Below are positions 1-64,000 of a stretch of DNA of 64,000 nucleotides, piece by piece. The notes under the pieces were generated by a model. That model ran no database searches and was not told the DNA's origin. It worked only from the letters and a program-made list of their open reading frames with translations. The DNA lies in assembly GCA_963828195.1 (NCBI GenBank), contig CAWHDT010000004.1, positions 32,001 through 96,000 of the forward strand, given 5' to 3'. Both the position numbers and the translations under genes were made by a program. This stretch comes from Candidatus Bathyarchaeota archaeon (GTDB lineage Archaea > Thermoproteota > Bathyarchaeia > Bathyarchaeales > Bathycorpusculaceae). Numbering within the stretch: position 1 is the first letter of the stretch; every line of letters begins with the position of its first letter.

Positions 1-936
1 AATACGTATCCAATTGTGCCAGCGTCGTCTGTCACAGAGGCGCCAACCTATACTTATAGCGACGCTGCAGAAAGCTACGTTAATACCCTGAATTCGTGGT
101 TAAGCAATGGAACAATGGCAGTTACCAACAGTTTTGCTTACCCGAATGAATTTCAATTGTTTACGTCGGATTATGCCCTTTACTGGTACGACTATGAAGC
201 TGGGTACAACGCGGTTTTTGCCGAGTTTACCATGAATTATAGCCAGCAACTAAACATTGATCTTGTTAGAGGCGCAGCAACAGTTCAGAACAAGGATTGG
301 GGCGTCATGATAACTTGGAAATACACTACTCCGCCTTACATGGAAAATGGTACGGACCTCTACAACGACATGGTGCTTGCATACAATAACGGCGCAAAAT
401 ACATCGTTGTTTTCGACACCAACGAGAACTATACCCAAAATGTTCTTACGCAAACGGTTTCGCAAGGACAGGGAGGGCAACTCGACGCGATGGAACAGTT
501 TTGGCAATACGTCAAAGCGAACCCCAGATCACCCAGTCCGGTGAGCGAAAGAACAGCGTATGTTCTTCCTGCGGATTATGGCTACGGTTTTCGAGGGCCC
601 AATGATAAAATCTGGGGACTTTGGCAGGCAGATAATCTTTCCTTGGACCTTAGCATGAGCGTTTCTACACTTATGCAGATGGACGGTGATAAGCTGGACA
701 TAGTTTATCCGTCACCGACGCTTGAGTCTGCAGGGTACCACAGTGTTATCGAGTGGAATGACCCAACGCTTATACCTACACCATCACCCACCCCTCAAAA
801 AAATGGTTTCCCCCCGTTTTACACAACCACGATTTACTTCTATGCGGTTGTAGCAGGTCTAGTCGCCGCTGCGGTTGTGTTCACAGCGTTAAAGTTTAAA
901 AAAAGAGATGACCGCAAAAAGAAAATGATTTCCTAA
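1..936 (+). CDS. C-terminally membrane-anchored extracellular protein, 5'-truncated by the window edge
   Basis: Open frame from the window start; aromatic-rich globular domain, PTPSPTP linker, TM helix and KFKKR basic tail. Confidence 0.8.
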   Translation, partial: NTYPIVPASSVTEAPTYTYSDAAESYVNTLNSWLSNGTMAVTNSFAYPNEFQLFTSDYALYWYDYEAGYNAVFAEFTMNYSQQLNIDLVRGAATVQNKDWGVMITWKYTTPPYMENGTDLYNDMVLAYNNGAKYIVVFDTNENYTQNVLTQTVSQGQGGQLDAMEQFWQYVKANPRSPSPVSERTAYVLPADYGYGFRGPNDKIWGLWQADNLSLDLSMSVSTLMQMDGDKLDIVYPSPTLESAGYHSVIEWNDPTLIPTPSPTPQKNGFPPFYTTTIYFYAVVAGLVAAAVVFTALKFKKRDDRKKKMIS

Positions 937-1074
937 ATGAATTCCAAGCATTTCTACATTCCAATGCGCCGTTCTGCATGCAAAGTGCGCGGTCTCCATT
1001 CGTTGCAGGGCTATGTTGAATCATGTTTGGCGTTTAATAGGATCATAAAGCAGACCGAGGAGAGACTGTAGCGC

Positions 1075-1255
1075 ACACACAAACACCTCTACCTATAGAC
1101 CTACCTACTATTTGCACAAAAAAACGGCAACAAAAAGAAACCGGGCGGAAGAAGAAGAAGAAGAAAAACGATTTCACGGAGCTTCTTCTTCTTTTGAAAT
1201 ATTGCCAAGAAGAACAACAGTTGTTTTTCGGGTGTTGTTGTTCTTTTAAAAATTA
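1075..1255. repeat. Dispersed double-hairpin repeat, copy A
   Basis: AAGAAGAAG...CTTCTTCTT and AAGAACAACA...TGTTGTTCTT inverted repeats; homologous in reverse orientation to 46785-46995 and 20042-20087. Confidence 0.8.
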
Positions 1256-1376
1256 AAAATGGCGACAAAATCCGGCTATGTAAAGCAGACAAATCAGGTT
1301 TAAATGGACATTTATAACAAAATTTTATATTCAAACAAACCCATAAAAACCCCGCCCATCACTCAAGCTTGGGCAA

Positions 1377-2864
1377 GTGAGTGTACGCATGCAAAAAAAC
1401 AAAGTTACCAAGGCATTCTTCGGGTTAACCAGCGAGGCGGCTCCTCTGTTAAAGGTTATCGTTCCAGCTCTTTTGATTCTTTTGCTGTTTGCTTCGCAGA
1501 TTACGCCGCTGTATGCCCAGCTTAACTCCGCTAGAAATTTAAGTGGAACGTGGCAAAGCTCGTCCCCAGGCATGTATTATGAAATGGATCCAGCCGGCAC
1601 GGGCATACGCGAAACGGACGTAACCGCAACGTTCGAGATGGATATAACTCAAGAGGGCAACCAAATATCCATAACTTTGGATCTTAACCCTAGCAGTTGG
1701 GTCACAGACCCTGCATACACTCAGGAATATGGTATTCCAGCTGCTCCTGAAATTGCTGGTTCTATAGATTTCTCAGGAACCGTTTCAAGCTCAAGTTTCA
1801 CGGCAACTGAACAAGGCGCCTTAACTCAGGAGCAATTAACTGGTTCGTTCACCTCCGACATTATAACTGCAACGCTGACTGGGAATGGACAGGAAACAAA
1901 CCCCAACGGAATAGTTGTAACGCTAACAAGCTCATCCACACCAACAACAACTTCGGCTCCCACATCCACTCCGGCATCAACACAGCCGACGTTCAACCGC
2001 TTTTTAGGCGCCGTTTCACTGTTTAAAGGCTTGGCATGGTTTACAAATTCAGGCATGAATGTGCCGCTTTCTTCAGGCCAAATGGGCTCGGGAAACACAG
2101 TTTTAACAGGCAACAACTCGATCGTCGGATTCACTTATCCCATGGAGGACGGAACCGTTTATTTAGACGGAAACACCGCTGCCGGATGGGTAGCTCTCAC
2201 ATCTGAACCGGGACCAGAGAACCAAGTCATCTACACAGTTTACCCGTCCAATACTGCTCTGCCCAATAGCTGGGGGACTGAAGGCTGGGAAACAGTTGGT
2301 TCGATGGCGTTGGAAGCTGCTATTGGAGCAGCGGTTTTCGGAGAAGCAGTTGGAACCGCCGCGGCAGTATCGATCATTGTTGAGGGCGGGGTTTTTCTGA
2401 TTCATTCGGGAACAGCATACATAAACGAGCACAGTCCACACCTGATCCAAGTGCCTCAAGGAATAGTTGCAGGCGAAAACACGCAGTACGTTGTCAACGT
2501 CAATGCTGGGGTAACGACTGTTCAAGTTATTGATGGTCCAGTTTACTTCATTGATCCAAGTACAAACAACACAATAACGGTGGAAACAAATCAGATGCTT
2601 ACTCTTCCCGCTGCGGGGCAAAGCGGCTTTAGCGAACAAGAACTACAGTCTGACGTGTCTTCCTTTAGCTCTGCTTCAATAAATCAGTGGTGGACGCAAA
2701 CTACGCCCAATGGTTTAAACGGCTTTTCAAACTTTCTGTCAAGCGATATAATCATAATTGCGGTCGTTATTGCGGCAATAATAATCGCGGTGGCAGCAGT
2801 TGGAGCTGCAAAACGCAAAGGAAACCAGCGGCAACAGCCAAGTTCCCCTCAACAAAAAATCTAA
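1377..2864 (+). CDS. Secreted, membrane-anchored protein with a possible FecR-like beta domain
   Basis: N-terminal hydrophobic helix, S/T/P linker, 'TQYVVNVNAGVTTVQVIDGPVYF' FecR-like segment, C-terminal TM plus KRK; start may be ATG 1389. Confidence 0.7.
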   Translation: MSVRMQKNKVTKAFFGLTSEAAPLLKVIVPALLILLLFASQITPLYAQLNSARNLSGTWQSSSPGMYYEMDPAGTGIRETDVTATFEMDITQEGNQISITLDLNPSSWVTDPAYTQEYGIPAAPEIAGSIDFSGTVSSSSFTATEQGALTQEQLTGSFTSDIITATLTGNGQETNPNGIVVTLTSSSTPTTTSAPTSTPASTQPTFNRFLGAVSLFKGLAWFTNSGMNVPLSSGQMGSGNTVLTGNNSIVGFTYPMEDGTVYLDGNTAAGWVALTSEPGPENQVIYTVYPSNTALPNSWGTEGWETVGSMALEAAIGAAVFGEAVGTAAAVSIIVEGGVFLIHSGTAYINEHSPHLIQVPQGIVAGENTQYVVNVNAGVTTVQVIDGPVYFIDPSTNNTITVETNQMLTLPAAGQSGFSEQELQSDVSSFSSASINQWWTQTTPNGLNGFSNFLSSDIIIIAVVIAAIIIAVAAVGAAKRKGNQRQQPSSPQQKI

Positions 2865-2979
2865 CTTTTAGAATAACGAAAGGTTCACATTGAACAAAGA
2901 AGAAAAAAATGGACATATTTAGTTAAGCGCCCCTCACGTCAGAGGGAAGGTAAATAAACGCATTTCATCAGAGTTAAGT

Positions 2980-3702
2980 TTGAATAACTGTAAGCGTGAA
3001 GGTATGAGCAGAAAAACGATTTATTTTCAGCACAGCGCCCTTTTCTTCGCCGTGCTTCTTGCTTTATTACTTGCTGTCGTTGGTCTGGTTTTTTTTGGAG
3101 CCATAAGCATCGCCTTCAAAAATATAGGTTTTACACCTTTAATCATCTTCCTGATTTTAATCGGCACATTGATCGGTAGCTTCATCAACATTCCTTTGAT
3201 TAAACTGAAAACAACCGTGCCCATGATCCGAGAGGAAACTGTCAACTGGTTTGGCATAACCTACCGCATCCCCCAAGTCGAGTACGGAGAAACCGTCACG
3301 TTACTTGCAGTTAACGTTGGAGGCGCATTGATACCGACAGGCGTCTGCATTTACCTGCTCATCAAATCAGTGCCTTCAATGATTTTCCTCAGTTTAATCG
3401 GCGTATTAGCCGTTGCGTTAGTGACTCATTTAGTGGCACGACCCGTAAAGGGTGTGGGGATAACTACGCCAATATTTATTCCGCCGATAGCCGCGGCAGT
3501 ATCCGCCCTAATTCTTTCACCTGCGCACCCAATAACAATCGCGTACGTGTCAGGGGTCCTTGGTGCACTCATAGGAGCTGACCTCTCAAACCTTAGAAAG
3601 ATCCCAAAGCTCGGCGCACCAATGGCCAGCATCGGAGGAGCAGGCACCTTCGACGGAGTGTTCTTAACCGGTATAATCGCTGTGCTTCTTGCCGGATTGT
3701 AA
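2980..3702 (+). CDS. DUF1614 family membrane protein
   Basis: Motifs GSFINIP, AVNVGGALIP, GADL and SIGGAGTFDGVFLTG; likely start ATG 3004. Confidence 0.9.
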   Translation: MNNCKREGMSRKTIYFQHSALFFAVLLALLLAVVGLVFFGAISIAFKNIGFTPLIIFLILIGTLIGSFINIPLIKLKTTVPMIREETVNWFGITYRIPQVEYGETVTLLAVNVGGALIPTGVCIYLLIKSVPSMIFLSLIGVLAVALVTHLVARPVKGVGITTPIFIPPIAAAVSALILSPAHPITIAYVSGVLGALIGADLSNLRKIPKLGAPMASIGGAGTFDGVFLTGIIAVLLAGL

Positions 3703-4074
3703 AATAAAGCGGTTTTGCAAACGCCTGAAACTTAGCACCGATAATTAGGAAGCATCCTGTATTCCATTGAAATCAATTTATGCCGTTTATACTTATTTGG
3801 ACGCTGAAACCTGTGACGCCTACTTCATTTGGAGATACTGTTAGGGTCAGGATTGCGGATGCGATGTTCCAGCTGCAACGTGGCCTCATTATTTTGGCTG
3901 CGCAATGTAATTATTGAACAACACAAATGCACTTCGAAACCAAAAAGCCACATTATTTGCTTAGCCGTAAGTAACAGCGAATCTCCAGAATAAAATTTGC
4001 AGAAAAAGCTTGAAAGTGTGCCCAATAAACCAAGCGATTTAAATTTATGCCTGCAAGAGATATGAAGGGCCGGA

Positions 4075-6188
4075 TTAAAGTTTTAGGTTTTTTAGCCAAT
4101 TGAATAAGTTGGTTTTTTGGGGCATTTGATTTTTCAATGCGAAAGCGGGGTTGTCATCTTTGTTTATGAGCATTTTCTTGATTAAGCCGGTTTTTTCTGC
4201 CTCAACTAGTTTTTGTGTGATCCAACTATCGGATGGGAATGTTTGAGATAGCTTTTGGAGTTCAAGAGTTATCCCTTGGACAGTTGGGTTATGGTTGTTC
4301 TGGGCGTTAGTTACAGCTTTCATTAGAAGCTGGGTTTCCGCAGGAAGCTTTCGGTAGAGGTTTAAAAGGGCAAGTTTTTCTTTTCTATCCAGAAAAACAG
4401 CATAAAGAGTGAGTAAAACAAGAAATACGGTGGCACCTGCTGAAAGCGTAAGGCCATTTTGGCTTATGCCCAATGCGACAGCGGTCCAGGCTCTTATTGG
4501 TTGCCAGTAGTTGTTGATGGCGCTTGCAAATGGAAGTTCTTGATTTTCAGTGTCTGATACGTTTTGCGGTGAGGATGGGTACATGATTAAGCTTATCATT
4601 ACACTTTTTGTTTGAGTCGTGCTGTTCGTGTCGAAAGTGGCTGTTTCATACCAGTAAAGAACCACCTGGGTTTGACCTGTATCTTTGTATTGAAATGCAA
4701 AGTAGCGTGCCGTAATTGGTGGGTTATCTTGGATCAAAATGTCTCTGAGATCAAGTTGAGTCACCGTTAATGGATTACCCGCACTAAGTGGATAATTGAT
4801 TAGGCAGGTTTCCCACCGGTGCTCAGAAACTACGCTGGGCGCGATCTGTATGGCCACCCACAATGATGGGGCTGTCTCGTTAGATGCACTGTAGGAGTAG
4901 ACAAGTGCTGCGTCGTCGCCCGACTGCTGTTCAAACTGTGTATCGCGATAATCGTAACTTAAATTATAGCAGCCACATTTGGAAGCATAGAGCTTGACGT
5001 ATTTATCTGGACACCTGAAGGTGTTTGGACCATAACTTGAGCTGGACCTTGCGTTAAAGCGAGCACAGGCGCTTGAATAGATAAAAGCATAACTACAATT
5101 ACGGCTATTCCCACGATTTTGGCGATGTCGGGTCGATTGAGACTTACTTTTGTATGTTTGAGAAGTTTTCCGCAGCTGGGGCAAAACGGTTTGGTTGAAC
5201 TTGTTTGGCGCGGTCTGCACTCTGGGCATATTGGAGGCGATCGAGGCTTTTTGAAGACTTTGTCAGTTATTGCCAGCAACAAAAGTGTTCCAATGAACAT
5301 AAGGACAGTGGCACCTACGTCGTGGAAAAGTTGTAATGCCAAGTCTTCCCCGAAGTTGTAGCCTATTGCCAAAATAGCAGTTATGCGGATTATGTTGAGC
5401 GCAACAATTAATGGTATACCTAAGGCGAGGATGGCGAATTTGTTACGTAGGTTACCGCGCATAATGTACGCTATGAACAAGGCAAAGATAACAAAGCCTA
5501 TCAAACTATAGATACCAGAGCAAGCCACATCCACATTAAATGGCAATGTTGTGTGGTTGGGTCTTAGAAGCGTTATTACGGGACCAGCGTTACTTGCGGA
5601 GAGCGTTGCATGTAATCCGAAAGTATTCGCAAGAGTATTTGATGCTGATGCACAAAAATTTGCGAGGTACGAACCGAAACCGTAGAGGATTTCGTCAGGC
5701 GGCGGAGTAAGAAATATGAGGAAAGCTATGGGAAAAAATAATTGTTTTAGCGTTTGGAGGTTAAATAGTAAAATGGTTAGTCCCGCCACCAGGAAAGGTA
5801 GAGTAAGCATGTGGTATGTTAACGGTGTGAAGGTGTAGCTTCCATACCAGTACGTCAGGATAGCGACGGCGCATAACGATATCCCAGCTGTTGCGGGGAA
5901 GATTTTTTGGAATCCGCTATTGTCTGTTTGGGGGGGCTGAAGGGCAGCATTAATCATTTTTCGTTTTCTATATAATAAATAAGCGAAGAGTAAGGGAATA
6001 ACGAGTATCTGGTAAGTTGATTGGTCGGTTAAAGCACCTGTAAATACCATGCCTAAGTCTTGAAAGTAAAGCGTAATCACAGCCAGAGTAATGACTGAAG
6101 CTTTCAATGCAATAACCAATCTATGCTGGCTTAGCACTAAAGATACCTTTGAAGTCGTGAAAAAATTGATTTCGTGCATAAGCGGCAC
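4075..6188 (-). pseudogene. Exosortase/archaeosortase fused to Zn-ribbon, EpsI-like and C-terminal domains, split by a 1-nt frameshift near 4970
   Basis: ORF 4959-6188 has sortase catalytic motifs (VACSG, NIIRI, FHD) and CPEC..CPSC; ORF 4075-5229 continues with YNLSYDYRD...HRWETCL...VLYWY; junction reads GCT GC TAT, one base short of AGY. Confidence 0.8.
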
Positions 6189-6475
6189 TGACAGTGCTTG
6201 ATGATTTTATGAGTCCTACGATTTATGTTTAATGTATTTTCAGCCTATATTTTCTATTCCTCTTATTTGCGAATGTAGCAATAAAGGGTAAAGGTTCGAA
6301 GCCCTTCGATTTGAAAATTATTTTTCTTCAATCGACGAAAAAAGCTGAAAGCGCTAAGCAATCTTATTCTTAAATATTTGGATTAACGCCTACAATTTAG
6401 TTCGCAGCCGGTTTTTTCCGTATTCTGAAAATATCAAAAGCCGCAAAGCAGACGAATAAGGCAAGTAACTTGCCT

Positions 6476-6660
6476 AACCAAGGCTATATTCAGAAGCAAC
6501 AAAAAGTGGCAACGTGTGTGAAGGAGAGGGCGTTTGGGAAGGAAATGGCGAAGGTGAGGATTTGGAGTTGTTAGTAATGCACGGCAATAAAACTGATTGC
6601 TGCAATAAGCAGGATCAAAAGTACAAGTCGTTTATAGAATTTGTGGGATAAACGAAAACC
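6476..6660 (-). pseudogene. Remnant of a surface-protein gene (signal anchor plus Pro/Ser linker)
   Basis: KRLVLLILLIAAISFIAV then, after a frameshift, ITNNSKSSPSPFPSQTPSPSHT and a stop. Confidence 0.4.
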
Positions 6661-7342
6661 TCTTGGGGCTGGTTGCGAAGTCAAATACTCTTTATTCTTC
6701 CTGCTTTTACTATAATCATGGATGCATCTATTGAATATAACCATCATGCAATTGGTGGCGGACATATGCGCTCGTTTGACGTACGCACCTGAATCCATCG
6801 TGAAAAGTTAAAATCAAAATGCCTAGCTTCTTACGTTCAAATAAGCTTACCGCCACAAATTAGGAGCACGCTTGCATTTTTAATTTACGACTTGGTTTCT
6901 GTTGTGGCTACAGACTATCAATCAGAGGTCGCAAATTACTGATAAACCCAAGGTTGCAACATACAAAAGACAAACGATCCTTCAGCAGTTAACCTACAAA
7001 TGAAGGATCAAAAATCCGTCGCACTTTCATCATTTCTTCAAATAAAATAAAAAAGAAACCCTCATATTTTTACTGCCCAAAAAACCGTCCGAAAACAACC
7101 AAGTAAAAAAGGATCAGAAACTTTTAACAAATATCCCGCAAAAGAAAACCCCCTTATTTTTGCAAGATAAAGGCAGGTGTTCGGTAACCGCTGTTACAAT
7201 GACGCGTATTCAAGTTTAGGTGAACGCCAGCCGTCAACCAAACAGTTGACTGAATAGCTAGCGAACACGATTTGCACTAAGGTTACTTTTAGGTTGCTTT
7301 TGTTCTGCTTCAAGACTCCAGTTATTTTTCTTGGATAAAAGC

Positions 7343-7549
7343 TCAAAGAAAACCCATAACGCGCATTACGACTGTGGCAAAAAAAGTCAATCCGCAGCCG
7401 ATAGCTGCCATACGCAAAAATTGCTTATCAACGGCTAACCTTGCAGAGTAGTCGGGCGACGAATATAACAGTTCAGAAGTTGTGAGGAGTATTATAGCGG
7501 TTACTGCCAACCACAAACTAATATCAGACAAGCTTAGCGGAAAAACCAT
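7343..7549 (-). CDS. Small two-TM membrane protein
   Basis: 68 aa with two hydrophobic helices, GGAG SD upstream, directly follows 7562-8365. Confidence 0.75.
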   Translation of the reverse strand: MVFPLSLSDISLWLAVTAIILLTTSELLYSSPDYSARLAVDKQFLRMAAIGCGLTFFATVVMRVMGFL

Positions 7550-7561
7550 TGTATCTCTCCA

Positions 7562-8365
7562 TTAAATAAAATGGAACACTAATTGAACACCACAGTTATT
7601 GGGTGATAGAATCTGCTCGTTAATCGTAACTGTTTTAGCTGAACTCTTGGCAAGTACACTTGCAACACCACTTACAACCGGACAGCCTAAGATCTGAACG
7701 CTCTTCAAAGGGGGATTTGCCCGGTACAAACTCGGATATAAAATGCCAGTTGCCTTGAAACTGACGCCGTCCTTCACGGCGGACATTTCTACCGTTTTAG
7801 CTAGATTAAATGTTTCCGTTAAGCACCTTGGCAAAATTTCCGTTAATTCATAGATAGGAATCTTACTGAAATCTAATTGTAAACGTTTTTCAATTTGAGC
7901 CATAAGGTCTGAGCCGGGAGAAGTAAAAAATGCGCCATGAGTTTTCTCGGATAGAAATCTGCCTGAGGTTAATTCGTCAATTGATGGCTTTCCATCGAAG
8001 CTTTCAGAAACAAAAACGACTGATTCTTTTAGGTTTTTGAGATATTCAGGAAGATTAACATCTTTTGGGTAAGCGGGAATATAGTATCCCTTTGCATTAA
8101 ATTTTAAATCATTAATCATCCGTTCAATTGTGGAATAAGCGGATTTTGCAGTAGCATCTAGAAGGCTGATTTCAACGTACTTTCCATTTCTTGCAAGAGA
8201 AAAAATAACACCCCAAAAAGTCAACCCAAGCCCGATGAAAGCAGCAATCTCCAACCCGAAAAGCATGGAGTAAGCCAAAAGAAGAATCCCGATGACCAAA
8301 AATAACGCTGCAAACGTTGAGGAGCTACGGTTCTTTTTTCGCATAGAGTTCAAACTTGCAAACAC
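7562..8365 (-). CDS. Conserved archaeal membrane protein of glycosylation loci
   Basis: Two N-terminal TM helices with GLGLTFWG and a soluble C-terminal domain (GCPVVS). Confidence 0.75.
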   Translation of the reverse strand: MFASLNSMRKKNRSSSTFAALFLVIGILLLAYSMLFGLEIAAFIGLGLTFWGVIFSLARNGKYVEISLLDATAKSAYSTIERMINDLKFNAKGYYIPAYPKDVNLPEYLKNLKESVVFVSESFDGKPSIDELTSGRFLSEKTHGAFFTSPGSDLMAQIEKRLQLDFSKIPIYELTEILPRCLTETFNLAKTVEMSAVKDGVSFKATGILYPSLYRANPPLKSVQILGCPVVSGVASVLAKSSAKTVTINEQILSPNNCGVQLVFHFI

Positions 8366-8519
8366 CTTTCCAACATTAATTTTAAAACAAGCTCATGGTT
8401 TTTGTAGAATTATATTGAATGTTATGTTTAAGGTTTATGATAAAACTCAATTATTTTCTAGAAAAATTTTCTCTGCACTATTCGCATAAGAAGTTTACAG
8501 CGCGCATTATCTTAGCACT

Positions 8520-11500
8520 TTAACTGTTCCTTCTGTTCGGGGACCTTTTTAGGAACCATACTAAGCTCACAAGAATCACGGTCACAGTTATAGTGGCAAT
8601 TATCAGACCCAAATAAACTTCACTGAATAAAGTTGCTTTATTTGCAGCATTTGCTAACGGACCTGCAGAAGAAGTGGATGAAATAGTCGGCGATGGCGTA
8701 TGCGTAGGTGCAGGTGTTGAGGTTGGATTGGGAGTTCCCTTAGGAACGGCAGTTGGACCCGGAGTTGGATTTTTTGGAGAGTCTGGAGCTGAAGTGGGTA
8801 AAGCTGATGGAGAGGGAGTTGATGCCGGAGTTGAAGTAGGTGTAAGTGTAAATGTTCCAGTGATGCTTTGAGGTCCCTGCACATAACTGAAAACGTAAGA
8901 TGACGCAACTGCTACTGATGAACCGTCAACGGTCAAGGATGCAATGGAGTAACCAGTGCTCGGTGTAATGGTGAAAACTTGGGAGCCACCATAAACAACG
9001 GATGTTGTGTCTGGGGATATCACTCCGTTAGCACCTTGAGTGACGGTAATAGTATATTGATTAATCGCGAAAGCCGCAGTCAAAGAGCCGTCAGCTGAAA
9101 CCGAACTAAACTGGTAAGACTGACCTGAAGACGAAGTAACAGGCACAGAAACGCCATTAGCAGTTATGGTCGCTACGTGATAACCTGTGTTTGGTGTAAT
9201 TGTGAAGCTTGGTGTAGCACCATAGTTAACAGGGCTTGTTCCAGGAGCGATTAATCCGTTGGCAGTCTGAGTAACAGCAATCGTGATTTGGGTCACAATA
9301 ACCGTTGCAGAGGGAGACTGAACTGAAGTTGTGCCTAAGCTGTCAGTAACAGTCACAGTAATCGAGTAAGTGCCCGCAGACGTTGGAGCAAAATTAAATG
9401 TCGAGGAAACATGGCCACTTTGAAGCACGGAATCAACATACCAGCTATAACTCGCGTAAGATCCCGATCCTCCAATAGCAGTAGCTGTAAAAGTCTCACC
9501 CTGGCCGACAACCATTGTCCACGAAGAAGGCGACACAGAAACAGTCGGAACAACATTCACTGAAACTAGCGCAGCATTTGACGGCACTGAAGTTGCGTTT
9601 AAACTGTCAGTCACCGTAACGGTAATCAAGTATGAACCTGAAGCAGCAGGAGAATAATTAAATGTCGATGCAGTCTGGCCGCTTTGAGCAGACCCATTCA
9701 CAAACCACTGATAAGACAAGTAAGAACCCGAACCACCAGAGGCAGAAGCAGTGAACACCTGGAATTGACCAACATTTAAAGTCGCCGAATCAGGCGTCAC
9801 ACTCGCCGTCGGAGCAGCATTCACAGTAACAGAAACCACCGTGGAATTAACCGCGGTTTTGGAACTAGCACTATCCGTAACTTGGAGCTCAAAACTCCAC
9901 GAACCCACAGTTGTTGAGCTTATTGTTGCAAAAGAATAGCTGCTGGAAGCTGCACTGTTAATCGTCGAGTAAGAAGTCGAGTTTGGAGCTTTCTGCAGCC
10001 ATTGGTATGTGTATGGACTTGTGCCAGAGGTAACAGCTGTAGAACCCAAAACTGTAGTTTGACCCTGATCAACCTCGGCTTTAGAAGCAGAAGCAGTCGG
10101 AGATACTAGCGCGGAGTCCACTGTTGCCGAAACGGCGTTAGAAGCAGAAGAAGTAACCGGAATAGAAGCGCTATCGGTTACTTGGCAGGTAATTGAATGT
10201 GAAGTTCCTGAAGCAGTATAAGAATAACTTGTACTGTTAGAGCCAACCATAGTGCCATCCAAGTACCACTGGTAATTAATGCCGCCTGAACCGCCAATAA
10301 CCGCAGCAGTAAAGATTTGAACCTGACCAATATCCATCGCAAGTGGACCAGGAGGAGTGATACTTACTGACGGCGAAGTAGCCACCGAAACGGGTGCGGT
10401 GGAAGATTGAGAAGTTGCACCTGAACTGTCAGTAACAGTCGCACCGATCAAGTAAGTACCCCCGGAGGCAGGAGCAAAACTAAACGTAGATCCGACCTGA
10501 CTAGACTGAGCTGACCCGTTCACATACCATTGATATCCTGTGTAAGACCCCGACCCGCCGCTAGGAGCAGCAGTAAACGTCTCAGACTGACCAACATCCA
10601 TAACCCAAGAAGAAGGCGACACACTCACAGTCAGAGCAACATTAACCACAACAGAAGCCGCCACCGAGGTAACAGTAACTGGAGTACCTGCGCTGTCAGT
10701 CACTTGAAGCTCAAAACTCCAAGACCCTGTAACCGTATAACCGGAAGTAACAAAATTATAACTATTGGAAACCGCGCCTGAAATAGGTGAGAAACTACTG
10801 CCAGGAGCCTCCTCAAACCACTGATACGAATACGGAGAAGATCCCGTTGAAACAGCAGTAGAAGTCAAACTGCAAGTCCGACCCTGATCTACCGTGCCGG
10901 AGTTAGGCGTCACAGTGGGAGCAACCAACGAAGAATTCACCTTAACTGACACGGCGTTAGAAGCAGGAGAAGTAGCTGGAGTAGAAGCGCTATCGGTCAC
11001 CTTACAGGTAACTGAGTGCGTGCCCGCTGAAGCTGTATAGGAATAACGTGCATTGTTAGAGCCAACTACGTTACCATCCACGTACCACTGATAAGAAAGA
11101 GTGCCAGAACCTCCATTAGCCGTGGCAGTAAACGCTTGAATCTGACCAACATCCATTGTAATTGAACTGGAAGGAGTGATGCTTACAGTCGGCGAAGCAG
11201 CAACAGTGACCGATGCGGCGATAGATTGAGCCGAAGTTGCACCTGCACTGTCATTGACAGTCGCAGTAATCAAATAAGTACCCGGGGAAACAGGAGCAAA
11301 ACTAAACGTGGAGGCAGTCGCGCCAGACTGAGCCGTCCCATTCACATACCACTGATAACCCGTATTGGTGCCTGTGCCTCCAGAAACGGTGGTTGTAAAC
11401 GTCGTAGACTGACCAACATCCATAACCCAAGAAGAAGGCGACACATTTACTGAAAGAGAAGCGCTTACTGTAACGGTTGCAGCAGGTGACTGAGGCGAAG

Positions 11501-13274
11501 TAACGCCTGAATTGTCAGTCACTGTCGCAGTAAGTAAATAAGAACCAAAAGCTTCAGGAACAAAATTAAACGTTGACGCAGTCTGGCCAGTCTGAGCAAC
11601 ATTATTCACATACCATTGATAAGCCGTGTAAGAGCCTGAACCGCCAGAAGCAGACGCCGAGAAAGTCTTAGACTGACCAACATCCATAACCCAGGTAGAG
11701 GGCGACACGCTCACAGTTGGCAGATCATTCACCGTAACCGTTGCAGGACCAGAAGTCACTACTACTCCCGCATTATCGGTCACCTGAAGCTCTAAACTCC
11801 AAATGCCTGGAGTCGTAGAACCCGAAGTGACAAAGTTGAAACCCGCTGAATTCGTGCCGACATCAACGTAAGAACCACCAGGAGACTTCTCCAGCCACAG
11901 ATAATTGTAAGGTGAAGTACCTGTCGATACAGCAGTAGAAGTCAAACTACAAGTCTGACTCTGATTCACAGCTGTCGGGTTAGCTGTCACGGTTGGAGCA
12001 GTCAGCTCAGTATTTACTGTGATCGTCGCAGGGGAAGACTGAGCAGAAGTTGCTCCTGAACTGTCAGTAACTGTCACGGTAATCGAGTAAGAACCCACGG
12101 AATCAAGAACATCAGGATCCAAAACGAACGTTGACGATGTCTGACCATTCTGAGCAGCACCATTAACATACCACTGATAACTCATGTAAGACCCTGTACC
12201 CCCGCTGGGAGCAGCAGTAAACGTCTTAGACTGCCCAACATCGATCGTACTTGAAGTAGGCGATACCGTAACAGTAGGAGCAAAGTAAACTGTGCGTATT
12301 TCCTGATACCATTCGTTCTGATTTTGATCCGTGAAGAGATAACATAAGTTATTGTTCGCGATGAAAATTTGTGGACATGCTTCGTCATTCGTTAATAGGG
12401 GACTGTTACCCGATAAAGTGTATCCTGACGTGGGATTTGTAGAATACCACGCATTAATGCGCCACAAACCACTATTAGCTGAAGTTTCTGCTTCAGTCAG
12501 AAGCCAATATTCTCCACCAGTGTACATTATGGTTGGGAAAGCAGTGTTGTATGGTTTTGTAACGTTCATCACTACTGTGTCGCTGGCGGTGCTGAAGCCT
12601 GTTATTGAAGAGGAGGTTCTCGCCATGATTTCCCACCAACCCCCTGAATCATGTCCCTGCACCCAGAACAAGTACCATAAGTTGTTGTTAGGATTGAGCC
12701 ACACGAATGGATTTGTCCACTCGTCGTAAGAAGTTGTTAAAACTGTTCCTGACTCTGTGAATGTTACTCCATTAGAGCTTGTCCATAACTCAACATCCTT
12801 GTTGTTTATGTTGTTTAGGAACATGTAGAAAATTCCGTTAACGTAAACAACCGAGGGAGTACGGTACTCTCCAGTCCCACTTAAAATCGGGTTGCTTGGA
12901 TAAGCAGTCCAAGTTCCAGTGATACTGTTTGAATAATACAGGTTTACGAGGCTACCTTCTTCATTAGAGTCATAAGCCAGGTAAGTCCAAGTTGCACCAT
13001 TAATAGTGGTGTCGCATTGAACGATGTCGGTTGTGTGTACCACTTCAAAGCCATGTTGATCTGTCGGATTGCCAGAAATCGGATTAGAAGCACTAGACAT
13101 AGGATAAAATGAGAGGGGAGTGGCTTGAGCATGAGCAGTTTGAAGAATGTTTGGAACGCTGAAAAGAACGCTAAATGTACTTATCGTCAACAAAGCTATG
13201 ATAAGGCAAGTTACTAAGCGTTTTTTAGTCTGCTTTTCACCTATATTCTTAATCTTGCATAAACGGAAAAACAT
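8520..13274 (-). CDS. Giant surface protein: N-terminal GH43/GH32-like beta-propeller, tandem Ig/PKD-like repeats, P/T linker and TM anchor
   Basis: Propeller-type motifs (WTAYPSNPIL, WTNPFVW), repeated 'YQWYV..G..S.F...GTY.ITVTVTDS' units, C-terminal TM plus KR. Confidence 0.85.
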   Translation of the reverse strand: MFFRLCKIKNIGEKQTKKRLVTCLIIALLTISTFSVLFSVPNILQTAHAQATPLSFYPMSSASNPISGNPTDQHGFEVVHTTDIVQCDTTINGATWTYLAYDSNEEGSLVNLYYSNSITGTWTAYPSNPILSGTGEYRTPSVVYVNGIFYMFLNNINNKDVELWTSSNGVTFTESGTVLTTSYDEWTNPFVWLNPNNNLWYLFWVQGHDSGGWWEIMARTSSSITGFSTASDTVVMNVTKPYNTAFPTIMYTGGEYWLLTEAETSANSGLWRINAWYSTNPTSGYTLSGNSPLLTNDEACPQIFIANNNLCYLFTDQNQNEWYQEIRTVYFAPTVTVSPTSSTIDVGQSKTFTAAPSGGTGSYMSYQWYVNGAAQNGQTSSTFVLDPDVLDSVGSYSITVTVTDSSGATSAQSSPATITVNTELTAPTVTANPTAVNQSQTCSLTSTAVSTGTSPYNYLWLEKSPGGSYVDVGTNSAGFNFVTSGSTTPGIWSLELQVTDNAGVVVTSGPATVTVNDLPTVSVSPSTWVMDVGQSKTFSASASGGSGSYTAYQWYVNNVAQTGQTASTFNFVPEAFGSYLLTATVTDNSGVTSPQSPAATVTVSASLSVNVSPSSWVMDVGQSTTFTTTVSGGTGTNTGYQWYVNGTAQSGATASTFSFAPVSPGTYLITATVNDSAGATSAQSIAASVTVAASPTVSITPSSSITMDVGQIQAFTATANGGSGTLSYQWYVDGNVVGSNNARYSYTASAGTHSVTCKVTDSASTPATSPASNAVSVKVNSSLVAPTVTPNSGTVDQGRTCSLTSTAVSTGSSPYSYQWFEEAPGSSFSPISGAVSNSYNFVTSGYTVTGSWSFELQVTDSAGTPVTVTSVAASVVVNVALTVSVSPSSWVMDVGQSETFTAAPSGGSGSYTGYQWYVNGSAQSSQVGSTFSFAPASGGTYLIGATVTDSSGATSQSSTAPVSVATSPSVSITPPGPLAMDIGQVQIFTAAVIGGSGGINYQWYLDGTMVGSNSTSYSYTASGTSHSITCQVTDSASIPVTSSASNAVSATVDSALVSPTASASKAEVDQGQTTVLGSTAVTSGTSPYTYQWLQKAPNSTSYSTINSAASSSYSFATISSTTVGSWSFELQVTDSASSKTAVNSTVVSVTVNAAPTASVTPDSATLNVGQFQVFTASASGGSGSYLSYQWFVNGSAQSGQTASTFNYSPAASGSYLITVTVTDSLNATSVPSNAALVSVNVVPTVSVSPSSWTMVVGQGETFTATAIGGSGSYASYSWYVDSVLQSGHVSSTFNFAPTSAGTYSITVTVTDSLGTTSVQSPSATVIVTQITIAVTQTANGLIAPGTSPVNYGATPSFTITPNTGYHVATITANGVSVPVTSSSGQSYQFSSVSADGSLTAAFAINQYTITVTQGANGVISPDTTSVVYGGSQVFTITPSTGYSIASLTVDGSSVAVASSYVFSYVQGPQSITGTFTLTPTSTPASTPSPSALPTSAPDSPKNPTPGPTAVPKGTPNPTSTPAPTHTPSPTISSTSSAGPLANAANKATLFSEVYLGLIIATITVTVILVSLVWFLKRSPNRRNS

Positions 13275-13637
13275 GAATTATCCTTTCTCCACTAAAAACA
13301 GGTTCTCTAAAGCGTTGTTCAAGTTATTTCGGAAAAAAAAGCTACGCCGCTTTAGTCCACTTCAATTTATTTTATCAGCGTTCAGTTCATAAATATATTT
13401 GTGGGTGTGTTTCTGTAATAACAACTTAAAAAAGATAGATTTCACCAAAAAAAGCCAAATACTTTGAAAAAACTAATACCCAAATTACCCTAGTCACTAC
13501 TCGGGGTCTTACTTCCGAACTCGAACGTATAGCCACAATATAGCCATAACATTGATGTTGATTGCAATGGGTGATGGTGGAGGCGACTCAAACGCATAGG
13601 AATAAGTACGAAACTTGTGCTTACCTACCGTGTGCTA

Positions 13638-14786
13638 TTAGCCGATCAGTAAACTTTCAAATGCCTCGACCCGCTTATCCCAAGAGCAATCTTCTGCAAA
13701 TCTTATTCTTTTCGCAACTATGGCTTCATGGTCAGGCTTATTGGATTCTTTCACGGCTTCTTCCACCTTTCTTATGAAATCGTCTTCATTTTTTCCGATA
13801 TAGACAAATTCAGATGCGTTATTAATTACCTCTGGCAATGCTGTCGAAACAACGGGTTTCCCTGCCGCCAAGTATTCATACAGTTTTATTGGATTAACTG
13901 CACGTGTAAGCTTGTTTATTCTGAACGGAATCAGACAGACATCCATATAAGCCAAGTACTTTGGAAGAATTTCGTATTTCTTGACGCCAAGCAAGGAAAT
14001 ATTGGGATGTTGTTTGAATTTTTCTAATCCATAATTAACTGGTCCGATAAGCAAAACCGAGTAATCCGAATGCAACTCCGCCAGTTTGCAAACCAACTCC
14101 ACATCAAACCAGTCAGAGATCGCGCCGTGATAGCCAATTATGGGATGCCGTAGACGTTCCATTTCCGAGATTTTTTCATTAACTTTTGTAGCTTTAAGAA
14201 AGTGAGTCACATCAGCTCCATTTGGAACATAAAAGCAATTTGAATTGAACTTTGAGAGCTTCTGACGGAGAGCCTCAGATGTTACAACAACGGCAGAAGA
14301 GTTTGTAACCATATTTTGTTCTTCACGTAACACCCGGGCAACATCAGCCACATCAGAAAAACCGCTTACTTCGTCAACACAGTCGAATAGGATCTTTGTT
14401 CCCATAGCTCTTAGAGTGCTTAAAAGAGGAGCATATGCATTGCCATAGAAAATAGCCACATCAGGTTTAAAATGGAGGAAACGAAGAAACAACTTGAGAC
14501 CCGACACTTCAAGACCCCCATTAATGAACCTCAGTTTACCTTCAAAAGGAGGAAGAAACATGTTAACTGCGCTGAGCCGACTATTGATTTTTTTTCTTAA
14601 AAACAGGTTTTCGCTAGTAACAATCCATGAAAACTTGTTCAAGTACAATGGACCTTGAATGTACAGTACCGTATGACCGTTTCTAGCTAGTCTTGAGGCC
14701 AACTGTTGAGGCCTTTCCCAAAGTACCGTTTTCTTCTGAGAAAGAGTAAGCATACCATATACCGGAGAAAGCATAAGTATTTTCAA
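13638..14786 (-). CDS. Glycosyltransferase family 4 (TuaH-like)
   Basis: ERPQQLA, VPNGAD and NPIKLYEYLAAGKPVVST motifs. Confidence 0.9.
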   Translation of the reverse strand: MKILMLSPVYGMLTLSQKKTVLWERPQQLASRLARNGHTVLYIQGPLYLNKFSWIVTSENLFLRKKINSRLSAVNMFLPPFEGKLRFINGGLEVSGLKLFLRFLHFKPDVAIFYGNAYAPLLSTLRAMGTKILFDCVDEVSGFSDVADVARVLREEQNMVTNSSAVVVTSEALRQKLSKFNSNCFYVPNGADVTHFLKATKVNEKISEMERLRHPIIGYHGAISDWFDVELVCKLAELHSDYSVLLIGPVNYGLEKFKQHPNISLLGVKKYEILPKYLAYMDVCLIPFRINKLTRAVNPIKLYEYLAAGKPVVSTALPEVINNASEFVYIGKNEDDFIRKVEEAVKESNKPDHEAIVAKRIRFAEDCSWDKRVEAFESLLIG

Positions 14787-14943
14787 TTTAATCGACTCTC
14801 CATATTACTACATCACGAGGTAAAAGAGCATCACAAATCGATTTTTTAGTTTGAGTCTCAATAGTTACAATCAACTTGAGCGGCCCCGACTAATCCTTTT
14901 GTTTGATGTTAAAAGCGCCAGGTTATGTCGGCGTTTTTTGTGT

Positions 14944-16071
14944 TCAAACAGTTCCGAAACTTTGTTGACTAACCTTTGAATGTCCGGCAAATTCGCTTTC
15001 CAATATACTGACTATTTTTTTGCCTGTTGTACCATCGCCGAACGGGTTTACCCAACTTTTTTTGTGATCACAGCTGATTTTGGCTGCTTCAAGAATTTTT
15101 TCAGGGTTCGTGCCTGCGAGCATGTTTGACCCAACTTCCAAGGTCTCAGGTCTTTCGGTGTTATCTCGCAAAGTAACGCAGGGAACGCCAAGAATACAAG
15201 TTTCTTCTTGTACACCGCCAGAATCAGTTAAGACAAGTTTAGCTTTGCTTTCGAGTTGAATGAAAGCCAAATAGTCTAAAGGCTCAACCAACGTTATGCC
15301 TGTGTGATCTATGCCGAACTGATATAGCTGCTTTTTGGCCCTCGGATGAATGGGGTAAATCAGCTGAACCTTGAATTCACTCTGAACTAATTGCAAACCT
15401 CGAATAAGCCCTGAGAATTTGTTCTTGTCGTCAACATTTTCCTGCCGATGAGCTGTAGCTAGCATGTATTGGTTGCTTTCGACGCCCAAGGAGTCAAAGA
15501 TTTTGTTTTTTGATTTAGCTATTTCCAAGTTTTGGTACAGAGCGTCAACAACTGTGTTTCCAACCACGAAAATCTTCTTTTCTTCGATACCTTCGTGGAG
15601 CAGTATTTCCCTAGATTTTGGGGTTGGAGCAAACAAGTAATCTGAACAGTGATCAGTCAATATTCTGTTAATCTCTTCAGGCATACTCCTGTCATAACTG
15701 CGCAAACCAGCTTCAACATGCCCAACTTTGATTCCAAGTTTTACGGCGGCTAAAGCACCTGCTAAAACTGTATTTGTGTCTCCTTCAACGAGTACGACGT
15801 CTGGAGATTCTTTCTGCAAAACTTCTTCTATGCCTGCAAGCATCTTACCTGTTTGCTGCCCATGGCTTCCGGAACCGACATCAAGATTGTACTTTGCTTC
15901 AGGCAGATTAAGCTGCTCAAAGAAGACTTTATCCATGTTATAAGAGTAATGCTGTCCGGTATGCAGAATAAAATAATTCAAATTCAATCTGCTGCATTCT
16001 CGGATTATTGGTGAACATTTTACTATTTCAGGTCGGGTTCCCAAAATAACAGATATTTTCATGTTGAACAT
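14944..16071 (-). CDS. wecB: UDP-N-acetylglucosamine 2-epimerase (non-hydrolysing)
   Basis: GTRPE, HTGQHY, GDTNT, HVEAGLRS, TDSGGVQEE and TERPE motifs. Confidence 0.97.
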   Translation of the reverse strand: MFNMKISVILGTRPEIVKCSPIIRECSRLNLNYFILHTGQHYSYNMDKVFFEQLNLPEAKYNLDVGSGSHGQQTGKMLAGIEEVLQKESPDVVLVEGDTNTVLAGALAAVKLGIKVGHVEAGLRSYDRSMPEEINRILTDHCSDYLFAPTPKSREILLHEGIEEKKIFVVGNTVVDALYQNLEIAKSKNKIFDSLGVESNQYMLATAHRQENVDDKNKFSGLIRGLQLVQSEFKVQLIYPIHPRAKKQLYQFGIDHTGITLVEPLDYLAFIQLESKAKLVLTDSGGVQEETCILGVPCVTLRDNTERPETLEVGSNMLAGTNPEKILEAAKISCDHKKSWVNPFGDGTTGKKIVSILESEFAGHSKVSQQSFGTV

Positions 16072-16090
16072 TTACTCCCGCTGCAAAGTA

Positions 16091-17053
16091 CTATGATGAA
16101 GGTAAGTTAAGGGCGTTTGTTTTAGGGCGAGAACGAAAGTTAAAAAGGTAACCGATTGTCCACGCGGACCGCTTAAAAACAAAGTTCAGCGGCAACAAAA
16201 TACAACGTTTATCATTTGTGGCCTTGTATGCCTTCAAGATGTCTCTCGAAGAAACTAAAATGCCAAATGAAATGTCAAAGAAATTCAATATCAAGGTTCG
16301 CTCGCGCAGAGTTTCTTTGACATAAGTTTTTTCAATAGTTGCCCAATTTTTTCCCCACGCCTTATATTGCCTAAAAAGAGCTTTCCACGTAGGTCGTGAA
16401 TAATGATAAAACACTGCTGACTGCAAAAGATGAAGTTTGTATCCCAACATAGTCAATCTTTCAGCTAAGTCAGTATCTTCAGATGCAAATCGGAAAATCT
16501 CGCGAAAACCGCCCGCATCCAATATAGCGTCCTTTTCAAACACACTACCGCCTAATGCAAAGGTATTCGAGGCAACCACAAGTTGCGCCCCTCTTTCATT
16601 AATACACATTGCGTAGTTTTCCAACGCTCCTGACAGTGGCAAATTGTAAGTTAAACCTTGAACTCCACGGACTGCAGCAACCTTAGAGGAAGTTTTCAAG
16701 TATTCAATTGTGTTGCGCAGAAATTCAGGGTGTAAACGTTGGTCAGAATCCACAAAAGAAACGTAGTCTCCCTTGGATAGGTCAACAATTAACTGTCTGG
16801 CGTAACCCAATCCTCGCCCATCATCTGTCGCTATTTGCCAGTTAAATTTGGAATTACTTAATATTTCTTCGGCGATTTTTAAAGTTTGATCTTTAGATTT
16901 TCCGTCAACTAGCACGACTTGAATTTGATCGGCAGGATAAATCAAATTAAGTAGAGATTTTAAAGCATCTGCTATTGTCGCTTGGCAGTTTAATGTGCAG
17001 ATCCCAATTGTGACCAAGGGAACATCCGCAGGAATTTGTTTCAAATGAATCAC
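16091..17053 (-). CDS. Glycosyltransferase family 2
   Basis: VDGKSKDQT, FVDSD (DxD) and GGF...SEDTDL. Confidence 0.9.
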   Translation of the reverse strand: MIHLKQIPADVPLVTIGICTLNCQATIADALKSLLNLIYPADQIQVVLVDGKSKDQTLKIAEEILSNSKFNWQIATDDGRGLGYARQLIVDLSKGDYVSFVDSDQRLHPEFLRNTIEYLKTSSKVAAVRGVQGLTYNLPLSGALENYAMCINERGAQLVVASNTFALGGSVFEKDAILDAGGFREIFRFASEDTDLAERLTMLGYKLHLLQSAVFYHYSRPTWKALFRQYKAWGKNWATIEKTYVKETLRERTLILNFFDISFGILVSSRDILKAYKATNDKRCILLPLNFVFKRSAWTIGYLFNFRSRPKTNALNLPSS

Positions 17054-17136
17054 TTGATTAGATTATTGTTCTTACTAATCTTAACATTTGTTTCCCATTG
17101 AAAACAGGTTTTACCTGTTTCTGTGCATTTACTTTA

Positions 17137-19266
17137 TTATCCGCCTGGCGCTTCGTAGACTTCGCTGCCTCCGTTTGTATAAACAAGATCTGTCTGATTA
17201 AGAACTGGCGAAAGTGTACCGTTCCAAACTAATTTTTCATAGTTAACACTAACATAACTTAGACCTACGAATTCACCAGGAGATACAAAGGAATTATTCG
17301 TGAGAGCTCCAACATATCCAGGGTAGATAAGGCCATAACCAGTTAACGCAGTATCGAGCCCGTAATCAGCAATAAGAGTATAATTATTTTGGTAGGGAAC
17401 ATTATTAGAAATCCATTCTGCACAATATACACTGTGAGTGTCAATAAAACCGTAGTCCACGTATAACTGCAGGGGGTTCATTCTGTATTCGCTTAGTGGA
17501 ATAGACCAGCTTTCGGTTTTTGCAACTTCATAAACAAAGTTTGTTTGGAAGAGAAAATAAGGAACTATTATAGCAACAATGAGTAACGAAAACAGTATTT
17601 TTTTCTCATGCTTGAAGACAAACTGGACTGATGTCCACATGCCTATTACGCAGAAAGGTGCTAAGAACATTAGCAATATGTGATAGAACCGCGTCATGTT
17701 TAAGGCGTTTGCTAATCCTGGAACTGCAATTAATGCAGCCAACAAACCTAAAGCTACAATACTAAAAATCGTGTATTCTCGGTCAAAACGAAAACGAGTT
17801 TTTTTCAAGATTAAAGCAAATATGCCTATGGCAATAAAAACTTCAGTCAAATATGCGAAGGCTCTGCTGACAGTATTTAGCATGGAAGGAGACTGCGCTA
17901 ACCCTATTCCGGTTAAAACTTCCGTACCTCTAGATGCTGGGTTAAAAATCCCGCCGAATTGGGAAGCAACTAGATTTGCGATTGAAGTGAAACTGTTAAA
18001 GACGGCGGAGCCTGAAGTAAAAATGTACCAGGCGAACATTGCCACGAAGAAAAATACAATCATGCTAAACTGCAAATTGAAGTGGGGGCGTTTCAGATAC
18101 ACTGAAGCGAGCCATGCAGCAAAAATCATAAAGAGAAAAATTTCTGCCAATGCATAATGGGATAAAATTAAGCCAACGCTGAAGATGGCAAAACTTGCGA
18201 ATTTAACGCCTTGCTTGATTTTCTTGTTTAACAGCACCAGCAGTAAGAGGACAAAAAATAATTCACCAATCATCTGCCGGTTTAACCCAGTCAATTCGGT
18301 GAAAAATGTTATATCAGCCATGAACACGAAGGCTGAGAAAAAAGCAAATTTCTTGCCAATGTATGGCTTCCAAAGAAGGTATAGACCCAGAGGGACTAAT
18401 GCAAAGATGAGGGGATAAATTACTTTGTACACCCAGGTAAGGGAGATTCCAAGTAGGTTTGAGTAGACAGTTGGAAGTATGGTGATGCTGAGCATTGCGT
18501 TGTATCTGCCAAATGTCAGGTCGGAAGGCACAGAAAATACTGGATTCCAATGAGAGAGAAGTTGGGTTGTTCCGGCAACGAAAAGTTCGTTTGGAGAATC
18601 GCTTCCATAGGGCAGTATGTAGTTAGATATCAGGGAAGTCTGAAACAGCAACGCTATAGCGACCATAAGTATAGCGAATGGGTAAATATTTGTGGATTTT
18701 CCATGAAATGCGATGGCGGTGAACAGCAGGGCAACAGATGCAATCATGATTAATAAAAATACGTTGTCGCCTGATACGTTTACAAAATATGCGCCTATGA
18801 TGCTTAAGAGAGGAATTAAAGTTAAAAGCAAAAATGACGGGGAAAAGCTTTGGTTTTGAGGATTCGAATCTGGTTTTGCTTTTTCCTGTCTTAGTTGAGT
18901 TGCGACCGCGCCTACAAGTACCAGGGTATTTATGGATAAGGACAAGGGTAAAGTAGAAAGAGGAAAGCTGTACCCAACTAATGCACCAAACTCATTTATA
19001 ATCAATCCTGCAACCAAAAGAAAAGCAACGCTAAAGCCAACGGCGTAGATGATGAATTCAGCTGTGCCAAGTTCAAGTTTTAAAAGCTTAATAACGATGA
19101 AGCCTGGGACAAATGTCAGGTAAAAAAGGCCAATTACTTCCCTAGCCAATGGAAAATTAAGAAAAAGCGAAATGTACATTGCAACTTGTAGAAAAACAAC
19201 TATACCTAGAAAGTGCCGCGAAAGATATTTTTGATTAAAATCCATTTTTAGATGCACCAAAATCAA
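17137..19266 (-). CDS. DUF2206 family multi-pass membrane protein (GT-C/polymerase-like)
   Basis: Many TM helices; LTFVPG, GSD..E, NAMLSITILP and RQMIGELF motifs. Confidence 0.85.
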   Translation of the reverse strand: MILVHLKMDFNQKYLSRHFLGIVVFLQVAMYISLFLNFPLAREVIGLFYLTFVPGFIVIKLLKLELGTAEFIIYAVGFSVAFLLVAGLIINEFGALVGYSFPLSTLPLSLSINTLVLVGAVATQLRQEKAKPDSNPQNQSFSPSFLLLTLIPLLSIIGAYFVNVSGDNVFLLIMIASVALLFTAIAFHGKSTNIYPFAILMVAIALLFQTSLISNYILPYGSDSPNELFVAGTTQLLSHWNPVFSVPSDLTFGRYNAMLSITILPTVYSNLLGISLTWVYKVIYPLIFALVPLGLYLLWKPYIGKKFAFFSAFVFMADITFFTELTGLNRQMIGELFFVLLLLVLLNKKIKQGVKFASFAIFSVGLILSHYALAEIFLFMIFAAWLASVYLKRPHFNLQFSMIVFFFVAMFAWYIFTSGSAVFNSFTSIANLVASQFGGIFNPASRGTEVLTGIGLAQSPSMLNTVSRAFAYLTEVFIAIGIFALILKKTRFRFDREYTIFSIVALGLLAALIAVPGLANALNMTRFYHILLMFLAPFCVIGMWTSVQFVFKHEKKILFSLLIVAIIVPYFLFQTNFVYEVAKTESWSIPLSEYRMNPLQLYVDYGFIDTHSVYCAEWISNNVPYQNNYTLIADYGLDTALTGYGLIYPGYVGALTNNSFVSPGEFVGLSYVSVNYEKLVWNGTLSPVLNQTDLVYTNGGSEVYEAPGG

Positions 19267-19380
19267 ACAATTTTTCTGACTATCAAAGAACGGAACTAAA
19301 AATCCATTTCTTGGATGGTCAAAACGTTTTACGGCTTGACTCTACTAAGCAAGCTCTCTTCTGAACAATGTCTTTTTAAT

Positions 19381-20016
19381 TTATAAAAAGGTTTTGTTTA
19401 TGAAAGCTTTTAGCCATGATTGGACAATGAGAGCATGACCAACAGGTGTGGGATGAATTCCGTCTTGTGACCAAAACTTCGGATCTCTTTTTCTGGCAGC
19501 TTCTCCAAAAATCTTGTCTAATGGAATAAGAAGAGTTTCGAATTCTTCGGAAAGTTTTCTCACAACTTCAATTTTTGGATCCAAATCTTCTCTAAGTTTG
19601 AGCTGGTCTTTAGCCACGATTATTGAAAAGGGTTCCATTAAAATCATTTTGGAGTTGAAGTTGTCACGCGTCTTTTGCAGTATCATTCGGTAGTAATTTT
19701 CAAAATCTGCCGTCGATATTGGACTATTCCAGAAGTACTTGCCTAACGTATCGTTGATTCCTATAAGAATTGAAACGATATCGGGTTTCAGATCCAAAGT
19801 GTCTTTTTGCCAGCGATTACAAAGGTCTTTGATTCCGTCACCTTTTACACCTCGATTAAGAACCTTGACTTCTGTTTCTGGATACATCGCCGATAACCAT
19901 AATGCGGCCAACAAGACGTAGCCAGTTCCAAGATTCTCATCGTTCTTGTAATTTCTTCCTGAATCAGTTATGCTGTCCCCTTGAAATAGAATCGTGATTT
20001 TTGATTGCAGCTCCAT
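19381..20016 (-). CDS. SGNH/GDSL hydrolase
   Basis: FQGDSITD, NRGV.G, GIND and DGIHP catalytic blocks. Confidence 0.93.
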   Translation of the reverse strand: MELQSKITILFQGDSITDSGRNYKNDENLGTGYVLLAALWLSAMYPETEVKVLNRGVKGDGIKDLCNRWQKDTLDLKPDIVSILIGINDTLGKYFWNSPISTADFENYYRMILQKTRDNFNSKMILMEPFSIIVAKDQLKLREDLDPKIEVVRKLSEEFETLLIPLDKIFGEAARKRDPKFWSQDGIHPTPVGHALIVQSWLKAFINKTFL

Positions 20017-20041
20017 TTATTGAACCCTCGAATCATTTCTT

Positions 20042-20087
20042 ATTTTTAAAAGAACAACAACACCGGGAAAACAACTGTTGTTCTTCT
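20042..20087. repeat. Dispersed hairpin repeat, partial copy B
   Basis: Reverse complement matches 1208-1253 at 44 of 46 positions. Confidence 0.85.
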
Positions 20088-20112
20088 AAGGTGATTTGAG
20101 GGCAGAAAGAAG

Positions 20113-20730
20113 TCATTTTGAGCTTTTCCAAAACTTGTTTATGAAGCTCTCGGTATCTTGGTAGAAATAATCTATGTTTTCCTTGATTTTGCTTTCTTCC
20201 CAATCCCACCACCTGATCTTTAGAAGCTTTTCGATTTGGTCTGGTGGAAAACGATATTTTACTACTCGAGCGGGATTTCCTACTGCAATTGCATACGGTG
20301 GAATATCTCTAACGACTACGGAGCCTGCTCCTATCACCGCTCCGCTTCCAATTCTTACCCCTGAAAGGATGATTGCGCCTACGCCAACCCAAACATCGCT
20401 TCCGATAATCACAGGTCCCTTGCTTTTACTGTCCACGTTATCGTTTTCTACATTTTGCAATTTTTTTTTCAATGGAAAAGCAGTTACCTTGTTTATGTCA
20501 TGCTCGCCGCCCATTAATACTATCACATTACTTGCAAACATGCAAAACTTTCCCACTACAAGTTGGTCATCTGAGCGCCAAGAGAGGATTTTGGGCCCGC
20601 CAGAGCTATATTTTCCAATTTGCACGCTCCCTTTAGGCTCAGCATTGTCACATCGGTAAATTGCTGTTAAAACTAAGTTTCTTGCAGTTATGCTTCTACC
20701 AAGAACGGTTAACACAATTCTATCCAGCAT
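20113..20730 (-). CDS. CatB/Vat-like hexapeptide O-acetyltransferase
   Basis: IGSDVWVG...[22 protein letters not shown] and KIRWWDW. Confidence 0.92.
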
Positions 20731-20806
20731 GAGATCATTTCCAAATTAGTGAATTTCAACTAGCTTAAATTCTTAAAATTAGAAAAGCAGCGAAGGGAAA
20801 GTTAGT

Positions 20807-21763
20807 CTACAGGGTTTTTCGACGTTCGAAAGATGTGAAAACACCTGCTTTTATTTCTTTTAAATGTCTTGCCATGTTGATTTCAGCTTTAATAGTGTAC
20901 AGTGAGAGTTTGCTATTCCGGGTTAATAGGCTGGCGGCGAAGCGACCTAAAAAGATGCCGTAGACGAAATTCGCGAGGTTCCATGGAGTTTGTTTTACGT
21001 TTTTGAAGAAGAAATAGGTATGGTATGATATTTCCATATGTGTTCGGTATTCGCTGCTGATTCTTGCCAATTCGGAGTGCTTATGTAAAACTTTCGCGTT
21101 AGGGGTCATTAAAACAGATTTTGGGTGGCTTTTCTGTATCCTATAGGAAATGTCCATATCGTCACAAAGTGAATATCTACTTAAGTTTTCATCCCATTTG
21201 AACTGGCCTAATATCTTTCTTTTATAGGTACAGTTGTTGCCACTTAGCCATTCGCATTCAATAGTATGAGTTAAAGGATAAGGGTAAGATACTCCGGTTG
21301 CAAATACTCGTGACTTGTCTTTTTCTAAAAAGAAAGAGGGAAACAGCTTGCAAATAGCGTTAGAGCGCGCTGGGAAACCAAGACCTATATTTATTACGTG
21401 CCCGGCAACTCCAGAGACATCTGGATAAGCCTCATAAACTTTCAATATTTCTTTAATGTAATCTTTTTGCAATATGACGTCGTCGTCTAGACTGCAGTGA
21501 ATTTCGCCTGTTGAATTGGCAATGCCTGCGTTCCTCGCTTGTGTTACTCCTTGCCCCTTGCCCCGCAAGTATTTGAGCTCTATATTCTTGCTAGAAAAAT
21601 CTTTCTGCATTCGCTTAACTAAATTTTTAGTTTCATCGTTTTTACTATCATCCACTATAACTACTTCTTTTGGATACACTGACTGGTTCAAGATGGAAAG
21701 TAAAAGGTGACTAAGAACTTCAGCTCTATTCAGAGTTGGAATAGAAATGGAAAAATTTGACAT
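20807..21763 (-). CDS. Glycosyltransferase family 2
   Basis: IPTLNR, IVDDS, ARNAG, LDDD and DDMDIS. Confidence 0.9.
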   Translation of the reverse strand: MSNFSISIPTLNRAEVLSHLLLSILNQSVYPKEVVIVDDSKNDETKNLVKRMQKDFSSKNIELKYLRGKGQGVTQARNAGIANSTGEIHCSLDDDVILQKDYIKEILKVYEAYPDVSGVAGHVINIGLGFPARSNAICKLFPSFFLEKDKSRVFATGVSYPYPLTHTIECEWLSGNNCTYKRKILGQFKWDENLSRYSLCDDMDISYRIQKSHPKSVLMTPNAKVLHKHSELARISSEYRTHMEISYHTYFFFKNVKQTPWNLANFVYGIFLGRFAASLLTRNSKLSLYTIKAEINMARHLKEIKAGVFTSFERRKTL

Positions 21764-21869
21764 TTATGTTTCCTTCGCAAAAAATTTGATAATATAACTT
21801 GTCTTAATCCTATGCCGGTTAAATAAAATTTCGGATCTTGGAGTATAAAGTCCTGAAAGACTTAACGTT

Positions 21870-23066
21870 TCAGTTTTGAGATATTTGCTGCTGAAGTATT
21901 TGTCCTGCTTGATTAGATGCATAGTTCAGTTGTCCGGAAACGAGGCCCCACTGAGTGCCAGTGATCCATGGCGCCCAAGCCCACGCACAAAAACCTACAT
22001 TGTATTGATTAAGAATTGCCAAAGTATTATTGAACCATGCGTACTCTTCGCTCATGTTTGTAGCCCATAGGTTGCAGCCTATTTCGCCGACCCATACAGG
22101 ATGTTGCGACGCAAAGGAAAGCAAGCCTGTAACATTCAAAGCCCAAAGCACGTCAGAATAACTGTATTTTTGAGAATAATTGTTTAATGAATCATAGAAG
22201 CCGTCGCTGTAGAGATGCGTACTGTAAATAATATTATTCAGAGGATCATAGAGTGGATATGAAGAGACCCAGTTCATTGAGCTCATGGTTGTTGAGGAAC
22301 TGGAGTAATTCTGGAAATCTAAGTAAGTGTTAGTACCCCATTGGGCAACGATGATATTTGTTGAACCCGTTTGGCGGACTGCATTAATGCACTGCTGGGT
22401 AACGTTAAACCAGCTTGCTTCTGCCGCTGCGTCACCGTTGGGCTCATTCCACAACTCAAACATCACATTAGGATAGACCTTTAAATTGTTTGCAACACTT
22501 GTCCACACATTAACAAAGTCGCCGACACTGTTGATAATTCCGTTGCCGTTGTCGTAAGGCGGATAAGGCAATGCGGAATCCTCACTTGAACCGCTGTTTC
22601 TCCAAAAAGTGAAGTCAACATAGATTCCCCGCAAGGCGGCTTGCGCAATAAAGTATTCCAGGTTGCTTTGAAAATTTTGTGTGTTCTGAACCCACCACTG
22701 AGTTGTTGCAAGTACTCGAACTGAATTGCAGCCCCAACTTTCTATGGCATCAAGATTGCTGTTTACAGCTGCTGTGTCCCAAGTGTTAAATTCTAGCTGA
22801 CCATTCGGAAGCAGCCAGCTGCCACAGGGTCCATCAATAAAATACGTGTAATCGACCCCGCGCAAAACAACCGCGGTGCTATTTGACGTGAGTATTTGGT
22901 TACCCGCGACATGAAGAGATCCAGTCGAATAATCGGTTGAAAAAGGAGGGTTAGTTGGAACAGGCTGAGGGGAAACTTTAACGTTGTTCAAAACGGGAGA
23001 TAATATTGAAAATATGATAAGCAGACATGTTAACAATATGGCAAAAGCAAGTATTTTTCTTCGCAG
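21870..23066 (-). CDS. Secreted glycoside hydrolase family 5 (cellulase-like)
   Basis: FELWNEP acid/base and VWVGEIG nucleophile motifs; frame extends to an in-frame CTG at 23066 giving an MRRKILAFAILL signal. Confidence 0.88.
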   Translation of the reverse strand: MRRKILAFAILLTCLLIIFSILSPVLNNVKVSPQPVPTNPPFSTDYSTGSLHVAGNQILTSNSTAVVLRGVDYTYFIDGPCGSWLLPNGQLEFNTWDTAAVNSNLDAIESWGCNSVRVLATTQWWVQNTQNFQSNLEYFIAQAALRGIYVDFTFWRNSGSSEDSALPYPPYDNGNGIINSVGDFVNVWTSVANNLKVYPNVMFELWNEPNGDAAAEASWFNVTQQCINAVRQTGSTNIIVAQWGTNTYLDFQNYSSSSTTMSSMNWVSSYPLYDPLNNIIYSTHLYSDGFYDSLNNYSQKYSYSDVLWALNVTGLLSFASQHPVWVGEIGCNLWATNMSEEYAWFNNTLAILNQYNVGFCAWAWAPWITGTQWGLVSGQLNYASNQAGQILQQQISQN

Positions 23067-23136
23067 AAGAATTCACTCTCGAAATCTATCAGGACATTAA
23101 ATTCATTAAAATATTCTTTCTAATATTTCAGTTAAG

Positions 23137-24051
23137 TTAAAGTCGGGTTGCTAAATCTTGGATTTGACCTTTCATAAATCCGAAAGTCCAAGCTGAAAGT
23201 TTTAATCCAAAATGAAAAGGTAAAAGAAAAACAATTTTTTTACGTAGAAACTTGTAGCCTTGAATAGAATAAAAAAAGCCAGCAACGAAACCAGCTATCG
23301 GCGTCATGCGAGGTATTGAGAACGCCTCTCCCGTTTGGCGAACAGTCCTTTGACATCCATAGCCGTACCAGAAATATTTTTTCCACAGGTCTTTAGGCTT
23401 AGATAACCCGCCATGCAACTCATAAAGTTCAGCCATGTTAGGTCTTATTCGCCAACCTGCTTTTTTAATTCTTAAGACCAAGTCAGTGTCTTCGCCGGCA
23501 CCTTTAATTTTTTCGTCAAAACCATTTACTTGCCGCAGGGCTTTAATTCTGAAGGTTGTTCCTCCAGTGCCTATCAGCTTGTCGGTTTTCCAAATGAAGC
23601 TCTTAGGCTTAAGATAGTTTCGTTGGTTGACTATGTATGGAATTACCTCTAGGTTCAAAATCAAGTTGCCAGGAACGGTCTTGAATATCCCTGCAGTTAT
23701 GCCTACCTCAGGATACTTTTCAAGGGTCTCTAATTGGGTTTTCAAATAATTGCTCGTTAATATCTGGTCAGCATCAACAAACAGTAGGTATTCTCCGTCG
23801 GCATTTTCAACGATTTTGTTTCTTGCATGGCCTAAACCCATCCATGTGGTTCTGAAAGATTTCGCTTGTTCGCCGAGCCTTGCTACATAATCGGAAATGA
23901 TTTCGGGGGTGCTATCTTGGCTGCCGTCGTCGACAAAGATTAATTGCATCTGTTTTTTGGGAAAATCTTGATTGATTACGCTGTTAACGGCGTTTTTGAG
24001 CATATTCTCGCCGTTGCGAACGCATATGCCGACGGTTACAAGAGGTTTCAT
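23137..24051 (-). CDS. Glycosyltransferase family 2
   Basis: VDDGSQDST, FVDAD and GFDE...GEDTDL; paralogous to 16091-17053. Confidence 0.92.
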   Translation of the reverse strand: MKPLVTVGICVRNGENMLKNAVNSVINQDFPKKQMQLIFVDDGSQDSTPEIISDYVARLGEQAKSFRTTWMGLGHARNKIVENADGEYLLFVDADQILTSNYLKTQLETLEKYPEVGITAGIFKTVPGNLILNLEVIPYIVNQRNYLKPKSFIWKTDKLIGTGGTTFRIKALRQVNGFDEKIKGAGEDTDLVLRIKKAGWRIRPNMAELYELHGGLSKPKDLWKKYFWYGYGCQRTVRQTGEAFSIPRMTPIAGFVAGFFYSIQGYKFLRKKIVFLLPFHFGLKLSAWTFGFMKGQIQDLATRL

Positions 24052-25232
24052 GCGTTATCCTTCCGAGAAATCGGGTATTTTGAAGTAAATTGCAAGTACT
24101 CTTCTTCGAGTTGACTGGTGATTTTTTTCCAATCGTAGTTCGCTGCAATTGCTCGTCCAGCTTCGCCAATGTTAGAAGAGAGTGTCTTGTCTTTTAGAAG
24201 TTGGACTATGTGCTCAGCGAAATTTTCAAAGTTATTATCGATGAAAATGTTTTTCCCATTTTTAATTGATAATCCTTCTGCACCAACTGAGGTGGAGACA
24301 ACTGGGATTCCGCTTGAAAAGTATTCAAGAATTTTAAGCCTTGTTCCAGACCCTTGAAGCAAAGGGGCAATGCCAACATTTGATGCCGCCAATAAATCTG
24401 CGATGTTAGGCACAAAACCCGTGAATGCAATGCCTGGAAGATTTATTTCGGTTCTTTTTTTCCCAACAACGATGAATTTCACTGTTTTTACTTTTTCTCT
24501 GACCTTCGGTGCGATCACCGAAGAGATCAATTTTATGGCTTCACGATTAGGCTCATAGGCTAAATTGCCAACAAAGACGACAGTTTGGGAACCATCCAGC
24601 CCGTATTGTCTTCGAGTTTCCTGCAAATCAGAATGGCGGCTGAATAATTCAGTGTTAACGCCATTGGGAACAACAATAATTTTCTGAGTTGAAAAACCCA
24701 ATGAAACCAAGAGCTTTTTTTCTTTCTCAGAAACAGTTAAAATTAAGTCTGCATTCCTGTAAGCTATTTTTTCTAGAAAAGTCTCAAGAATTCGCCTAAC
24801 CAAACTTGTATGCTTAACTCTTAAAGCCTGAAAAACATCATGGCAATCAATGGCAACAGGCTTCTTCATTGTTCTCATGAACGGAGTAAGAAGAATGCTC
24901 AAAGCAGGCTGTTCTATTTGAACTATATCGACATTTTGAACAAGACGAGAAGCTCGAAACGCAAAAAGGAAGTCGAAGAAGTATAGAGCTGAAGGTTTTT
25001 CTATCTTCCCAATTTTTCCAATAATTTTAAGGAGTGACTTGGGCAGAAAACCGTTCAATCCATAAACAGAAATTTTATCCACATATTCTGTACTGGTATG
25101 GAATTTTGGTAATATTACATTGACTTTGTTTCCAGTTGCAGCAAGTCCTTTTGCGAGGTTGATTATTCTTACGGAAGCGCCTGAATCGTTCTGCATCGAA
25201 TCTTCGTAAGCGCTTAAAATGCTGATTCTCAT
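24048..25232 (-). CDS. Glycosyltransferase family 4
   Basis: VPNGV and GSGTRLKILEYFSSGIPVVSTSVGAEG. Confidence 0.92.
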   Translation of the reverse strand: MRISILSAYEDSMQNDSGASVRIINLAKGLAATGNKVNVILPKFHTSTEYVDKISVYGLNGFLPKSLLKIIGKIGKIEKPSALYFFDFLFAFRASRLVQNVDIVQIEQPALSILLTPFMRTMKKPVAIDCHDVFQALRVKHTSLVRRILETFLEKIAYRNADLILTVSEKEKKLLVSLGFSTQKIIVVPNGVNTELFSRHSDLQETRRQYGLDGSQTVVFVGNLAYEPNREAIKLISSVIAPKVREKVKTVKFIVVGKKRTEINLPGIAFTGFVPNIADLLAASNVGIAPLLQGSGTRLKILEYFSSGIPVVSTSVGAEGLSIKNGKNIFIDNNFENFAEHIVQLLKDKTLSSNIGEAGRAIAANYDWKKITSQLEEEYLQFTSKYPISRKDNA

Positions 25233-25257
25233 CTATCATCCGGCCCACGCTTTGCAT

Positions 25258-26427
25258 TTAAATCAAGTTGTAAGAAGCTAAATTTTCTTTAGTGAACCAG
25301 ACTCTGTCGTCGGGTTGTGCCCAAACAGAAAATTTTTTCCCAAACAAGACTGCCAAGATAGAAATGAAAAGCAAGATGTTGTTTTCAACAACCTGATAAA
25401 CATAAAACCTTGCTTGAGGGACAAAAAGCAATAAAGAGGAAAACAACAGCAAAGGATAAGATAGCACTAAATAGCTCGATAGAACCAAAAAAATTGCAAA
25501 TGCAATTGGCGAGAACAAATAGAGAAGCATGTTTGGGATAACTGTGCTCTTTGTTGACTTAATTTTTCCCTTGACCAGTAGATCAAGGTATTTCGAGAAC
25601 ACTCTTATCAGCTGGTTTATGCGCCTAAGCTTAATACCGATTTTTCCGCGAAAAGTTGCAGGGAAACTTGAGTAAAATTTTGCGTCTTTTACGAGCATAG
25701 CACGATAGTTCTTTTCGATAACGCTAATAATGGTGCCACAGTCGTCTGAACCTGTTCCGTAAGGATCGAACTTACCAAGAGCCTCCTTCTTGAAGGCGCT
25801 AAAACCTCCTTCAAAAAAAACGGTAGACCCACATTTAGATTCTCCGACCCTTAGATAATTGGCAGATTTTAGATAACTTTCTTCCATTCTAGTAATCCAA
25901 GTTTGACTTGAATTAAAAAGAATTTTTGGTCCGGCGATAGCTCCAACTGTTGGGTCAGCTAAATAGGGCAAGGATTTTTCAAGGATATCTGACGGCCAGA
26001 AGCAATCTGCATCTGAAATTATTACTACGTCGCCTTTGCAATATCCTAATGCGTTGTTTAAGGCGTGGGATTTTCCTTTTCTTTCGCTTTCAACTATGAG
26101 TTTGATGTTCGAGTTTTTTTGTTTTTCTGAAAAGTCTCGCACTATTTTAGCAGTATCATCGGTGGAGTTGCTGTCTACAACAACGATTTCCATAAGTTCT
26201 TTAGGATATGACAGTCTAATGGAATTATCCAGCTTATACCCGATGATGCCAGCTTCATTGTACGTTGGAATAATAATTGAAACCTTAGGTTTGTAGGCAG
26301 AATCAACCTTCGTTGGCCAAGATGCCTTAGACTTATGCTTCATGTACAGAAAAATAAAGGCAGGAGGACCAAGAGCTAGAAAGCCAAACAAAAACCAGAC
26401 TGCTAAGAAAAAAATCATAAGCTCCAC
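25258..26427 (-). CDS. Membrane-bound glycosyltransferase family 2
   Basis: IIPTYNEA, VDSNSTDDT, GKSHALN, SDAD, N- and C-terminal TM helices. Confidence 0.92.
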   Translation of the reverse strand: MELMIFFLAVWFLFGFLALGPPAFIFLYMKHKSKASWPTKVDSAYKPKVSIIIPTYNEAGIIGYKLDNSIRLSYPKELMEIVVVDSNSTDDTAKIVRDFSEKQKNSNIKLIVESERKGKSHALNNALGYCKGDVVIISDADCFWPSDILEKSLPYLADPTVGAIAGPKILFNSSQTWITRMEESYLKSANYLRVGESKCGSTVFFEGGFSAFKKEALGKFDPYGTGSDDCGTIISVIEKNYRAMLVKDAKFYSSFPATFRGKIGIKLRRINQLIRVFSKYLDLLVKGKIKSTKSTVIPNMLLYLFSPIAFAIFLVLSSYLVLSYPLLLFSSLLLFVPQARFYVYQVVENNILLFISILAVLFGKKFSVWAQPDDRVWFTKENLASYNLI

Positions 26428-26533
26428 TCATTTTTTTACAAAAAAGACAAATGCTAACTCCAACGTTTCAAAGTAATTGCTTAGCAGTGATTTTCATATG
26501 CTGATCGGTTTTTTTCCAGTATAATGGTGAGGT

Positions 26534-27466
26534 TTATTTTTCCATGAAAGGTGGAAGAACGTCCCCTGAAATGTCTGTGTAGGTTTTCAGCATTTTTAGT
26601 TGCAAACCCCAAGTGATCGAGTGCATAGTGTGGCTGTAATGCGGAAAGCCCTTTTTCATTTCTGCTAATGTAGCGCCGTCTTCGATTATGTTTATGTCTT
26701 CTGCCTCACCGATCTTTTCTTTTGCTGCCAAAGCGAGGTATGGAACTTTTTTAGGATTGAAACTCATTATTTTTGATGCCACAAAATCATTTGTTAATGG
26801 ATTATCGCTTGCTATTATGGCGCCCAATTTCTTCGGACACTTTCCCCGGCAGATTAAGCCGTCAACCACAACAATGTTTGATTTTACAATCTTGTTCGCT
26901 GCAACAATCACATTCACGATGTTACTGTGATAGGAGTATTTTCTAGGTTTTGAGATTGCACCGAAAATGTTTTTCATCGCACAAGTAACGCCGATAAAAT
27001 TGTGAGTTTTAAGCTTAGGCACGTTTATGATTAAATCAGCGTTCAATAGATCCTCGTTAAACGGCAAGGTAACTTCGTTCCCGCCGACCGTAACAGTCTT
27101 TTCAACAATGTTTCCTTCACTAAGGTTCTTCAATGCCACATTGCTTTTTCTGCATAACTCGTCGTAGCCTAAAATCTTAAAAGCGTATTTCGTTTTCATC
27201 GCAGACGCATCAGCTTCAGCCACTGAAATGTTAACTTTTTCACCTATTTTTTCTTGAACGTATTTTATTACCGAACTAACCACTCGGCTATCTGTCGTTT
27301 CCCCTGTTGAGGCGTTCCAGTAATAGCAAAGGTTTGGCTTAATGACAACATTTTTTACTCCACCAAAATCGTAGTTCAAGTCATCAATCGCTTTCCCGAC
27401 CGCATCATCAATTTCATTTACAGGAAAATGATGATTCTCCACTGAGGTAAGAGCAACTTTCGCCAT
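26534..27466 (-). CDS. DUF362 family protein
   Basis: VIKPNLC, INVPKLKTH and TCAMKNIFG. Confidence 0.9.
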   Translation of the reverse strand: MAKVALTSVENHHFPVNEIDDAVGKAIDDLNYDFGGVKNVVIKPNLCYYWNASTGETTDSRVVSSVIKYVQEKIGEKVNISVAEADASAMKTKYAFKILGYDELCRKSNVALKNLSEGNIVEKTVTVGGNEVTLPFNEDLLNADLIINVPKLKTHNFIGVTCAMKNIFGAISKPRKYSYHSNIVNVIVAANKIVKSNIVVVDGLICRGKCPKKLGAIIASDNPLTNDFVASKIMSFNPKKVPYLALAAKEKIGEAEDINIIEDGATLAEMKKGFPHYSHTMHSITWGLQLKMLKTYTDISGDVLPPFMEK

Positions 27467-28596
27467 TATTTAGCCTCATTTAACGGATATTTTGAATCGA
27501 CCATTTGCATTGTTCCTGATGGCTGTTTCTCTAAAATCAGATTATTCAACCGATAAGCCGAATCGATTATTCGCATAACATCCAACTGTTCCTCCAATGA
27601 AACCGGAAAGTCCGAGCCGTTTTTTAGCGCATCAAAAAATAACTCCATAATAGTATAGAAAGAAGAGTAATAGTAAGTATAGGATAGGTAGTTTAGTTTT
27701 TTGCCTGCTACTTTTCGCATGAGATTCAGGGCGCCTTCTTTAGCAGCGTTTTTTATAGGATCAGATGGGAGATAACGGTCAGTAGAATCGAAACCGACTG
27801 TTCCATGCAGGTTAATTCTGAAATTGAAATCTGGGAAAATCGATTTTGAAAACCAGCCAATATTCACAATTCCGGTTGCATTACAGCTTTTTGACTTCAA
27901 TACAATTGTTCCAGCATCTTCCACTGGCAAATGCATCGTATTTTCTAGAGTTGAGTATGCCACATCAAAATCGCCAAGTAACCAGCTTAAAAGATCAATC
28001 AGGTGATAGCCCAAATCCACCAGCGCACCGCCACCTGCCAAATCTTTGCTAAGCCACCATTCAGGAACTGGAACTGGCACAACAGCGTGTGAAATAGGCC
28101 CGTTAAGAACCAATTCAGAAGTGGCTATCAATGGATCGCCTATTGCGCCGTTTTCAAGCTTGTTCTTCAGTTTCTGGACACATGGGAAATACCGGTAATT
28201 GACACCAACCATCATTCGAACCTTTTCTTTCTTGACTTTTCCAACCATATCCTGCGCTTCGGCAAGGTTTCTGGCAATGGGTTTATCCAAAAAAATATCC
28301 AGTCCCTTTTCAGCAGCGTAAAAAACGCCTTCTTTCTTTAAGAAATTAGGCAGCGAAATAATGACAGCGTCCAATTTTTCATTGTCTATTAATTCTGTGT
28401 AATCGTCGTAGGTTTTAACATGGAACCTTTCTGCATATTGACGGTTTTTTTCGCTTTTATCGGCTCCAGCTACAACTTCGACTCCTTCTACACGCATTGC
28501 ATTAAGCATGTGAAGTTGACCCATGTGGCCTAAACCAACAATTCCAACTTTTGTCAAAATTTTCACTCCAAAAATTACAGTTGACTTACTCATCAA
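27466..28596 (-). CDS. Gfo/Idh/MocA family oxidoreductase
   Basis: GIVGLGHMG Rossmann motif, DKP(EKP) and GGGALVDLGYH; start probably TTG about 28558. Confidence 0.92.
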   Translation of the reverse strand: MMSKSTVIFGVKILTKVGIVGLGHMGQLHMLNAMRVEGVEVVAGADKSEKNRQYAERFHVKTYDDYTELIDNEKLDAVIISLPNFLKKEGVFYAAEKGLDIFLDKPIARNLAEAQDMVGKVKKEKVRMMVGVNYRYFPCVQKLKNKLENGAIGDPLIATSELVLNGPISHAVVPVPVPEWWLSKDLAGGGALVDLGYHLIDLLSWLLGDFDVAYSTLENTMHLPVEDAGTIVLKSKSCNATGIVNIGWFSKSIFPDFNFRINLHGTVGFDSTDRYLPSDPIKNAAKEGALNLMRKVAGKKLNYLSYTYYYSSFYTIMELFFDALKNGSDFPVSLEEQLDVMRIIDSAYRLNNLILEKQPSGTMQMVDSKYPLNEAK

Positions 28597-28661
28597 ATAA
28601 AAAATTACAAAAAAACTTAAAACGATACTATCAAAAAAGAGAAAGTTCAGTTGCTAACTTT

Positions 28662-29429
28662 TCAAAATTTTACGCTTTCGACGAGAATTCTCTTCATTAT
28701 TCCTAAGCCATGTCGAAGCTTGAGCTTTTTTTCACCCAATCTACTCCTGTAGTTAATTGGGATTTCAACAATTCTGTAACCACTTCGCCCAACTACAGCG
28801 TTCATTTCAGCCTCTACGTCGAAGCCTTTGCTCTTGGGTTTCCAAGCGTCAAGTAGCTCACTTCGTACAACACGCAGGCCAGACAGGGGGTCACCGAGGT
28901 TAACACCGTTCATTATCAACTGGGCAAATGCAAACATCTTGTTGCCTAAGTAAAAAGGGTTTGCCACTGATTTGCTATCGTTGAGTTCGCCCTTGAACCT
29001 GTTCCCAATGACCATTCCTACGTCAGGATTTTTCTCTAAAATCTCAACCATTTCAGGGATGTATTCAGCTGGATAAGTATAATCAGCATCGGTAAAAACC
29101 ACATAGGGAACTTTTGAGCCAATGTTGTGGAACCCCTGAAACATAGCGTCGCCCTTGCCAATACCCTCTTGAAGCAGGACATCTGCGCCCATATTTTTGG
29201 CTATTTCAATGGTTCTGTCAACGCTATTGCCGTCTACAACAACCAAGTAGGGCTTATCCAGAACGTCTTGCAATTCACTAATCGTGGGTCCCACTCCATC
29301 TTCTTCATTAAGCGTTGCTATAACCACTGATACTTTTGATCGATGTTCTTCAGCAAAAGTTAAACCTGATCTTTCTCCTTCACTAAATGTTCCTATAATC
29401 ACTGGGGTACTTGAACGAATTTCAGTCAC
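28662..29429 (-). CDS. GT2, dolichol-phosphate sugar synthase-like
   Basis: TLNEE, VDGNSVDRT, GKG, TDADYTYP and Y..RLGEKKL. Confidence 0.9.
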   Translation of the reverse strand: MTEIRSSTPVIIGTFSEGERSGLTFAEEHRSKVSVVIATLNEEDGVGPTISELQDVLDKPYLVVVDGNSVDRTIEIAKNMGADVLLQEGIGKGDAMFQGFHNIGSKVPYVVFTDADYTYPAEYIPEMVEILEKNPDVGMVIGNRFKGELNDSKSVANPFYLGNKMFAFAQLIMNGVNLGDPLSGLRVVRSELLDAWKPKSKGFDVEAEMNAVVGRSGYRIVEIPINYRSRLGEKKLKLRHGLGIMKRILVESVKF

Positions 29430-29571
29430 AAAAAAACCTCCAAAAAACCTAAAAATTAGCGTTATGTACTAAGCAGGAAAACAAGCTATTAAAGTCGTAA
29501 GGATTAAATATCTCGAACAATCAGCAGATGTTCTATATCTTTTCAGCAAAATTCCAGAGGAATCCAAGTTA

Positions 29572-30246
29572 TTACTTGTAAAACACTTCTTTATTTCCAA
29601 GGTGACCCTTAGTTTCTACAATGGGTTTCGTTTGATTGCTTAACCATATCTGAGTTTCGCTTCTGAACTCTTCCACTGCCCGTTTCTTAATGTCCAAGTA
29701 ATCTGAAATGTTGACAACTCTCGTTCGGTTACTTAAGAAACCAATCATTTTTTCGAATTTTGGTCCAATGCGCGAAAATTTGTGAGTGATAGAATACTGA
29801 AACACACTATTTTCCAAGTTACGTTTTTGAAGGCAACGTCTAATCACTCTGCTTGCAGATTGATGATCAGGATGCCAGTCTCGCTTTAGTGGGAAATATA
29901 CTTCATCGGGAAAATGCCCTTCTAAGAAAGCAGTTACTGCTTGCTCGACTTCAGGCTCATGTTGTGAAAGAGTATAATCTTCGAAATCAAAGAAAAACAA
30001 GTTGCTCTTCAGCACACCTAAAATGGAAACGGCGTCAGTAACCTCTTTTTTTCGAATTTGCTTTATTTCTTCTGGAGTTGGGTTTGACGTTATGCTTAAA
30101 ACTTTTGAGAATGCATGCCTGCCATCAGTCATGATTACGACAAATACTTTGTAGCCTTCATTGATTCTTTTAGCTATTGTTCCTCCACAACCCAGCGTTT
30201 CATCATCGGGATGGGGAGCAAAAAATATGGCCGTTTTCTCGCTCAT
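29572..30246 (-). CDS. PIG-L/LmbE family N-deacetylase
   Basis: APHPDDETLGCGG and HPDH zinc motifs. Confidence 0.95.
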   Translation of the reverse strand: MSEKTAIFFAPHPDDETLGCGGTIAKRINEGYKVFVVIMTDGRHAFSKVLSITSNPTPEEIKQIRKKEVTDAVSILGVLKSNLFFFDFEDYTLSQHEPEVEQAVTAFLEGHFPDEVYFPLKRDWHPDHQSASRVIRRCLQKRNLENSVFQYSITHKFSRIGPKFEKMIGFLSNRTRVVNISDYLDIKKRAVEEFRSETQIWLSNQTKPIVETKGHLGNKEVFYK

Positions 30247-30291
30247 AATACACGCCTTATTCCAAAAAGTGTAGAGTTAGCGTCTTATTTT

Positions 30292-31410
30292 TTAACTGCT
30301 TTTTTTAAGAGAGATTTTTAGTTTTGTGGCGATGTTCTCAACGGTGTTTCCCCAAGTAACACGATCGTATAGCTCGCTGATTATTTTTTTGTGAACAAGC
30401 CGCACTTCAAAGTTTCTTCTGTAATTGTTGGTCCATTGTTTCTTGTAGGGTTCATCTCCTCTGGTCATATCGTATTCTGTGAAACCCTTTGCTATGCATT
30501 CTCTTAAAAGAAACATAATTATTAAATTTCCAACAGAGAACTCGGAGTACTTTGGAAGAAAACCCGCGAGGTAATAATACATTTTTTTATCATACTCAAA
30601 CGTGTATTGGGCAGCCACGGGTTCTCCGTCTATCCTGAGAAAATAGATGCCCAACCAATTATTCCCCGCAAAAACTTCGGCTACATCCTTGTGAAAATTC
30701 CTAAAGGTTTCCTCAGCGAAGGCTCCAGGCTGACCTTCTGATTTCCACTTCAGCTCATGCAACCCGATGAAAATATTCATCGCTTCTTTAACTGAGAAAC
30801 CGGCTTCATCAAATCTCTTTAGGTCTACAGTATGATTTTCCTGAATTTTTCTAACGTATCGATTTAGGTTTTGCCTCAAATTTCGGCCAAAACTCTTTCT
30901 TAGGCTGTCGAATGTATTTGGCAGCGCAACATACGGACATAGGTTACAGACTCTTTCCTTCGTTTCAAGGTTTAAAGAGGGAGCCATAAACAGTTGTTTT
31001 GAATAATTAATGTTTTCAGGAATCTCTTTTAGTTCAATCCAATCCCAATCTTCTTCTTCAGTAAGATAGTCTAGTATGTACCTCATGAACTCATTTTCTT
31101 TTTTTGAAACGATAAAATTGTTATAATCTGAATGGCGAGCCCCCAGAAATTCGATTTTCTTAATTGAGCCAAAACTTGCCAGTTTGTATTTAGATAACAT
31201 CAGTGGAGCTATTCCCAAAATTTTGTTGTCTTCTTCGACTTTTAAGAGCAAAAGTTTTCTTTGTGCTCCGAAATGCTTCCACCATGTGGATAACCAATCT
31301 ACTGTTAAGAAAACGTTGTTGCCAAACCGGTTTTCTTTAAGGATTTGATCCCACACGTTTCGAATACTTTCAAAATCGTCAACTTCGGTTACTTTCAATG
31401 TATCCTTCAA
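30292..31410 (-). CDS. GNAT, CelD/BcsL (Acetyltransf_6) Fem-fold transferase
   Basis: FLT.DWLSTWWKHFG, SDY, YYYLAGF, SVG and DMTRGDEPYK. Confidence 0.88.
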   Translation of the reverse strand: MKDTLKVTEVDDFESIRNVWDQILKENRFGNNVFLTVDWLSTWWKHFGAQRKLLLLKVEEDNKILGIAPLMLSKYKLASFGSIKKIEFLGARHSDYNNFIVSKKENEFMRYILDYLTEEEDWDWIELKEIPENINYSKQLFMAPSLNLETKERVCNLCPYVALPNTFDSLRKSFGRNLRQNLNRYVRKIQENHTVDLKRFDEAGFSVKEAMNIFIGLHELKWKSEGQPGAFAEETFRNFHKDVAEVFAGNNWLGIYFLRIDGEPVAAQYTFEYDKKMYYYLAGFLPKYSEFSVGNLIIMFLLRECIAKGFTEYDMTRGDEPYKKQWTNNYRRNFEVRLVHKKIISELYDRVTWGNTVENIATKLKISLKKSS

Positions 31411-31434
31411 CTCTTCGGAGTTAAAACTGAAGAT

Positions 31435-32334
31435 TTAATGTTCACTGAATAAATGTAAATAGACATTAGCAGCTGTTGTTCTTAAATTATCTTTAAGGGT
31501 TTTACTTGGAAATTGCTTCATGAAATAATCAAATTCCCCAATCGGAGAAAAATGAAAAGTGCCAATTCCTTTTTTATCTGCCAAAGCAACTGCGCCAACT
31601 GATTTCGGAGATAAACCCACCAGTTCTGAAACTGCACTATCTGCCGCCACCACGTCTTCACTGGACATGACCATGTTCAACCGTTTGGTATGCGTCCCAA
31701 TTACAGCCAAACCATCAAGAACCACCAAATGCGTCTTTATCTCTTCATTTATTGCAACGATAGCCTCATCTAGCACCTTGTGGTAGATGAACTTATTTGG
31801 ATAAGCGTTGCATCCAAAGAAGTTTTTTAGCGCACAAGAAATCTTAACCCTTTGCATATATTTCGGCTTAGGAACATTTACCACCAGATCAGCCTCGGAA
31901 AACAATTCAGGTATATGAAACTTGAAGTCTTTACCGTCAAATGTTCTGTTAACGATTTTGTATTTCTCTTCAGTCAAGTTAACCATGTTTACCTTTTTTT
32001 CCGTTGCCATCTTATTGTACCCAAGCATACTAAACGCGTTTTTGCATTTCATGGCTGAAGCATCCGATTCAACAACAAAAAATTCTGAAGCATCCGTGTT
32101 TTCCCTGAAAACATCAATCAGGGCTCCTACAAACCGGGGGTCAGTCACTTCCCCCGTTGACGGATGATAATAATAGCACATATTTGGCTTGATTACGATT
32201 TTTTTAGACTTTCTGCCAAAATCAAATTTAATTAAATCAAGCGATTCCTTAATGGCTTGTTTTACTGCTTCAGGTTCACAGTTTTTAGTACGCACAAAAC
32301 TAACAAGGCTCAAAGTGTATTTCCTCCAGAACAT
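31435..32334 (-). CDS. DUF362 family protein
   Basis: VIKPNMC, VNVPKPK and SCALKNFFG; start probably TTG about 32313. Confidence 0.88.
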   Translation of the reverse strand: MFWRKYTLSLVSFVRTKNCEPEAVKQAIKESLDLIKFDFGRKSKKIVIKPNMCYYYHPSTGEVTDPRFVGALIDVFRENTDASEFFVVESDASAMKCKNAFSMLGYNKMATEKKVNMVNLTEEKYKIVNRTFDGKDFKFHIPELFSEADLVVNVPKPKYMQRVKISCALKNFFGCNAYPNKFIYHKVLDEAIVAINEEIKTHLVVLDGLAVIGTHTKRLNMVMSSEDVVAADSAVSELVGLSPKSVGAVALADKKGIGTFHFSPIGEFDYFMKQFPSKTLKDNLRTTAANVYLHLFSEH

Positions 32335-33324
32335 TTACGCCATTACTTGAGCGTTCCTATATGCTAACGAAATTGCTTGCAAACCGAGAAGTCCTTCTTC
32401 GCCGGACGGTTGCGGTTGCTCATCCTTTTGTATGCAATTAACAAAATGTTGCAGTTCCAAATAACGTGAAGTTTCTTTAGCCAATCCAAATTTTCTTGCA
32501 ATTCCTGCCCGTATTATGCTTGAAGTGCTGACTGGAGCCAATTGAACTGATGTGTTTTTGGCTGTACCGCAAACTTGAAGTGACGAGATGAAGCTTTTTG
32601 AAAACCAACCAGCCTTAACAGTTCCAATAGCGCCATTCTTAAATTTTAATGTGCAAGTCGCTACGTCCTCCAAATCCGTTCTGAACAGGTATTTGAGGAC
32701 GCTACTTGCAGATTCAACTTCACCGAAAAACCATATTAGTATGTCAACGAGGTGCGAGCCTAAATCTAGCAAGGCGCCTCCTCCCGTTAGCTCTTTGTCA
32801 AGCCACCACGAAGGCACTTTGACAGGTCCTATGCTGTCACTCCTGGGAGAGAACGGTCCACCGCTTATGTTCGTAGCTTCCGCAATTTGCACTTCACCGA
32901 AATAACCATTGACTATTTGATCATGAAGCCTGATAACAAGAGGATCAAACCGCATGTTAAAGCCAACCATTAACTTTACGGAGTTTTTCTGGACTGCAGA
33001 CAGAATTTTCTCGCCCTCCTCGACATTTCTTGCAAGGGGTTTTTCCAAAAGGATATGTTTTCCTGCTTCCGCCGACTTCACCGCAGCTTCTTGATGAAGA
33101 AAATTCGGCAAACTGATGATGACCCCGTCAATATTCGCATCTTTGAGGAGATCTTCATATTTTTCATAGACGTCTTTGACTCCATATTTTTTTGCGGTAT
33201 TTCTGGCCTTCGGAGATAAGTCTGCTACAGCTTCAATCTTGAATTCTTTTAACTTTAAAGAACTGCTAAGTAGGGATTTGCCTTCAACGCCAAGACCGAT
33301 AAGTCCCAAATTAATCGTTTTCAA
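32335..33324 (-). CDS. Gfo/Idh/MocA family oxidoreductase
   Basis: GLIGLG, EKPLA and GGGALLDLGSH. Confidence 0.93.
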   Translation of the reverse strand: MKTINLGLIGLGVEGKSLLSSSLKLKEFKIEAVADLSPKARNTAKKYGVKDVYEKYEDLLKDANIDGVIISLPNFLHQEAAVKSAEAGKHILLEKPLARNVEEGEKILSAVQKNSVKLMVGFNMRFDPLVIRLHDQIVNGYFGEVQIAEATNISGGPFSPRSDSIGPVKVPSWWLDKELTGGGALLDLGSHLVDILIWFFGEVESASSVLKYLFRTDLEDVATCTLKFKNGAIGTVKAGWFSKSFISSLQVCGTAKNTSVQLAPVSTSSIIRAGIARKFGLAKETSRYLELQHFVNCIQKDEQPQPSGEEGLLGLQAISLAYRNAQVMA

Positions 33325-33462
33325 AAAATAACCTCTTTTTTTTACAAATAATAAAGTTTCAAAGATAACGCAGCAAATGTTATAGTGATTTTTATTTCTT
33401 TTCCAATATTTTGCACAAATTATCGAGTAATGCTTTGAATTGCCTGATGAATCGTGAGCAGG

Positions 33463-34206
33463 TCATGCCTGACTTTTTTGAGTTTCTTTCAGTTGAAGAA
33501 GTGCGTATATTCTTATTGCCGCCCACTCTTCTTTAAAGTGAGCATCATACTGGCCTATATCTATTATCTCATAGTTGTGATCAAACAACAACTTTAGCAT
33601 GGCATTGTAGCCTTTATAGTGTGGTGAACTGATTGTAGCAAGCTCATCTACGAATGGGCATGTTAGAGTAGGCACGTCAATGTTTTTTCTGTTTGTCTCA
33701 AGGAAAAATAAGCGGGGTTTGTTAACATTCAGTAATTTATCCATTAAAGATACAAAAGATGTTTGACTGCATATATCAAATGCTCCGAGAAGAAGAATTG
33801 CGGAGAACAGACGATCTGACCCTGATTGCAGATTTAACTTTTCAAAAGAAGACGAATGTACCCAGGTACCTTTTGGATAAATTTGTTTAAGGTCTTTAAT
33901 TGCTTTGGCGCTGTTGTCAAAACCTGTTATATTGTATCCCGATTCTAAAAGTGGACCTGCCAACGGAGAATACCCACACATGACATCCAAAAAATTGTCG
34001 CCCGGGTTAAGATAGGGCTTTATTATGTTAAGAAGAGTTTCTCCGCGGTTGTTGACGTTTTTTAAATATGGATATTCATATCGAGAAGTGATTTTGCGCA
34101 AAACAGTTATCGCTGGCTTTTCTAAATGTAGAAAACGCAATGTCTTTTGCGCTGAATGTTTAACGCTCTGCTTGTTCATTGTTTTCCTTTCCGATGCCCT
34201 ATTCAT
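33463..34206 (-). CDS. Class I SAM-dependent methyltransferase-like protein
   Basis: FLDVMCGYSP motif I and ITGFD motif II; close paralog of 41153-41860. Confidence 0.75.
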   Translation of the reverse strand: MNRASERKTMNKQSVKHSAQKTLRFLHLEKPAITVLRKITSRYEYPYLKNVNNRGETLLNIIKPYLNPGDNFLDVMCGYSPLAGPLLESGYNITGFDNSAKAIKDLKQIYPKGTWVHSSSFEKLNLQSGSDRLFSAILLLGAFDICSQTSFVSLMDKLLNVNKPRLFFLETNRKNIDVPTLTCPFVDELATISSPHYKGYNAMLKLLFDHNYEIIDIGQYDAHFKEEWAAIRIYALLQLKETQKSQA

Positions 34207-34266
34207 TGTTAATTTTGTAAGAATTTGGATGTTAATCGCTGAGTTTTACAAGGGATCGTTGCGGAT

Positions 34267-37200
34267 CTAATTGGAAAAGGGGGAGGTTACGTCATTTTTC
34301 CGTTTTTTTAATGACAGTGCAACCGCGCCAAAGGTCACAAGCACAATTGCTAACAAGACTAAAATGAATGCTACAGTGCTGAACTCTGGTACTGTTGGGG
34401 TTGGAGAGGGAGATGCAGTTACAATCGGAGTAGGAGACGGAGACGCAGTTGGAACTGGAGTTGGTTTTGGAGTTGAGACTGGAGTAGGTGAAGGGGTCGA
34501 AGTAGGTGAAGGAGTTGGAGTAGGTGCGACAGATACAGTAATGGTAGATGCAGTAGAGTTCACCGCGATACCCGTATTGTCAGTTACTTGGAGGATAAAG
34601 TTCCAGTCGCCAACAGCAGTAGAAGATGAAATTGAAAAGTTGTAGAAAGACGAAGTTGCACCGCTAATAGAAGAGTATGAGAGTGCACCAGGAGCCTTGC
34701 TAAACCATTGATAGGTGTAGGGCGAAGTGCCAGTTGCCAAAGCAGATGAAGTTACATTGACTGTTTGCAGTGTCTGGCTTTGAACGATTGTGCTAGGAGT
34801 AGGCGTCAACGAAGGAGCAGCCAAAACAGAATTTACCGTAACAGAAGGCGAAGCGGATTGAGGCGAAGTTATACCTAAGCTGTCAGTAACAGTTGCCGTA
34901 ATTAATGGGGAACCAGAAGCACTAGCAGAATAAGTATAGGTTGAAGCCGTTTTGCCGCTTTGAGCTACGCCGCCAACATACCATTGGTATGATGAATAAC
35001 TACCTGAACCTCCAGTGGGATTAGCAGTAAATACATTGGACTGACCAACGTCCAAAGTCAATGAAGTAGGCGTTATAGAAACAGTTGGAGAACTCACCAT
35101 AACAGTGGCTGCAGTAGAGTTCACCGCGGCACCCGTATTATCCGTCACTTGAAGGATGAAACTCCAACTACCGGTAGCCGTTGAAGCCGAAGTGACAAAA
35201 CTGAAACTTCCTAAGTTTGGACCCTCCTTAACGTAACTTCCGCCTGGAGCCTTCTCAAACCATTGATACGTATATGGCGAAGTGCCAGTTGTAACAGCAG
35301 TAGAAGTCAAACTTGAAGTCTGGCTCTGATCAACAGCGACAGGTGAAGGAGAAACTGTGGGAGCAGCCAAAACAGAATTTACCGTAACAGCAGGAGCAGA
35401 AGACTGAGGCGAAGTTACACCCAATAAACTGTCAGTAACAGTTACCGTAATTAATGGGGAACCAGAAGCACTAGCAGAATAAGTATAGGTTGAAGCCGTT
35501 TTGCCGCTTTGAGCTACGCCGCCAACATACCATTGGTATGATGAATAACTACCTGAACCTCCATAAGCAATAGCAGTGAACATCTCAGATTGGCCAGCAT
35601 CCATTGTCCAAGAAGTAGGCGATACAGTAACAGTTGGAGTGACGGTCACCATAACAGTGGCTGCAGTAGAGTTCACCGCGGCACCTGTGTTGTCAGTCAC
35701 TTGGAGAATAAATTTCCAGTTGCCAGCAGTCGTAGACGAAGAAGTCACAAAGTTGTTGTTGGACGAAGTTGCGCCACTTATAGATGTGTAAGATAATGCA
35801 CCGGGGGCTTCACTGAACCACTGGTACGTGTAAGGAGTAGTACCTGTTGTAACCGCGGTAGAAGTTAAACTACAAGGCTGACCCCGACCGATGATACTTG
35901 GATTAGGCGATACAGTCGGAGCAACCAAGGCAGAGTCAACAGTTACAGTTGCAGAAGCAGAATTCAGCGTTGATCCGCCTCCAGTGGGGGTCAATTGAAG
36001 CTGGAAGCTCCAGCTGCCCACAGCTGTAGAAGCGGAAGTCACAAAGTTATAGCTAGACGATGTTGCGCCGCCTATAGGTGTGTAAGAAGATGCGCTTGGA
36101 GCCTTACTAAACCATTGATATGTGTAAGGCGAAGAACCCGTCACGGCAGGAAAAGTCAAACTTGAAGTTTGACCCTGATTCACTGAGCCAGGCGAAACGG
36201 ATACGGTGCGACCAGCTAAAGTTGAGCCATCTGGTATTACTGAGGCTATTTGGGACAGGGCATTGCCTATAAATATCTCTCCCAAGCCAGAATCATACGC
36301 AGCGCCATAAGGAACCATTCCCACTCCGATATTTTCAATTACGGAGTTACCGCTGTCTGATATCACCGAAACAGAGCTAGAAAACTCGTTGGCAACGAAT
36401 ATTTCGCCCAAGGCAGGATCATAAGCCATGCATTCAGGTTGGGTTCCGACGTCTATGGGCGTACCAACCACGGTGTTAGTACTGTCAGATATCACCGAAA
36501 CCGTGCCGGCCCAATAATTGGTTACGAATATCTCGCCCGTGCCAGAATCATAAACTACACCATCCACGCCAGACCCCGGACTTCCCACAGTTATGGTTGT
36601 GATAACAGTATTAGTGCTATCCGATATTACAGAGACCGTGCCGGAATTATAGTTGGCGACAAATATTTCACCTTTGCCAGAATCATAAGCTAAACCATAT
36701 GGGTAGGTTTGCACGGGTATGGTTGCCACCACGGTATTGGTAGCATCATTAATCACAGAGACAGAGTTGCCGCCTGGTTGCGTAGATGAAGACTCATTTC
36801 CATAATTGGTAACGAATATTTCGCCTTTTCCGGAATCATAAGCTACACATGAGGGACCGAGACCAGTGGTTATGTTTGCTACCACTGCATTGTTGCTGTC
36901 TGATATCACAGAAATCGAGTTGGTTGTATAGCTGCTTACGAATATTTCGCCCTTAGCAGAATCATAAGCTACGCCATAAGCCCAGTTTCCTACAGGCAAA
37001 GTCGCAACCACCTCATCATTACTATCAGATATAACCGAGACAGTGCCGGCTCCAGCATCAGCCACGAATATTTCGCCCTTACCAGAGTCATAAGCAACAT
37101 CTTGGGGCCAGCTTCCCACGGGCACCGATGCAACCACAGTATCCGATATGATTGAGACAGAGGTAGACCCAGAGTTGGCAACGAATATCTCACCCAGATA

Positions 37201-38127
37201 AGAATCGTAAGCTTCGCCAGAAGGATCAGAACCCACAGAAATAGTTCCGCCGGTTGTAAGCACTGCATTTGTGCTGTCAGAAATTATCGAAACAGTTCCA
37301 GAGCCACTGTTCGCCACGAAGATCTCACCCGCGCCAGAATCATAAGCCACACCAGAAGGACCGCTTCCAACGGATGGAGAAGCAATCACGGTATTAGTGA
37401 CGTCAGATATCACTGAGACAGAGCCAGACCCTTGATTAGCAACGAATATTTCGCCCTTAGCAGAATCATAAGCTAGACTTTCAGGATCAGATCCCACAGA
37501 GATAGGTGTACCAACTACGGCATTAGTGCTATCCGATATCACCGAAACACTCCCAGAGCCACCGTTGGCGACAAATATTTCGCCCTTAGCAGAATCATAA
37601 GCTACAGCAGTAGGATCAGTTCCCACAGTAACGTTTGCCACAACCGTATAAGTGCTAAGCGAAATCACCGAGACATTGCCTATTCCGGAATCAGCCACGA
37701 ATATTTCGTTTTTGCCAGAATCGTAAGCCAAGCCTGAAGGACCGGCGCCGGCACCCAAAGACACATTTGCCACAACTGCATAAGAGTAATCATCTAGCGC
37801 GTAAACCGTGTTGGACCCAGAGTTTGAAACGAATACCTGATTTCCAGAATCCCAAACTGCACCAATGGGATCTGATCCCACTGACACGTTCGCAATCACC
37901 GCCTCAGTGCTGTCCGATATTACAGAGACGTTGTCGGAGCCGCTATTGACAACGAATATAGTCCCCTTGTTAGAATCGTAAGCTACGCCCGCAGGATTGG
38001 TTCCTACTGTTATGGTTGCGTTTATTGCGGTGCCGGAGGCTATATCCACATGGGTTATTAAAGTGGCAAAAATCATAATGAAAATAATGAAAACGAATCC
38101 TAAAAGTTTAGAAAACTTTACTTTCAT
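34267..38127 (-). CDS. Surface protein with 14 YVTN/YncE repeats (two 7-bladed propellers), Ig-like repeats and a PEF-CTERM-like sorting signal
   Basis: 14 copies of P..VAYDS..GEIFV.N..VSVI; C-terminus PTPTVPEF-TM-KKRK. Confidence 0.9.
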   Translation of the reverse strand: MKVKFSKLLGFVFIIFIMIFATLITHVDIASGTAINATITVGTNPAGVAYDSNKGTIFVVNSGSDNVSVISDSTEAVIANVSVGSDPIGAVWDSGNQVFVSNSGSNTVYALDDYSYAVVANVSLGAGAGPSGLAYDSGKNEIFVADSGIGNVSVISLSTYTVVANVTVGTDPTAVAYDSAKGEIFVANGGSGSVSVISDSTNAVVGTPISVGSDPESLAYDSAKGEIFVANQGSGSVSVISDVTNTVIASPSVGSGPSGVAYDSGAGEIFVANSGSGTVSIISDSTNAVLTTGGTISVGSDPSGEAYDSYLGEIFVANSGSTSVSIISDTVVASVPVGSWPQDVAYDSGKGEIFVADAGAGTVSVISDSNDEVVATLPVGNWAYGVAYDSAKGEIFVSSYTTNSISVISDSNNAVVANITTGLGPSCVAYDSGKGEIFVTNYGNESSSTQPGGNSVSVINDATNTVVATIPVQTYPYGLAYDSGKGEIFVANYNSGTVSVISDSTNTVITTITVGSPGSGVDGVVYDSGTGEIFVTNYWAGTVSVISDSTNTVVGTPIDVGTQPECMAYDPALGEIFVANEFSSSVSVISDSGNSVIENIGVGMVPYGAAYDSGLGEIFIGNALSQIASVIPDGSTLAGRTVSVSPGSVNQGQTSSLTFPAVTGSSPYTYQWFSKAPSASSYTPIGGATSSSYNFVTSASTAVGSWSFQLQLTPTGGGSTLNSASATVTVDSALVAPTVSPNPSIIGRGQPCSLTSTAVTTGTTPYTYQWFSEAPGALSYTSISGATSSNNNFVTSSSTTAGNWKFILQVTDNTGAAVNSTAATVMVTVTPTVTVSPTSWTMDAGQSEMFTAIAYGGSGSYSSYQWYVGGVAQSGKTASTYTYSASASGSPLITVTVTDSLLGVTSPQSSAPAVTVNSVLAAPTVSPSPVAVDQSQTSSLTSTAVTTGTSPYTYQWFEKAPGGSYVKEGPNLGSFSFVTSASTATGSWSFILQVTDNTGAAVNSTAATVMVSSPTVSITPTSLTLDVGQSNVFTANPTGGSGSYSSYQWYVGGVAQSGKTASTYTYSASASGSPLITATVTDSLGITSPQSASPSVTVNSVLAAPSLTPTPSTIVQSQTLQTVNVTSSALATGTSPYTYQWFSKAPGALSYSSISGATSSFYNFSISSSTAVGDWNFILQVTDNTGIAVNSTASTITVSVAPTPTPSPTSTPSPTPVSTPKPTPVPTASPSPTPIVTASPSPTPTVPEFSTVAFILVLLAIVLVTFGAVALSLKKRKNDVTSPFSN
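34896..35563. repeat. Identical 119-bp intragenic direct repeat (34896-35014 and 35445-35563)
   Basis: Base-by-base identity of the segments encoding GGSGSYSSYQWYVGGVAQSGKTASTYTYSASASGSPLIT. Confidence 0.9.
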
Positions 38128-38507
38128 AAAAAATCCCTCTTAAAATTTCATTTAATAAAGCTACTTAGCTCTGCCTTTTATGGCAAGCGCTCTTCTATTT
38201 TTATTAGAATAACTTAACTTATAAGCATTTTGCAAAAAACTTTTGAAATTAATTTTTTTAATGGGGTGTTTATGTTTTTCCATATTTTGAAAACCTCTTA
38301 ACATATTTTATGTTGTGGGGCAATAAGCTCGTTCACTATCATTGATGATCTACAAGAGGGTTGGGTGCTTAACGTGGACAGAATTGAACCTGCGCCAAGT
38401 CAACGGCGGCTTCATTGAATGACAAATCTAGAAAAGCTGACTGCAAACCTTTACTTTTAAAAATAATGTAAAGAATGGGAATAACTGGTAAAACAACGTT
38501 CGAAACC

Positions 38508-39668
38508 CTAAATATCCTCTATTTCATACGAGTCAGAAAACAATTTCTTCTTCAGAGATGATGGCACTACATCGTAGAAACGTGCAAGAGAGTCAAGAAT
38601 CCCGTCATAGCACTTTACAAAATAAAAAGATTCATCAGATTCGCAGCCCCTCTTCAGCTTAATTTCCGCCATGCCTGTACCATAATAGATTTCTTTGATG
38701 CCGTTTTCAATTGCCCATTTTATTGGAGCGTAATAAACCAAATTAAGATAAACATAATCATTGTTTGAGCAGGCTGAATAATCGAAGCCACATTTAAAAC
38801 CTTCTAAAGTTTCTTTATGCTGCATGCATAAGGTAAAGCCAACAATTTTTTCGTTCTTTTTGGCCAGAAATAACAACGTTTTATCTCCAGCGTGCCTACT
38901 TAAACTTTTAAAGAAAGAAGCATCGTAGTAAGGTGATTGCCTTCTGTTATATTTGAAGTAAAGATTTGAGTAGAGATTTGACAATACCAAAGACAGCTGC
39001 TCGAATTCAGATATGGCTTCAATTTTAACACTGTTTTCGCCCGATTTTTTCAACTCACGTCTAACATTTTTACGAACTTTATAATTTAGGCTCATTAAAT
39101 ATTCGTCGAAAGTAGTCCACCGGATTTTGATGGTATAAGTTTTTCTCCAAGGTAATTTGCGGTATCCGAAATCATTTAAACTATTCATGAGATTTGCTTC
39201 TGAAGCCGAAACACAGATAAAACAACTAATTGAGATTCGTCCCGTTTTGCATAAGCAATCGATTCCTTCAGATATCTTACCTATAATTAGGCTTTTATCA
39301 TAGTTTTCATCGCAAAGAATTCCGCTACGCCAACAGCCAGCTGGAGAATGGCAAAGTAATGCATGGCGATTGTATAAATTGAGAAAGTCCGCAAAGGTCA
39401 ATATTTTTGTTAAGAATGGGATTAATTTTGGTGTGTTAGCGAAATAGGTATCTTTTTGGTCAATGAAACATGGAGTAAAAGCTACCGGATTTGCGCCACA
39501 AAAAACAGCTACGTAGTATACATCTTGTTTCATGATGTTTTCCATTGTTTTAAACCATTCATAAGTGCAATGAGGGTCAGTTGAAAGGGAATTAACGAAA
39601 CTTTTGCCCAAGATATCCACGGATTTTAAGATTTTGAAATTCAATTGTTCAGTCAACTTGACTACCAT
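38508..39668 (-). CDS. FemAB-like GNAT (DUF482-type)
   Basis: W.TFDEYL.SL..K.RKNVRRE, Y..L.YY.PI.WAIENG and K.KRG pattern of FemAB_like proteins. Confidence 0.8.
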   Translation of the reverse strand: MVVKLTEQLNFKILKSVDILGKSFVNSLSTDPHCTYEWFKTMENIMKQDVYYVAVFCGANPVAFTPCFIDQKDTYFANTPKLIPFLTKILTFADFLNLYNRHALLCHSPAGCWRSGILCDENYDKSLIIGKISEGIDCLCKTGRISISCFICVSASEANLMNSLNDFGYRKLPWRKTYTIKIRWTTFDEYLMSLNYKVRKNVRRELKKSGENSVKIEAISEFEQLSLVLSNLYSNLYFKYNRRQSPYYDASFFKSLSRHAGDKTLLFLAKKNEKIVGFTLCMQHKETLEGFKCGFDYSACSNNDYVYLNLVYYAPIKWAIENGIKEIYYGTGMAEIKLKRGCESDESFYFVKCYDGILDSLARFYDVVPSSLKKKLFSDSYEIEDI

Positions 39669-39708
39669 CGTGAAAGATATTTTCGGTAAGAAAGTTTGCC
39701 TCTTGATT

Positions 39709-40968
39709 TCAAAAACTGACCCGTGGAGGACTCCACGCGCGGCTTTTGTCTTTTAACATGTTAATTAAGCCCAAAGGAGAAAAAGCAAGTCTAAATAGAA
39801 AAGGCGCAGGATCGTTTACTTCAAATAAATCGTAAAACAAACCAGGTTCATAAAACTTAAGCCAACTGGCAAGCAACTTCAAATCGCCTTTCTGCAAATT
39901 TGAGTTTGCTGAGGAATCCTTGATTAGCTTTACAATGTACAGGAGGTCTTGCTCGAGATATCTGCCTTTAACACCCTCTTTATAGTTGAATGTCCCCTTG
40001 ACGTCTCCATCCATTGCTATTTTGTACAATAAATAAGGAAAGTCCACCCCAGCTTTGACTGCAACACAAAGTGATCCCCAGAACCGCGGATTTATCTCCA
40101 GCAGTTTGGGAGTATTGTCGCGAGGGTCAAGTCTGAACTCGACTTCAGCTATTCCGTGCCAATTCAGTGATTCAAGAAGCTTTTCAGTATACATCTTCAT
40201 GCGAGGGTTCAGCGGAGCACTTTCGCGGTAACAACTGTTGCCTCCACTAGGAGGCCAAGCTCGGTTAACTTTTATGCAGCAGAAGGCTCTAGGTTTTCCA
40301 TTGTTGTATACTGCAGCGACTGAATAGTTGATTCCTGGAACATATTCTTGAATTAACGGATATGGAAAATACTGGTTTATGCTGTTGTAAGTTGCAATAA
40401 GTTCCGAAGCAGAGTTGACGAATCCGCCCCGCCTATCAAAAGCGCGATCTTTCTGCCACACCACTGACCAACGTGGTTTAACAACGCAGGGGTAGCTCAT
40501 TTCCTGAGCAGCAAGTTTTAGTTCCGCTGAATTTTGAACAAAACGAGTTTGTGGAATAGGCACGCCATTTTCCATCGCCAACTTAAGCGTCGAGCTTTTA
40601 TCAAAACATGACAGAATTGAATCGTGACTGGCGATGGGCAGTTTAACGTAAGGAGTTAATCTGTCTCTGTTTTTGGAAATCGGCACCAGAGATGCTTCAG
40701 AAAGCGGAAAATACATATCAAACTTTGAGTTTTTAACTATTTTTTCAACCGCTTGAGCATATTCTTTTTCAAGGCTAGTTGATGGGACTAAAAATTGTTT
40801 TCGACAAAATTTGGAAAAACGGGAAGTATACACGGGAAAGTTTGTCAGGACAGCTGTGTTTATGTTCCTTTTTCCTAGAGACCGTATGATTGGAAGGCTG
40901 ATGGGACAATATCCTTCAGCCACTAAGACGCCGTCGCTTTCCATGTTAATCAACCAATAAGGATTCAA
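39709..40968 (-). CDS. ATP-grasp ligase (polysaccharide-associated amide ligase type)
   Basis: DK, YPCVVKPR, LIQEYVPG and EVEF...LLEINPRFWGS; start may be ATG 40944. Confidence 0.9.
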   Translation of the reverse strand: MNPYWLINMESDGVLVAEGYCPISLPIIRSLGKRNINTAVLTNFPVYTSRFSKFCRKQFLVPSTSLEKEYAQAVEKIVKNSKFDMYFPLSEASLVPISKNRDRLTPYVKLPIASHDSILSCFDKSSTLKLAMENGVPIPQTRFVQNSAELKLAAQEMSYPCVVKPRWSVVWQKDRAFDRRGGFVNSASELIATYNSINQYFPYPLIQEYVPGINYSVAAVYNNGKPRAFCCIKVNRAWPPSGGNSCYRESAPLNPRMKMYTEKLLESLNWHGIAEVEFRLDPRDNTPKLLEINPRFWGSLCVAVKAGVDFPYLLYKIAMDGDVKGTFNYKEGVKGRYLEQDLLYIVKLIKDSSANSNLQKGDLKLLASWLKFYEPGLFYDLFEVNDPAPFLFRLAFSPLGLINMLKDKSRAWSPPRVSF

Positions 40969-40976
40969 TTGTTAAT

Positions 40977-41050
40977 TGGAGCCAGGGGTTGGATTTGCAC
41001 CAACATAAACGGCTCTGCAGGCCGTCGCTTTCGTACTCAGCCACCCCGGC
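40977..41050 (-). tRNA. tRNA-Cys(GCA), non-canonical (no D-loop GG, T-loop UGCAAAU), copy 1, CCA encoded
   Basis: GCCGGGG TG GCTG AGTACGA AAGC G ACGGC CTGCAGA GCCGT TTAT GTTGG TGCAAAT CCAAC CCCTGGC T CCA folds into a full cloverleaf. Confidence 0.92.
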
Positions 41051-41082
41051 GACATCATTTTTTAATCCGCGGAAGATCCAAC

Positions 41083-41096
41083 ATTATAATTTTCTG
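41083..41096 (-). promoter_or_regulatory. Putative BRE-TATA upstream of tRNA copy 1
   Basis: CAGAAAATTATAAT on the minus strand, about 35-45 nt before the mature 5' end. Confidence 0.45.
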
Positions 41097-41152
41097 GGCT
41101 TAAAGCCGTTAAAGCCACGTCGGGAAACAATATTTTCTAAATAATAAGCAAG

Positions 41153-41860
41153 CTAAATAGCTATTGATTTGGGTTTCTCAGCTAGAATTGCGTATATCCT
41201 CATTGTTGCCCACTTTTCTTTAAACTGAGCATCATATTGGCCGACGTCTATTACTTCGTAATTATGATCAATTAGTAACTTTAGCATCGCGTTGTACCCT
41301 TTAAGGTGTACAGAGCGAATTGTCCCAGATTCCTCTATGAATGGACTGTCAATTGTGGGTGCCTTTTCGATGCTTCTATTTGTTTCCAGAAAGAACATGC
41401 GGGGTTTGCTAACACTCAAGAGTTTGTCGATTGAAGATACGAAAGCTTGTTGACAACATAGCTCGAATGCTCCGAGAAGAAGAAAGATTGAAAATTGTCG
41501 TTCTTCGTCAGGTTCGGTTTTAAAGCTTCCATAAGAAGAAAGTACCCACTTTCCTTCTGGATAAATTTTTCTCAAATCTTTTATCGCCGTGCGATTATCG
41601 TCAAATCCGGTTATATTGAATCCTGACTTTAGCAATGGCTTCGCCAACGGAGAATAGCCACACATTATATCCAAAAAATTGTCTCCGGAATTAAGATACG
41701 GCTTTATTATGTTAAAAAGAGTTTCGCCCCTTAAACTAACGCCTTTCAGATAAGGATATTCGTATCGGGAGGTAACTTTGTTTAAAATCACTAAGGCAGG
41801 TTTTTCTAATCTCAAAGTTTGTAAAGCCTTATGGCCAAAATTTTTTATTCCTGAGCCCAA
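41153..41860 (-). CDS. Class I SAM-dependent methyltransferase-like protein
   Basis: FLDIMCGYSP and ITGFDD; close paralog of 33463-34206. Confidence 0.75.
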   Translation of the reverse strand: MGSGIKNFGHKALQTLRLEKPALVILNKVTSRYEYPYLKGVSLRGETLFNIIKPYLNSGDNFLDIMCGYSPLAKPLLKSGFNITGFDDNRTAIKDLRKIYPEGKWVLSSYGSFKTEPDEERQFSIFLLLGAFELCCQQAFVSSIDKLLSVSKPRMFFLETNRSIEKAPTIDSPFIEESGTIRSVHLKGYNAMLKLLIDHNYEVIDVGQYDAQFKEKWATMRIYAILAEKPKSIAI

Positions 41861-41927
41861 ATTTTATTTACCCCCTATAATGCCTCGGTTACATTAAAAG
41901 TTTGGTTATAAACGATTTTTAAATTAA

Positions 41928-43040
41928 TTATGAAGATTTTGCTACGGAAAGACGCTTTCCAAGAGTGTTAGTCAGTGGAGAAAATACATCCTTTTTAGTT
42001 ATAAAATTGTAAACGAGTGGAACAATTCTTTTTTTGATAGCTCTAATCTCAAGGTTATGCCTTATCAAAGTATTCCAATTTTGCTTGTAGGATTCATCGC
42101 CTCTCATGAAATCGAATTCATTTAAGCCATTATCGATAGAATTTTTTATCGAGTATAAGAAGAGAAGATGCCCTAAATGGTAATCAAAGTATTTCGGGTC
42201 AAATCCTGTAAGATAGTTAAACATTTTATTTCTGTATTTGAATGCATAAATTGCTGAAACAGGTTGATTGTTTAGTGTAAGAAAACAAAGATTCAACCAT
42301 CCCCTTTCGGCGAAAGACCTGGCAACGCTTAAGTGAAAATCACGGAATTTTGGGTCTGCAAAAGCTCCAGCGCTGTTTTCCGACTGCCACTTCATTTGGT
42401 GTAGATTAAAAAATGTCTTCATGGCCGTATCAAGGGTATCCAAATCGTTATGAATATAGAAATTAACTTTGAAATCATTTTGTAGCCTTTTGTCCCATCG
42501 CCGCATATTTCTCCGCCAATTAGAACCTAAGCCTTGAAAGTAAGCTTCAAACTTATTTGGCAAGATGATATATGGACAAATGTTGAGATTTCTTTCCGCC
42601 AATTCTAGTTTTTTCCCTGAACAAGTCTTCAGAGCCTTTATCGTGTCGGAGTCTTCTGGAACATCTTCAAATTCGATGCAGTCCCACTTTGAGCTTGCAT
42701 GATTTGCGTAATCCATCATTAGCTTAGCGCACTCTGCCTTTTTGTCCGCCAAAAGAAAAGTTTGATAGTCGGCTGCTGGAGTTCCTATGAACTCCATTTT
42801 TGTTAGTTTGAGTCCAGCTAATTTATATTTAGAACGCATCAACGGAGCCGCTGCAACTAGTTTTTCGTCGTCGCTAACTGTTATTAGACTGAATATCCTT
42901 TCGTCGCCGAAGTGCTTCCACCATGTTGACAGCCACTCCCACGTGAGAAATATGTGGTTATCACCGCTTCTTTGAAGAGCGTCGGCCCATTCAGTTTTAT
43001 AATTCAAAAACTGCTCAAAAGATAACTCGGCTACTTTCAT
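41928..43040 (-). CDS. GNAT, CelD/BcsL (Acetyltransf_6) Fem-fold transferase
   Basis: FLTWEWLSTWWKHFG, ADY, YLTGFDP and FDFMRGDESYK; paralog of 30292-31410. Confidence 0.88.
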   Translation of the reverse strand: MKVAELSFEQFLNYKTEWADALQRSGDNHIFLTWEWLSTWWKHFGDERIFSLITVSDDEKLVAAAPLMRSKYKLAGLKLTKMEFIGTPAADYQTFLLADKKAECAKLMMDYANHASSKWDCIEFEDVPEDSDTIKALKTCSGKKLELAERNLNICPYIILPNKFEAYFQGLGSNWRRNMRRWDKRLQNDFKVNFYIHNDLDTLDTAMKTFFNLHQMKWQSENSAGAFADPKFRDFHLSVARSFAERGWLNLCFLTLNNQPVSAIYAFKYRNKMFNYLTGFDPKYFDYHLGHLLFLYSIKNSIDNGLNEFDFMRGDESYKQNWNTLIRHNLEIRAIKKRIVPLVYNFITKKDVFSPLTNTLGKRLSVAKSS

Positions 43041-43139
43041 TTAAAATTCAAATCCTTTTTTTGAGTGAAGATCAGATTTTTCGACTTGGATGCACATCTT
43101 GAAACTCCAACACCCGAAACATGAAGCAATAATTGCTGT

Positions 43140-43213
43140 TGGAGCCAGGGGTTGGATTTGCACCAACATAAACGGCTCTGCAGGCCGTCGCTTTCGTACT
43201 CAGCCACCCCGGC
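43140..43213 (-). tRNA. tRNA-Cys(GCA), non-canonical, copy 2, identical to copy 1
   Basis: 74/74 identical to 40977-41050; flanks diverge within 1 nt. Confidence 0.92.
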
Positions 43214-43306
43214 TCTTTTTTGGAATTGATTAACAATCAGCAATCAGTATCCAAAAAGCTGCTGTTTTGAAAAATGTGAACTTTTCCAGCAATGTTTGAC
43301 TGCCAA

Positions 43307-43906
43307 TTATGCAGTCATGTTTAGCCATAAGCTGACAAATCTTTGATTATACTGGAAAGCGTTAGCTGTATCATTAAAAATCCAAAGTTCAAAGAAGACG
43401 TTTCCGAAAAAGCCGTTATTTTGGGGATCAAATGCAACGGTTGTTTGGCTTAGACTTAATGGGAAACCGTTAACGATGATGTTTTGCATGTCTACTTGAT
43501 TAGGGTTATTTTGATCAAGTTGGTACTGTAAAGAAAAGCTGATGGGGAGTTGCAGTGACTGATTATTAGCAACGCAAAATGGGATATCAACTAAAGACGG
43601 CAGATTGCTGCTTGTACCATTGAAACTGTCCGGAGCCGATTGCGTTTCGTTTCGGAATTTTACTTCGATCTGATAATAAGCAACGGACCCTATATGATTG
43701 TTAACATTAAGATATAATGAGTAATTTTGAGCTGCTTCAACGTTGTAAGGATATGTGGCATTGTGGTAAGCCCCAAAGATCGATAATTCCGTTAAGGGCG
43801 TTGGCGCTGGGGCTGCGGCAAGTTGCTGAATTGCAGGTGAGGCAACAAACAACGCTAAAACGACAGTTGCGACAAGTAAGAGTGTTCTGTATTGTCTGAT
43901 AGCCAT
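43307..43906 (-). CDS. DUF1616 family protein
   Basis: N-terminal TM, TELSI.G....YP, N..G..YY and FELW...LWLN. Confidence 0.8.
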   Translation of the reverse strand: MAIRQYRTLLLVATVVLALFVASPAIQQLAAAPAPTPLTELSIFGAYHNATYPYNVEAAQNYSLYLNVNNHIGSVAYYQIEVKFRNETQSAPDSFNGTSSNLPSLVDIPFCVANNQSLQLPISFSLQYQLDQNNPNQVDMQNIIVNGFPLSLSQTTVAFDPQNNGFFGNVFFELWIFNDTANAFQYNQRFVSLWLNMTA

Positions 43907-44380
43907 TCAAGTCTTCCTCGGTTTTCGATTCAATTTAATCCAAACAGCTGTGCCTGCACCTAAGATAGCCACAGAGCCAATTATGGAGAAAATAGTAACC
44001 ATGAATTTTTGATTGTCATTGTTATTGGCGTTTTGCTGCAGGGCTGTAGCTTGGGAGCTAAAGCTGTTTAACACGTTTTGGCTTTGAGTCGCATAATTAT
44101 AAGCTGCATTGTAGTCATTGCTTGCGTAAGCTAATTGAGCCTCAGACATTAAACCAGCAGCGTCGTTAAGAGTAACCATTAAAGAGGTTACGTTTGCTCC
44201 TGCCGATTGCGCTTGTTTAGCTGCATCATAGCAGCTTTTGAAGTTGTTTTGTGCTGAAGCAATGGCTGTTTGGGCGCTATTTTGTTGAGCGAAAACAGGA
44301 GAAACAAACAAAGCAACAGCTATAAAAAAGATTACAAAAGCTATAGCGCAAGTCTTTAAGCCTTTAATCAAGTTGAGCAC
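43907..44380 (-). CDS. Helical secreted/membrane-anchored hypothetical protein
   Basis: Signal peptide, Ala/Gln-rich helices (AGANVT.L...LN.A) and C-terminal TM. Confidence 0.75.
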   Translation of the reverse strand: MLNLIKGLKTCAIAFVIFFIAVALFVSPVFAQQNSAQTAIASAQNNFKSCYDAAKQAQSAGANVTSLMVTLNDAAGLMSEAQLAYASNDYNAAYNYATQSQNVLNSFSSQATALQQNANNNDNQKFMVTIFSIIGSVAILGAGTAVWIKLNRKPRKT

Positions 44381-44405
44381 CGTTAAAAATCAGGTCACAG
44401 AAAAA

Positions 44406-44771
44406 TTAGGTTGATTGTGAGTCTGATAGGAATTGTTTAATTGGGCACAATTCTTCTAAAGCTTTCTTTTTGGTGGAAAAATCGTAAAGGTGCTTTTCCA
44501 TGGTTTTGCTGCATCGAGCGTATTCTTTGTAAGCATCTAAATATTCATGTCCTTTGAAGGTTAATTTGTAGCGTTGATTATTATCTTCGAATGTTATAAG
44601 CGAAGCATCTATTATTTCGGTTAGATAACGTTGCAAAACCTTGTAGCTTAAGTTAGCTTGATACATTATCTGGGTTTTTTTAGGGTCCTGACTCGCAACG
44701 TTTAGAATGTCAGCTATTATGTCTAACCTATCTCGATAATTACCCACGGTTTGCGTTCTCCTAAAAATCAA
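44406..44771 (-). CDS. Winged-helix transcriptional regulator (HTH_45 type)
   Basis: YRDRLDIIADIL...KTQIMYQANLS...Y.LT.KG. Confidence 0.9.
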   Translation of the reverse strand: MIFRRTQTVGNYRDRLDIIADILNVASQDPKKTQIMYQANLSYKVLQRYLTEIIDASLITFEDNNQRYKLTFKGHEYLDAYKEYARCSKTMEKHLYDFSTKKKALEELCPIKQFLSDSQST

Positions 44772-44794
44772 ATAAAAACAAAAAATTTTAAACT

Positions 44795-45178
44795 TTAAGC
44801 GTGCAGCCAGCCTCTGCCGTTTTTCCTTAATTGATGTTTCTCCTTTTTTTCTTCAAAAGGCTGTTGGGCTAACTTTTTTCTTTGCGGTTTCTGAGTGGTG
44901 ATGTTAGTTTTAATAAATTTGGTCCATCCGCCAACCTGAGGGTCAGGAGGGATATATCTTTCTGCGTTCAAGACTTCATGTTCTTCTAGGATTTCCTTAA
45001 AGTTCAGGGCTTTGAAGTCTCTGGTTGCATGGATTATTGTGCCTTGGTCGATGAACAATTGATTGTAGCTATTGAGCGCTATGCCTTCAGCTCGAACTTT
45101 GTCGTCGTACCTTTCGCGCCAAAGTTTTTTCCATTCTACTTTTAATTCTTCCACGAATTCTTTTTGGTTTAGCGACAT
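44795..45178 (-). CDS. Conserved hypothetical protein
   Basis: 127-aa ORF with GGAGG SD; LWRERYDDKVRAEG and GGW motifs. Confidence 0.7.
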   Translation of the reverse strand: MSLNQKEFVEELKVEWKKLWRERYDDKVRAEGIALNSYNQLFIDQGTIIHATRDFKALNFKEILEEHEVLNAERYIPPDPQVGGWTKFIKTNITTQKPQRKKLAQQPFEEKKEKHQLRKNGRGWLHA

Positions 45179-45595
45179 GTCTAAAAAAGTCCCTCCATGA
45201 TAGAAGCGGATTTGAAAAAGCTGTTTTATAATGATAAAACTAGCAGGAGAAGTTCTCCCTAACTATTTTATGTTTGAATTGTCTTATTTAAGGTGTAAGG
45301 ATGAATTGTTCTATTTTTATTAAACATTAAGGGTTTTTTTCTGTATTTTAAATGATTTAATGTTTAATTTTGTTATTGTTTGATATAGAACATTTCATGT
45401 TTTTTTACAGAACAATTTCGCACATATTTGCCTATTGCGAAGGAGCGGTCGGTCAGGAACCGCTTGGTTCTAACGGAAAGAACATAAATAATTTAGTTTT
45501 GGGTTCTAATAAGTGTTACCACTTGCTTCTTTGGCGGCTTAGCTACTTTGCAATGTTTAAATTCTACTTTTACTATTAGGAAAAGTGGTATTGTT

Positions 45596-46777
45596 ATGGC
45601 GAGCTTAATTTTTGCTAAAGATGTCTATACAAATAGGTTTAACTCTGTTCAAGAAAATGATACATTGTCGCGGTGTTTAGAAGCATTTGAAACAGGTATG
45701 CCTCCGGTTTTAGCTGTTTTAAATGATAAGGGCAAATATGAAGGTGTGATTACTAGACGCGCGATTTTAAGGTCAAGACTTGACTCTACGGCGACGAAGG
45801 TAAAAACATTGATGAAGGTTGCGCCTCCTGTGACGGTTGAGTTTTCGCTCAGTAAAATGGCGAAGTTGATGATTGAGAGTGAGATGAGGCAGCTTCCGGT
45901 TTTTGAGAAGAATAAGCTGTTAGGGTTTGTTACTGACGAGAGTATAATTCATGCGGCCGTTCTTCAGGAGTGGGGTGGCACTGCGGTTGAGAAAATCATG
46001 ACTCGTGCGCCTCACACGATTGAGGGTAATCGTTCTGTGGGGGCTGTTCTTAGTTTAATGAGGGAATACGGCGTTTCTCATGTTCCAGTCATGGACAACG
46101 GCAAGCTTGTAGGAATAATCAGCATTGAAGATATTTTGGAGAATATTTATTGGCCTCAGAAACGCCAGACAACAGGAGATATAGTGGGAGAGAAAATTGA
46201 AACATTAAGCTTGCCAGCTAAAGGCATAATGAACAAACAATTAATTACTGTTGAACCTCAAACGAGCCTGCGTGTTACCGAGAAAATGATGTATGACCAC
46301 GACATAGCCTGTTTACTTGTTGTTTCAAACGAGCGGCTAGTTGGCATCGTGACGAAACGTGATTTTCTTGAGCCGATTTCCCAGTTGGAAGTTGTTGAGA
46401 AAAAATTGTCAGTTCAGTTCGGCGTTAAAGACGTAGAGGTTAGTCCTGAACAGCAGGGATTTATGATGGAAGAATTCGATTCCTTCGCTCATAAATACCA
46501 AGAGGCTTTCCAGTTAGGAACACTTTTTATCTACATGAAGAGCCACGGCAACACAAACCTAAGGGGAACACCGCTGATTCACTGCCGATTACAGTTCCGG
46601 ACGGTGAAGGGGACATTTTTTAGCGCCAGCGAAGGCTGGGGGGTTGAACCGACTTTCAGAGTGGCTTTAGATCGACTTGACAGAAGGCTGCTGCGGAGCA
46701 AAGAGCTGCTAGCTTACAATCCAAGATACGCGAAAGATTACCTGCGCAAGATTGGGCTTCCACAAGAAGAAACTTAA
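45596..46777 (+). CDS. Tandem CBS-domain protein with C-terminal HPF/RaiA-like domain (archaeal ribosome hibernation factor-like)
   Basis: Four CBS motifs (GVIT, GFVT, GIIS, GIVT), then CRLQFRT.KG.F.SASEGWG....ALDRLDRRL. Confidence 0.8.
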   Translation: MASLIFAKDVYTNRFNSVQENDTLSRCLEAFETGMPPVLAVLNDKGKYEGVITRRAILRSRLDSTATKVKTLMKVAPPVTVEFSLSKMAKLMIESEMRQLPVFEKNKLLGFVTDESIIHAAVLQEWGGTAVEKIMTRAPHTIEGNRSVGAVLSLMREYGVSHVPVMDNGKLVGIISIEDILENIYWPQKRQTTGDIVGEKIETLSLPAKGIMNKQLITVEPQTSLRVTEKMMYDHDIACLLVVSNERLVGIVTKRDFLEPISQLEVVEKKLSVQFGVKDVEVSPEQQGFMMEEFDSFAHKYQEAFQLGTLFIYMKSHGNTNLRGTPLIHCRLQFRTVKGTFFSASEGWGVEPTFRVALDRLDRRLLRSKELLAYNPRYAKDYLRKIGLPQEET

Positions 46778-46784
46778 TTTTTTT

Positions 46785-46995
46785 CTTTTTTCAAAAGAAC
46801 AACAATACTCGGGAAGCAACTGTTGTTCTTCTTCTCGGGCAGCATTTTTTTTTAAAAGAAGAAGAAGCCTCAAAAAACCGTTTTTCTTCTTCTTCTGCCC
46901 TGTGTCTTTTTTGTTGTTTTCCGTGTTTACGTTGAAGTTTTTGCTTTTGTGTGGTTTTGTTGTAAAAAGTAGGCAGGGAGAGAGGTTTTGGGTGT
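46785..46995. repeat. Dispersed double-hairpin repeat, copy C (reverse orientation to copy A)
   Basis: Reverse complement aligns with 1075-1255, including both hairpins. Confidence 0.8.
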
Positions 46996-47118
46996 TTGTG
47001 TTTTGGGTTGGTTTTTTGGTTTAGCGTTTGAAGCTGTTGCAGGTTAGGGTTAAAAAAGATATAAAAAGGTAGAAAAAGATACAGAAAGATATGGAAAGAT
47101 GGGAAAAGGTGCAGCCAC

Positions 47119-47502
47119 ATGCCGCTAACAAAGCAGGAAACATTCAAAGCTAAACTCCAACGCCACAACCGGATCGCAGTTCCAAAGCTGCTGCGGTGGC
47201 GCTACAAAATGGAGCCGTGTGAACCGTTAAAAGTCACCATTAAACCGCTTGAGCAAGAAAGCTACGGCGAAGAAGAGTTCCTGGCTAAAACAGCCACCGA
47301 CGGACGCTTAACAGTGCCAAAACTAAACATGAAAATCCTTGAGCAAAAGGAGGAAAAGAGCCTTGCAGGCGCCATTTTTGAAGTCACAATCAACCCCGCA
47401 GGCAACCCAAACGACGCCGCGCCTCAGCCTGAAGCCTATCCCCAAGAAAACACCGAAACAAAACTACTCGACAAAATCAAAGACACCCGAAAAAACCTCT
47501 AA
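47119..47502 (+). CDS. AbrB/MazE/SpoVT-like DNA-binding protein (two swapped-hairpin motifs)
   Basis: KLQRHNRIAVPKLLR and DGRLTVPKL repeats. Confidence 0.7.
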   Translation: MPLTKQETFKAKLQRHNRIAVPKLLRWRYKMEPCEPLKVTIKPLEQESYGEEEFLAKTATDGRLTVPKLNMKILEQKEEKSLAGAIFEVTINPAGNPNDAAPQPEAYPQENTETKLLDKIKDTRKNL

Positions 47503-47591
47503 CGCAACCCCATAACAACCCAAACCGCTCCAAACGGCACCACATAGAAAAAATCAAACCACCCATCAAAAAGCCTGGGATTCGCCTAAAA

Positions 47592-47644
47592 AGCTGGGGA
47601 GGGGAATTGAATCCATATGTAACAGCTCTGCAGGCTGTCGCCTG
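47592..47644 (-). pseudogene. Decayed 3' part of a canonical-type tRNA-Cys (att-like remnant 1)
   Basis: GGCG ACAGC CTGCAGA GCTGT TACAT ATGGA TTCAATT CCCCT CCCCAGC T; intact anticodon arm, no 5' acceptor strand. Confidence 0.8.
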
Positions 47645-47725
47645 ATTTTTGTGATAATTTATTATAATGAAATCGTTCTATAATAAAACAGAAAATTATA
47701 TATTTCGTTCTGCAATAAAACAATT

Positions 47726-48982
47726 ATGGCAGCCTCTGCAATTTTCGAGGAATGGAACACCTACGCTCAGCGAAGAGTCCTTGTTAAGCGTCAAGTGAAT
47801 CTAGACGCGATGGAGCGTAATTCACAGTCGAAGATAGTTGCCATCACAGGCATAAGACGCTGTGGCAAATCAAGCGTTTTGATGCTGTTAGCTCAGAAAC
47901 TGACAAAAGAAGGAAAAAAAGTCTGTTACATCAATGTGGAGGACAGCCGGCTTGGAGCCGAAAAAGATGTTCTGGATCAGATTCTCAAGTGGTTTGGCGA
48001 TGAAGGCTTCTTGTTGCTTGATGAAATAACCAGCGCCAACGATTGGAGCGGCTGGCTCGCAAGAACACATGAACTCCTCAAAGGCAAGCTGCATCTAGTG
48101 GTGGGTTCTTCTCGGAGGAGTTTGGTTACTCCAAGCAAACCATTGCGCGGTCGCATACTTTCAGTCGAGCTTTTTCCACTCTCTTTCAAAGAGTTTTTGA
48201 CCTTCAGAAATATAGAGGTTGAAAAGACCACGGTTGGGAGAGGGAAATTGGAGCGTGCACTTTCTGAGTATCTGAAGTTTGGAGGATTTCCGGAGGTCGT
48301 GCTTGCGGAAGATGTGATGGATAAAGTGAGGATTCTGGACTCTTACTTCAAGGATATTGTGGGTCTTGACGTAGCTGAGGTTTCGCGTGAAGATCCAACG
48401 ACAGTTGCAACTTTTGGAAGATGCGTAATCCAGAGCACTTACTTCTCCGCCTCTAAGTGCCTCAACTTCTTCAAAAGCTTAGGATACAGAATAGGCAAAG
48501 AGAAGCTGCTACAGCTTGAAAAATACGCCGAAGCAAGTTACCTTTTCTTCTTTATCCCAGTGTACTCACATAGCATAAAAACTCGCTCATTATACCCTCG
48601 CAAAGCATACTGCGGGGACGTTGGATTTTCATACGCTACAACTGGAAAGACCGATTGGGGAAGGCTGTATGAAAACGCCGTGTTCCTTGAACTAAAAAGA
48701 AGATTGAAAGATCAAGAAATCTGCTACTGGCGAAACAAAGTCGGCGAGGAAGCTGACTTTGTAATAAAGCGCGGAAGTGACGTGGACGAAGCATACCAAG
48801 TGGTCTACGATTTGAGCGGTGCTGAGACCGAGAACAGAGAAGTTGCAGGGTTAATATCATGCATGCAAGAACTCAAACCATGCACTTCACTCATACTAAC
48901 CAAAGAAGCCTCGGAGACCCGCAGAATAGGTGATTCCACAATCAGGTTTAAACCTCTCGTAGATTGGCTTATAGAAGAATGA
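47726..48982 (+). CDS. AAA_14 ATPase with DUF4143 domain and C-terminal nuclease-like motif
   Basis: GIRRCGKS Walker A, LLLDEI Walker B, GGFPEV, K.Y..DVG, ENAVF.EL and EADFV...YQV. Confidence 0.92.
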   Translation: MAASAIFEEWNTYAQRRVLVKRQVNLDAMERNSQSKIVAITGIRRCGKSSVLMLLAQKLTKEGKKVCYINVEDSRLGAEKDVLDQILKWFGDEGFLLLDEITSANDWSGWLARTHELLKGKLHLVVGSSRRSLVTPSKPLRGRILSVELFPLSFKEFLTFRNIEVEKTTVGRGKLERALSEYLKFGGFPEVVLAEDVMDKVRILDSYFKDIVGLDVAEVSREDPTTVATFGRCVIQSTYFSASKCLNFFKSLGYRIGKEKLLQLEKYAEASYLFFFIPVYSHSIKTRSLYPRKAYCGDVGFSYATTGKTDWGRLYENAVFLELKRRLKDQEICYWRNKVGEEADFVIKRGSDVDEAYQVVYDLSGAETENREVAGLISCMQELKPCTSLILTKEASETRRIGDSTIRFKPLVDWLIEE

Positions 48983-49031
48983 AGTGAACAAAAGACGAAA
49001 CCATATCCGCAATAGCTTGTTACTCATAAAG

Positions 49032-49075
49032 AGCGGAGATAGGAATTGAACCCATATATGACAACTCTGCAGGCT
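49032..49075 (-). pseudogene. Decayed 3' part of tRNA-Cys (att-like remnant 2)
   Basis: AGC CTGCAGA GTTGT CATAT ATGGG TTCAATT CCTAT CTCCGCT; aligns with remnant 1. Confidence 0.75.
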
Positions 49076-49142
49076 AACTAATTATTGATGCCTAAGTGAC
49101 GGCTAATGAAACGTGTAGTCTGATGTCTTTCAAATCCGCGTC

Positions 49143-49931
49143 TCAATGTTGCCGGATAATATTGCATAAGCGTCTTGCTGGACAAGGTTTCTTGACTAAG
49201 GATTTATTTTGATTACTTGGGTGTCTGCACTGTAACGAGGTGCTTAAATTCTGCAGGTTCTTTGCCTTCAAACTTTTGCCAATTGTGTTTGCAGGGATGT
49301 GCCAGCAAATCTTCAAAGTCTTCGGATAGTAGGTAAAGACCATGTTTTGACTGATCCACTCATCAGGTTTATCCCACCATTTCAATTCAAGCAGCTGCTC
49401 AATAACCTCTGGACTAAATCTATATCTTATTATTTTACTTGGGTTTCCAGCAACTATGGCGTAGGGCGGGACATCTTTGGCTACGACGCTGCGTGCCCCA
49501 ATGATTGCGCCGTCCCCAATTTTGACGCCTGACAATATGAGAGCTTCGTATCCTATCCACACGTCGTTTCCAACGTTTATGTCTCCCTTGCTCCTTGTCG
49601 GGTAGGGGTATTTGCGGTAGTTTTTGTCCACTACGCTAAACGGGCAGGTGGTTAACCATTTGGAGTTATGCTCTAAGCCCAAGATGAAGGTCGCGGAATT
49701 TGAGATTGAGCAGTACTTACCCACTTTTAATATAGCTGCTCCGCACCCGATAATTTTCGGTCTTGCAAAGCTGACTTTACCGAAATTAGTCAAAGTGGAA
49801 CCATGAGTATGCAGCGCTATTCGCATGTAGGTATGCCAGAAAACTCGCAGGTAAATATACTGAAGAGCACGCTTGCATTTTCGCCTTCTTCCTTCTGCGG
49901 GCAGAGGGGTTTTCAAGAGGGATTCATTCAA
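49143..49931 (-). CDS. CatB-related O-acetyltransferase, probably frameshifted near 49335
   Basis: VGNDVWIG...IGARSVVAKDVPPYAIVAGNPS and LELKWWD; an alternative frame after ISQNM reads LLSEDFEDLL, a more family-like tail. Confidence 0.8.
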   Translation of the reverse strand: MNESLLKTPLPAEGRRRKCKRALQYIYLRVFWHTYMRIALHTHGSTLTNFGKVSFARPKIIGCGAAILKVGKYCSISNSATFILGLEHNSKWLTTCPFSVVDKNYRKYPYPTRSKGDINVGNDVWIGYEALILSGVKIGDGAIIGARSVVAKDVPPYAIVAGNPSKIIRYRFSPEVIEQLLELKWWDKPDEWISQNMVFTYYPKTLKICWHIPANTIGKSLKAKNLQNLSTSLQCRHPSNQNKSLVKKPCPARRLCNIIRQH

Positions 49932-50112
49932 TGTAATGAACCTCCACCGCGTTTAAGCGTGTAATGCTGAATTTGTATTTCTCATTCGAAGACTCGCTGG
50001 CAGTTCCCATGATTATAAGTTTGAAATTTTTGGTAATAAAAGGTTCTTGTACAGAACTCTTGACCTCAGCCAAGTCAAACTTTCTTGACTAATGTTTGCT
50101 CAACAATAAAAG

Positions 50113-50140
50113 AACTGGTGATTGAAATTGAACCCATATG
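50113..50140 (-). pseudogene. Highly decayed tRNA T-arm/acceptor remnant 3
   Basis: CATATGGG TTCAATT TCAAT CACCAGTT; shares AATTGAACCCATAT with remnant 2 and has the same A-run flank. Confidence 0.55.
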
Positions 50141-50230
50141 CATCAAGCAGGTAGGAAGGTCATGGACCTTTAAGAGGGAACCTAATTAATTTTTTGAAAG
50201 TTTTTTCATCGAGATTGTGCCAAACCTCGG

Positions 50231-50515
50231 CTACTTATCTTTGACAATGTAGTCTGCTTCGAAGGTTCTTGGGTTTATCTGCCTTGTTTTAATCTCTTTC
50301 AACTCGGATTTGGCGCTTAATGTTTTGAATTGTTGTGCGAAGCCCTCAACGATGTCAAGTACACCGCACCCGTAGCAGAAACCGCCTGAAAACGAAACCG
50401 TAAGCATGGCTTGCGAGGCAAACACGAGTTTAGCAGTAACCTCAGGGCTCCTAACCCTGTTATAAAGGAGGACCGCTTTTTTTGCAAGCGCTTCCAGGTC
50501 TGGCGGTGGCAACAT
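50231..50515 (-). CDS. Conserved archaeal hypothetical protein
   Basis: YNR.RSPE..AKL and FSG.FC..CGV motifs. Confidence 0.75.
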   Translation of the reverse strand: MLPPPDLEALAKKAVLLYNRVRSPEVTAKLVFASQAMLTVSFSGGFCYGCGVLDIVEGFAQQFKTLSAKSELKEIKTRQINPRTFEADYIVKDK

Positions 50516-50532
50516 GTTTATTGAATGCCGGT

Positions 50533-51351
50533 TTAGAAGGGTATCCTTGAGCCGTCAAATCCGAGTTTTGAAATTCCCAGCTCTTCTTTGACTTCCCTTA
50601 GCTGTGCAGCGTTGAAAACTGGTCCATCTTTGCAGACGCGGTATTTGCCGATCAGGCAGCTTCCGCATAAGCCAATCCCGCAGCGCATTAGCCTCTCAAG
50701 GCTTGCTTCTAGGGGCAGTTTGCGTTGTTCGGTTAGCTCAAAGATTTTTTTGACCATGACTTCTGGACCGCAGGTGTAGATCATGTCGAATTTCTCTTTA
50801 TCCAATAGGCTGCCAAGCGGCTCAGTTACCATGCATTGCAAGCCGTAAGTTCCGTCTTCTGTTGTTGTAATCAAGTTTTTCTCGTTGCATACGCCCTTTA
50901 GCTCGGAAACAAAGAGGAGTTCATCTTTGCTTTTGGCGCCCTCAACAAAGGACAACCGCTCAGTTTTAGCAGTAAGCTGTTTCGCCAAAAACAGCAAAGG
51001 CGCCGTTCCCGTTCCGCCGCCTACCAAGAGAACTCTGCCCCGGCTTTCAGTGAAACTATTCCCGAAAGGTCCACGAACCCCGACGACTTCGCCTGCCGCC
51101 ATATTATGCAAATGCCGTGTTGCATCGCCAACCTGCTTCACCGATACAGAAACCAACCCGTTATTTGCGTCCATTATGCTCAATGGGATTTCATCGATTC
51201 CTGGAATCCAAAGCATCAAGAATTGCCCTGGCTTAGCTTTAGAGCATAACCTGTCGGGAACGATGAAGGTTTTAACGGTTGGACTCTCAACCGTAACCCG
51301 CACGATTTCCGTCGTTCTAAGTGTATTAACTGCGGTGAGCGAGGCCGACAA
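50533..51351 (-). CDS. pyrK: Dihydroorotate dehydrogenase electron transfer subunit
   Basis: PGQFLMLW, RGPFGN, GGGTG, CGPE and ER.MRCGIGLCGSC...VC.DGPVF. Confidence 0.95.
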   Translation of the reverse strand: MSASLTAVNTLRTTEIVRVTVESPTVKTFIVPDRLCSKAKPGQFLMLWIPGIDEIPLSIMDANNGLVSVSVKQVGDATRHLHNMAAGEVVGVRGPFGNSFTESRGRVLLVGGGTGTAPLLFLAKQLTAKTERLSFVEGAKSKDELLFVSELKGVCNEKNLITTTEDGTYGLQCMVTEPLGSLLDKEKFDMIYTCGPEVMVKKIFELTEQRKLPLEASLERLMRCGIGLCGSCLIGKYRVCKDGPVFNAAQLREVKEELGISKLGFDGSRIPF

Positions 51352-52249
51352 TTTCTTTCACACTCCCAACATGTTTTCTTCTCAAATAAGTTTCCACTCC
51401 CTTAGTTATGGCTTGGAAAACCTCCGTGTCCTCCAAAGCTATGGCACTTCCAACTTGAACTGCGGTGGCGCCAGCCAAGAAAAACTCCACGGCGTCACGC
51501 CAACCCGTTATTCCGCCGCAGCCTATTATTGGCACATCAGGCAGTTCCTCGCGAATGTCATAGACACATCTCAGTGCAACGGGCTTGATGGCTGGACCTG
51601 ACAAGCCGCCTTTTATGTTGCTTAAAATTGGACGCATTGTTTCAGAATCAATAGCCATCGCTTTCAAGGTGTTTACGGCTGTTAAAGCGTCTGCGCCAGC
51701 CTCAACCGCTACTTTGCCTAAAGCAGCTATATCTGCAACGTTTGGGGACAGCTTCACAATAACAGGTTTACTGACTGCAGCCTTCACCGTTTCAACTACT
51801 TCGGAGAGGAGCCGTGGGTTTTGACCGATTTCTGCTCCAGTTTGCTTGACATGTGGACAGGAAACATTTAGTTCAACCGCGTCTGCACCTGCTGCAACGG
51901 CTTTTTCTGCAACTGCGGCATATTCCTCTGCTGAGTAGCCAAACACGCTGACTATAAGCGGTAAGCGCAGAATGACTTTTGAGTACTTGATTTCTTCAGT
52001 GTACAGGTCGATTCCCGGGTTCGGCAGCCCCATAGCGTTGATTAACCCGCTTTCTGCCTGAATCACAGTTGGGTTTGCATAGCCAACTTTCGGTTCTATG
52101 CCTATGGATTTTGTGACTACGGCTCCTGCGCCGCCTTTAGCCACGCGGTGAAGCGATTCAGCTGAGTAACCCAGTATTCCAGATGCTAGAATGGTTGGGT
52201 TTTCCAGCTCTAAGCCTGCAAGGCGTGTACTTAACGGATTGCTCTCCAA
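51326..52249 (-). CDS. pyrD: Dihydroorotate dehydrogenase, class 1B catalytic subunit
   Basis: ASG, TKS, NAMGLPNPG, ELNVSCPH, KLSPN and GGLSGPAIKP. Confidence 0.97.
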   Translation of the reverse strand: MESNPLSTRLAGLELENPTILASGILGYSAESLHRVAKGGAGAVVTKSIGIEPKVGYANPTVIQAESGLINAMGLPNPGIDLYTEEIKYSKVILRLPLIVSVFGYSAEEYAAVAEKAVAAGADAVELNVSCPHVKQTGAEIGQNPRLLSEVVETVKAAVSKPVIVKLSPNVADIAALGKVAVEAGADALTAVNTLKAMAIDSETMRPILSNIKGGLSGPAIKPVALRCVYDIREELPDVPIIGCGGITGWRDAVEFFLAGATAVQVGSAIALEDTEVFQAITKGVETYLRRKHVGSVKEIVGLAHRS

Positions 52250-52453
52250 ACATAATCACCATTCTATCTAGGTTGAATTACTTTTAAAAAGATAAAGCTT
52301 CACTCGGCAAATTATTTTCTTCCGCCGAAAAAAAACGGAGCGGTTTTTTGATTGGTAGAAGCACATTTATGTCTAATTTACCGCATCGTTGAAGAAGTAA
52401 AATATCATTTGTGAAAAAAGAAAATAAGGGGTTAGGCTAACCTTGAAAGCGAC

Positions 52454-52504
52454 TTATTTCTTCTTTTTAGCCTTTTTATCTTCTTTCTTTGGAGCTTTAG
52501 CCAC
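52454..52504 (-). CDS. Unannotated 16-aa Lys-rich peptide MAKAPKKEDKKAKKKK
   Basis: GTG start 7 nt after a GAGGT SD, AAAATATAAATA TATA box upstream, T-rich tract downstream. Confidence 0.65.
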   Translation of the reverse strand: MAKAPKKEDKKAKKKK

Positions 52505-52765
52505 TTTAATAACCTCTAAATAACAATTGACTTCAATCTGTATTTATATTTTGCTAAAGACTAATCATTCTGACGCAACAACCTAAAATACCTAAAAATA
52601 GCCGCTATAAGCAAAATAACCGTAAAATCAGACGATTAATCTGATGTTTTTTCCATGCTATTTCACCCAGTCAAATTTTACATTTATATGTCAATATTGA
52701 AGAGTTGTTTTTAAGGAAGATTTATGAAGCAAAATCAACGCAAGAAAAGTTTCCCACAGAAAACC

Positions 52766-54325
52766 CTATTTTGTAAACATTGCCCTGTCTTGGATGTACT
52801 CTTTTCCTGTTCGCAGAGCAATTTCAGCTTTCGCCAATTCGCTCCCTAAATAAGCCGCGTGGTCTTTCGTTGAAACTAATCCTAATTTAATAATTTTGGT
52901 GTAGAGGGCGTCGGCGGTTTTGCCTTTGATAATCTTGTCGGGCTGTTGCATAGTAGCAGAAGAAAAATGCATCGTCACTATGCATTCGTTGATGCGGTCT
53001 ACTATGACTGTGAATGAACCCAACTTATCCAATTCGGTTAAGTTTGGCTTTTCAGCCTTGAGCACCCGAACGTTTTTCTCAACCGATTTATCATACCGCT
53101 CTTCACGGTTTCTTTTGTCTTTAAAAAACAGCAGGTCTACCCCTAGGTCTTTGGGTACTGAATTGCGTTTCTTTGCCAGAAACATCATCTTAGCCGCAGC
53201 CGCCTCCTCGCCAACGGTTCCTTTTGCTTTGTCACTTTTCTCCGTCGCCAACAGCATGCTCGCCCCCACTTCAGATGATAAACGTGCCAGCAAAGCGTTA
53301 ACTCCCACCGAATCCGCATCCATCAATTCAGTAACGTTTGAAACACCAACAAACATTGGCACATCGGGATTTCTTTCAGCAAATTGGCGAAAAGCAGTAA
53401 ACGACACCAAAACGTCTGACGGATCAAGAATCAGATCCGCAATGCACCTTGAAATTCCCAGATTTTTTGCTTGCTCAAGAATCTGCTCTAGGAACTGAAC
53501 CCGTTCTTTAGCTTTTTTGGGAAAAATGCCTTCCTTCTGGTTTGTCGGGATGACGACCACGGCGACGTCGTGGACATAGGGTGCAATTGCTTCAATGTTT
53601 CCTGCATCCCCGCTCAAAACGAGGTCTGCACCCGCATCGACCGCTGCTCGGATCTCGGCTGGGTCAAGCGAATCTACGCTAACAGGAACAGTAACAACCT
53701 GCTTTACAAATTCAACTATTTTTTTGGCATCCGAAGGTCGGGATTCGCCCGCAGCCATGCCGACATCGATGATGTCTGCGCCAGCCTCTACAAAGCGTTT
53801 TGCAAGCCGCTGAATTGCTTCTTTATCCATTGACGGCGCATCTACGATTTCGGCTAAAACCCGCATTGGAAAGTCTTTGCCAACCGCCAAGTTCCCAATC
53901 AACATGTTGCCAGGTTTCTTAAGCAACGCTTCACGGCTCTGCTCTGCCGTCTCTATTTCCTGCAGCGCTTTTTTCTGGAGCTTTTCCCGAAGCAAGTCGT
54001 CGGCAGGCATAATTGTTGAAAGCTTAATGTCGCCTAAGCATTCAAGCACAGTGGGCAGGTCAGCAGCGTACCTTGGACCTTTAAAAGTCTGGATGCCAAC
54101 CGCTTTTGTAATCGTCGCTACGTCTCCTGGTATGAGCCCAGGCACCAAAATCACCTCAAAACCCGTTAAATCAGCGTCTTTTAATGCTTTGGCGATGGTT
54201 TCGGGAGTAAGCAGGGCGGCAACTGGAATCTTGAGGGCAACGGTCGTGGTTTTTGCGTTGCTTTCTTGTGCAGAGCATTTTACTATGTCCTCCGCCAATG
54301 TACCCGTAACTAAGAGCACCCTCAA
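52766..54325 (-). CDS. Dihydropteroate synthase-like protein (methanopterin pathway, MptH/Orf20 type) with DUF4346 tail
   Basis: LLVTG.LA, RVLAEIVDA, GADIIDVG, NVTELMDADSVGVNALL, PKDLG and HAAYLG.EL.KAE.AL. Confidence 0.9.
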   Translation of the reverse strand: MRVLLVTGTLAEDIVKCSAQESNAKTTTVALKIPVAALLTPETIAKALKDADLTGFEVILVPGLIPGDVATITKAVGIQTFKGPRYAADLPTVLECLGDIKLSTIMPADDLLREKLQKKALQEIETAEQSREALLKKPGNMLIGNLAVGKDFPMRVLAEIVDAPSMDKEAIQRLAKRFVEAGADIIDVGMAAGESRPSDAKKIVEFVKQVVTVPVSVDSLDPAEIRAAVDAGADLVLSGDAGNIEAIAPYVHDVAVVVIPTNQKEGIFPKKAKERVQFLEQILEQAKNLGISRCIADLILDPSDVLVSFTAFRQFAERNPDVPMFVGVSNVTELMDADSVGVNALLARLSSEVGASMLLATEKSDKAKGTVGEEAAAAKMMFLAKKRNSVPKDLGVDLLFFKDKRNREERYDKSVEKNVRVLKAEKPNLTELDKLGSFTVIVDRINECIVTMHFSSATMQQPDKIIKGKTADALYTKIIKLGLVSTKDHAAYLGSELAKAEIALRTGKEYIQDRAMFTK

Positions 54326-54383
54326 ATTTTTGCGGGATTTGTTAATCGCAGGGGGTGCTTGCTTCTTAGCTGAAGATTCTGCA

Positions 54384-55085
54384 TTAGCTTTCAGTTTTGC
54401 TCCTCCATGACTCTATTCGTTTTGTTAAATCAGTCATAACTGAAGAGTAAACAGAGTTTGGGGCTGCACGATCCACCACTTGCCGGCAACCACTAATAAC
54501 CTCCAAAAGTTTTTCCACGTGCTTTAGCTGTTTTTCATCGTTTAAGAAAATTTTAACGCGTGTTGCATGGATAATTGCCTCAACAGTCAATGCCATGGCG
54601 CGGCTAAACACCTGAGGATACTTTTGTGTCGCCTCTATCGACTCAACTTTGAGCAATGCGCGGGTTTTCATGGTTCCTTTTGTCGCAATTAGCTCCAAAT
54701 GCGCCACTGAAACCTCAATTGATGCCTCAGCCAAACTAAGCTTAGGAGCATTAACAAACTGTGCTTTTTGGAACCATTCGCCTGGGAGTTTGCCGTTTGG
54801 GTTGACTTCTTTGAAGGTTGAACGGTAAAAAACTTCTATGTTGTCTGTTAAGTTTACGACGGCGCAACGGTTTGCTTTGATGTTGCGGTAGGTTTGGGAT
54901 GAGTTGAAGAGGTCAACTGTAAGGTGTTGTTCATCCTGCAAGGTAAAGCCCATTGGTGCCGCGTTAGGTTTCCCATCCAAGTTATAGGTGGAAACTATGC
55001 ATTCTGCAATTACGTCTTTCACGAATCCTAAATCCGTTAACTTCGCCGCCAAACCAATCCAAGCCAGACAGAAGGCTGCAAGCAT
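54384..55085 (-). CDS. DUF447 family protein (pterin cofactor cluster)
   Basis: E.IVST....PNAAPMG, S.TY.N and EAIIHATR; start probably near 55050. Confidence 0.88.
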   Translation of the reverse strand: MLAAFCLAWIGLAAKLTDLGFVKDVIAECIVSTYNLDGKPNAAPMGFTLQDEQHLTVDLFNSSQTYRNIKANRCAVVNLTDNIEVFYRSTFKEVNPNGKLPGEWFQKAQFVNAPKLSLAEASIEVSVAHLELIATKGTMKTRALLKVESIEATQKYPQVFSRAMALTVEAIIHATRVKIFLNDEKQLKHVEKLLEVISGCRQVVDRAAPNSVYSSVMTDLTKRIESWRSKTES

Positions 55086-55201
55086 TCTTGCAACCGAATT
55101 TAAAATTTCGCAGAAACATAATAAAGCTTTGCCAACCTAATGTGTCAGTTGAGTTCAGGAAGGTTTGTTGGCTGGTCCCGGTGTGCTTCCACTATACTGC
55201 G

Positions 55202-55585
55202 TTAAAGCTTGATTGCGTTGGCAGCCATTAAAATCAACAGTATAGAAATGGCGATGATGCCGGCGAGAAGTATTGCGGCTGCTATAAGCAGTTTTTTGCT
55301 GTTGTCTTTTTGCTCGCGCGTTTGAACCGCTCGCTCTGGAAACTTGTCAAGCATTTGAACCGCCAAACGGCCTCTTTCTGTTAGACTGTATCTTCCATCG
55401 TCGAGTTTTTCTATAAGGTCGCCAAGCACTTTTAGGTGGTAATTGAACCTGCCCGTGTTAGTAACTTTTGCGAACCCCATAAGTTCACCGTAAGGCAGAG
55501 GTCCTTTATCGTTAAGGAGCTTTAGAATCTCTCTTCGTGTAGGATCTTTTAGGATTTTATGAAGCCCAGAAAGCTCCACAGTCAT
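55202..55585 (-). CDS. ArsR-like winged-helix protein with C-terminal TM
   Basis: KILKDPTRREIL...NYHLKVLGDLIEK..DGRYSLTERG plus hydrophobic tail. Confidence 0.88.
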   Translation of the reverse strand: MTVELSGLHKILKDPTRREILKLLNDKGPLPYGELMGFAKVTNTGRFNYHLKVLGDLIEKLDDGRYSLTERGRLAVQMLDKFPERAVQTREQKDNSKKLLIAAAILLAGIIAISILLILMAANAIKL

Positions 55586-55593
55586 TTACTGGT

Positions 55594-56442
55594 TCATCGC
55601 CTTTTCCCACGCATAATTAAAGCGATAACACCCAAAAATACAACAACCAGTGCAACAAAGGAAGCAATTAGGATTTCGTAGATAGAAGTTGGGCTCTGAG
55701 TTGAGGTAGGGGCGGTTGTTGACGTTGATGACGAGGGGCTTGACGTTGAAGTAGAAGATGATGGGGCAGGTGAAGAGCTTAAGGGAACGTTGGCAGGTAT
55801 TGTTACTGTTTGTGTATTGCTCCAACCGCTTGTTTGACCAGTAAACTCCCACGGGTACATGTCTAATAGGCTTGTTGCGTTAGGATTATAAACTCTACTG
55901 ACATACCCTATCATCGCTTCAACTTGGATATCGGTTTGAGTGCCTTCAGGAATCGGTATTCCCACCTCTGAAAGGTTACTCAGAGGGATTGATGTGTTGG
56001 TGTAATCAGAATCTGACTGTGTCAGATAACCGTTGTCAGCAGTGTAAATATCAGACCAGCTACTTTCGTTATGGTTTTTTATTTGAATATTGTAGTAGAA
56101 CAAAATATTTTGAGCAAGATTTGAATCAAAATAAGATGTAAAGGGTTGATTCTTAATTGTCACTACTACATAGCTGAATTCATTGGTGTAGCCAATTTGA
56201 GCCACGACCTGTCCCGTGCTTTGGTTTAACGAATAAGTCGTAGGTACAGTGTAAGGCGGACCGACAGGCTGTACAGTGAATGTTGGAATGGAGGGAGTGG
56301 GAATAGGAACAGACGAAGGCGTGGGAGTCTGAGCAAATGCTGGTTTAGCAATTATTAAGCACATAATGGCTAAGATAACAATAAGAAGCGATGAGAAACT
56401 CTTGCTATCCCAACCCTCACCCACTCTTGAAAATAGTTTCAT
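55594..56442 (-). CDS. Secreted membrane-anchored hypothetical protein
   Basis: Signal peptide, PTPSIPTFT, IKNQPF..YYNI, QVEAMIG, SGWSNTQTVTI, S/T linker and TM. Confidence 0.8.
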   Translation of the reverse strand: MKLFSRVGEGWDSKSFSSLLIVILAIMCLIIAKPAFAQTPTPSSVPIPTPSIPTFTVQPVGPPYTVPTTYSLNQSTGQVVAQIGYTNEFSYVVVTIKNQPFTSYFDSNLAQNILFYYNIQIKNHNESSWSDIYTADNGYLTQSDSDYTNTSIPLSNLSEVGIPIPEGTQTDIQVEAMIGYVSRVYNPNATSLLDMYPWEFTGQTSGWSNTQTVTIPANVPLSSSPAPSSSTSTSSPSSSTSTTAPTSTQSPTSIYEILIASFVALVVVFLGVIALIMRGKRR

Positions 56443-56698
56443 GCAGGCAACTCCATCGAATGATAAATACTTCAGGCATTGGTTTAAGGATATTTGACTA
56501 AATATTTTACCAAAATCTTATCATAGGGTAGCAATTCCCATCTAAAACGAAATAACACGATAACTGCAAACAGATGGTTGCGGCGTTGCGTTGACCCCAA
56601 CGTTTATTTTATGTAAGGTTTTTAAGGGATAATCGCCTAAGTTTTAATGAGGATTTCAAGCCTTTTTGAGAACCTGTTTTTTGGTGGTTAATAATTAA

Positions 56699-58075
56699 AT
56701 GGCAGTTAAGGTCGCTTTGGTTTACCCATACTTTCACCCTGCAAATGACAACTCCATTTTCCGTTTCCCACCTCTGGGACTAGGCTACGTCGCCGCCGCC
56801 CTGAAAAAACGTGGCTTTGAGGTTGAGTTGGTTGACTGCACTTTTCTCACGTTAAGCGAAGCGGTTGAGCGGGTAAAATGGGCTAAAGCACAAATTACCG
56901 GGTTTTACTCAATGTTCTCAATGAAAAAAACCACTCTTGAGCTTGCAACTGCAATCAAAAACGCCTGCTTGGGCGATTGCGGTTTGCTCGTGGTTGGTGG
57001 GCCTTTGCCTTCTTGGAATCCTAAAAGCTTTCTTGACATCTTCGATGTGGTTGCTGTAGGCGAAGGTGAGGAAACGATTGTGGAACTCGCCAAATGCGTT
57101 GCGAACGGGTCCGGGCTCTTAGGTGTGAGAGGTCTCGTGTTTAAGGATGGAAACCGCGTTGTGCATACTGGCCCAAGAGACTTTGTTGAGGATTTGGATG
57201 GGCTAGCTTTTCCTACACGTGAATTGTTTGATAATGAAGCGTACAAACGGTACTATCTTGACCGATTCGGATATTCTACTTCCTCCATGATAACATCCAG
57301 GGGATGCCCGTTTTCATGCGATTTTTGCAGCCGACCAATTTTCGGCACAAACATCAGAACCCGCTCGGCACAAAACATTGTTGATGAGGTGCAGGAGATT
57401 ACGGATTTGGGTTATGAGAGGGTTTGGTTTGCTGATGACTGCTTCACGTTGAACCGCAAGCATCTGCTTGATGTGTGCAGCGAAATGGTCCGCCGCAAAG
57501 TTGACGTTGGCTGGGAGTGCTTGTCGCGTGTGGATACAATGGACGCTGAAGTAGCAAGGGGGATGAAGCGAGCTGGTTGCCTAAGGGTTTTCTTCGGTAT
57601 TGAATCAGGTAATGATTCAGTTTTAGGGTTGATGAACAAGCACATTAACACTTCACAAGCCAAAAACGCGGTTTATACAGCTAAGAAAGAGGGGCTCGAG
57701 GTGGGGGCTTTCTTTATTGTCGGCTACCCAGGCGAAAACAACAAGACGGTGCTGGATACGGTGCGTTTTGCGTCAGGTTTGCCGCTTGATTACCTGTCGT
57801 TCACTTTGCCATACCCCATTCCTGGGACGCCACTGTACGAGCGGGTTAAAGATAACGGCGTTTCAATAGACGACTGGGAAGAACCCAAAAACTACCATTT
57901 GATTAGGCATAAACTGCTTTATGCTTCAGGCTTCAGCGAGGCAAAATTGAAATTCGCCATCGGGAAAGGCCAAGCGCAGTTTTACGGCAGAAAACATCTT
58001 GGGAAAGTCGGTTACAGCGTCTTAGGGAAGCCGTTTGAACGTTTAACGGACATCACGTTTGGAATTATGCGTTGA
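56699..58075 (+). CDS. Cobalamin-binding radical SAM enzyme (class B methyltransferase-like)
   Basis: PPLGL.Y.AA, VGGP, GEGE, SRGCPFSCDFC, FADD and GIESG. Confidence 0.93.
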   Translation: MAVKVALVYPYFHPANDNSIFRFPPLGLGYVAAALKKRGFEVELVDCTFLTLSEAVERVKWAKAQITGFYSMFSMKKTTLELATAIKNACLGDCGLLVVGGPLPSWNPKSFLDIFDVVAVGEGEETIVELAKCVANGSGLLGVRGLVFKDGNRVVHTGPRDFVEDLDGLAFPTRELFDNEAYKRYYLDRFGYSTSSMITSRGCPFSCDFCSRPIFGTNIRTRSAQNIVDEVQEITDLGYERVWFADDCFTLNRKHLLDVCSEMVRRKVDVGWECLSRVDTMDAEVARGMKRAGCLRVFFGIESGNDSVLGLMNKHINTSQAKNAVYTAKKEGLEVGAFFIVGYPGENNKTVLDTVRFASGLPLDYLSFTLPYPIPGTPLYERVKDNGVSIDDWEEPKNYHLIRHKLLYASGFSEAKLKFAIGKGQAQFYGRKHLGKVGYSVLGKPFERLTDITFGIMR

Positions 58076-58110
58076 ACCCTGAGAGTGTAAATTCTTAAAA
58101 ATTACGTATC

Positions 58111-58680
58111 TTGATAGGCAGGCATTTAATCTCAAACCTACAAGAGAATATCGAAAGCCAGTTGCAAAAACTAATCGTTATCCCCGCCGCCATAAGCTCA
58201 ATGCGAATCGCAGTTTTACCGCTCTTCCTTTACCTCTACAGCACGGGAAACATTGCTGCATGCTTAATTCTGCTTGCTTTTTCAGCTGCAACAGATTTTT
58301 TTGACGGCTACTTAGCAAGAAGATTAAACGCAGCATCGCAGTTCGGCGCCTACTACGATGCCACAACAGACTTTATTTTGGTATTAGGAATATACACAAT
58401 CTTTTTTGCAAGAGGGTACTTCCCAATTTGGTTATTGCTTCTCATAGCCGCCTCATTTATTGTGTTCCTTTCAACGAGCCGCTCTGCAAAAAAAATGTAT
58501 GACCCAGTTGGAAAATACATCGGAAGCGCCCTCTACATAGGCATAGTTTTAACGTTGATTTTTCCGACCCAAGCAGTTTTTACCTTTGTGGAATTTGCCT
58601 TCCTTGGGTTTTTTTTAGTTTCACTTGGAAGCCGCATAGTATATTTTGGCAGAAAACGCCGTCAGTTAGCCCTAAACTAA
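58111..58680 (+). CDS. CDP-alcohol phosphatidyltransferase
   Basis: TDFFDGYLARR......GAYYDATTD signature. Confidence 0.92.
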   Translation: MIGRHLISNLQENIESQLQKLIVIPAAISSMRIAVLPLFLYLYSTGNIAACLILLAFSAATDFFDGYLARRLNAASQFGAYYDATTDFILVLGIYTIFFARGYFPIWLLLLIAASFIVFLSTSRSAKKMYDPVGKYIGSALYIGIVLTLIFPTQAVFTFVEFAFLGFFLVSLGSRIVYFGRKRRQLALN

Positions 58681-58716
58681 TATACTGTTTTCCCAATAAT
58701 GTTACCGTAAATTTCG

Positions 58717-59748
58717 GTGCAGCCTTTGTCAGAAAAAATATGCCCAAACCCAAGGGGGTTACCTGAGCAAATTCGTGTTTCAACGGGCACCGCTATAGTT
58801 CTTGGGCTGTTAAAAGGCAAGTTAGATGCTGAACCTACAACTGCGTATCTTATGACGTACAAAGAGGGCAAGTGTACGGCTAACTGCGGTTTCTGCCCCC
58901 AAGCAAGAGCAAGCAAAAGCAACACCGACTTGCTGTCAAGGATTTCATGGCCAACTTTTCCAACCGCTGATGCCCTGACAGCAGTCGCCAAAGCGGTTAA
59001 AGAGGAAAAAATCCGGCGGGTCTGCATCCAAGCCCTGAACTACCCAGAGGTTTTTTTGCATCTTGAATCGCTGGTTAAGGAGATAAAAAAGCAAGCGGCG
59101 GTTCCTATTTCAGTTTCTTGCCAACCGCTAAAAACCGGAAACATTGAGCTTTTGGCAAAGGCAGGCGCGGACAGGTTAGGCATAGCATTGGATGCAGCAA
59201 CCGAAGCCTTGTTCAACCAGGTGAAAGGCAAAGCTGCAGGCGGGTTTTACGATTGGGAAAGCCAGTTTCTGTTGCTAAGTCAAGCCATCGCCGTTTTGGG
59301 TAAGGGAAATGTCAGCACTCACGTGATTGTAGGGTTAGGCGAGACGGAGAAAGAGGCAACACAAATAATTCAAAGATGCGTTGACATGAGCGTTCTGCCA
59401 GCTCTTTTTGCTTTCACGCCTATACGAGGAACCAAGTTGGAGAAAAATTCGCCGCCCGCACTTGAGTCTTATAGGCGCGTGCAGCTTGCCAGGTACTTAA
59501 TCGCTATGGGATTAGCTCAAGCAGACGGGATGCGTTTTAATGTTGCAGGCGAAATTACATGTTTTGGCGTGGCAAAAGAAACTTTGGAAGAAGCAGTTAA
59601 GTCTGGTGAACCCTTTCGTACTTCAGGCTGCGGTGGCTGTAACCGCCCTTTTTACAATGAAAAACCAAGCGGACCCATCTACAATTACCCGCGACAAACA
59701 AGCCGGGAAGAGATAGAAGAAATAAGAAAGCAGCTGAAGCTCAGCTAA
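58717..59748 (+). CDS. Biotin-synthase-like radical SAM protein, probable archaeal lipoyl synthase subunit LipS2
   Basis: CTANCGFC and C-terminal TSGCGGCNRPFYNE, matching the LipS2 TxGCPxC(N/D)RP motif. Confidence 0.75.
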   Translation: MQPLSEKICPNPRGLPEQIRVSTGTAIVLGLLKGKLDAEPTTAYLMTYKEGKCTANCGFCPQARASKSNTDLLSRISWPTFPTADALTAVAKAVKEEKIRRVCIQALNYPEVFLHLESLVKEIKKQAAVPISVSCQPLKTGNIELLAKAGADRLGIALDAATEALFNQVKGKAAGGFYDWESQFLLLSQAIAVLGKGNVSTHVIVGLGETEKEATQIIQRCVDMSVLPALFAFTPIRGTKLEKNSPPALESYRRVQLARYLIAMGLAQADGMRFNVAGEITCFGVAKETLEEAVKSGEPFRTSGCGGCNRPFYNEKPSGPIYNYPRQTSREEIEEIRKQLKLS

Positions 59749-61091
59749 GAAAGCAACTGATCGGCTGTTTGCTGGGATTGAACTTTATCTTTGGGCAACT
59801 TGGGCTTCTGCCTTGTCACCTGCTCAACAAGCCGCCAGAACTCCTCCATAGTGTAACCCTTCAGAAGCTCCTTCATGAGTTTTTTCACTTGGTAATAAAT
59901 CATTTGGGCTTCACCCTTATCCAAGCTTTCCTGAGGACCCTTAATACGCCTGAAAAGCTCATCCATCTGCCGCGGGGAAGCTCGGATTCCGGCTTTCTCC
60001 AAAAGCTTCTGTATAAGCGTTTGTTCCGTGTTTCTGCCGACGAAAATTGTTGTTTCTCTGCCCACAATTTCAGGGGGGAAAGGCTCAAAAACCAGTGGGC
60101 AAGCCATCATTTCCTCTACATCTTCCTCTACTTCATGGGTGAAAATGTTTTCGCCGATTATGGGCTTATGGAATTGGATCGGTAGGGCAAAAGCTTTTTC
60201 AGCCGATTGAGCGATCCGATAGATTTTTCCTAAATCGACGCCTGTATCGATGTTGTAGAGAAGCTCCAGCGCCGTTACAACTTCTTCAAAAGGAGCTATG
60301 CCGGCGCGTTCCCCAAAGCCAGCGATGCAGGTGTGTATGTATGAGACTCCTTCTTCTACAGCAGCCAAAGTGTTTGCCGTCGCCATCCCGAAATCATTGT
60401 GGCAGTGAATAGAAAGCGTTACCTTCTTTTTCACAGAATCAGGTAACCCATCGCGAACATGAGACATTAAATAACGCATAGAAAGGGGCCTTATGAATCC
60501 AACGCTGTCAGCTATCGCTAACCTTCTTGCTCCCGCATCAGCCGCCGCCACAAAAACCTGCAAAATATCTTCCAGCGGGGTTCTGGTGCCATCCATAAGA
60601 ACAAAGCTCACCGTTGCCCCATGCTTTTTAGCGTAATCGATGCTTTCAACCAATTTTTGCAGAGCTTGCTCTTTGCTTAATTTTAACTTGCACTGCAAGT
60701 TTAAACCGTTAAAAGGGGTCTCAATGGTTACATCTTTTATACCGCACTCCAGACAGGCTGCAACGCTGTTCGTAGTTGCCTCAGCCGAAGCCGTCAGCTT
60801 CACGTTTGAAAAACTTTCATTTACGATGCGCTTAACATTGCGTTTTTCATCTTCAGACAAAGCCGGGAAACCCACGTTAATCTCAGAGACCCCCGCTTCA
60901 TCCATTAGCTTCGCCAGCCTAACCTGCTCCACATAAGTCAGATAAACAGTGGGCGCTTTGATGCCTTCTCTGAAGGTTTCGTCTGAAACAAACACGCGGT
61001 CGGGAAGTTTAGGCGGCAAATTCTTTCTTAAACGATTGTAATTCGCAATTAACCCTTGCGCTTCAAGCTTCTTAAATATCGTCTTTCTCAT
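59745..61091 (-). CDS. DRE-TIM homocitrate/isopropylmalate synthase family protein with a divergent active-site motif
   Basis: DETFREG, GFP, HCHNDFGMATAN and G.GERAG. Confidence 0.85.
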   Translation of the reverse strand: MRKTIFKKLEAQGLIANYNRLRKNLPPKLPDRVFVSDETFREGIKAPTVYLTYVEQVRLAKLMDEAGVSEINVGFPALSEDEKRNVKRIVNESFSNVKLTASAEATTNSVAACLECGIKDVTIETPFNGLNLQCKLKLSKEQALQKLVESIDYAKKHGATVSFVLMDGTRTPLEDILQVFVAAADAGARRLAIADSVGFIRPLSMRYLMSHVRDGLPDSVKKKVTLSIHCHNDFGMATANTLAAVEEGVSYIHTCIAGFGERAGIAPFEEVVTALELLYNIDTGVDLGKIYRIAQSAEKAFALPIQFHKPIIGENIFTHEVEEDVEEMMACPLVFEPFPPEIVGRETTIFVGRNTEQTLIQKLLEKAGIRASPRQMDELFRRIKGPQESLDKGEAQMIYYQVKKLMKELLKGYTMEEFWRLVEQVTRQKPKLPKDKVQSQQTADQLLS

Positions 61092-61321
61092 TGAGACTCA
61101 ATCCAACAATATGAAACCTAAACGATAATGTTAATTTGCTAATTCAAATATAAAAACTAAATCACCACAGCATAAAGTCGCGTTTCAAAATATTTAAAAA
61201 AAGGTTTTTTAGCCTTTCCACAGCCTTTTTAAAGGGCAGGGTTTGCTTTGTTGAAGTAGGTTTATTGGCAAAAGTTTTAAGTGTTGACAGAAAATGTATT
61301 AGCCGCCGAAGGCAACAGAAA

Positions 61322-61510
61322 ATGAGCAGCTTAAAGGATACTGTTGAAAAAATAAAAAATTTAGAAAACGAGAAAAAAAATCTTTTACTTGAAATTGAAG
61401 CGCTCAAGAAAAGGGCTGATGCTAAAGCTACTGAGTTAGAAAGCGAGGTTGCCACGCTGCGTGAAGAAGCTAAATCTTTGAAAAATTTGATGGGTCAATG
61501 GCAGCTATGA
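61322..61510 (+). CDS. Small coiled-coil protein
   Basis: MSSLKDTVEKIKNLENEKKNLL... heptad pattern. Confidence 0.65.
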   Translation: MSSLKDTVEKIKNLENEKKNLLLEIEALKKRADAKATELESEVATLREEAKSLKNLMGQWQL

Positions 61511-61562
61511 GTAGACCAGCTTTAAGTGGGTTAATGCCGGGCAGCTTTTTCTTTTCTTTTGG

Positions 61563-62438
61563 CTACTGGGTCTCTGCAGGTAGGGGCATTCTTTGAAGAA
61601 GAGCATTTACTGAATTCGCCAACGCGCTGCACGCTGCCTGCCGCGCCTCTGTGGACGTGTCAGTTTCAAGTCTTTCAAGTTCTTTATGCAAAGCATCGAC
61701 TCTATCCGTAATTTCTTGCTTCTTCTTCTCGTAATAATCATGCATTTTCTCTTGGTCAGCCGTGAAGGTTTGCAATGCAACTTCCAACTCGTTTTTTGCC
61801 GACTTCAATTCCTTTCTGGTTTGGGCAAGCGTTTCTGCAGCTTTCTTTTTAGCTCTCATCTTGTAAAAGCGGATTTTGATTTCTTCTTGACTTGCCACAT
61901 CATCCTCTAACTCGCGGATTTTTGTGCTTAAACTCTGAACCTCCGCGTTCCGCTTGAAGCTTAGCTCTCTTGTTTTCTCAGAATATTCCTTATCGGTTTC
62001 CACCAAAAGATGATTATTGTCAAAAAGCTCCTTTGCCTCGCCAGTCAGGTTTGTTTCCTGAAGCCTTTTTTCGGCAAGCGCTCCTTCAACATCTAGAAAA
62101 ATCTGGGTGCGCTCCTTAACAAATTGTTCATCCACCTTAATCATCGGGGTTGACTCGAATTCCGAAATCATTTGGCGCAGATTCGTAAGCCAATCATCGA
62201 AATACTGGCTGAAAGGGGAAAGCGCAAAAATTTGATTCCCGAACCTGCTTAAACCGATGAGAGTTTTTTCAACAACCTCCTTAGCAGAAACCTCAGTTGC
62301 CTCTTCCAGATACTTGCCGCCGGAGCGCTGCTTTTTCTCTTTTGTCTTCTTTTCATGCGCGGACTTTGAGAGTTGCCGACCGGCGTTTCGGCGTGAACCA
62401 GTTTGAGACCTGTTGCTCATAGACAAACCAGTGTGCAC
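61563..62438 (-). CDS. Coiled-coil hypothetical protein
   Basis: GNQIFALSPFSQYFDDWL followed by a long E/K heptad region; start probably ATG 62420. Confidence 0.75.
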   Translation of the reverse strand: MHTGLSMSNRSQTGSRRNAGRQLSKSAHEKKTKEKKQRSGGKYLEEATEVSAKEVVEKTLIGLSRFGNQIFALSPFSQYFDDWLTNLRQMISEFESTPMIKVDEQFVKERTQIFLDVEGALAEKRLQETNLTGEAKELFDNNHLLVETDKEYSEKTRELSFKRNAEVQSLSTKIRELEDDVASQEEIKIRFYKMRAKKKAAETLAQTRKELKSAKNELEVALQTFTADQEKMHDYYEKKKQEITDRVDALHKELERLETDTSTEARQAACSALANSVNALLQRMPLPAETQ

Positions 62439-62512
62439 AAGAAATATTTAAACAATGACATATGCGCCAAGATAATTGTGATTTGTTTGTTAAAAAAACA
62501 ATTGGCGAAATT

Positions 62513-63559
62513 TCAGTCCGTGCGCTTATTTCTTGCTTTTCTTGCTTGTTTTACCGTTTCAGGGGGCTTTCGCGACTTCATGACAAGTATGGTTCCGACG
62601 ACTACAATGAGAACCACCACAATGGCTACTGCGTAAATTGCCGTTAGGTTCGATGAGTTATTTGAGTTTGAGTTAGCTGAAGTTGCTGGGGTAGATGACG
62701 GTGAGCTAGATGAACCTTGAGTGGGAGAAGTTGTAGAAGCGGGAGAGCTTGAAGAGCCAGGAGACGGAGTGTTGGAAGAACCGGGGGATGGAGTAATTAA
62801 AGGTCCAGTTCCTTGGAGAATTGGTCCATCTGCTTGGATTAGAAGCGAGTATTTTGTGATTTTTTCGCTGGTGATTATTCCTGTCTGGTTTATGTCAAAA
62901 GCTCCGAGCTGAAAGGACTCTGATGCGGAAGATGATAGGCTTGCATCGGTGTTTGAATAGCCTACTGCGACAACGCTGCCTGTGGAGTTGTAGAAGGTTC
63001 CAAATACCGTGACGTTCTCGGCGGTTTGGCTGCCCGTGTTTTGGACGTTGCCTGTGACCCAATAAACGCCCGTGTCATTTACTGTGTTGCCGATGTATGA
63101 TTTGCTGCTTGAAACAGTTAAACCTGGATATTGGTAGCTTGTAGTTGCGTTTGCTTCAGCGACGGCTAACTCGATGCTTGCAATAGTTACTGTTGCCCAT
63201 GTTCCGTCTGGAGAATTGTTCGGTGCCCAAAATTCCAAGTAAAAGGGTGCTATTTGATTTGGGCTTAGATAAAGGATCGACATGGGATCTATACCGATGG
63301 TTGCATACGTATCTCCCTGATCTGTCCCTGTATTGTCAATTACTGAACCCGTCACTAGCACACCAAATACGGTGTTTGGGCCTTGATTTTGCACTTCGCC
63401 GACAACGTCAAGAATACCTTGGTTGTCAACGTAGTAGCTGTAGCTTAAAATCTTCATATCTTGCGCTTGATTAATTTGGCAGAAGACATCTGGAACTAAA
63501 GCTAACCCCAAAGACATCAGGGTCAACGCAACAAACAAATAAACAGAGCTTTTTCTCAT
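62513..63559 (-). CDS. FxLYD-domain surface protein
   Basis: Two VGEVQN/VTGNVQN Ig-like domains, TFYNSTG.VV, Ser/Pro linker, TM and basic tail. Confidence 0.85.
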   Translation of the reverse strand: MRKSSVYLFVALTLMSLGLALVPDVFCQINQAQDMKILSYSYYVDNQGILDVVGEVQNQGPNTVFGVLVTGSVIDNTGTDQGDTYATIGIDPMSILYLSPNQIAPFYLEFWAPNNSPDGTWATVTIASIELAVAEANATTSYQYPGLTVSSSKSYIGNTVNDTGVYWVTGNVQNTGSQTAENVTVFGTFYNSTGSVVAVGYSNTDASLSSSASESFQLGAFDINQTGIITSEKITKYSLLIQADGPILQGTGPLITPSPGSSNTPSPGSSSSPASTTSPTQGSSSSPSSTPATSANSNSNNSSNLTAIYAVAIVVVLIVVVGTILVMKSRKPPETVKQARKARNKRTD

Positions 63560-63735
63560 GGAACTATCCCCTTACCCCAATAAATTCCACTAATACGGGT
63601 TTGTACTATAAAACAGTTTTTCAAAATTACACCTTAAATCCAAAATAGGGTTTTGCCCAAGATTCCGCAGTTAAACTGGCTAAAATTTGTTGGGTCGTGG
63701 GGATAACTTGGGTTTTTGTCGGCTAGATTTTTGAG

Positions 63736-63862
63736 TTGAGACTTTGCCTTGGCGTAAGTTGCGACTTTCCGTCTTGGGTCTTTGTGTTTCGGGTTGCTTT
63801 TTTGGTTTGGGGTCTGGGGCGTTTGTGCGTTGCGACTTTGGCATTGTCGGATTGCGACTTTG
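63736..63862. repeat. Four TTG(C/A)GACTTT direct repeats in two pairs spaced 23 and 22 bp
   Basis: Copies start at 63736, 63759, 63830 and 63852. Confidence 0.6.
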
Positions 63863-64000
63863 CATGTTGAGTGCATATTGAAGTTATTGTCGGTTATGGG
63901 CGGCTGGCTTCGGCGACGGGTTCGGCTCTGCAGGTTAGGAAAGGGCGTTTTAGCTCAACTGTGGCTTATTTAAAAGCGCCTGGGAAAGTGTTCGGGCTAA

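Follow-up and report, generated by a model that had tools for sequence, protein, structure and literature searches.

A variant tRNA-Cys paralogue of a Bathyarchaeia order in surface-glycan gene cassettes and its possible link to Fem-fold transferases

Background

Staphylococci carry non-proteogenic tRNA-Gly genes (NP1-3), in which the T-loop TTC is replaced by TGC or TGT and position 19 is U (PMC7826273). These tRNAs are poor ligands of EF-Tu, and FmhB, FemA, and FemB prefer them (PMC7826273). The FemABX family (PF02388) comprises aminoacyl-tRNA transferases, such as FemX of Weissella and FmhB (PMC12945691).

The tRNA-Cys genes described here lie in a 64,000-nucleotide stretch of archaeal DNA (hereafter, the window). 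They resemble the staphylococcal tRNA-Gly genes in several respects: extra isoacceptor genes stand beside a proteogenic one, G19 is absent, the variants cluster separately in phylogenies, and Fem-family transferases are present. The first-pass annotation had drawn this parallel, and it extends to the same T-loop hallmark, TTC to TGC (PMC7826273), due to which no pseudouridine-55 is possible. However, the present hosts are archaea, whereas staphylococci are Firmicutes; cysteine is the presumed amino acid in place of glycine, and a glycan intermediate would be the acceptor in place of lipid II. In addition, the archaeal tRNA gene sits inside a biosynthetic operon.

Compared with FemABX, cassette proteins of the window's relatives pass the PF02388 cut-off, match 6snr and 1ne9/4ii9 by sequence, are of tandem-GNAT length, and align at the invariant lysine of the C-terminal F/W-K motif. 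In contrast, the three window proteins match PF13480 or PF04339 rather than PF02388, a kinship at the profile level only, and the presumed acceptor is not a peptidoglycan precursor.

Two further systems share parts of this arrangement. In bacillithiol and mycothiol synthesis, a glycosyltransferase is followed by a PIG-L de-N-acetylase (BshB/MshB), which exposes the GlcN amine to which cysteine is added. The nearest model to the PIG-L protein of the window is BshB1, although the score falls below the cut-off (Table 1), the cassette has neither BshC nor MshC, and the archaeal genes belong to a large surface-glycan island. PEP-CTERM/exosortase exopolysaccharide loci likewise encode a Fem-family protein together with a lysA-like PLP decarboxylase; to our knowledge, no dedicated tRNA accompanies these bacterial loci, and their chemistry is not known. 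The archaeal cassette scores far below the NCBIfam cut-offs (66 against 260 for TIGR03019 and 142 against 478 for TIGR03099), and no exosortase was seen in it.

Results and Discussion

Variant tRNA-Cys genes

From about 13.6 kb to 43 kb, the window holds glycosyltransferases, a UDP-GlcNAc 2-epimerase, GFO/IDH/MocA oxidoreductases, and other genes of this kind, each encoded on the minus strand. ARAGORN found two tRNA genes in the whole window, and both were tRNA-Cys(GCA), with 59.2 bits each against the Rfam tRNA model (gathering score, 29). The two co-oriented genes reported by the first-pass annotation within a glycosylation island were thus confirmed. They are 100% identical across 75 nt and are separated by 2163 nt.

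The same annotation had called these tRNAs non-canonical. Among the 46 tRNA genes of the genome (ARAGORN in intron mode on the whole genome), the missing D-loop GG and the TG at T-loop positions 54-55 are unique to the two window copies, in which UGC replaces UUC. It had also raised the possibility that they were the only tRNA-Cys of the genome. They are not: a canonical gene on another contig (C5:397519-397594) has the D-loop GG and the T loop UUCAAUU.

Table 1. Features of the cassette and its flank in the window.
Feature	Coordinates	Strand	Remarks
Flank: DUF1616 membrane protein, 157-aa ORF, HTH_45 protein, 127-aa ORF	43307..45178	-	
Variant tRNA-Cys(GCA), copy 1	43140..43213	-	No G18G19; T loop UGCAAAU; U73; encoded CCA
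Acetyltransf_6 (Fem-fold tandem GNAT), 370 aa	41928..43040	-	E 1.8e-32; 99 nt downstream of tRNA copy 1
235-aa ORF	41153..41860	-	Weak methyltransferase match; syntenic in genus cassette
Variant tRNA-Cys(GCA), copy 2	40977..41050	-	Sequence identical to copy 1
ATP-grasp ligase, 419 aa	39709..40968	-	Directly after tRNA copy 2
FemAB_like (PF04339)/Acetyltransf_6 protein, 386 aa	38508..39668	-	E 1.5e-24 for PF04339; downstream of ATP-grasp
NHL-repeat/PKD-like protein, 1286 aa	34267..38127	-	Inserted in the cassette here and in G004
Methyltransferase-like ORF	33463..34206	-	
GFO/IDH/MocA oxidoreductase	32335..33324	-	Nearest NCBIfam, archaeal UDP-GlcNAc 3-dehydrogenase, 144 bits; cut-off 450 not reached
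DUF362 protein	31435..32334	-	Paired with the oxidoreductase in cassettes whose contig covers that part
Acetyltransf_6 (Fem-fold GNAT), 372 aa	30292..31410	-	E 1.5e-30; adjoins PIG-L ORF
PIG-L family de-N-acetylase	29572..30246	-	Nearest model BshB1, 77.5 bits, below cut-off 182.5
GT2 glycosyltransferase	28662..29429	-	Nearest model AglJ, 137 bits, below cut-off 325

The acceptor stem, U73, and GCA anticodon are retained in the variant tRNA. Its cloverleaf is upheld by compensatory changes: in an alignment of 39 distinct rows, 97.9% of cells are paired, both sides have changed in 11 of the 20 pairs, and none of 500 shuffles equaled this result. The altered elbow is conserved across families, with G18G19 gone and G for U at 55 in all but two cassette-linked sequences. 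Some sequences count against a specialized tRNA: position 55 is still U in the cassette-linked tRNAs of G151 and G215, those of G088, G121, and L135 have U37 and a mismatch in the anticodon stem, and the anticodon loop has 6 nt in L131 and 8 nt in L142.

Linkage of the tRNA to the cassette

The gene neighborhoods given by the first-pass annotation stood up to measurement. The GNAT placed about 100 bp from a tRNA is 99 nt away; the ATP-grasp gene that precedes the FemAB-like gene begins 9 nt after tRNA copy 2 at the listed TTG start, or 32 nt at the next ATG; and a third Fem-fold GNAT adjoins the PIG-L gene. Orthologues of the GNAT at 41928 (at least 76% identity) occurred in 7 of 120 genus genomes, all holding the variant tRNA at the same spot (six intact, one decayed), and in genus genomes they were confined to those with the tRNA or its remnant. 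The DUF1616 flank adjoins the tRNA across families, whereas none of the 4 examined genus genomes with this flank and a missing cassette had the tRNA.

ATP-grasp orthologues (at least 62% identity) were present in 4 of the 151 genomes of the order sample, each with the tRNA upstream. Among nine genome_contigs loci with at least 64% ATP-grasp identity, the tRNA was found in seven and a remnant in one; the lone tRNA-less locus has just 4.2 kb of upstream sequence. A co-oriented Fem-fold gene lay within 8.6 kb downstream in 18 of the 20 distinct variant-tRNA loci with at least 5.8 kb of downstream sequence. On nine short contigs, the first gene past the tRNA, 26-95 nt away, encoded a hisC-like aminotransferase (eight) or an Acetyltransf_6 protein (one). 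The co-occurrence expected from the first-pass annotation was therefore found across many genomes and metagenome contigs, although every genome surveyed is a MAG and related loci are not independent samples. Some loci count against it. The G214-type and L138 loci have the variant tRNA and no Fem-fold gene within about 10 kb, whereas no tRNA occurred within 10 kb of the Fem-type gene of the G179 cassette, of the FemAB and Acetyltransf_6 pair on contig C8 of G000, or of 5 of 9 loci pairing a more distant ATP-grasp relative with FemAB_like.

The variant tRNA heads, or sits between, co-oriented cassette genes with gaps of 9-150 nt. This position would also suit an RNA that acts in cis on its operon rather than as an aminoacyl donor, such as a site at which RNase P/Z sets mRNA ends, a promoter-bearing module, or a cysteine-charging sensor. 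The persistence of the tRNA in some genomes despite drifting anticodon loops points the same way. So does the finding, in line with the first-pass annotation, that no terminator-like site follows tRNA copy 2 before the ATP-grasp gene, although the scan was made for bacteria and is not validated for archaea. However, a processing signal needs no U73, CCA, or GCA anticodon, which are conserved in most distinct sequences, nor a specific elbow change, and we know of no comparable archaeal mechanism. We consider a cis element quite improbable.

Mobile DNA offers another account: elements bearing the cassette would have left the tRNA genes behind as attachment or recombination sites, with the duplication arising from integration events. 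The patchy occurrence of the cassette in the genus fits, as do two 3' fragments of canonical tRNA-Cys flanking an AAA_14 ATPase gene in the window and like fragments in G099 and G014. Nevertheless, the fragments nearby represent the canonical and not the variant tRNA. The variant copies have their full length and a conserved structure and are monophyletic across families, and neither the cassette nor the 10 ORFs scanned on the right side of the island yielded an integrase. The chance that mobile DNA accounts for the genes appears very small.

Age, spread, and canonical copies

The variant is an ancient, monophyletic tRNA-Cys paralogue of one Bathyarchaeia order, present in MAGs of at least six families. 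In the tRNA-Cys tree, 34 variant tips formed a single clade (UFBoot 98) separate from 40 canonical tips; when the two U55 copies from cassettes were included, the clade had 36 members and a support of 76. A canonical tRNA-Cys was found alongside the variant in G000, G004, G026, G071, G088, G121, G109, G191, G211, G214, G141, G151, and G215.

These data bear on another reading, that the variant is simply a redundant isoacceptor used in translation, kept beside the island by synteny and functionally unconnected with the Fem-fold enzymes. It has the GCA anticodon, U73, encoded CCA, and a good cloverleaf, extra tRNA-Cys genes are common in the order (many genomes have 2-3 copies, mostly canonical), and Fem/ATP-grasp pairs without a nearby tRNA are known. 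In G109, which has intact cassette genes, only a remnant of the variant is left (31-44 bits), its acceptor stem and anticodon loop both disrupted. In G099, the canonical tRNA-Cys was seen only as 3' fragments, which might leave translation to the variant; absences of this kind are not exceptional, since roughly 17-19 of the other genus genomes (of 120) had no R1 match in the full-length tRNA-Cys range by best E-value. On the other side, the elbow change is unique in its genome and conserved across families, the variants branch separately from the canonical copies in their own genomes, their presence tracks the cassette and not the flank (7/7 against 0/4), and a second GCA tRNA brings no decoding benefit. 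An ordinary isoacceptor is unlikely in our estimate.

The source is described as a soil archaeon, and its relatives also keep an extra odd tRNA-Cys in the sugar-coat cluster.

Fem-fold proteins and PLP enzymes

Outside the window's genus, the downstream Fem-fold gene encodes a true FemAB-family protein, as judged from sequence matches. Cassette proteins of G211, G026, L098, and L099 matched PF02388 (E 1e-14 to 2e-22), and the relatives' Fem proteins matched FmhB (6snr, E 1.3e-12) and FemX (E about 3e-9). The Acetyltransf_6 family of the ORF at 41928 aligned with these proteins in hhalign over 320 columns at 92.8% probability, and the alignment includes a Y/W-K-x-x-W motif. The Fem-fold transferases proposed at first thus stand for the relatives, whereas the three window GNATs are Fem relatives at the profile level only. 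Two points count against the window GNATs as users of aminoacyl-tRNA: they belong to PF13480 or PF04339, families for which the donor is not established, and their weak NCBIfam matches include an acyl-CoA-using crotonyltransferase.

In most loci outside the window's genus, a hisC-like PLP enzyme gene lies 20-61 nt downstream of the tRNA, followed in the same cassette by a lysA-like decarboxylase gene. The tRNA could then be a scaffold, its bound residue being remodeled by the adjacent PLP enzymes before Fem-fold transfer of a non-protein residue to the glycan, with the altered elbow barring the product from translation. SepCysS and SelA act on tRNA-bound residues, and tRNA-dependent PLP enzymes are an established class. 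However, both PLP genes are missing from the tRNA-bearing cassettes of the window's genome, G071, G088, G099, and G121, and by model score one enzyme is an ordinary hisC product (298.8 bits, above the cut-off) and the other is close to lysA. A pathway that makes a free amine and ligates it would account for them and the ATP-grasp ligase equally well, and we hold a scaffold role to be rather improbable.

The capsule glucuronamide pathway of Campylobacter combines an ATP-grasp amidoligase with hisC-like PLP enzymes. The archaeal cassette is likened to it by gene content, with an ATP-grasp ligase beside hisC/CobD-like PLP enzymes in a glycan locus; the Campylobacter pathway lacks Fem-fold enzymes and a tRNA gene. 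This arrangement offers a tRNA-independent role for the ATP-grasp gene and the two PLP genes, whose products probably build a separate amide-linked substituent. The ATP-grasp ligase, initially taken as part of the tRNA system, would be better explained by such a separate amide-forming step.

Proposed role of the variant tRNA

The position of the tRNA beside enzymes of an aminoacyl-tRNA-using kind suggests a supply of cysteine to a surface sugar and not to proteins. We regard it as roughly an even proposition that both genes encode a specialized cysteine tRNA of a glycan-modification cassette, outside the translation set, which feeds Fem-fold transfer. The initial interpretation was upheld as to the co-occurrence, the separate canonical copy, the T-loop hallmark, and the FemAB proteins of relatives; it was not upheld as to phosphoserine, and the use of aminoacyl-tRNA by the window GNATs is a more tentative proposal. 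Charging with phosphoserine is unlikely because SepRS is absent from the genome, in which the best match to the SepRS model reached 47 bits against a cut-off of 381.

Ordinary CysRS would charge the variant tRNA, because the identity elements are retained and SepRS is lacking; a truncated CysRS paralogue of the genome was not co-distributed with the cassette. By analogy with the staphylococcal non-proteogenic tRNA-Gly, the altered D and T loops may hold the tRNA off the elongation factor and the ribosome. At least one Fem-fold transferase of the cassette would then move the cysteinyl group to a sugar intermediate at a free amine, which either the PIG-L de-N-acetylase would expose or a route via the 3-dehydrogenase-like oxidoreductase would make.

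The candidate transferases are the FemAB-family proteins in the other families of the order and the Acetyltransf_6 and FemAB_like proteins in the window's genome. The slot of the window's FemAB_like gene is taken by a PF02388 FemAB-family protein in those other families. The NHL-repeat/PKD-like protein, which may be a surface protein, lies outside the conserved cassette elsewhere, and the GNAT next to the PIG-L gene is conserved in the cassettes of other families where the contig reaches, with 55-59% identity in G026, G211, and L121.

Two tRNA-Cys genes within a glycan gene run

ARAGORN found two tRNA genes in the 64 kb of the window, both tRNA-Cys(GCA) on the minus strand, and each scored 59.2 bits against the Rfam tRNA family RF00005 (gathering score 29). 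The two copies are identical over 75 nt and lie 2163 nt apart. They sit within a minus-strand run of glycan genes, from ~13.6 kb to 43 kb of the window, which encodes GT2 and GT4 transferases, a UDP-GlcNAc 2-epimerase, a GH5 protein, a DUF2206 membrane protein, and hexapeptide and GDSL enzymes. The first-pass annotation had described these tRNA genes as interleaved with putative transferases; its coordinates and descriptions of the window genes were reproduced by ARAGORN, Rfam and Pfam, and the arrangement recurs in many other genomes and contigs. The scan for promoters and terminators was of the bacterial type and is of little weight for an archaeon. Genes downstream of the tRNA with a putative role in glycan modification (GNATs, ATP-grasp, GFO/IDH/MocA oxidoreductase, DUF362 and PIG-L) are referred to below as the cassette.

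Features of the tRNA-Cys island in the window, in gene order
Feature	Position	Strand	Evidence or context
Variant tRNA-Cys copy 1	43140-43213	-	ARAGORN, Rfam
Acetyltransf_6 GNAT	41928-43040	-	downstream of tRNA copy 1
235-aa ORF	between GNAT 41928 and tRNA copy 2	-	
Variant tRNA-Cys copy 2	40977-41050	-	ARAGORN, Rfam
ATP-grasp	39709-40968	-	downstream of tRNA copy 2
FemAB_like	38508-39668	-	after ATP-grasp
1286-aa NHL/PKD protein	after FemAB_like	-	
Methyltransferase-like ORF	after NHL/PKD protein	-	
GFO/IDH/MocA oxidoreductase	after methyltransferase-like ORF	-	
DUF362	after GFO/IDH/MocA oxidoreductase	-	
Acetyltransf_6	30292-31410	-	after DUF362
PIG-L	29572-30246	-	after Acetyltransf_6 30292
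GT2	after PIG-L	-	last in listed order

The island holds two paralogous GFO/IDH/MocA and DUF362 gene pairs (window 26534-28596 and 31435-33324). The pairs are ~38-42% identical to each other, based on comparisons in relatives, and the pairing recurs in the cassettes seen.

A variant lineage of tRNA-Cys

Both island copies are of the Cys isotype, as called by ARAGORN (Cys(gca)) and as indicated by U73, which was read, like the CCA end, directly from the sequence. The acceptor stem, U73, encoded CCA and GCA anticodon are all intact. The D loop has 7 nt and lacks GG, and the T loop reads UGCAAAU, which places G at position 55. Among the 46 tRNA genes of the genome (ARAGORN intron mode), only the two island copies lack the D-loop GG, and again only these two have TG at positions 54-55, so the earlier description of them as non-canonical holds. 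They are not the only tRNA-Cys genes of this genome (9 contigs, 2.83 Mb): a third, on contig C5 (397519-397594), has an ordinary D loop with GG and the T loop UUCAAUU. A canonical copy beside the variant was also found in G026, a genome of the order sample, and in further genomes.

The covariance model of tRNA-Cys (R1) was searched against 120 genomes of the genus. The variant was found twice each in the window's own genome (G000), G004 and G071, and once each in G099, G088 and G121, and a 31-bit remnant was found in G109. A model of the variant itself (R2) was then run over 151 genomes of the order, and 20 regions were inspected; this added variants in G026, G191, G214, G211 and G141, spanning five other families. 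A T-arm pattern scan of metagenome contigs resulted in 37 stretches, 26 of which carry a variant tRNA-Cys of at least 71 bits. The remaining stretches, three phage tRNA-Met genes and eight without a tRNA by either ARAGORN or R2, were excluded from the counts. The tRNA-Met(CAT) genes (contigs L123, L144 and L153) have the T loop UGCGAAU and no D-loop GG, are unrelated to the cassette, and lie on phage sequence; contig L144 carries genes for a terminase and a portal protein. A class-wide pattern search of 401 genomes matched six genomes, all of this order; finding none outside it is weak evidence, because the narrow pattern fails to pick up some variants, among them those of G211, G214 and G141.

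All 36 distinct variant sequences have a T loop with UGC or UGA, with G55 in 36 of 36 and C or A at position 56. Two further tRNAs found at cassettes, in G151 and G215, keep U55 (UUC); the G215 copy has no D-loop GG, and the G151 copy has GG directly after A14, not at positions 18-19. In 39 distinct aligned rows, 97.9% of the cells are paired and 11 of the 20 pairs changed on both sides, a number reached by none of 500 shuffles, with the alignment fitted to the model and thus favouring the structure. Single-sequence MFE folding was uninformative, as it gave a cloverleaf from neither the variant nor the canonical tRNA of the window's genome.

Maximum-likelihood analysis of tRNA-Cys (74 distinct sequences) placed the 34 variant tips in one clade (UFBoot 98), separate from 40 canonical tips of these same genomes and families; with ~75 nt of sequence to work from, the tree resolves its inner branches weakly. 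The G151 and G215 copies fall in the variant clade, which has a support of 76 with both included. Judged from these sequences, the variant is an old, selected lineage of tRNA-Cys, and we regard it as very probably a specialised paralogue.

Linkage between the variant tRNA and the cassette

In the genus, the gene order runs from a DUF1616 flank through the tRNA, GNAT 41928, a methyltransferase-like ORF, a second tRNA (in some genomes) and ATP-grasp to FemAB_like (in some genomes), GFO, DUF362, GNAT 30292, PIG-L and GT2. In the other families, the tRNA is followed by a hisC-like aminotransferase, methyltransferases (at some loci), a lysA-like PLP decarboxylase and ATP-grasp, and then by a FemAB-family protein, GFO, DUF362, Acetyltransf_6, PIG-L and GT2. 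In G026, G141, G191, contig L099 and several metagenome contigs, the gene directly preceding the variant tRNA is a conserved ORF of ~305 aa without a Pfam or NCBIfam match (L014:8544-9473, L099:4175-5083 and relatives).

Orthologues of GNAT 41928 (at least 76% identity) occur in 7 of the 120 genus genomes, and these seven are the very ones that carry the tRNA or its remnant. In four further genomes examined, which share the flank (60-75% identity), no tRNA, ATP-grasp gene or Fem-fold (FemABX-like tandem GNAT) gene was found downstream of it. The tRNA or its remnant is thus present in seven of seven cassette genomes and in none of the four flank-only genomes, which indicates that the tRNA follows the cassette, not the flank.

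ATP-grasp orthologues of at least 62% identity were found in 4 of the 151 order genomes, all four with the variant tRNA. Additionally, of nine ATP-grasp loci in the genome_contigs collection (at least 64% identity), seven have the tRNA, one has a remnant, and one has neither; this last locus (L098) has just 4.2 kb of upstream sequence. The profile of the cassette FemAB proteins matched six loci of the order sample above 340 bits. At four of them (G026, G211, G151 and G215), an extra tRNA-Cys lies co-oriented upstream within ~5.6 kb; none was found at the other two, the G179 cassette and a gene pair on contig C8 of the window's own genome.

Seen from the tRNA side, a co-oriented Fem-fold gene lies within 8.6 kb at 18 of 20 distinct tRNA loci, each with at least 5.8 kb of downstream sequence, so that the association holds in other genomes, with the limit that relatedness among the compared loci keeps them from counting as independent samples. 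A Fem gene is lacking at two loci: the G214-type locus, with GT2, UDP-glucose dehydrogenase, nucleotidyltransferase, GFO and DUF362, and contig L138, which has no glycan genes nearby either. From these comparisons, the variant tRNA is likely tied to the cassette in function.

The Fem-fold enzymes

The ORFs at 41928 and 30292 match Acetyltransf_6 (PF13480) with 112.9 and 106.6 bits, respectively (cut-off 22), and homologues carry the source name "CelD/BcsL family acetyltransferase". The window's three GNATs match PF13480 or PF04339 only and not the FemABX family PF02388, and a PDB sequence search with ORFs 41928 and 38508 found no meaningful match. The cassette proteins of G211, G026, L098 and L099 (343-356 aa) exceed the PF02388 cut-off and match the NCBIfam FemX and PEP-CTERM FemAB models below the cut-offs. 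These cassette proteins also match the solved FmhB structure (6snr; E 1.3e-12) and FemX (~3e-9), the C-terminal lysine motif included.

These proteins were compared with the window GNATs. With hhalign, the ORF 41928 family (64 sequences) aligned to the cassette FemAB proteins over 320 columns with a probability of 92.8%, and its invariant Y-K-x-x-W fell on their W-K-x-x-W; we infer that the aligned lysine may correspond to Lys305 of FemX. ORF 38508 is distantly similar to the G211 protein (E 0.004). In the Atlas, an 81% identical homologue of ORF 41928 (P0005) matched MprF-C-terminal and FemAB clusters at 0.85-0.86, values below 0.9 that serve as leads only. The profile and sequence matches thus support Fem-fold homology of the window's own proteins and not their membership in the FemABX family.

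In one bacterial Atlas cluster (199 members), Acetyltransf_6 is fused with a polysaccharide deacetylase domain (PF01522). Such a fusion fits a logic of deacetylation followed by re-acylation, as do the adjoining PIG-L and Acetyltransf_6 genes here.

The first gene of the C8 pair (G000:C8:39819-42000; L188:9823-12019) encodes a FemAB-family homologue that scored 428.6 bits with the profile of the cassette FemAB proteins, and the second encodes a further Acetyltransf_6 protein. No tRNA was found within ~8-10 kb of this pair, and the variant tRNA could serve its FemAB homologue in trans.

Charging of the variant tRNA

The genome encodes a full CysRS of 474 aa on contig C5 (503.6 bits with the cysS model). 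SepRS was absent from the genome, with the best match to TIGR00470 at 47.2 bits (cut-off 380.65). Charging with phosphoserine, which the first-pass annotation had offered as an option, is therefore unlikely.

A CysRS paralogue of 416 aa (G000:C5:234632-235879; L110:1459-2709) scored 308.6 bits, below the cut-off of 340, and ends ~60 residues short of the C-terminus of the cysS model. Its gene directly follows that of a PrxQ-type thiol peroxidase (peroxiredoxin), and orthologues of at least 59% identity occur in ~90 of the 120 genus genomes, some of them partial or with internal stops. It was considered as a dedicated synthetase for the variant tRNA and rejected, since it is widespread in the genus with or without the cassette; G071, with its two variant tRNAs, also showed no copy of it. 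The paralogue may join cysteine to a molecule other than tRNA.

Proposed function and comparison with known systems

The earlier interpretation was that these tRNAs deliver cysteine or phosphoserine to the transferases. It is partly supported, in the specialisation of the tRNA and its linkage to the cassette. The observations concern anatomy and co-occurrence, and the mechanism beyond them is proposed as follows. The variant tRNA would be a cysteine donor held apart from translation, and one or more Fem-fold transferases would use its cysteine. The acceptor would be an amino sugar, with the amine exposed by PIG-L or made via the 3-dehydrogenase-like oxidoreductase, and the ATP-grasp and PLP enzymes would add a separate amide-linked group.

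The proposal has a bacterial counterpart. According to PMC7826273, the T-loop TTC is replaced by TGC or TGT in the non-proteogenic tRNA-Gly of S. aureus and S. epidermidis, and position 19 is U. This tRNA-Gly binds EF-Tu and the ribosome poorly, and FmhB, FemA and FemB favour it by way of determinants in its D and T arms; the authors state there that dedicated non-translating tRNAs feeding Fem transferases have so far been detected in these two species only. Compared with the tRNA-Gly features given there, the archaeal tRNA-Cys has the same two changes (TTC to TGC and loss of the D-loop G19). It is likewise an extra isoacceptor beside a canonical gene and forms a separate phylogenetic cluster.

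Several findings speak against the donor reading. In G109 the tRNA has decayed while the cassette is intact, and the anticodon loop has drifted in G088, G121, L135, L131 and L142. Two loci have the variant tRNA without a Fem gene, and conversely no tRNA lies near some of the Fem/ATP-grasp pairs or near one full cassette. In G099, an intact canonical tRNA-Cys was not found, and only fragments of it were seen. Taken together, we place the variant tRNA as aminoacyl donor of a Fem-fold transferase at an even chance. A different reading makes the tRNA a carrier, on which the charged residue would be remodelled by the PLP enzymes of the cassette to a non-protein amino acid and then moved by the Fem-fold enzyme to an archaeal surface glycan, the altered elbow insulating the product from the ribosome. 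We consider this improbable; if true, glycan decoration would have a biosynthetic line of its own that depends on tRNA and is encoded along with that tRNA.

Bacillithiol and mycothiol synthesis offer a poor match. The PIG-L protein scored 77.5 bits, short of the BshB1 cut-off of 182.5 that would mark a BshB/MshB equivalog; the cassette has no CysRS-like gene, and the CysRS paralogue of the genome is encoded outside it and is found in most genomes of the genus. A 2017 survey reports, in its available text, tRNA-Cys genes in SepRS/SepCysS operons of some Bathyarchaeota (PMC5424206), a context different from the glycan cassette. In the available text of a 2026 review of aminoacyl-tRNA-dependent enzymes, the terms "archaea" and "dedicated tRNA" do not occur, and the one Cys-tRNA passage concerns the PEARL enzyme TglB (PMC12945691). 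Literature searches, mostly at the title and abstract level, covered Fem and other aminoacyl-tRNA-dependent transferases linked to polysaccharides or archaeal glycans, Bathyarchaeia tRNA-Cys, and non-proteogenic or dedicated tRNAs since 2018; among the reports listed, none described an archaeal case or a tRNA gene in a glycan cluster.

If the donor reading is true, the altered elbow (U55 to G, D-loop GG lost) arose independently in archaea, where both the amino acid and the polymer differ. It would then become testable whether archaeal surface glycans are decorated from aminoacyl-tRNA, and the large, uncharacterised Acetyltransf_6 and FemAB_like families would gain a candidate donor. A cell-surface thiol could permit disulfide cross-links or metal binding in these abundant soil and sediment archaea.

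Other tRNA-Cys sequences

Two 3' fragments of canonical tRNA-Cys were found on the minus strand of the window (47586-47650 and 49042-49075), one 94% identical over 54 nt and the other 88% over 34 nt. They flank an AAA_14/DUF4143 ATPase gene (47726-48982), an arrangement that resembles a scar left where a small element inserted into a tRNA-Cys gene. Fragments of this 3' kind also occur at G099:C5:778560, G099:C5:779359 and G014:C1:2670656. An integration-site origin of the variant tRNAs is disfavoured, as the nearby fragments derive from canonical tRNA-Cys, and neither the cassette nor 10 ORFs scanned to the right of the island showed an integrase.

Another extra tRNA-Cys, of a second type, likewise lacks the D-loop GG; its D stem is weak and its T loop, UUCAAUU, is normal. 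It is nearly identical across eight genus genomes (L049:10015-10090 and L053:9994-10069, plus G074, G072, G073, G121, G109 and G123). This second type lies 7-20 kb from the canonical tRNA-Cys and cysS, with a cysteine-synthase-like PALP gene and a hexapeptide transferase on one side and an 832-aa class-I aaRS on the other. In the window's own genome, ARAGORN also called a tRNA-Sec(TCA) at C3:100933-101016.

Follow-up and report, generated by a model that had tools for sequence, protein, structure and literature searches.

A tRNA-Cys(GCA) gene with an altered elbow was found in two identical copies within a surface-glycan biosynthesis island of a Candidatus Bathyarchaeota genome, and the two copies bracket a gene encoding a Fem-like protein. 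The window, meaning the whole stretch of DNA analysed, is 64,000 nt long. From its sequence and gene neighbourhood, the odd tRNA may be an accessory, island-encoded donor of Cys-tRNA for Fem-like transferases, an explanation that we favour tentatively and place somewhat short of probable. In the literature that we searched, we found neither an archaeal G55 tRNA-Cys nor a tRNA gene in an archaeal Fem-like cluster.

The downstream copy (copy D) lies at 40977-41050 on the minus strand. It was called by ARAGORN and matched Rfam RF00005 over the full model (1-71) with 59.2 bits (gathering score 29) and an E value of 3e-10, and it forms a cysteine-isoacceptor cloverleaf with stems of 7, 4, 5 and 5 bp. 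The acceptor stem is GCCGGGG/CCCUGGC (7 bp, G4-U69 included), U8 and G9 are present, and in the D-stem, GCUG/AAGC, A22 faces G13. The D-loop AGUACGA lacks GG, and the anticodon loop CUGCAGA contains the GCA anticodon and G37. The variable region is UUAU (4 nt), so that U48 faces G15, and the T-stem GUUGG/CCAAC gives U-A pairs at 50-64 and 51-63. The T-loop is UGCAAAU, with G at 55, and the 3' end consists of U73 and a CCA encoded in the DNA. The canonical elbow (D-loop G18G19, T-loop U54-U55-C56) is absent. ARAGORN, Rfam and our own reading of the sequence bore out every structural statement that the initial annotation had made on 40977-41050. Its phrase that the universal elbow nucleotides were lost was apt for U55 and one of the two D-loop Gs but overstated, as U54, C56, A58 and one D-loop G, which could pair with C56, are kept. 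Among the 43 tRNAs of the source genome (G000), a TGC T-loop occurred in only two, both of them copies of the odd tRNA-Cys. The GCA anticodon and the U73 discriminator are identity elements for CysRS, U73 being the main determinant. By eye, no clear archaeal TATA box was seen upstream of either copy. A conserved ATTGCTG motif stands upstream of copy U, and in several species an inverted repeat, ATTGCTG ... CAGCAAT, flanks this copy on both sides. A pairing rule of C18 with G55 between the D-loop and T-loop was considered and dropped, since the D-loops of relatives are too variable.

The upstream copy (copy U; 43140-43213, minus strand; ARAGORN and Rfam) is identical to copy D, lies between a DUF1616 gene and the Fem-like gene Fem2, and had escaped the initial annotation. 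The two copies form an exact 75-nt direct repeat (D16) with a spacing of 2163, confined to the tRNA body. The 3' 25 nt of the odd tRNA occurred twice in the window and in none of 100 shuffles, which excludes chance as the origin of the repeat. The source genome contains three tRNA-Cys genes, the two odd ones on contig C4 and a canonical one on contig C5 (G000:C5:397519-397594) with GG in the D-loop and the T-loop UUCAAUU. Rfam scored the latter at 64.2 bits against 59.2 bits for the odd gene, and the two are distinct, as the initial annotation had supposed. Elsewhere in the intron-less ARAGORN list of the source genome (36 genes), only the anticodon CAU was duplicated. The odd tRNA is therefore a paralogue additional to a proteinogenic tRNA-Cys.

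According to Pfam matches and the GC profile, the island spans 13638-43906 and its genes, including those described below, are co-directional on the minus strand. Its GC content is 0.36-0.42, the NHL gene being higher, compared with about 0.44-0.47 outside. It encodes GT2 and GT4 transferases, a UDP-GlcNAc 2-epimerase, DUF2206, GH5 and GDSL proteins, GFO/IDH/MocA oxidoreductases, a deacetylase, three Fem-like proteins, an ATP-grasp protein and methyltransferases. At the island's head, the tRNA copies bracket Fem2 (41928-43040), a 370-aa tandem-GNAT protein (PF13480, Pfam E 1.8e-32), and MT2 (41153-41860), a methyltransferase-like protein matching PF13649 at 18.8 bits, below the Pfam cut-off of 27, with a paralogue at 33463-34206 (repeats D5 and D14, 74-78% at the nucleotide level). 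Next come an ATP-grasp ligase-like gene (39709-40968; PF15632 and PF02655, with weak NCBIfam ATP-grasp matches that were all below cut-off), whose first possible start codon is 9 nt from the end of copy D, and the gene for a FemAB_like protein (38508-39668; PF04339 and PF13480, Pfam E 1.5e-24). Located 10 kb further along is Fem1 (30292-31410; Pfam E 1.5e-30, tblastn), a second PF13480 tandem-GNAT protein that shares about 38% identity with Fem2 and whose gene immediately precedes that of a PIG-L family de-N-acetylase (29572-30246; PF02585, E 2.8e-28). The best NCBIfam match of the PIG-L protein was BshB1 (TIGR04001) at 77.5 bits, below the cut-off of 182.5, and BshB2 reached 56.7 bits, also below cut-off. 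About 100 nt lie on either side of copy U, which is preceded in all relatives by a conserved block of a 127-aa ORF, a wHTH gene, a 157-aa ORF and, last, the gene for the DUF1616-like membrane protein (43307-43906; synteny, and a Pfam score of 24.5 bits, below the cut-off of 31.6).

The AlphaFold2 model of Fem2 (pLDDT 90.6, pTM 0.89) has two GNAT-like lobes and a FemX-like overall fold. In Foldseek, ranks 1-11 were taken by FemX, FemA and the peptide synthases Sbb17 and Sba18, which depend on aminoacyl-tRNA, with E values of 1e-12 to 3e-10, and 6snr, 7z5y and 1ne9 matched with E values of 1e-12 to 5e-12 and TM scores of 0.62-0.65 by query. MprF-type aminoacyl-tRNA transferases came next, and acetyl-CoA-dependent tandem GNATs only from rank 27. 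A sequence search of the PDB found nothing for Fem2 and no meaningful match for FemAB_like. By family and by the predicted fold of Fem2, we regard Fem2, Fem1 and FemAB_like as candidate aminoacyl-tRNA transferases; to our knowledge, PF13480 proteins are mostly uncharacterised, and likeness of fold does not prove aminoacyl-tRNA use. The peptide synthases of bacterial antibiotic pathways (E 2e-10 to 3e-10, TM 0.51-0.53 by query) transfer an amino acid from aminoacyl-tRNA to the amine of an amino sugar, going by PDB titles and the title of Maruyama et al. 2016. They differ from the Fem2 system in belonging to bacterial antibiotic pathways and in using a housekeeping tRNA, and in the literature consulted we found no tRNA encoded in the cluster. 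Their sequence identity with Fem2 is about 12%.

In the synthesis of mycothiol and bacillithiol, a glycosyltransferase and a PIG-L deacetylase act first, and cysteine is then ligated to GlcN by the ATP-dependent ligases MshC or BshC. The island resembles this outline in having glycosyltransferases and a PIG-L deacetylase with BshB1 and BshB2 as best, below-cut-off matches, adjoined by candidate cysteine-adding enzymes. MshC and BshC differ from Fem-like transferases working with a tRNA, and we do not claim membership in these pathways.

Orthologues of Fem2 (at least 76% identity) were found in 7 of the 101 sampled genomes of the genus. Six of these seven congeners have the odd tRNA in the corresponding position next to the DUF1616 gene, and copy D was also present in three of the seven. 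Among metagenome loci carrying Fem2 at 55% identity or above, 6 of 13 had the odd tRNA; of the 67 loci whose PF13480 homologues were more distant, a single one had a tRNA, and this was of the canonical type. Within the class Bathyarchaeia, the odd tRNA was found only in genomes holding the Fem cluster. The relatives are kin, so the conserved linkage represents few independent events. A distant clade, represented by loci L104 and L169 (Fem2 57-59% identical), has a tRNA at the same position with the T-loop UGCAAAU. Its D-loop is free of G and C, its anticodon loop (CUGCAG) has only 6 nt and position 73 is A, a build that, as judged from sequence, is unfit for normal decoding. Between these two loci the tRNA is 97.1% alike and the surrounding 2079 nt are 86.2% alike.

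Across 14 odd-tRNA sequences, 93.2% of stem cells pair, five pairs changed on both sides, and the covariation score was reached by none of 500 shuffles; the cloverleaf is maintained among relatives. The GCA anticodon is conserved in all 14 and U73 in 12/12 copies of the main clade, the two distant-clade copies having A73, and the D-loop and T-loop vary. Some congeners have an intact Fem2, Fem1 and ATP-grasp gene but a decayed odd tRNA gene: G528/L047 lacks it, and in L044, L046 and L097 it has stem mismatches and low scores (45, 36.8 and 35.5 bits), with U37 and A56 in the two lowest-scoring copies. Degeneration or loss in four congeners with intact Fem genes indicates that the cluster can do without the odd tRNA, and the initial annotation's preference for convergent evolution over random decay is accordingly not secure.

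A possible though rather doubtful alternative makes the odd tRNA a spare isoacceptor for translation: an ordinary tRNA-Cys, competent in translation, with an alternative type of elbow that occurs in this phylum, whose place in the island is historical and unlinked to the Fem-like enzymes. In G026, a genome of another family (one contig, rated 99% complete), the odd elbow belonged to the only tRNA-Cys found when all 42 Rfam tRNA matches were inspected; its score was 54.4 bits, below those of both the odd and the canonical tRNA-Cys of the source genome. Odd-type tRNA-Cys occurred in 13 of 17 sampled genomes of family f23 and 6 of 24 of family f28, and the canonical pattern was found in none of these 17 and 24 genomes. 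Ordinary CysRS was present in all five tested genomes with odd-type tRNA-Cys of those other families, SepRS exceeded its cut-off neither in five genomes with odd-type tRNA-Cys nor in the source genome (47.2 bits), and no Fem cluster genes lay within 10 kb of the tRNA at any of five loci. As no tRNA-Cys other than this elbow type was found in G026, f23 and f28, this build works in translation. The cluster-bearing genome G396 (rated 98% complete, 7 contigs) contained only 3' fragments and no intact canonical tRNA-Cys, whereas all five other cluster-bearing genomes tested had a full-length one; if the absence in G396 is real, the odd tRNA translates there. Furthermore, C55 replaces U55 in 5 of the 43 tRNAs of the source genome, all five otherwise ordinary housekeeping tRNAs. 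The elbow by itself does not keep a tRNA out of translation, and the proposal of the initial annotation that it serves to avoid the ribosome and EF-1A cannot be upheld. The initial annotation had also regarded a housekeeping role of the same loops in this lineage as fatal to its interpretation: the elbow is indeed that of the sole tRNA-Cys found in two other families, but in the source genome a canonical gene coexists. The retention of GCA, G37, U73 and CCA, and a score not far from canonical (59.2 and 64.2 bits), likewise fit a translational isoacceptor.

Several observations weigh against such a role. The anticodon equals the canonical one, so there is no gain in decoding, and it would be odd for a rare amino acid to have three genes where the other elongator anticodons are all single-copy. 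Between the source genome and three congeners, the canonical tRNA-Cys is 100% identical and the odd copies only 82-94%, so that the odd gene evolves far faster in the same genome pairs. Relatives with a 6-nt anticodon loop and A73, or with U37, A56 and stem mismatches, have nevertheless kept the cloverleaf, and in Bathyarchaeia the odd tRNA was found in Fem-bearing genomes alone. The tRNA-Cys of G026, G010, G050 and others is like the odd tRNA in its T-loop UGCAAAU, its 7-nt D-loop starting with AG and lacking GG, its GCA, U73 and A22 facing G13, and a nearly identical acceptor stem. It differs in that it exists as one copy, a canonical partner was not found and Fem-like genes are lacking within 10 kb, and in having a G-C-rich T-stem and D-loop G-Y letters that could pair with G55-C56, whereas the odd tRNA of the source genome is extra, duplicated and faster-evolving.

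A second CysRS-like gene of the source genome (C5:234632-235882) scored 309.6 bits, below the cut-off of 340, and lacks the C-terminal anticodon-binding part. It was considered as a dedicated synthetase and dropped; orthologues (67-77% identity) occur in G077, G442 and G419, and G077 has no odd tRNA. In the selC* tRNA-Cys and CysRS* systems of Deltaproteobacteria (Mukai et al. 2017, as related in PMC7609411), a deviant second tRNA-Cys likewise stands beside the normal one, and the short CysRS-like gene is a further resemblance. As far as PMC7609411 describes them, selC* tRNAs have an 8/4 Sec-like shape and serve recoding on the ribosome, whereas the odd tRNA is 7/5 with a changed elbow. In the source genome, moreover, the short CysRS paralogue is unlinked to the odd tRNA.

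An unlikely explanation is that the odd genes are relics of the island, which arrived with it, or were copied by recombination at it, as redundant passengers of a tRNA-Cys-associated element now in slow decay, perhaps from a lineage whose normal tRNA-Cys has the odd build. The low GC content agrees with this, as does the island border, where a 3' fragment of canonical tRNA-Cys at the GC boundary (47592-47645, minus strand; positions 20-73, 94% identity) and a more decayed one (49042-49075, minus strand; positions 29-62), both identified by blastn and sequence, flank an AAA_14/DUF4143 ATPase gene (Pfam). Given these fragments, extra copies could be by-products of recombination at tRNA-Cys. Further fragments adjoin the canonical gene in the source genome and form arrays in G536 and G456, while G482, G541 and G528 have a tRNA-Cys of a third type. 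The congeners show graded decay (from 59 to 45 to 36 bits to absence), and copies U and D are exact repeats of the tRNA body alone. An att-site remnant is a partial 3' tRNA copy, repeated directly at the distal end of an inserted element that usually encodes an integrase. The canonical-type fragments fit this description, but the odd copies are full-length with conserved flanks of their own, and no integrase was seen by Pfam among the scanned genes. In addition, the sites of copies U and D correspond between species and have 3' flanks that are conserved, which makes both copies old; stem changes are compensatory or wobble, the anticodon is kept in 14/14 sequences, and the linkage reaches the clade with 57-59% Fem2 identity.

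It is very improbable that the odd tRNA acts in cis, as a tRNA-shaped element that punctuates the processing or regulation of a polycistronic island transcript without carrying an amino acid, RNase P and RNase Z cuts releasing the downstream mRNAs: the shared strand, the tight spacing around copy U and before the ATP-grasp gene, the inverted repeat and the loss of decoding features in the distant clade are compatible with it, but punctuation gives no cause for keeping GCA, U73 and CCA, processing enzymes of the RNase P/Z type recognise the very elbow that has changed in this tRNA, and most relatives lack copy D with gene order unaltered.

The tentatively preferred role, a donor of cysteine to Fem-like transferases, has its closest known parallel in the staphylococcal non-proteogenic tRNA-Gly species NP1-NP3, which feed FmhB, FemA and FemB and are, as PMC7826273 presents them, extra paralogues beside proteinogenic isoacceptors. 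Their T-loops carry TGC or TGT, and their D- and T-arms contain determinants that FmhB recognises (PMC7826273). With UGC in place of UUC, the odd tRNA-Cys shares with them the UGC/UGU T-loop, which implies the lack of pseudouridine 55, and an altered D-arm (PMC7826273). Fem-family transferases are encoded in the staphylococcal genome, and three PF13480/PF04339 candidates with putative aminoacyl-tRNA use in the present one. The present case differs in concerning an archaeon and cysteine instead of glycine, in having the tRNA genes inside the Fem-like cluster with an acceptor that is presumably a glycan and not peptidoglycan, and in that the same elbow is that of the only tRNA-Cys found in related families.

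If the odd tRNA is expressed, we infer that the ordinary CysRS (G000:C5:755015-756442) would charge it, because GCA, U73 and G37 are kept and relatives with only this tRNA-Cys have a normal CysRS. Fem2, Fem1 and FemAB_like might then use the odd Cys-tRNA as cysteinyl donor, and the amino acid might go onto a glycan precursor at one of its amines, such as a sugar amine that the neighbouring PIG-L enzyme exposes by deacetylation. By analogy with the staphylococcal tRNA-Gly, the altered D/T-loop elbow and the weak T-stem could act as determinants of recognition or partition. The A73 variant of L104 and L169 speaks against the donor role, as it is not expected to accept Cys given the importance of U73. 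A bolder version, which is conceivable but doubtful, is that Bathyarchaeia possess a lineage of dedicated non-ribosomal Cys carriers, that Fem-type transferases place cysteine on a de-N-acetylated amino sugar of a surface glycan in a tRNA-dependent linkage of the Cys-GlcN type, and that the carrier of the sister clade gave up decoding.

The G18-pseudouridine-55 contact is usually taken as universal. As a G55, GG-less tRNA-Cys is the sole type found in whole families and C55 is common in the source genome, this contact is dispensable for translation in these archaea. This holds whatever the role of the odd tRNA and bears on tRNA gene finders and on tRNAs with a "broken elbow" elsewhere. The donor role, if true, would carry the reservation of tRNAs for non-ribosomal chemistry beyond a single bacterial genus, into the archaea and to the amino acid cysteine, and a dedicated carrier would give the staphylococcal non-proteogenic tRNA-Gly its first counterpart among archaea. 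Such a role would suggest that abundant uncultured archaea of soil and peat bear thiols on their surface glycans, and a tRNA gene travelling within the biosynthetic cluster that uses it would be a simple genomic marker for such systems.

Across the 64-kb window, ARAGORN called just two tRNA genes, both minus-strand tRNA-Cys(GCA): copy D at 40977-41050 and copy U at 43140-43213. Each copy matched the Rfam tRNA model over its whole length with 59.2 bits (gathering score 29). The copies form an exact 75-nt direct repeat with a spacing of 2163 nt, and identity ends at the tRNA borders. The acceptor stem has 7 bp including G4-U69, the D-loop is AGUACGA without GG, the anticodon loop is CUGCAGA with G37, the variable region has 4 nt ending in U48, the T-stem is GUUGG/CCAAC, the T-loop is UGCAAAU with G55, and U73 is followed by an encoded CCA. 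Sequence, ARAGORN and Rfam calls agree with the cloverleaf of the initial annotation (stems, loops, G55, U48, U73 and CCA). Its claim that the universal elbow nucleotides were lost held for GG and U55, but U54, C56, A58 and one D-loop G remain, so the elbow was changed and not erased. An inverted repeat, ATTGCTG ... CAGCAAT, brackets copy U (about 43125-43245) and is conserved at the same place in the related loci L048, L097 and L044; its downstream half is itself palindromic (AGCAAT-T-ATTGCT). This repeat could bind the wHTH protein encoded nearby, or form a processing stem.

The genome holding the window, G000, consists of nine contigs (2.83 Mb, GC about 44%) and carries a third tRNA-Cys on contig C5 (C5:397519-397594). 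This gene is canonical, with D-loop GG, T-loop UUCAAUU and 64.2 bits, and therefore the odd gene is a paralogue and not the normal tRNA-Cys of the lineage. Among 43 well-folded tRNA calls in G000, the T-loop started with TTC in 35, TCC in 5, ATC in 1 and TGC in 2, the last being the two odd Cys genes only. C55 (T-loop UCC...) occurred in tRNAs Glu (C1:142031-142108), Asp (C5:464303-464380), Asn, Val-GAC and Thr-GGT, so U55 is not universal even in the ordinary tRNAs of this organism; tRNA-Thr(CGU) has A54. ARAGORN also called a tRNA-SeC(tca) of 84 nt at C3:100933-101016, whose T-arm and acceptor pair poorly (score 9/12); this call may be false or another unusual tRNA. Profile search of the genome found one full CysRS gene (503.2 bits) and a shorter CysRS-like paralogue with 309.6 bits, whereas nothing reached the SepRS cut-off. 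The short gene (C5:234632-235882, outside the window, 416 aa) keeps HIGN and KMSKS and lacks about 55 C-terminal residues; WNIQD replaces WHIEC and HHDYT replaces HHENE, the motifs that carry the zinc ligands. Its orthologues occur in G077, G442 and G419, with no link to the odd tRNA.

Both odd copies share the coding strand of a co-directional island of low GC (about 13.6-43.9 kb, GC 0.36-0.42) and lie at its head; its glycan genes encode GT2 and GT4 transferases, UDP-GlcNAc 2-epimerase, DUF2206, GH5, GDSL and GFO/IDH/MocA oxidoreductases. The minus-strand order is a conserved block (127-aa ORF, wHTH gene, 157-aa ORF, DUF1616 gene), copy U, the PF13480 gene Fem2 (41928-43040), a methyltransferase-like gene, copy D, an ATP-grasp gene, a FemAB_like gene (PF04339, 38508-39668), a large NHL/PKD repeat protein, a methyltransferase, oxidoreductase and DUF362 gene, the PF13480 paralogue Fem1 (30292-31410), a PIG-L deacetylase and a GT2 gene. 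A PDB sequence search with Fem2 gave no match. The AlphaFold2 model of Fem2 was confident (pLDDT 90.6), and its nearest PDB folds (ranks 1-11, E 1e-12 to 3e-10) were FemX, FemA, Sbb17 and Sba18, the latter two being aminoacyl-tRNA-dependent peptide synthases. MprF-type aminoacyl-tRNA transferases followed, and acetyl-CoA-using tandem GNATs appeared from rank 27 on. The NHL/PKD gene (34267-38127, 1286 aa, many internal repeats of 126-135 nt) has a GC of 0.46-0.48, above the rest, is inserted mid-island and is missing from most syntenic relatives. Both ends of the low-GC stretch carry a 57-nt element (AAAAGAACAACAA...TTGTTGTTCTTCT, internal hairpin; 20031-20087, 46776-46832 and 46837-46893) that resembles a terminator or small mobile element.

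Fem2 orthologues with at least 76% identity were found in 7 of 101 sampled genomes of the genus, and the cluster is syntenic in them. Both copies are present in G000, L048 (U 58.3 and D 55.0 bits) and L045 (41.8 and 53.9 bits), and copy U only in L044 (45.0 bits), L046 (36.8 bits) and L097 (35.5 bits), the last two sharing A56, U37, C50 opposite A64 and a mismatch at pair 29-41. In L047 (genome G528), the odd tRNA was not found even at E up to 1. The 3' flanks identify position U, and likewise position D, as orthologous between species, and therefore the duplication is old; the identity of the two G000 copies reflects gene conversion confined to the tRNA itself. All five other cluster genomes tested had a full-length canonical tRNA-Cys. 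In three it was 100% identical to that of G000, while their odd copies had 82-94% identity to those of G000. G396, the genome of L044, is rated 98% complete, and its search recovered no intact canonical tRNA-Cys, only 3' fragments (C5:778557-778585 and 779335-779383). Its sole full-length tRNA-Cys found is the degenerate odd copy of 45 bits, with T-loop UGAAAAC and no encoded CCA.

A metagenome sample gave 80 loci with Fem2-family genes (538,195 bases). The odd tRNA was present in 4/4 loci of 80-82% Fem2 identity, with both copies in L098. In a distant clade of nine loci (55-64% identity), it was found in L104 and L169, placed after the DUF1616 gene about 900 nt upstream of Fem2; here the T-loop is UGCAAAU, the D-loop reads AGUAAUU or AGUAUUU, the anticodon loop has 6 nt (CUGCAG), and the discriminator is A73. 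No such gene was found (E up to 1) in the upstream regions of L105, L106, L107 and L109; L102, L103 and L108 were too short upstream to judge. L104 and L169 were 97.1% identical in the tRNA versus 86.2% over 2079 nt. More distant PF13480 homologues had a tRNA in 1 of 67 loci, of canonical type. When the 14 odd sequences were aligned, base pairing held in 93.2% of cells and five pairs changed on both sides; the covariation score was reached by 0 of 500 shuffles, and slid controls gave at most one double change. This indicates a maintained cloverleaf and not many independent events, because the double changes mostly split two clades and the sequences are kin.

We tentatively favor the odd tRNA-Cys as a donor for the Fem-like enzymes, by analogy with staphylococcal tRNA-Gly, to which the initial annotation had likened it; PMC7826273 gives the same UGC T-loop for this precedent. 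The two copies bracket a FemX-fold gene, the linkage with Fem2 lasts into a clade whose tRNA can no longer decode normally, and the anticodon is kept, as is U73 in the main clade, while the elbow drifts. However, the Fem genes remain in relatives in which the odd gene has decayed or disappeared.

The odd tRNA-Cys could instead be a spare translational isoacceptor, which we consider possible but doubtful. A strict pattern of the odd T-arm with anticodon and acceptor matched 23 of 401 sampled genomes, namely G000, G396, 13/17 of family f23, 6/24 of f28, one of f21 and one of f38, and the canonical T-arm pattern matched 110 of the 401, including 9/10 other genomes of the genus but 0/17 in f23 and 0/24 in f28; these counts are lower bounds because lineages with other acceptor stems are missed. 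A reversed control pattern gave no matches. G026 (one contig, rated 99% complete) had one tRNA-Cys among 42 of 42 Rfam tRNA matches fetched, of the odd type (C1:1143677-1143748), all remaining T-loops being canonical. The fetched set lacks a few expected anticodons, so a second gene could still be hidden, but BLAST with both tRNA-Cys types gave this single candidate. In G010, G050, G034 and others of f23 and f28, the only type found was likewise G55, T-loop UGCAAAU and D-loop without GG, and the elbows of their other tRNAs are canonical. CysRS was full in 5/5 tested genomes with the odd type, SepRS was above the cut-off in 0/5, and cluster genes lay within 10 kb of 0/5 tested f23/f28-type loci. 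The odd tRNA-Cys alone with an ordinary CysRS shows that this elbow is compatible with CysRS charging and translation in the phylum, which weighs against the donor role, and G396 may depend entirely on the odd tRNA. On the other side, an extra tRNA-Cys paralogue has no decoding rationale.

Less probable still is that the odd tRNA-Cys is an island relic whose location could be an accident of island history. Canonical tRNA-Cys 3' fragments at 47592-47645 and 49042-49075, where GC returns to genome level, flank an AAA_14/DUF4143 ATPase gene. A further fragment (C5:398978-399015) is 1.4 kb away from the canonical gene of G000, and the two flank a 1.4-kb insert with a UPF0175 gene. G536 and G456 have fragment arrays; no integrase was seen among the genes scanned. 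A third tRNA-Cys type (G482:C1:283514-283584, G541:C10:10566-10636, G528:C5:36885-36955; 52.6-53.0 bits) occurs 7-20 kb away from the canonical gene, with acceptor GCCUAGG, a D-loop without GG and a normal T-loop UUCAAUU. The tRNA-Cys thus appears to be a hot spot for integration or recombination in the genus, a mundane source for extra copies; the maintained cloverleaf stands beside this. A cis-acting tRNA-like element is very improbable, a role in which the kept GCA anticodon, U73 and CCA would serve no purpose.

The donor and rival readings are not fully exclusive. As in staphylococci, one tRNA could feed both pools, each to its own extent. Within the library searched, no paper was found that describes a G55 tRNA-Cys from archaea or a tRNA gene located inside a Fem-like cluster of an archaeon. 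The odd tRNA-Cys beside Fem-like genes, a putative donor, is of real interest, and in the f23 and f28 genomes a supposedly universal elbow contact has been replaced in a housekeeping tRNA.
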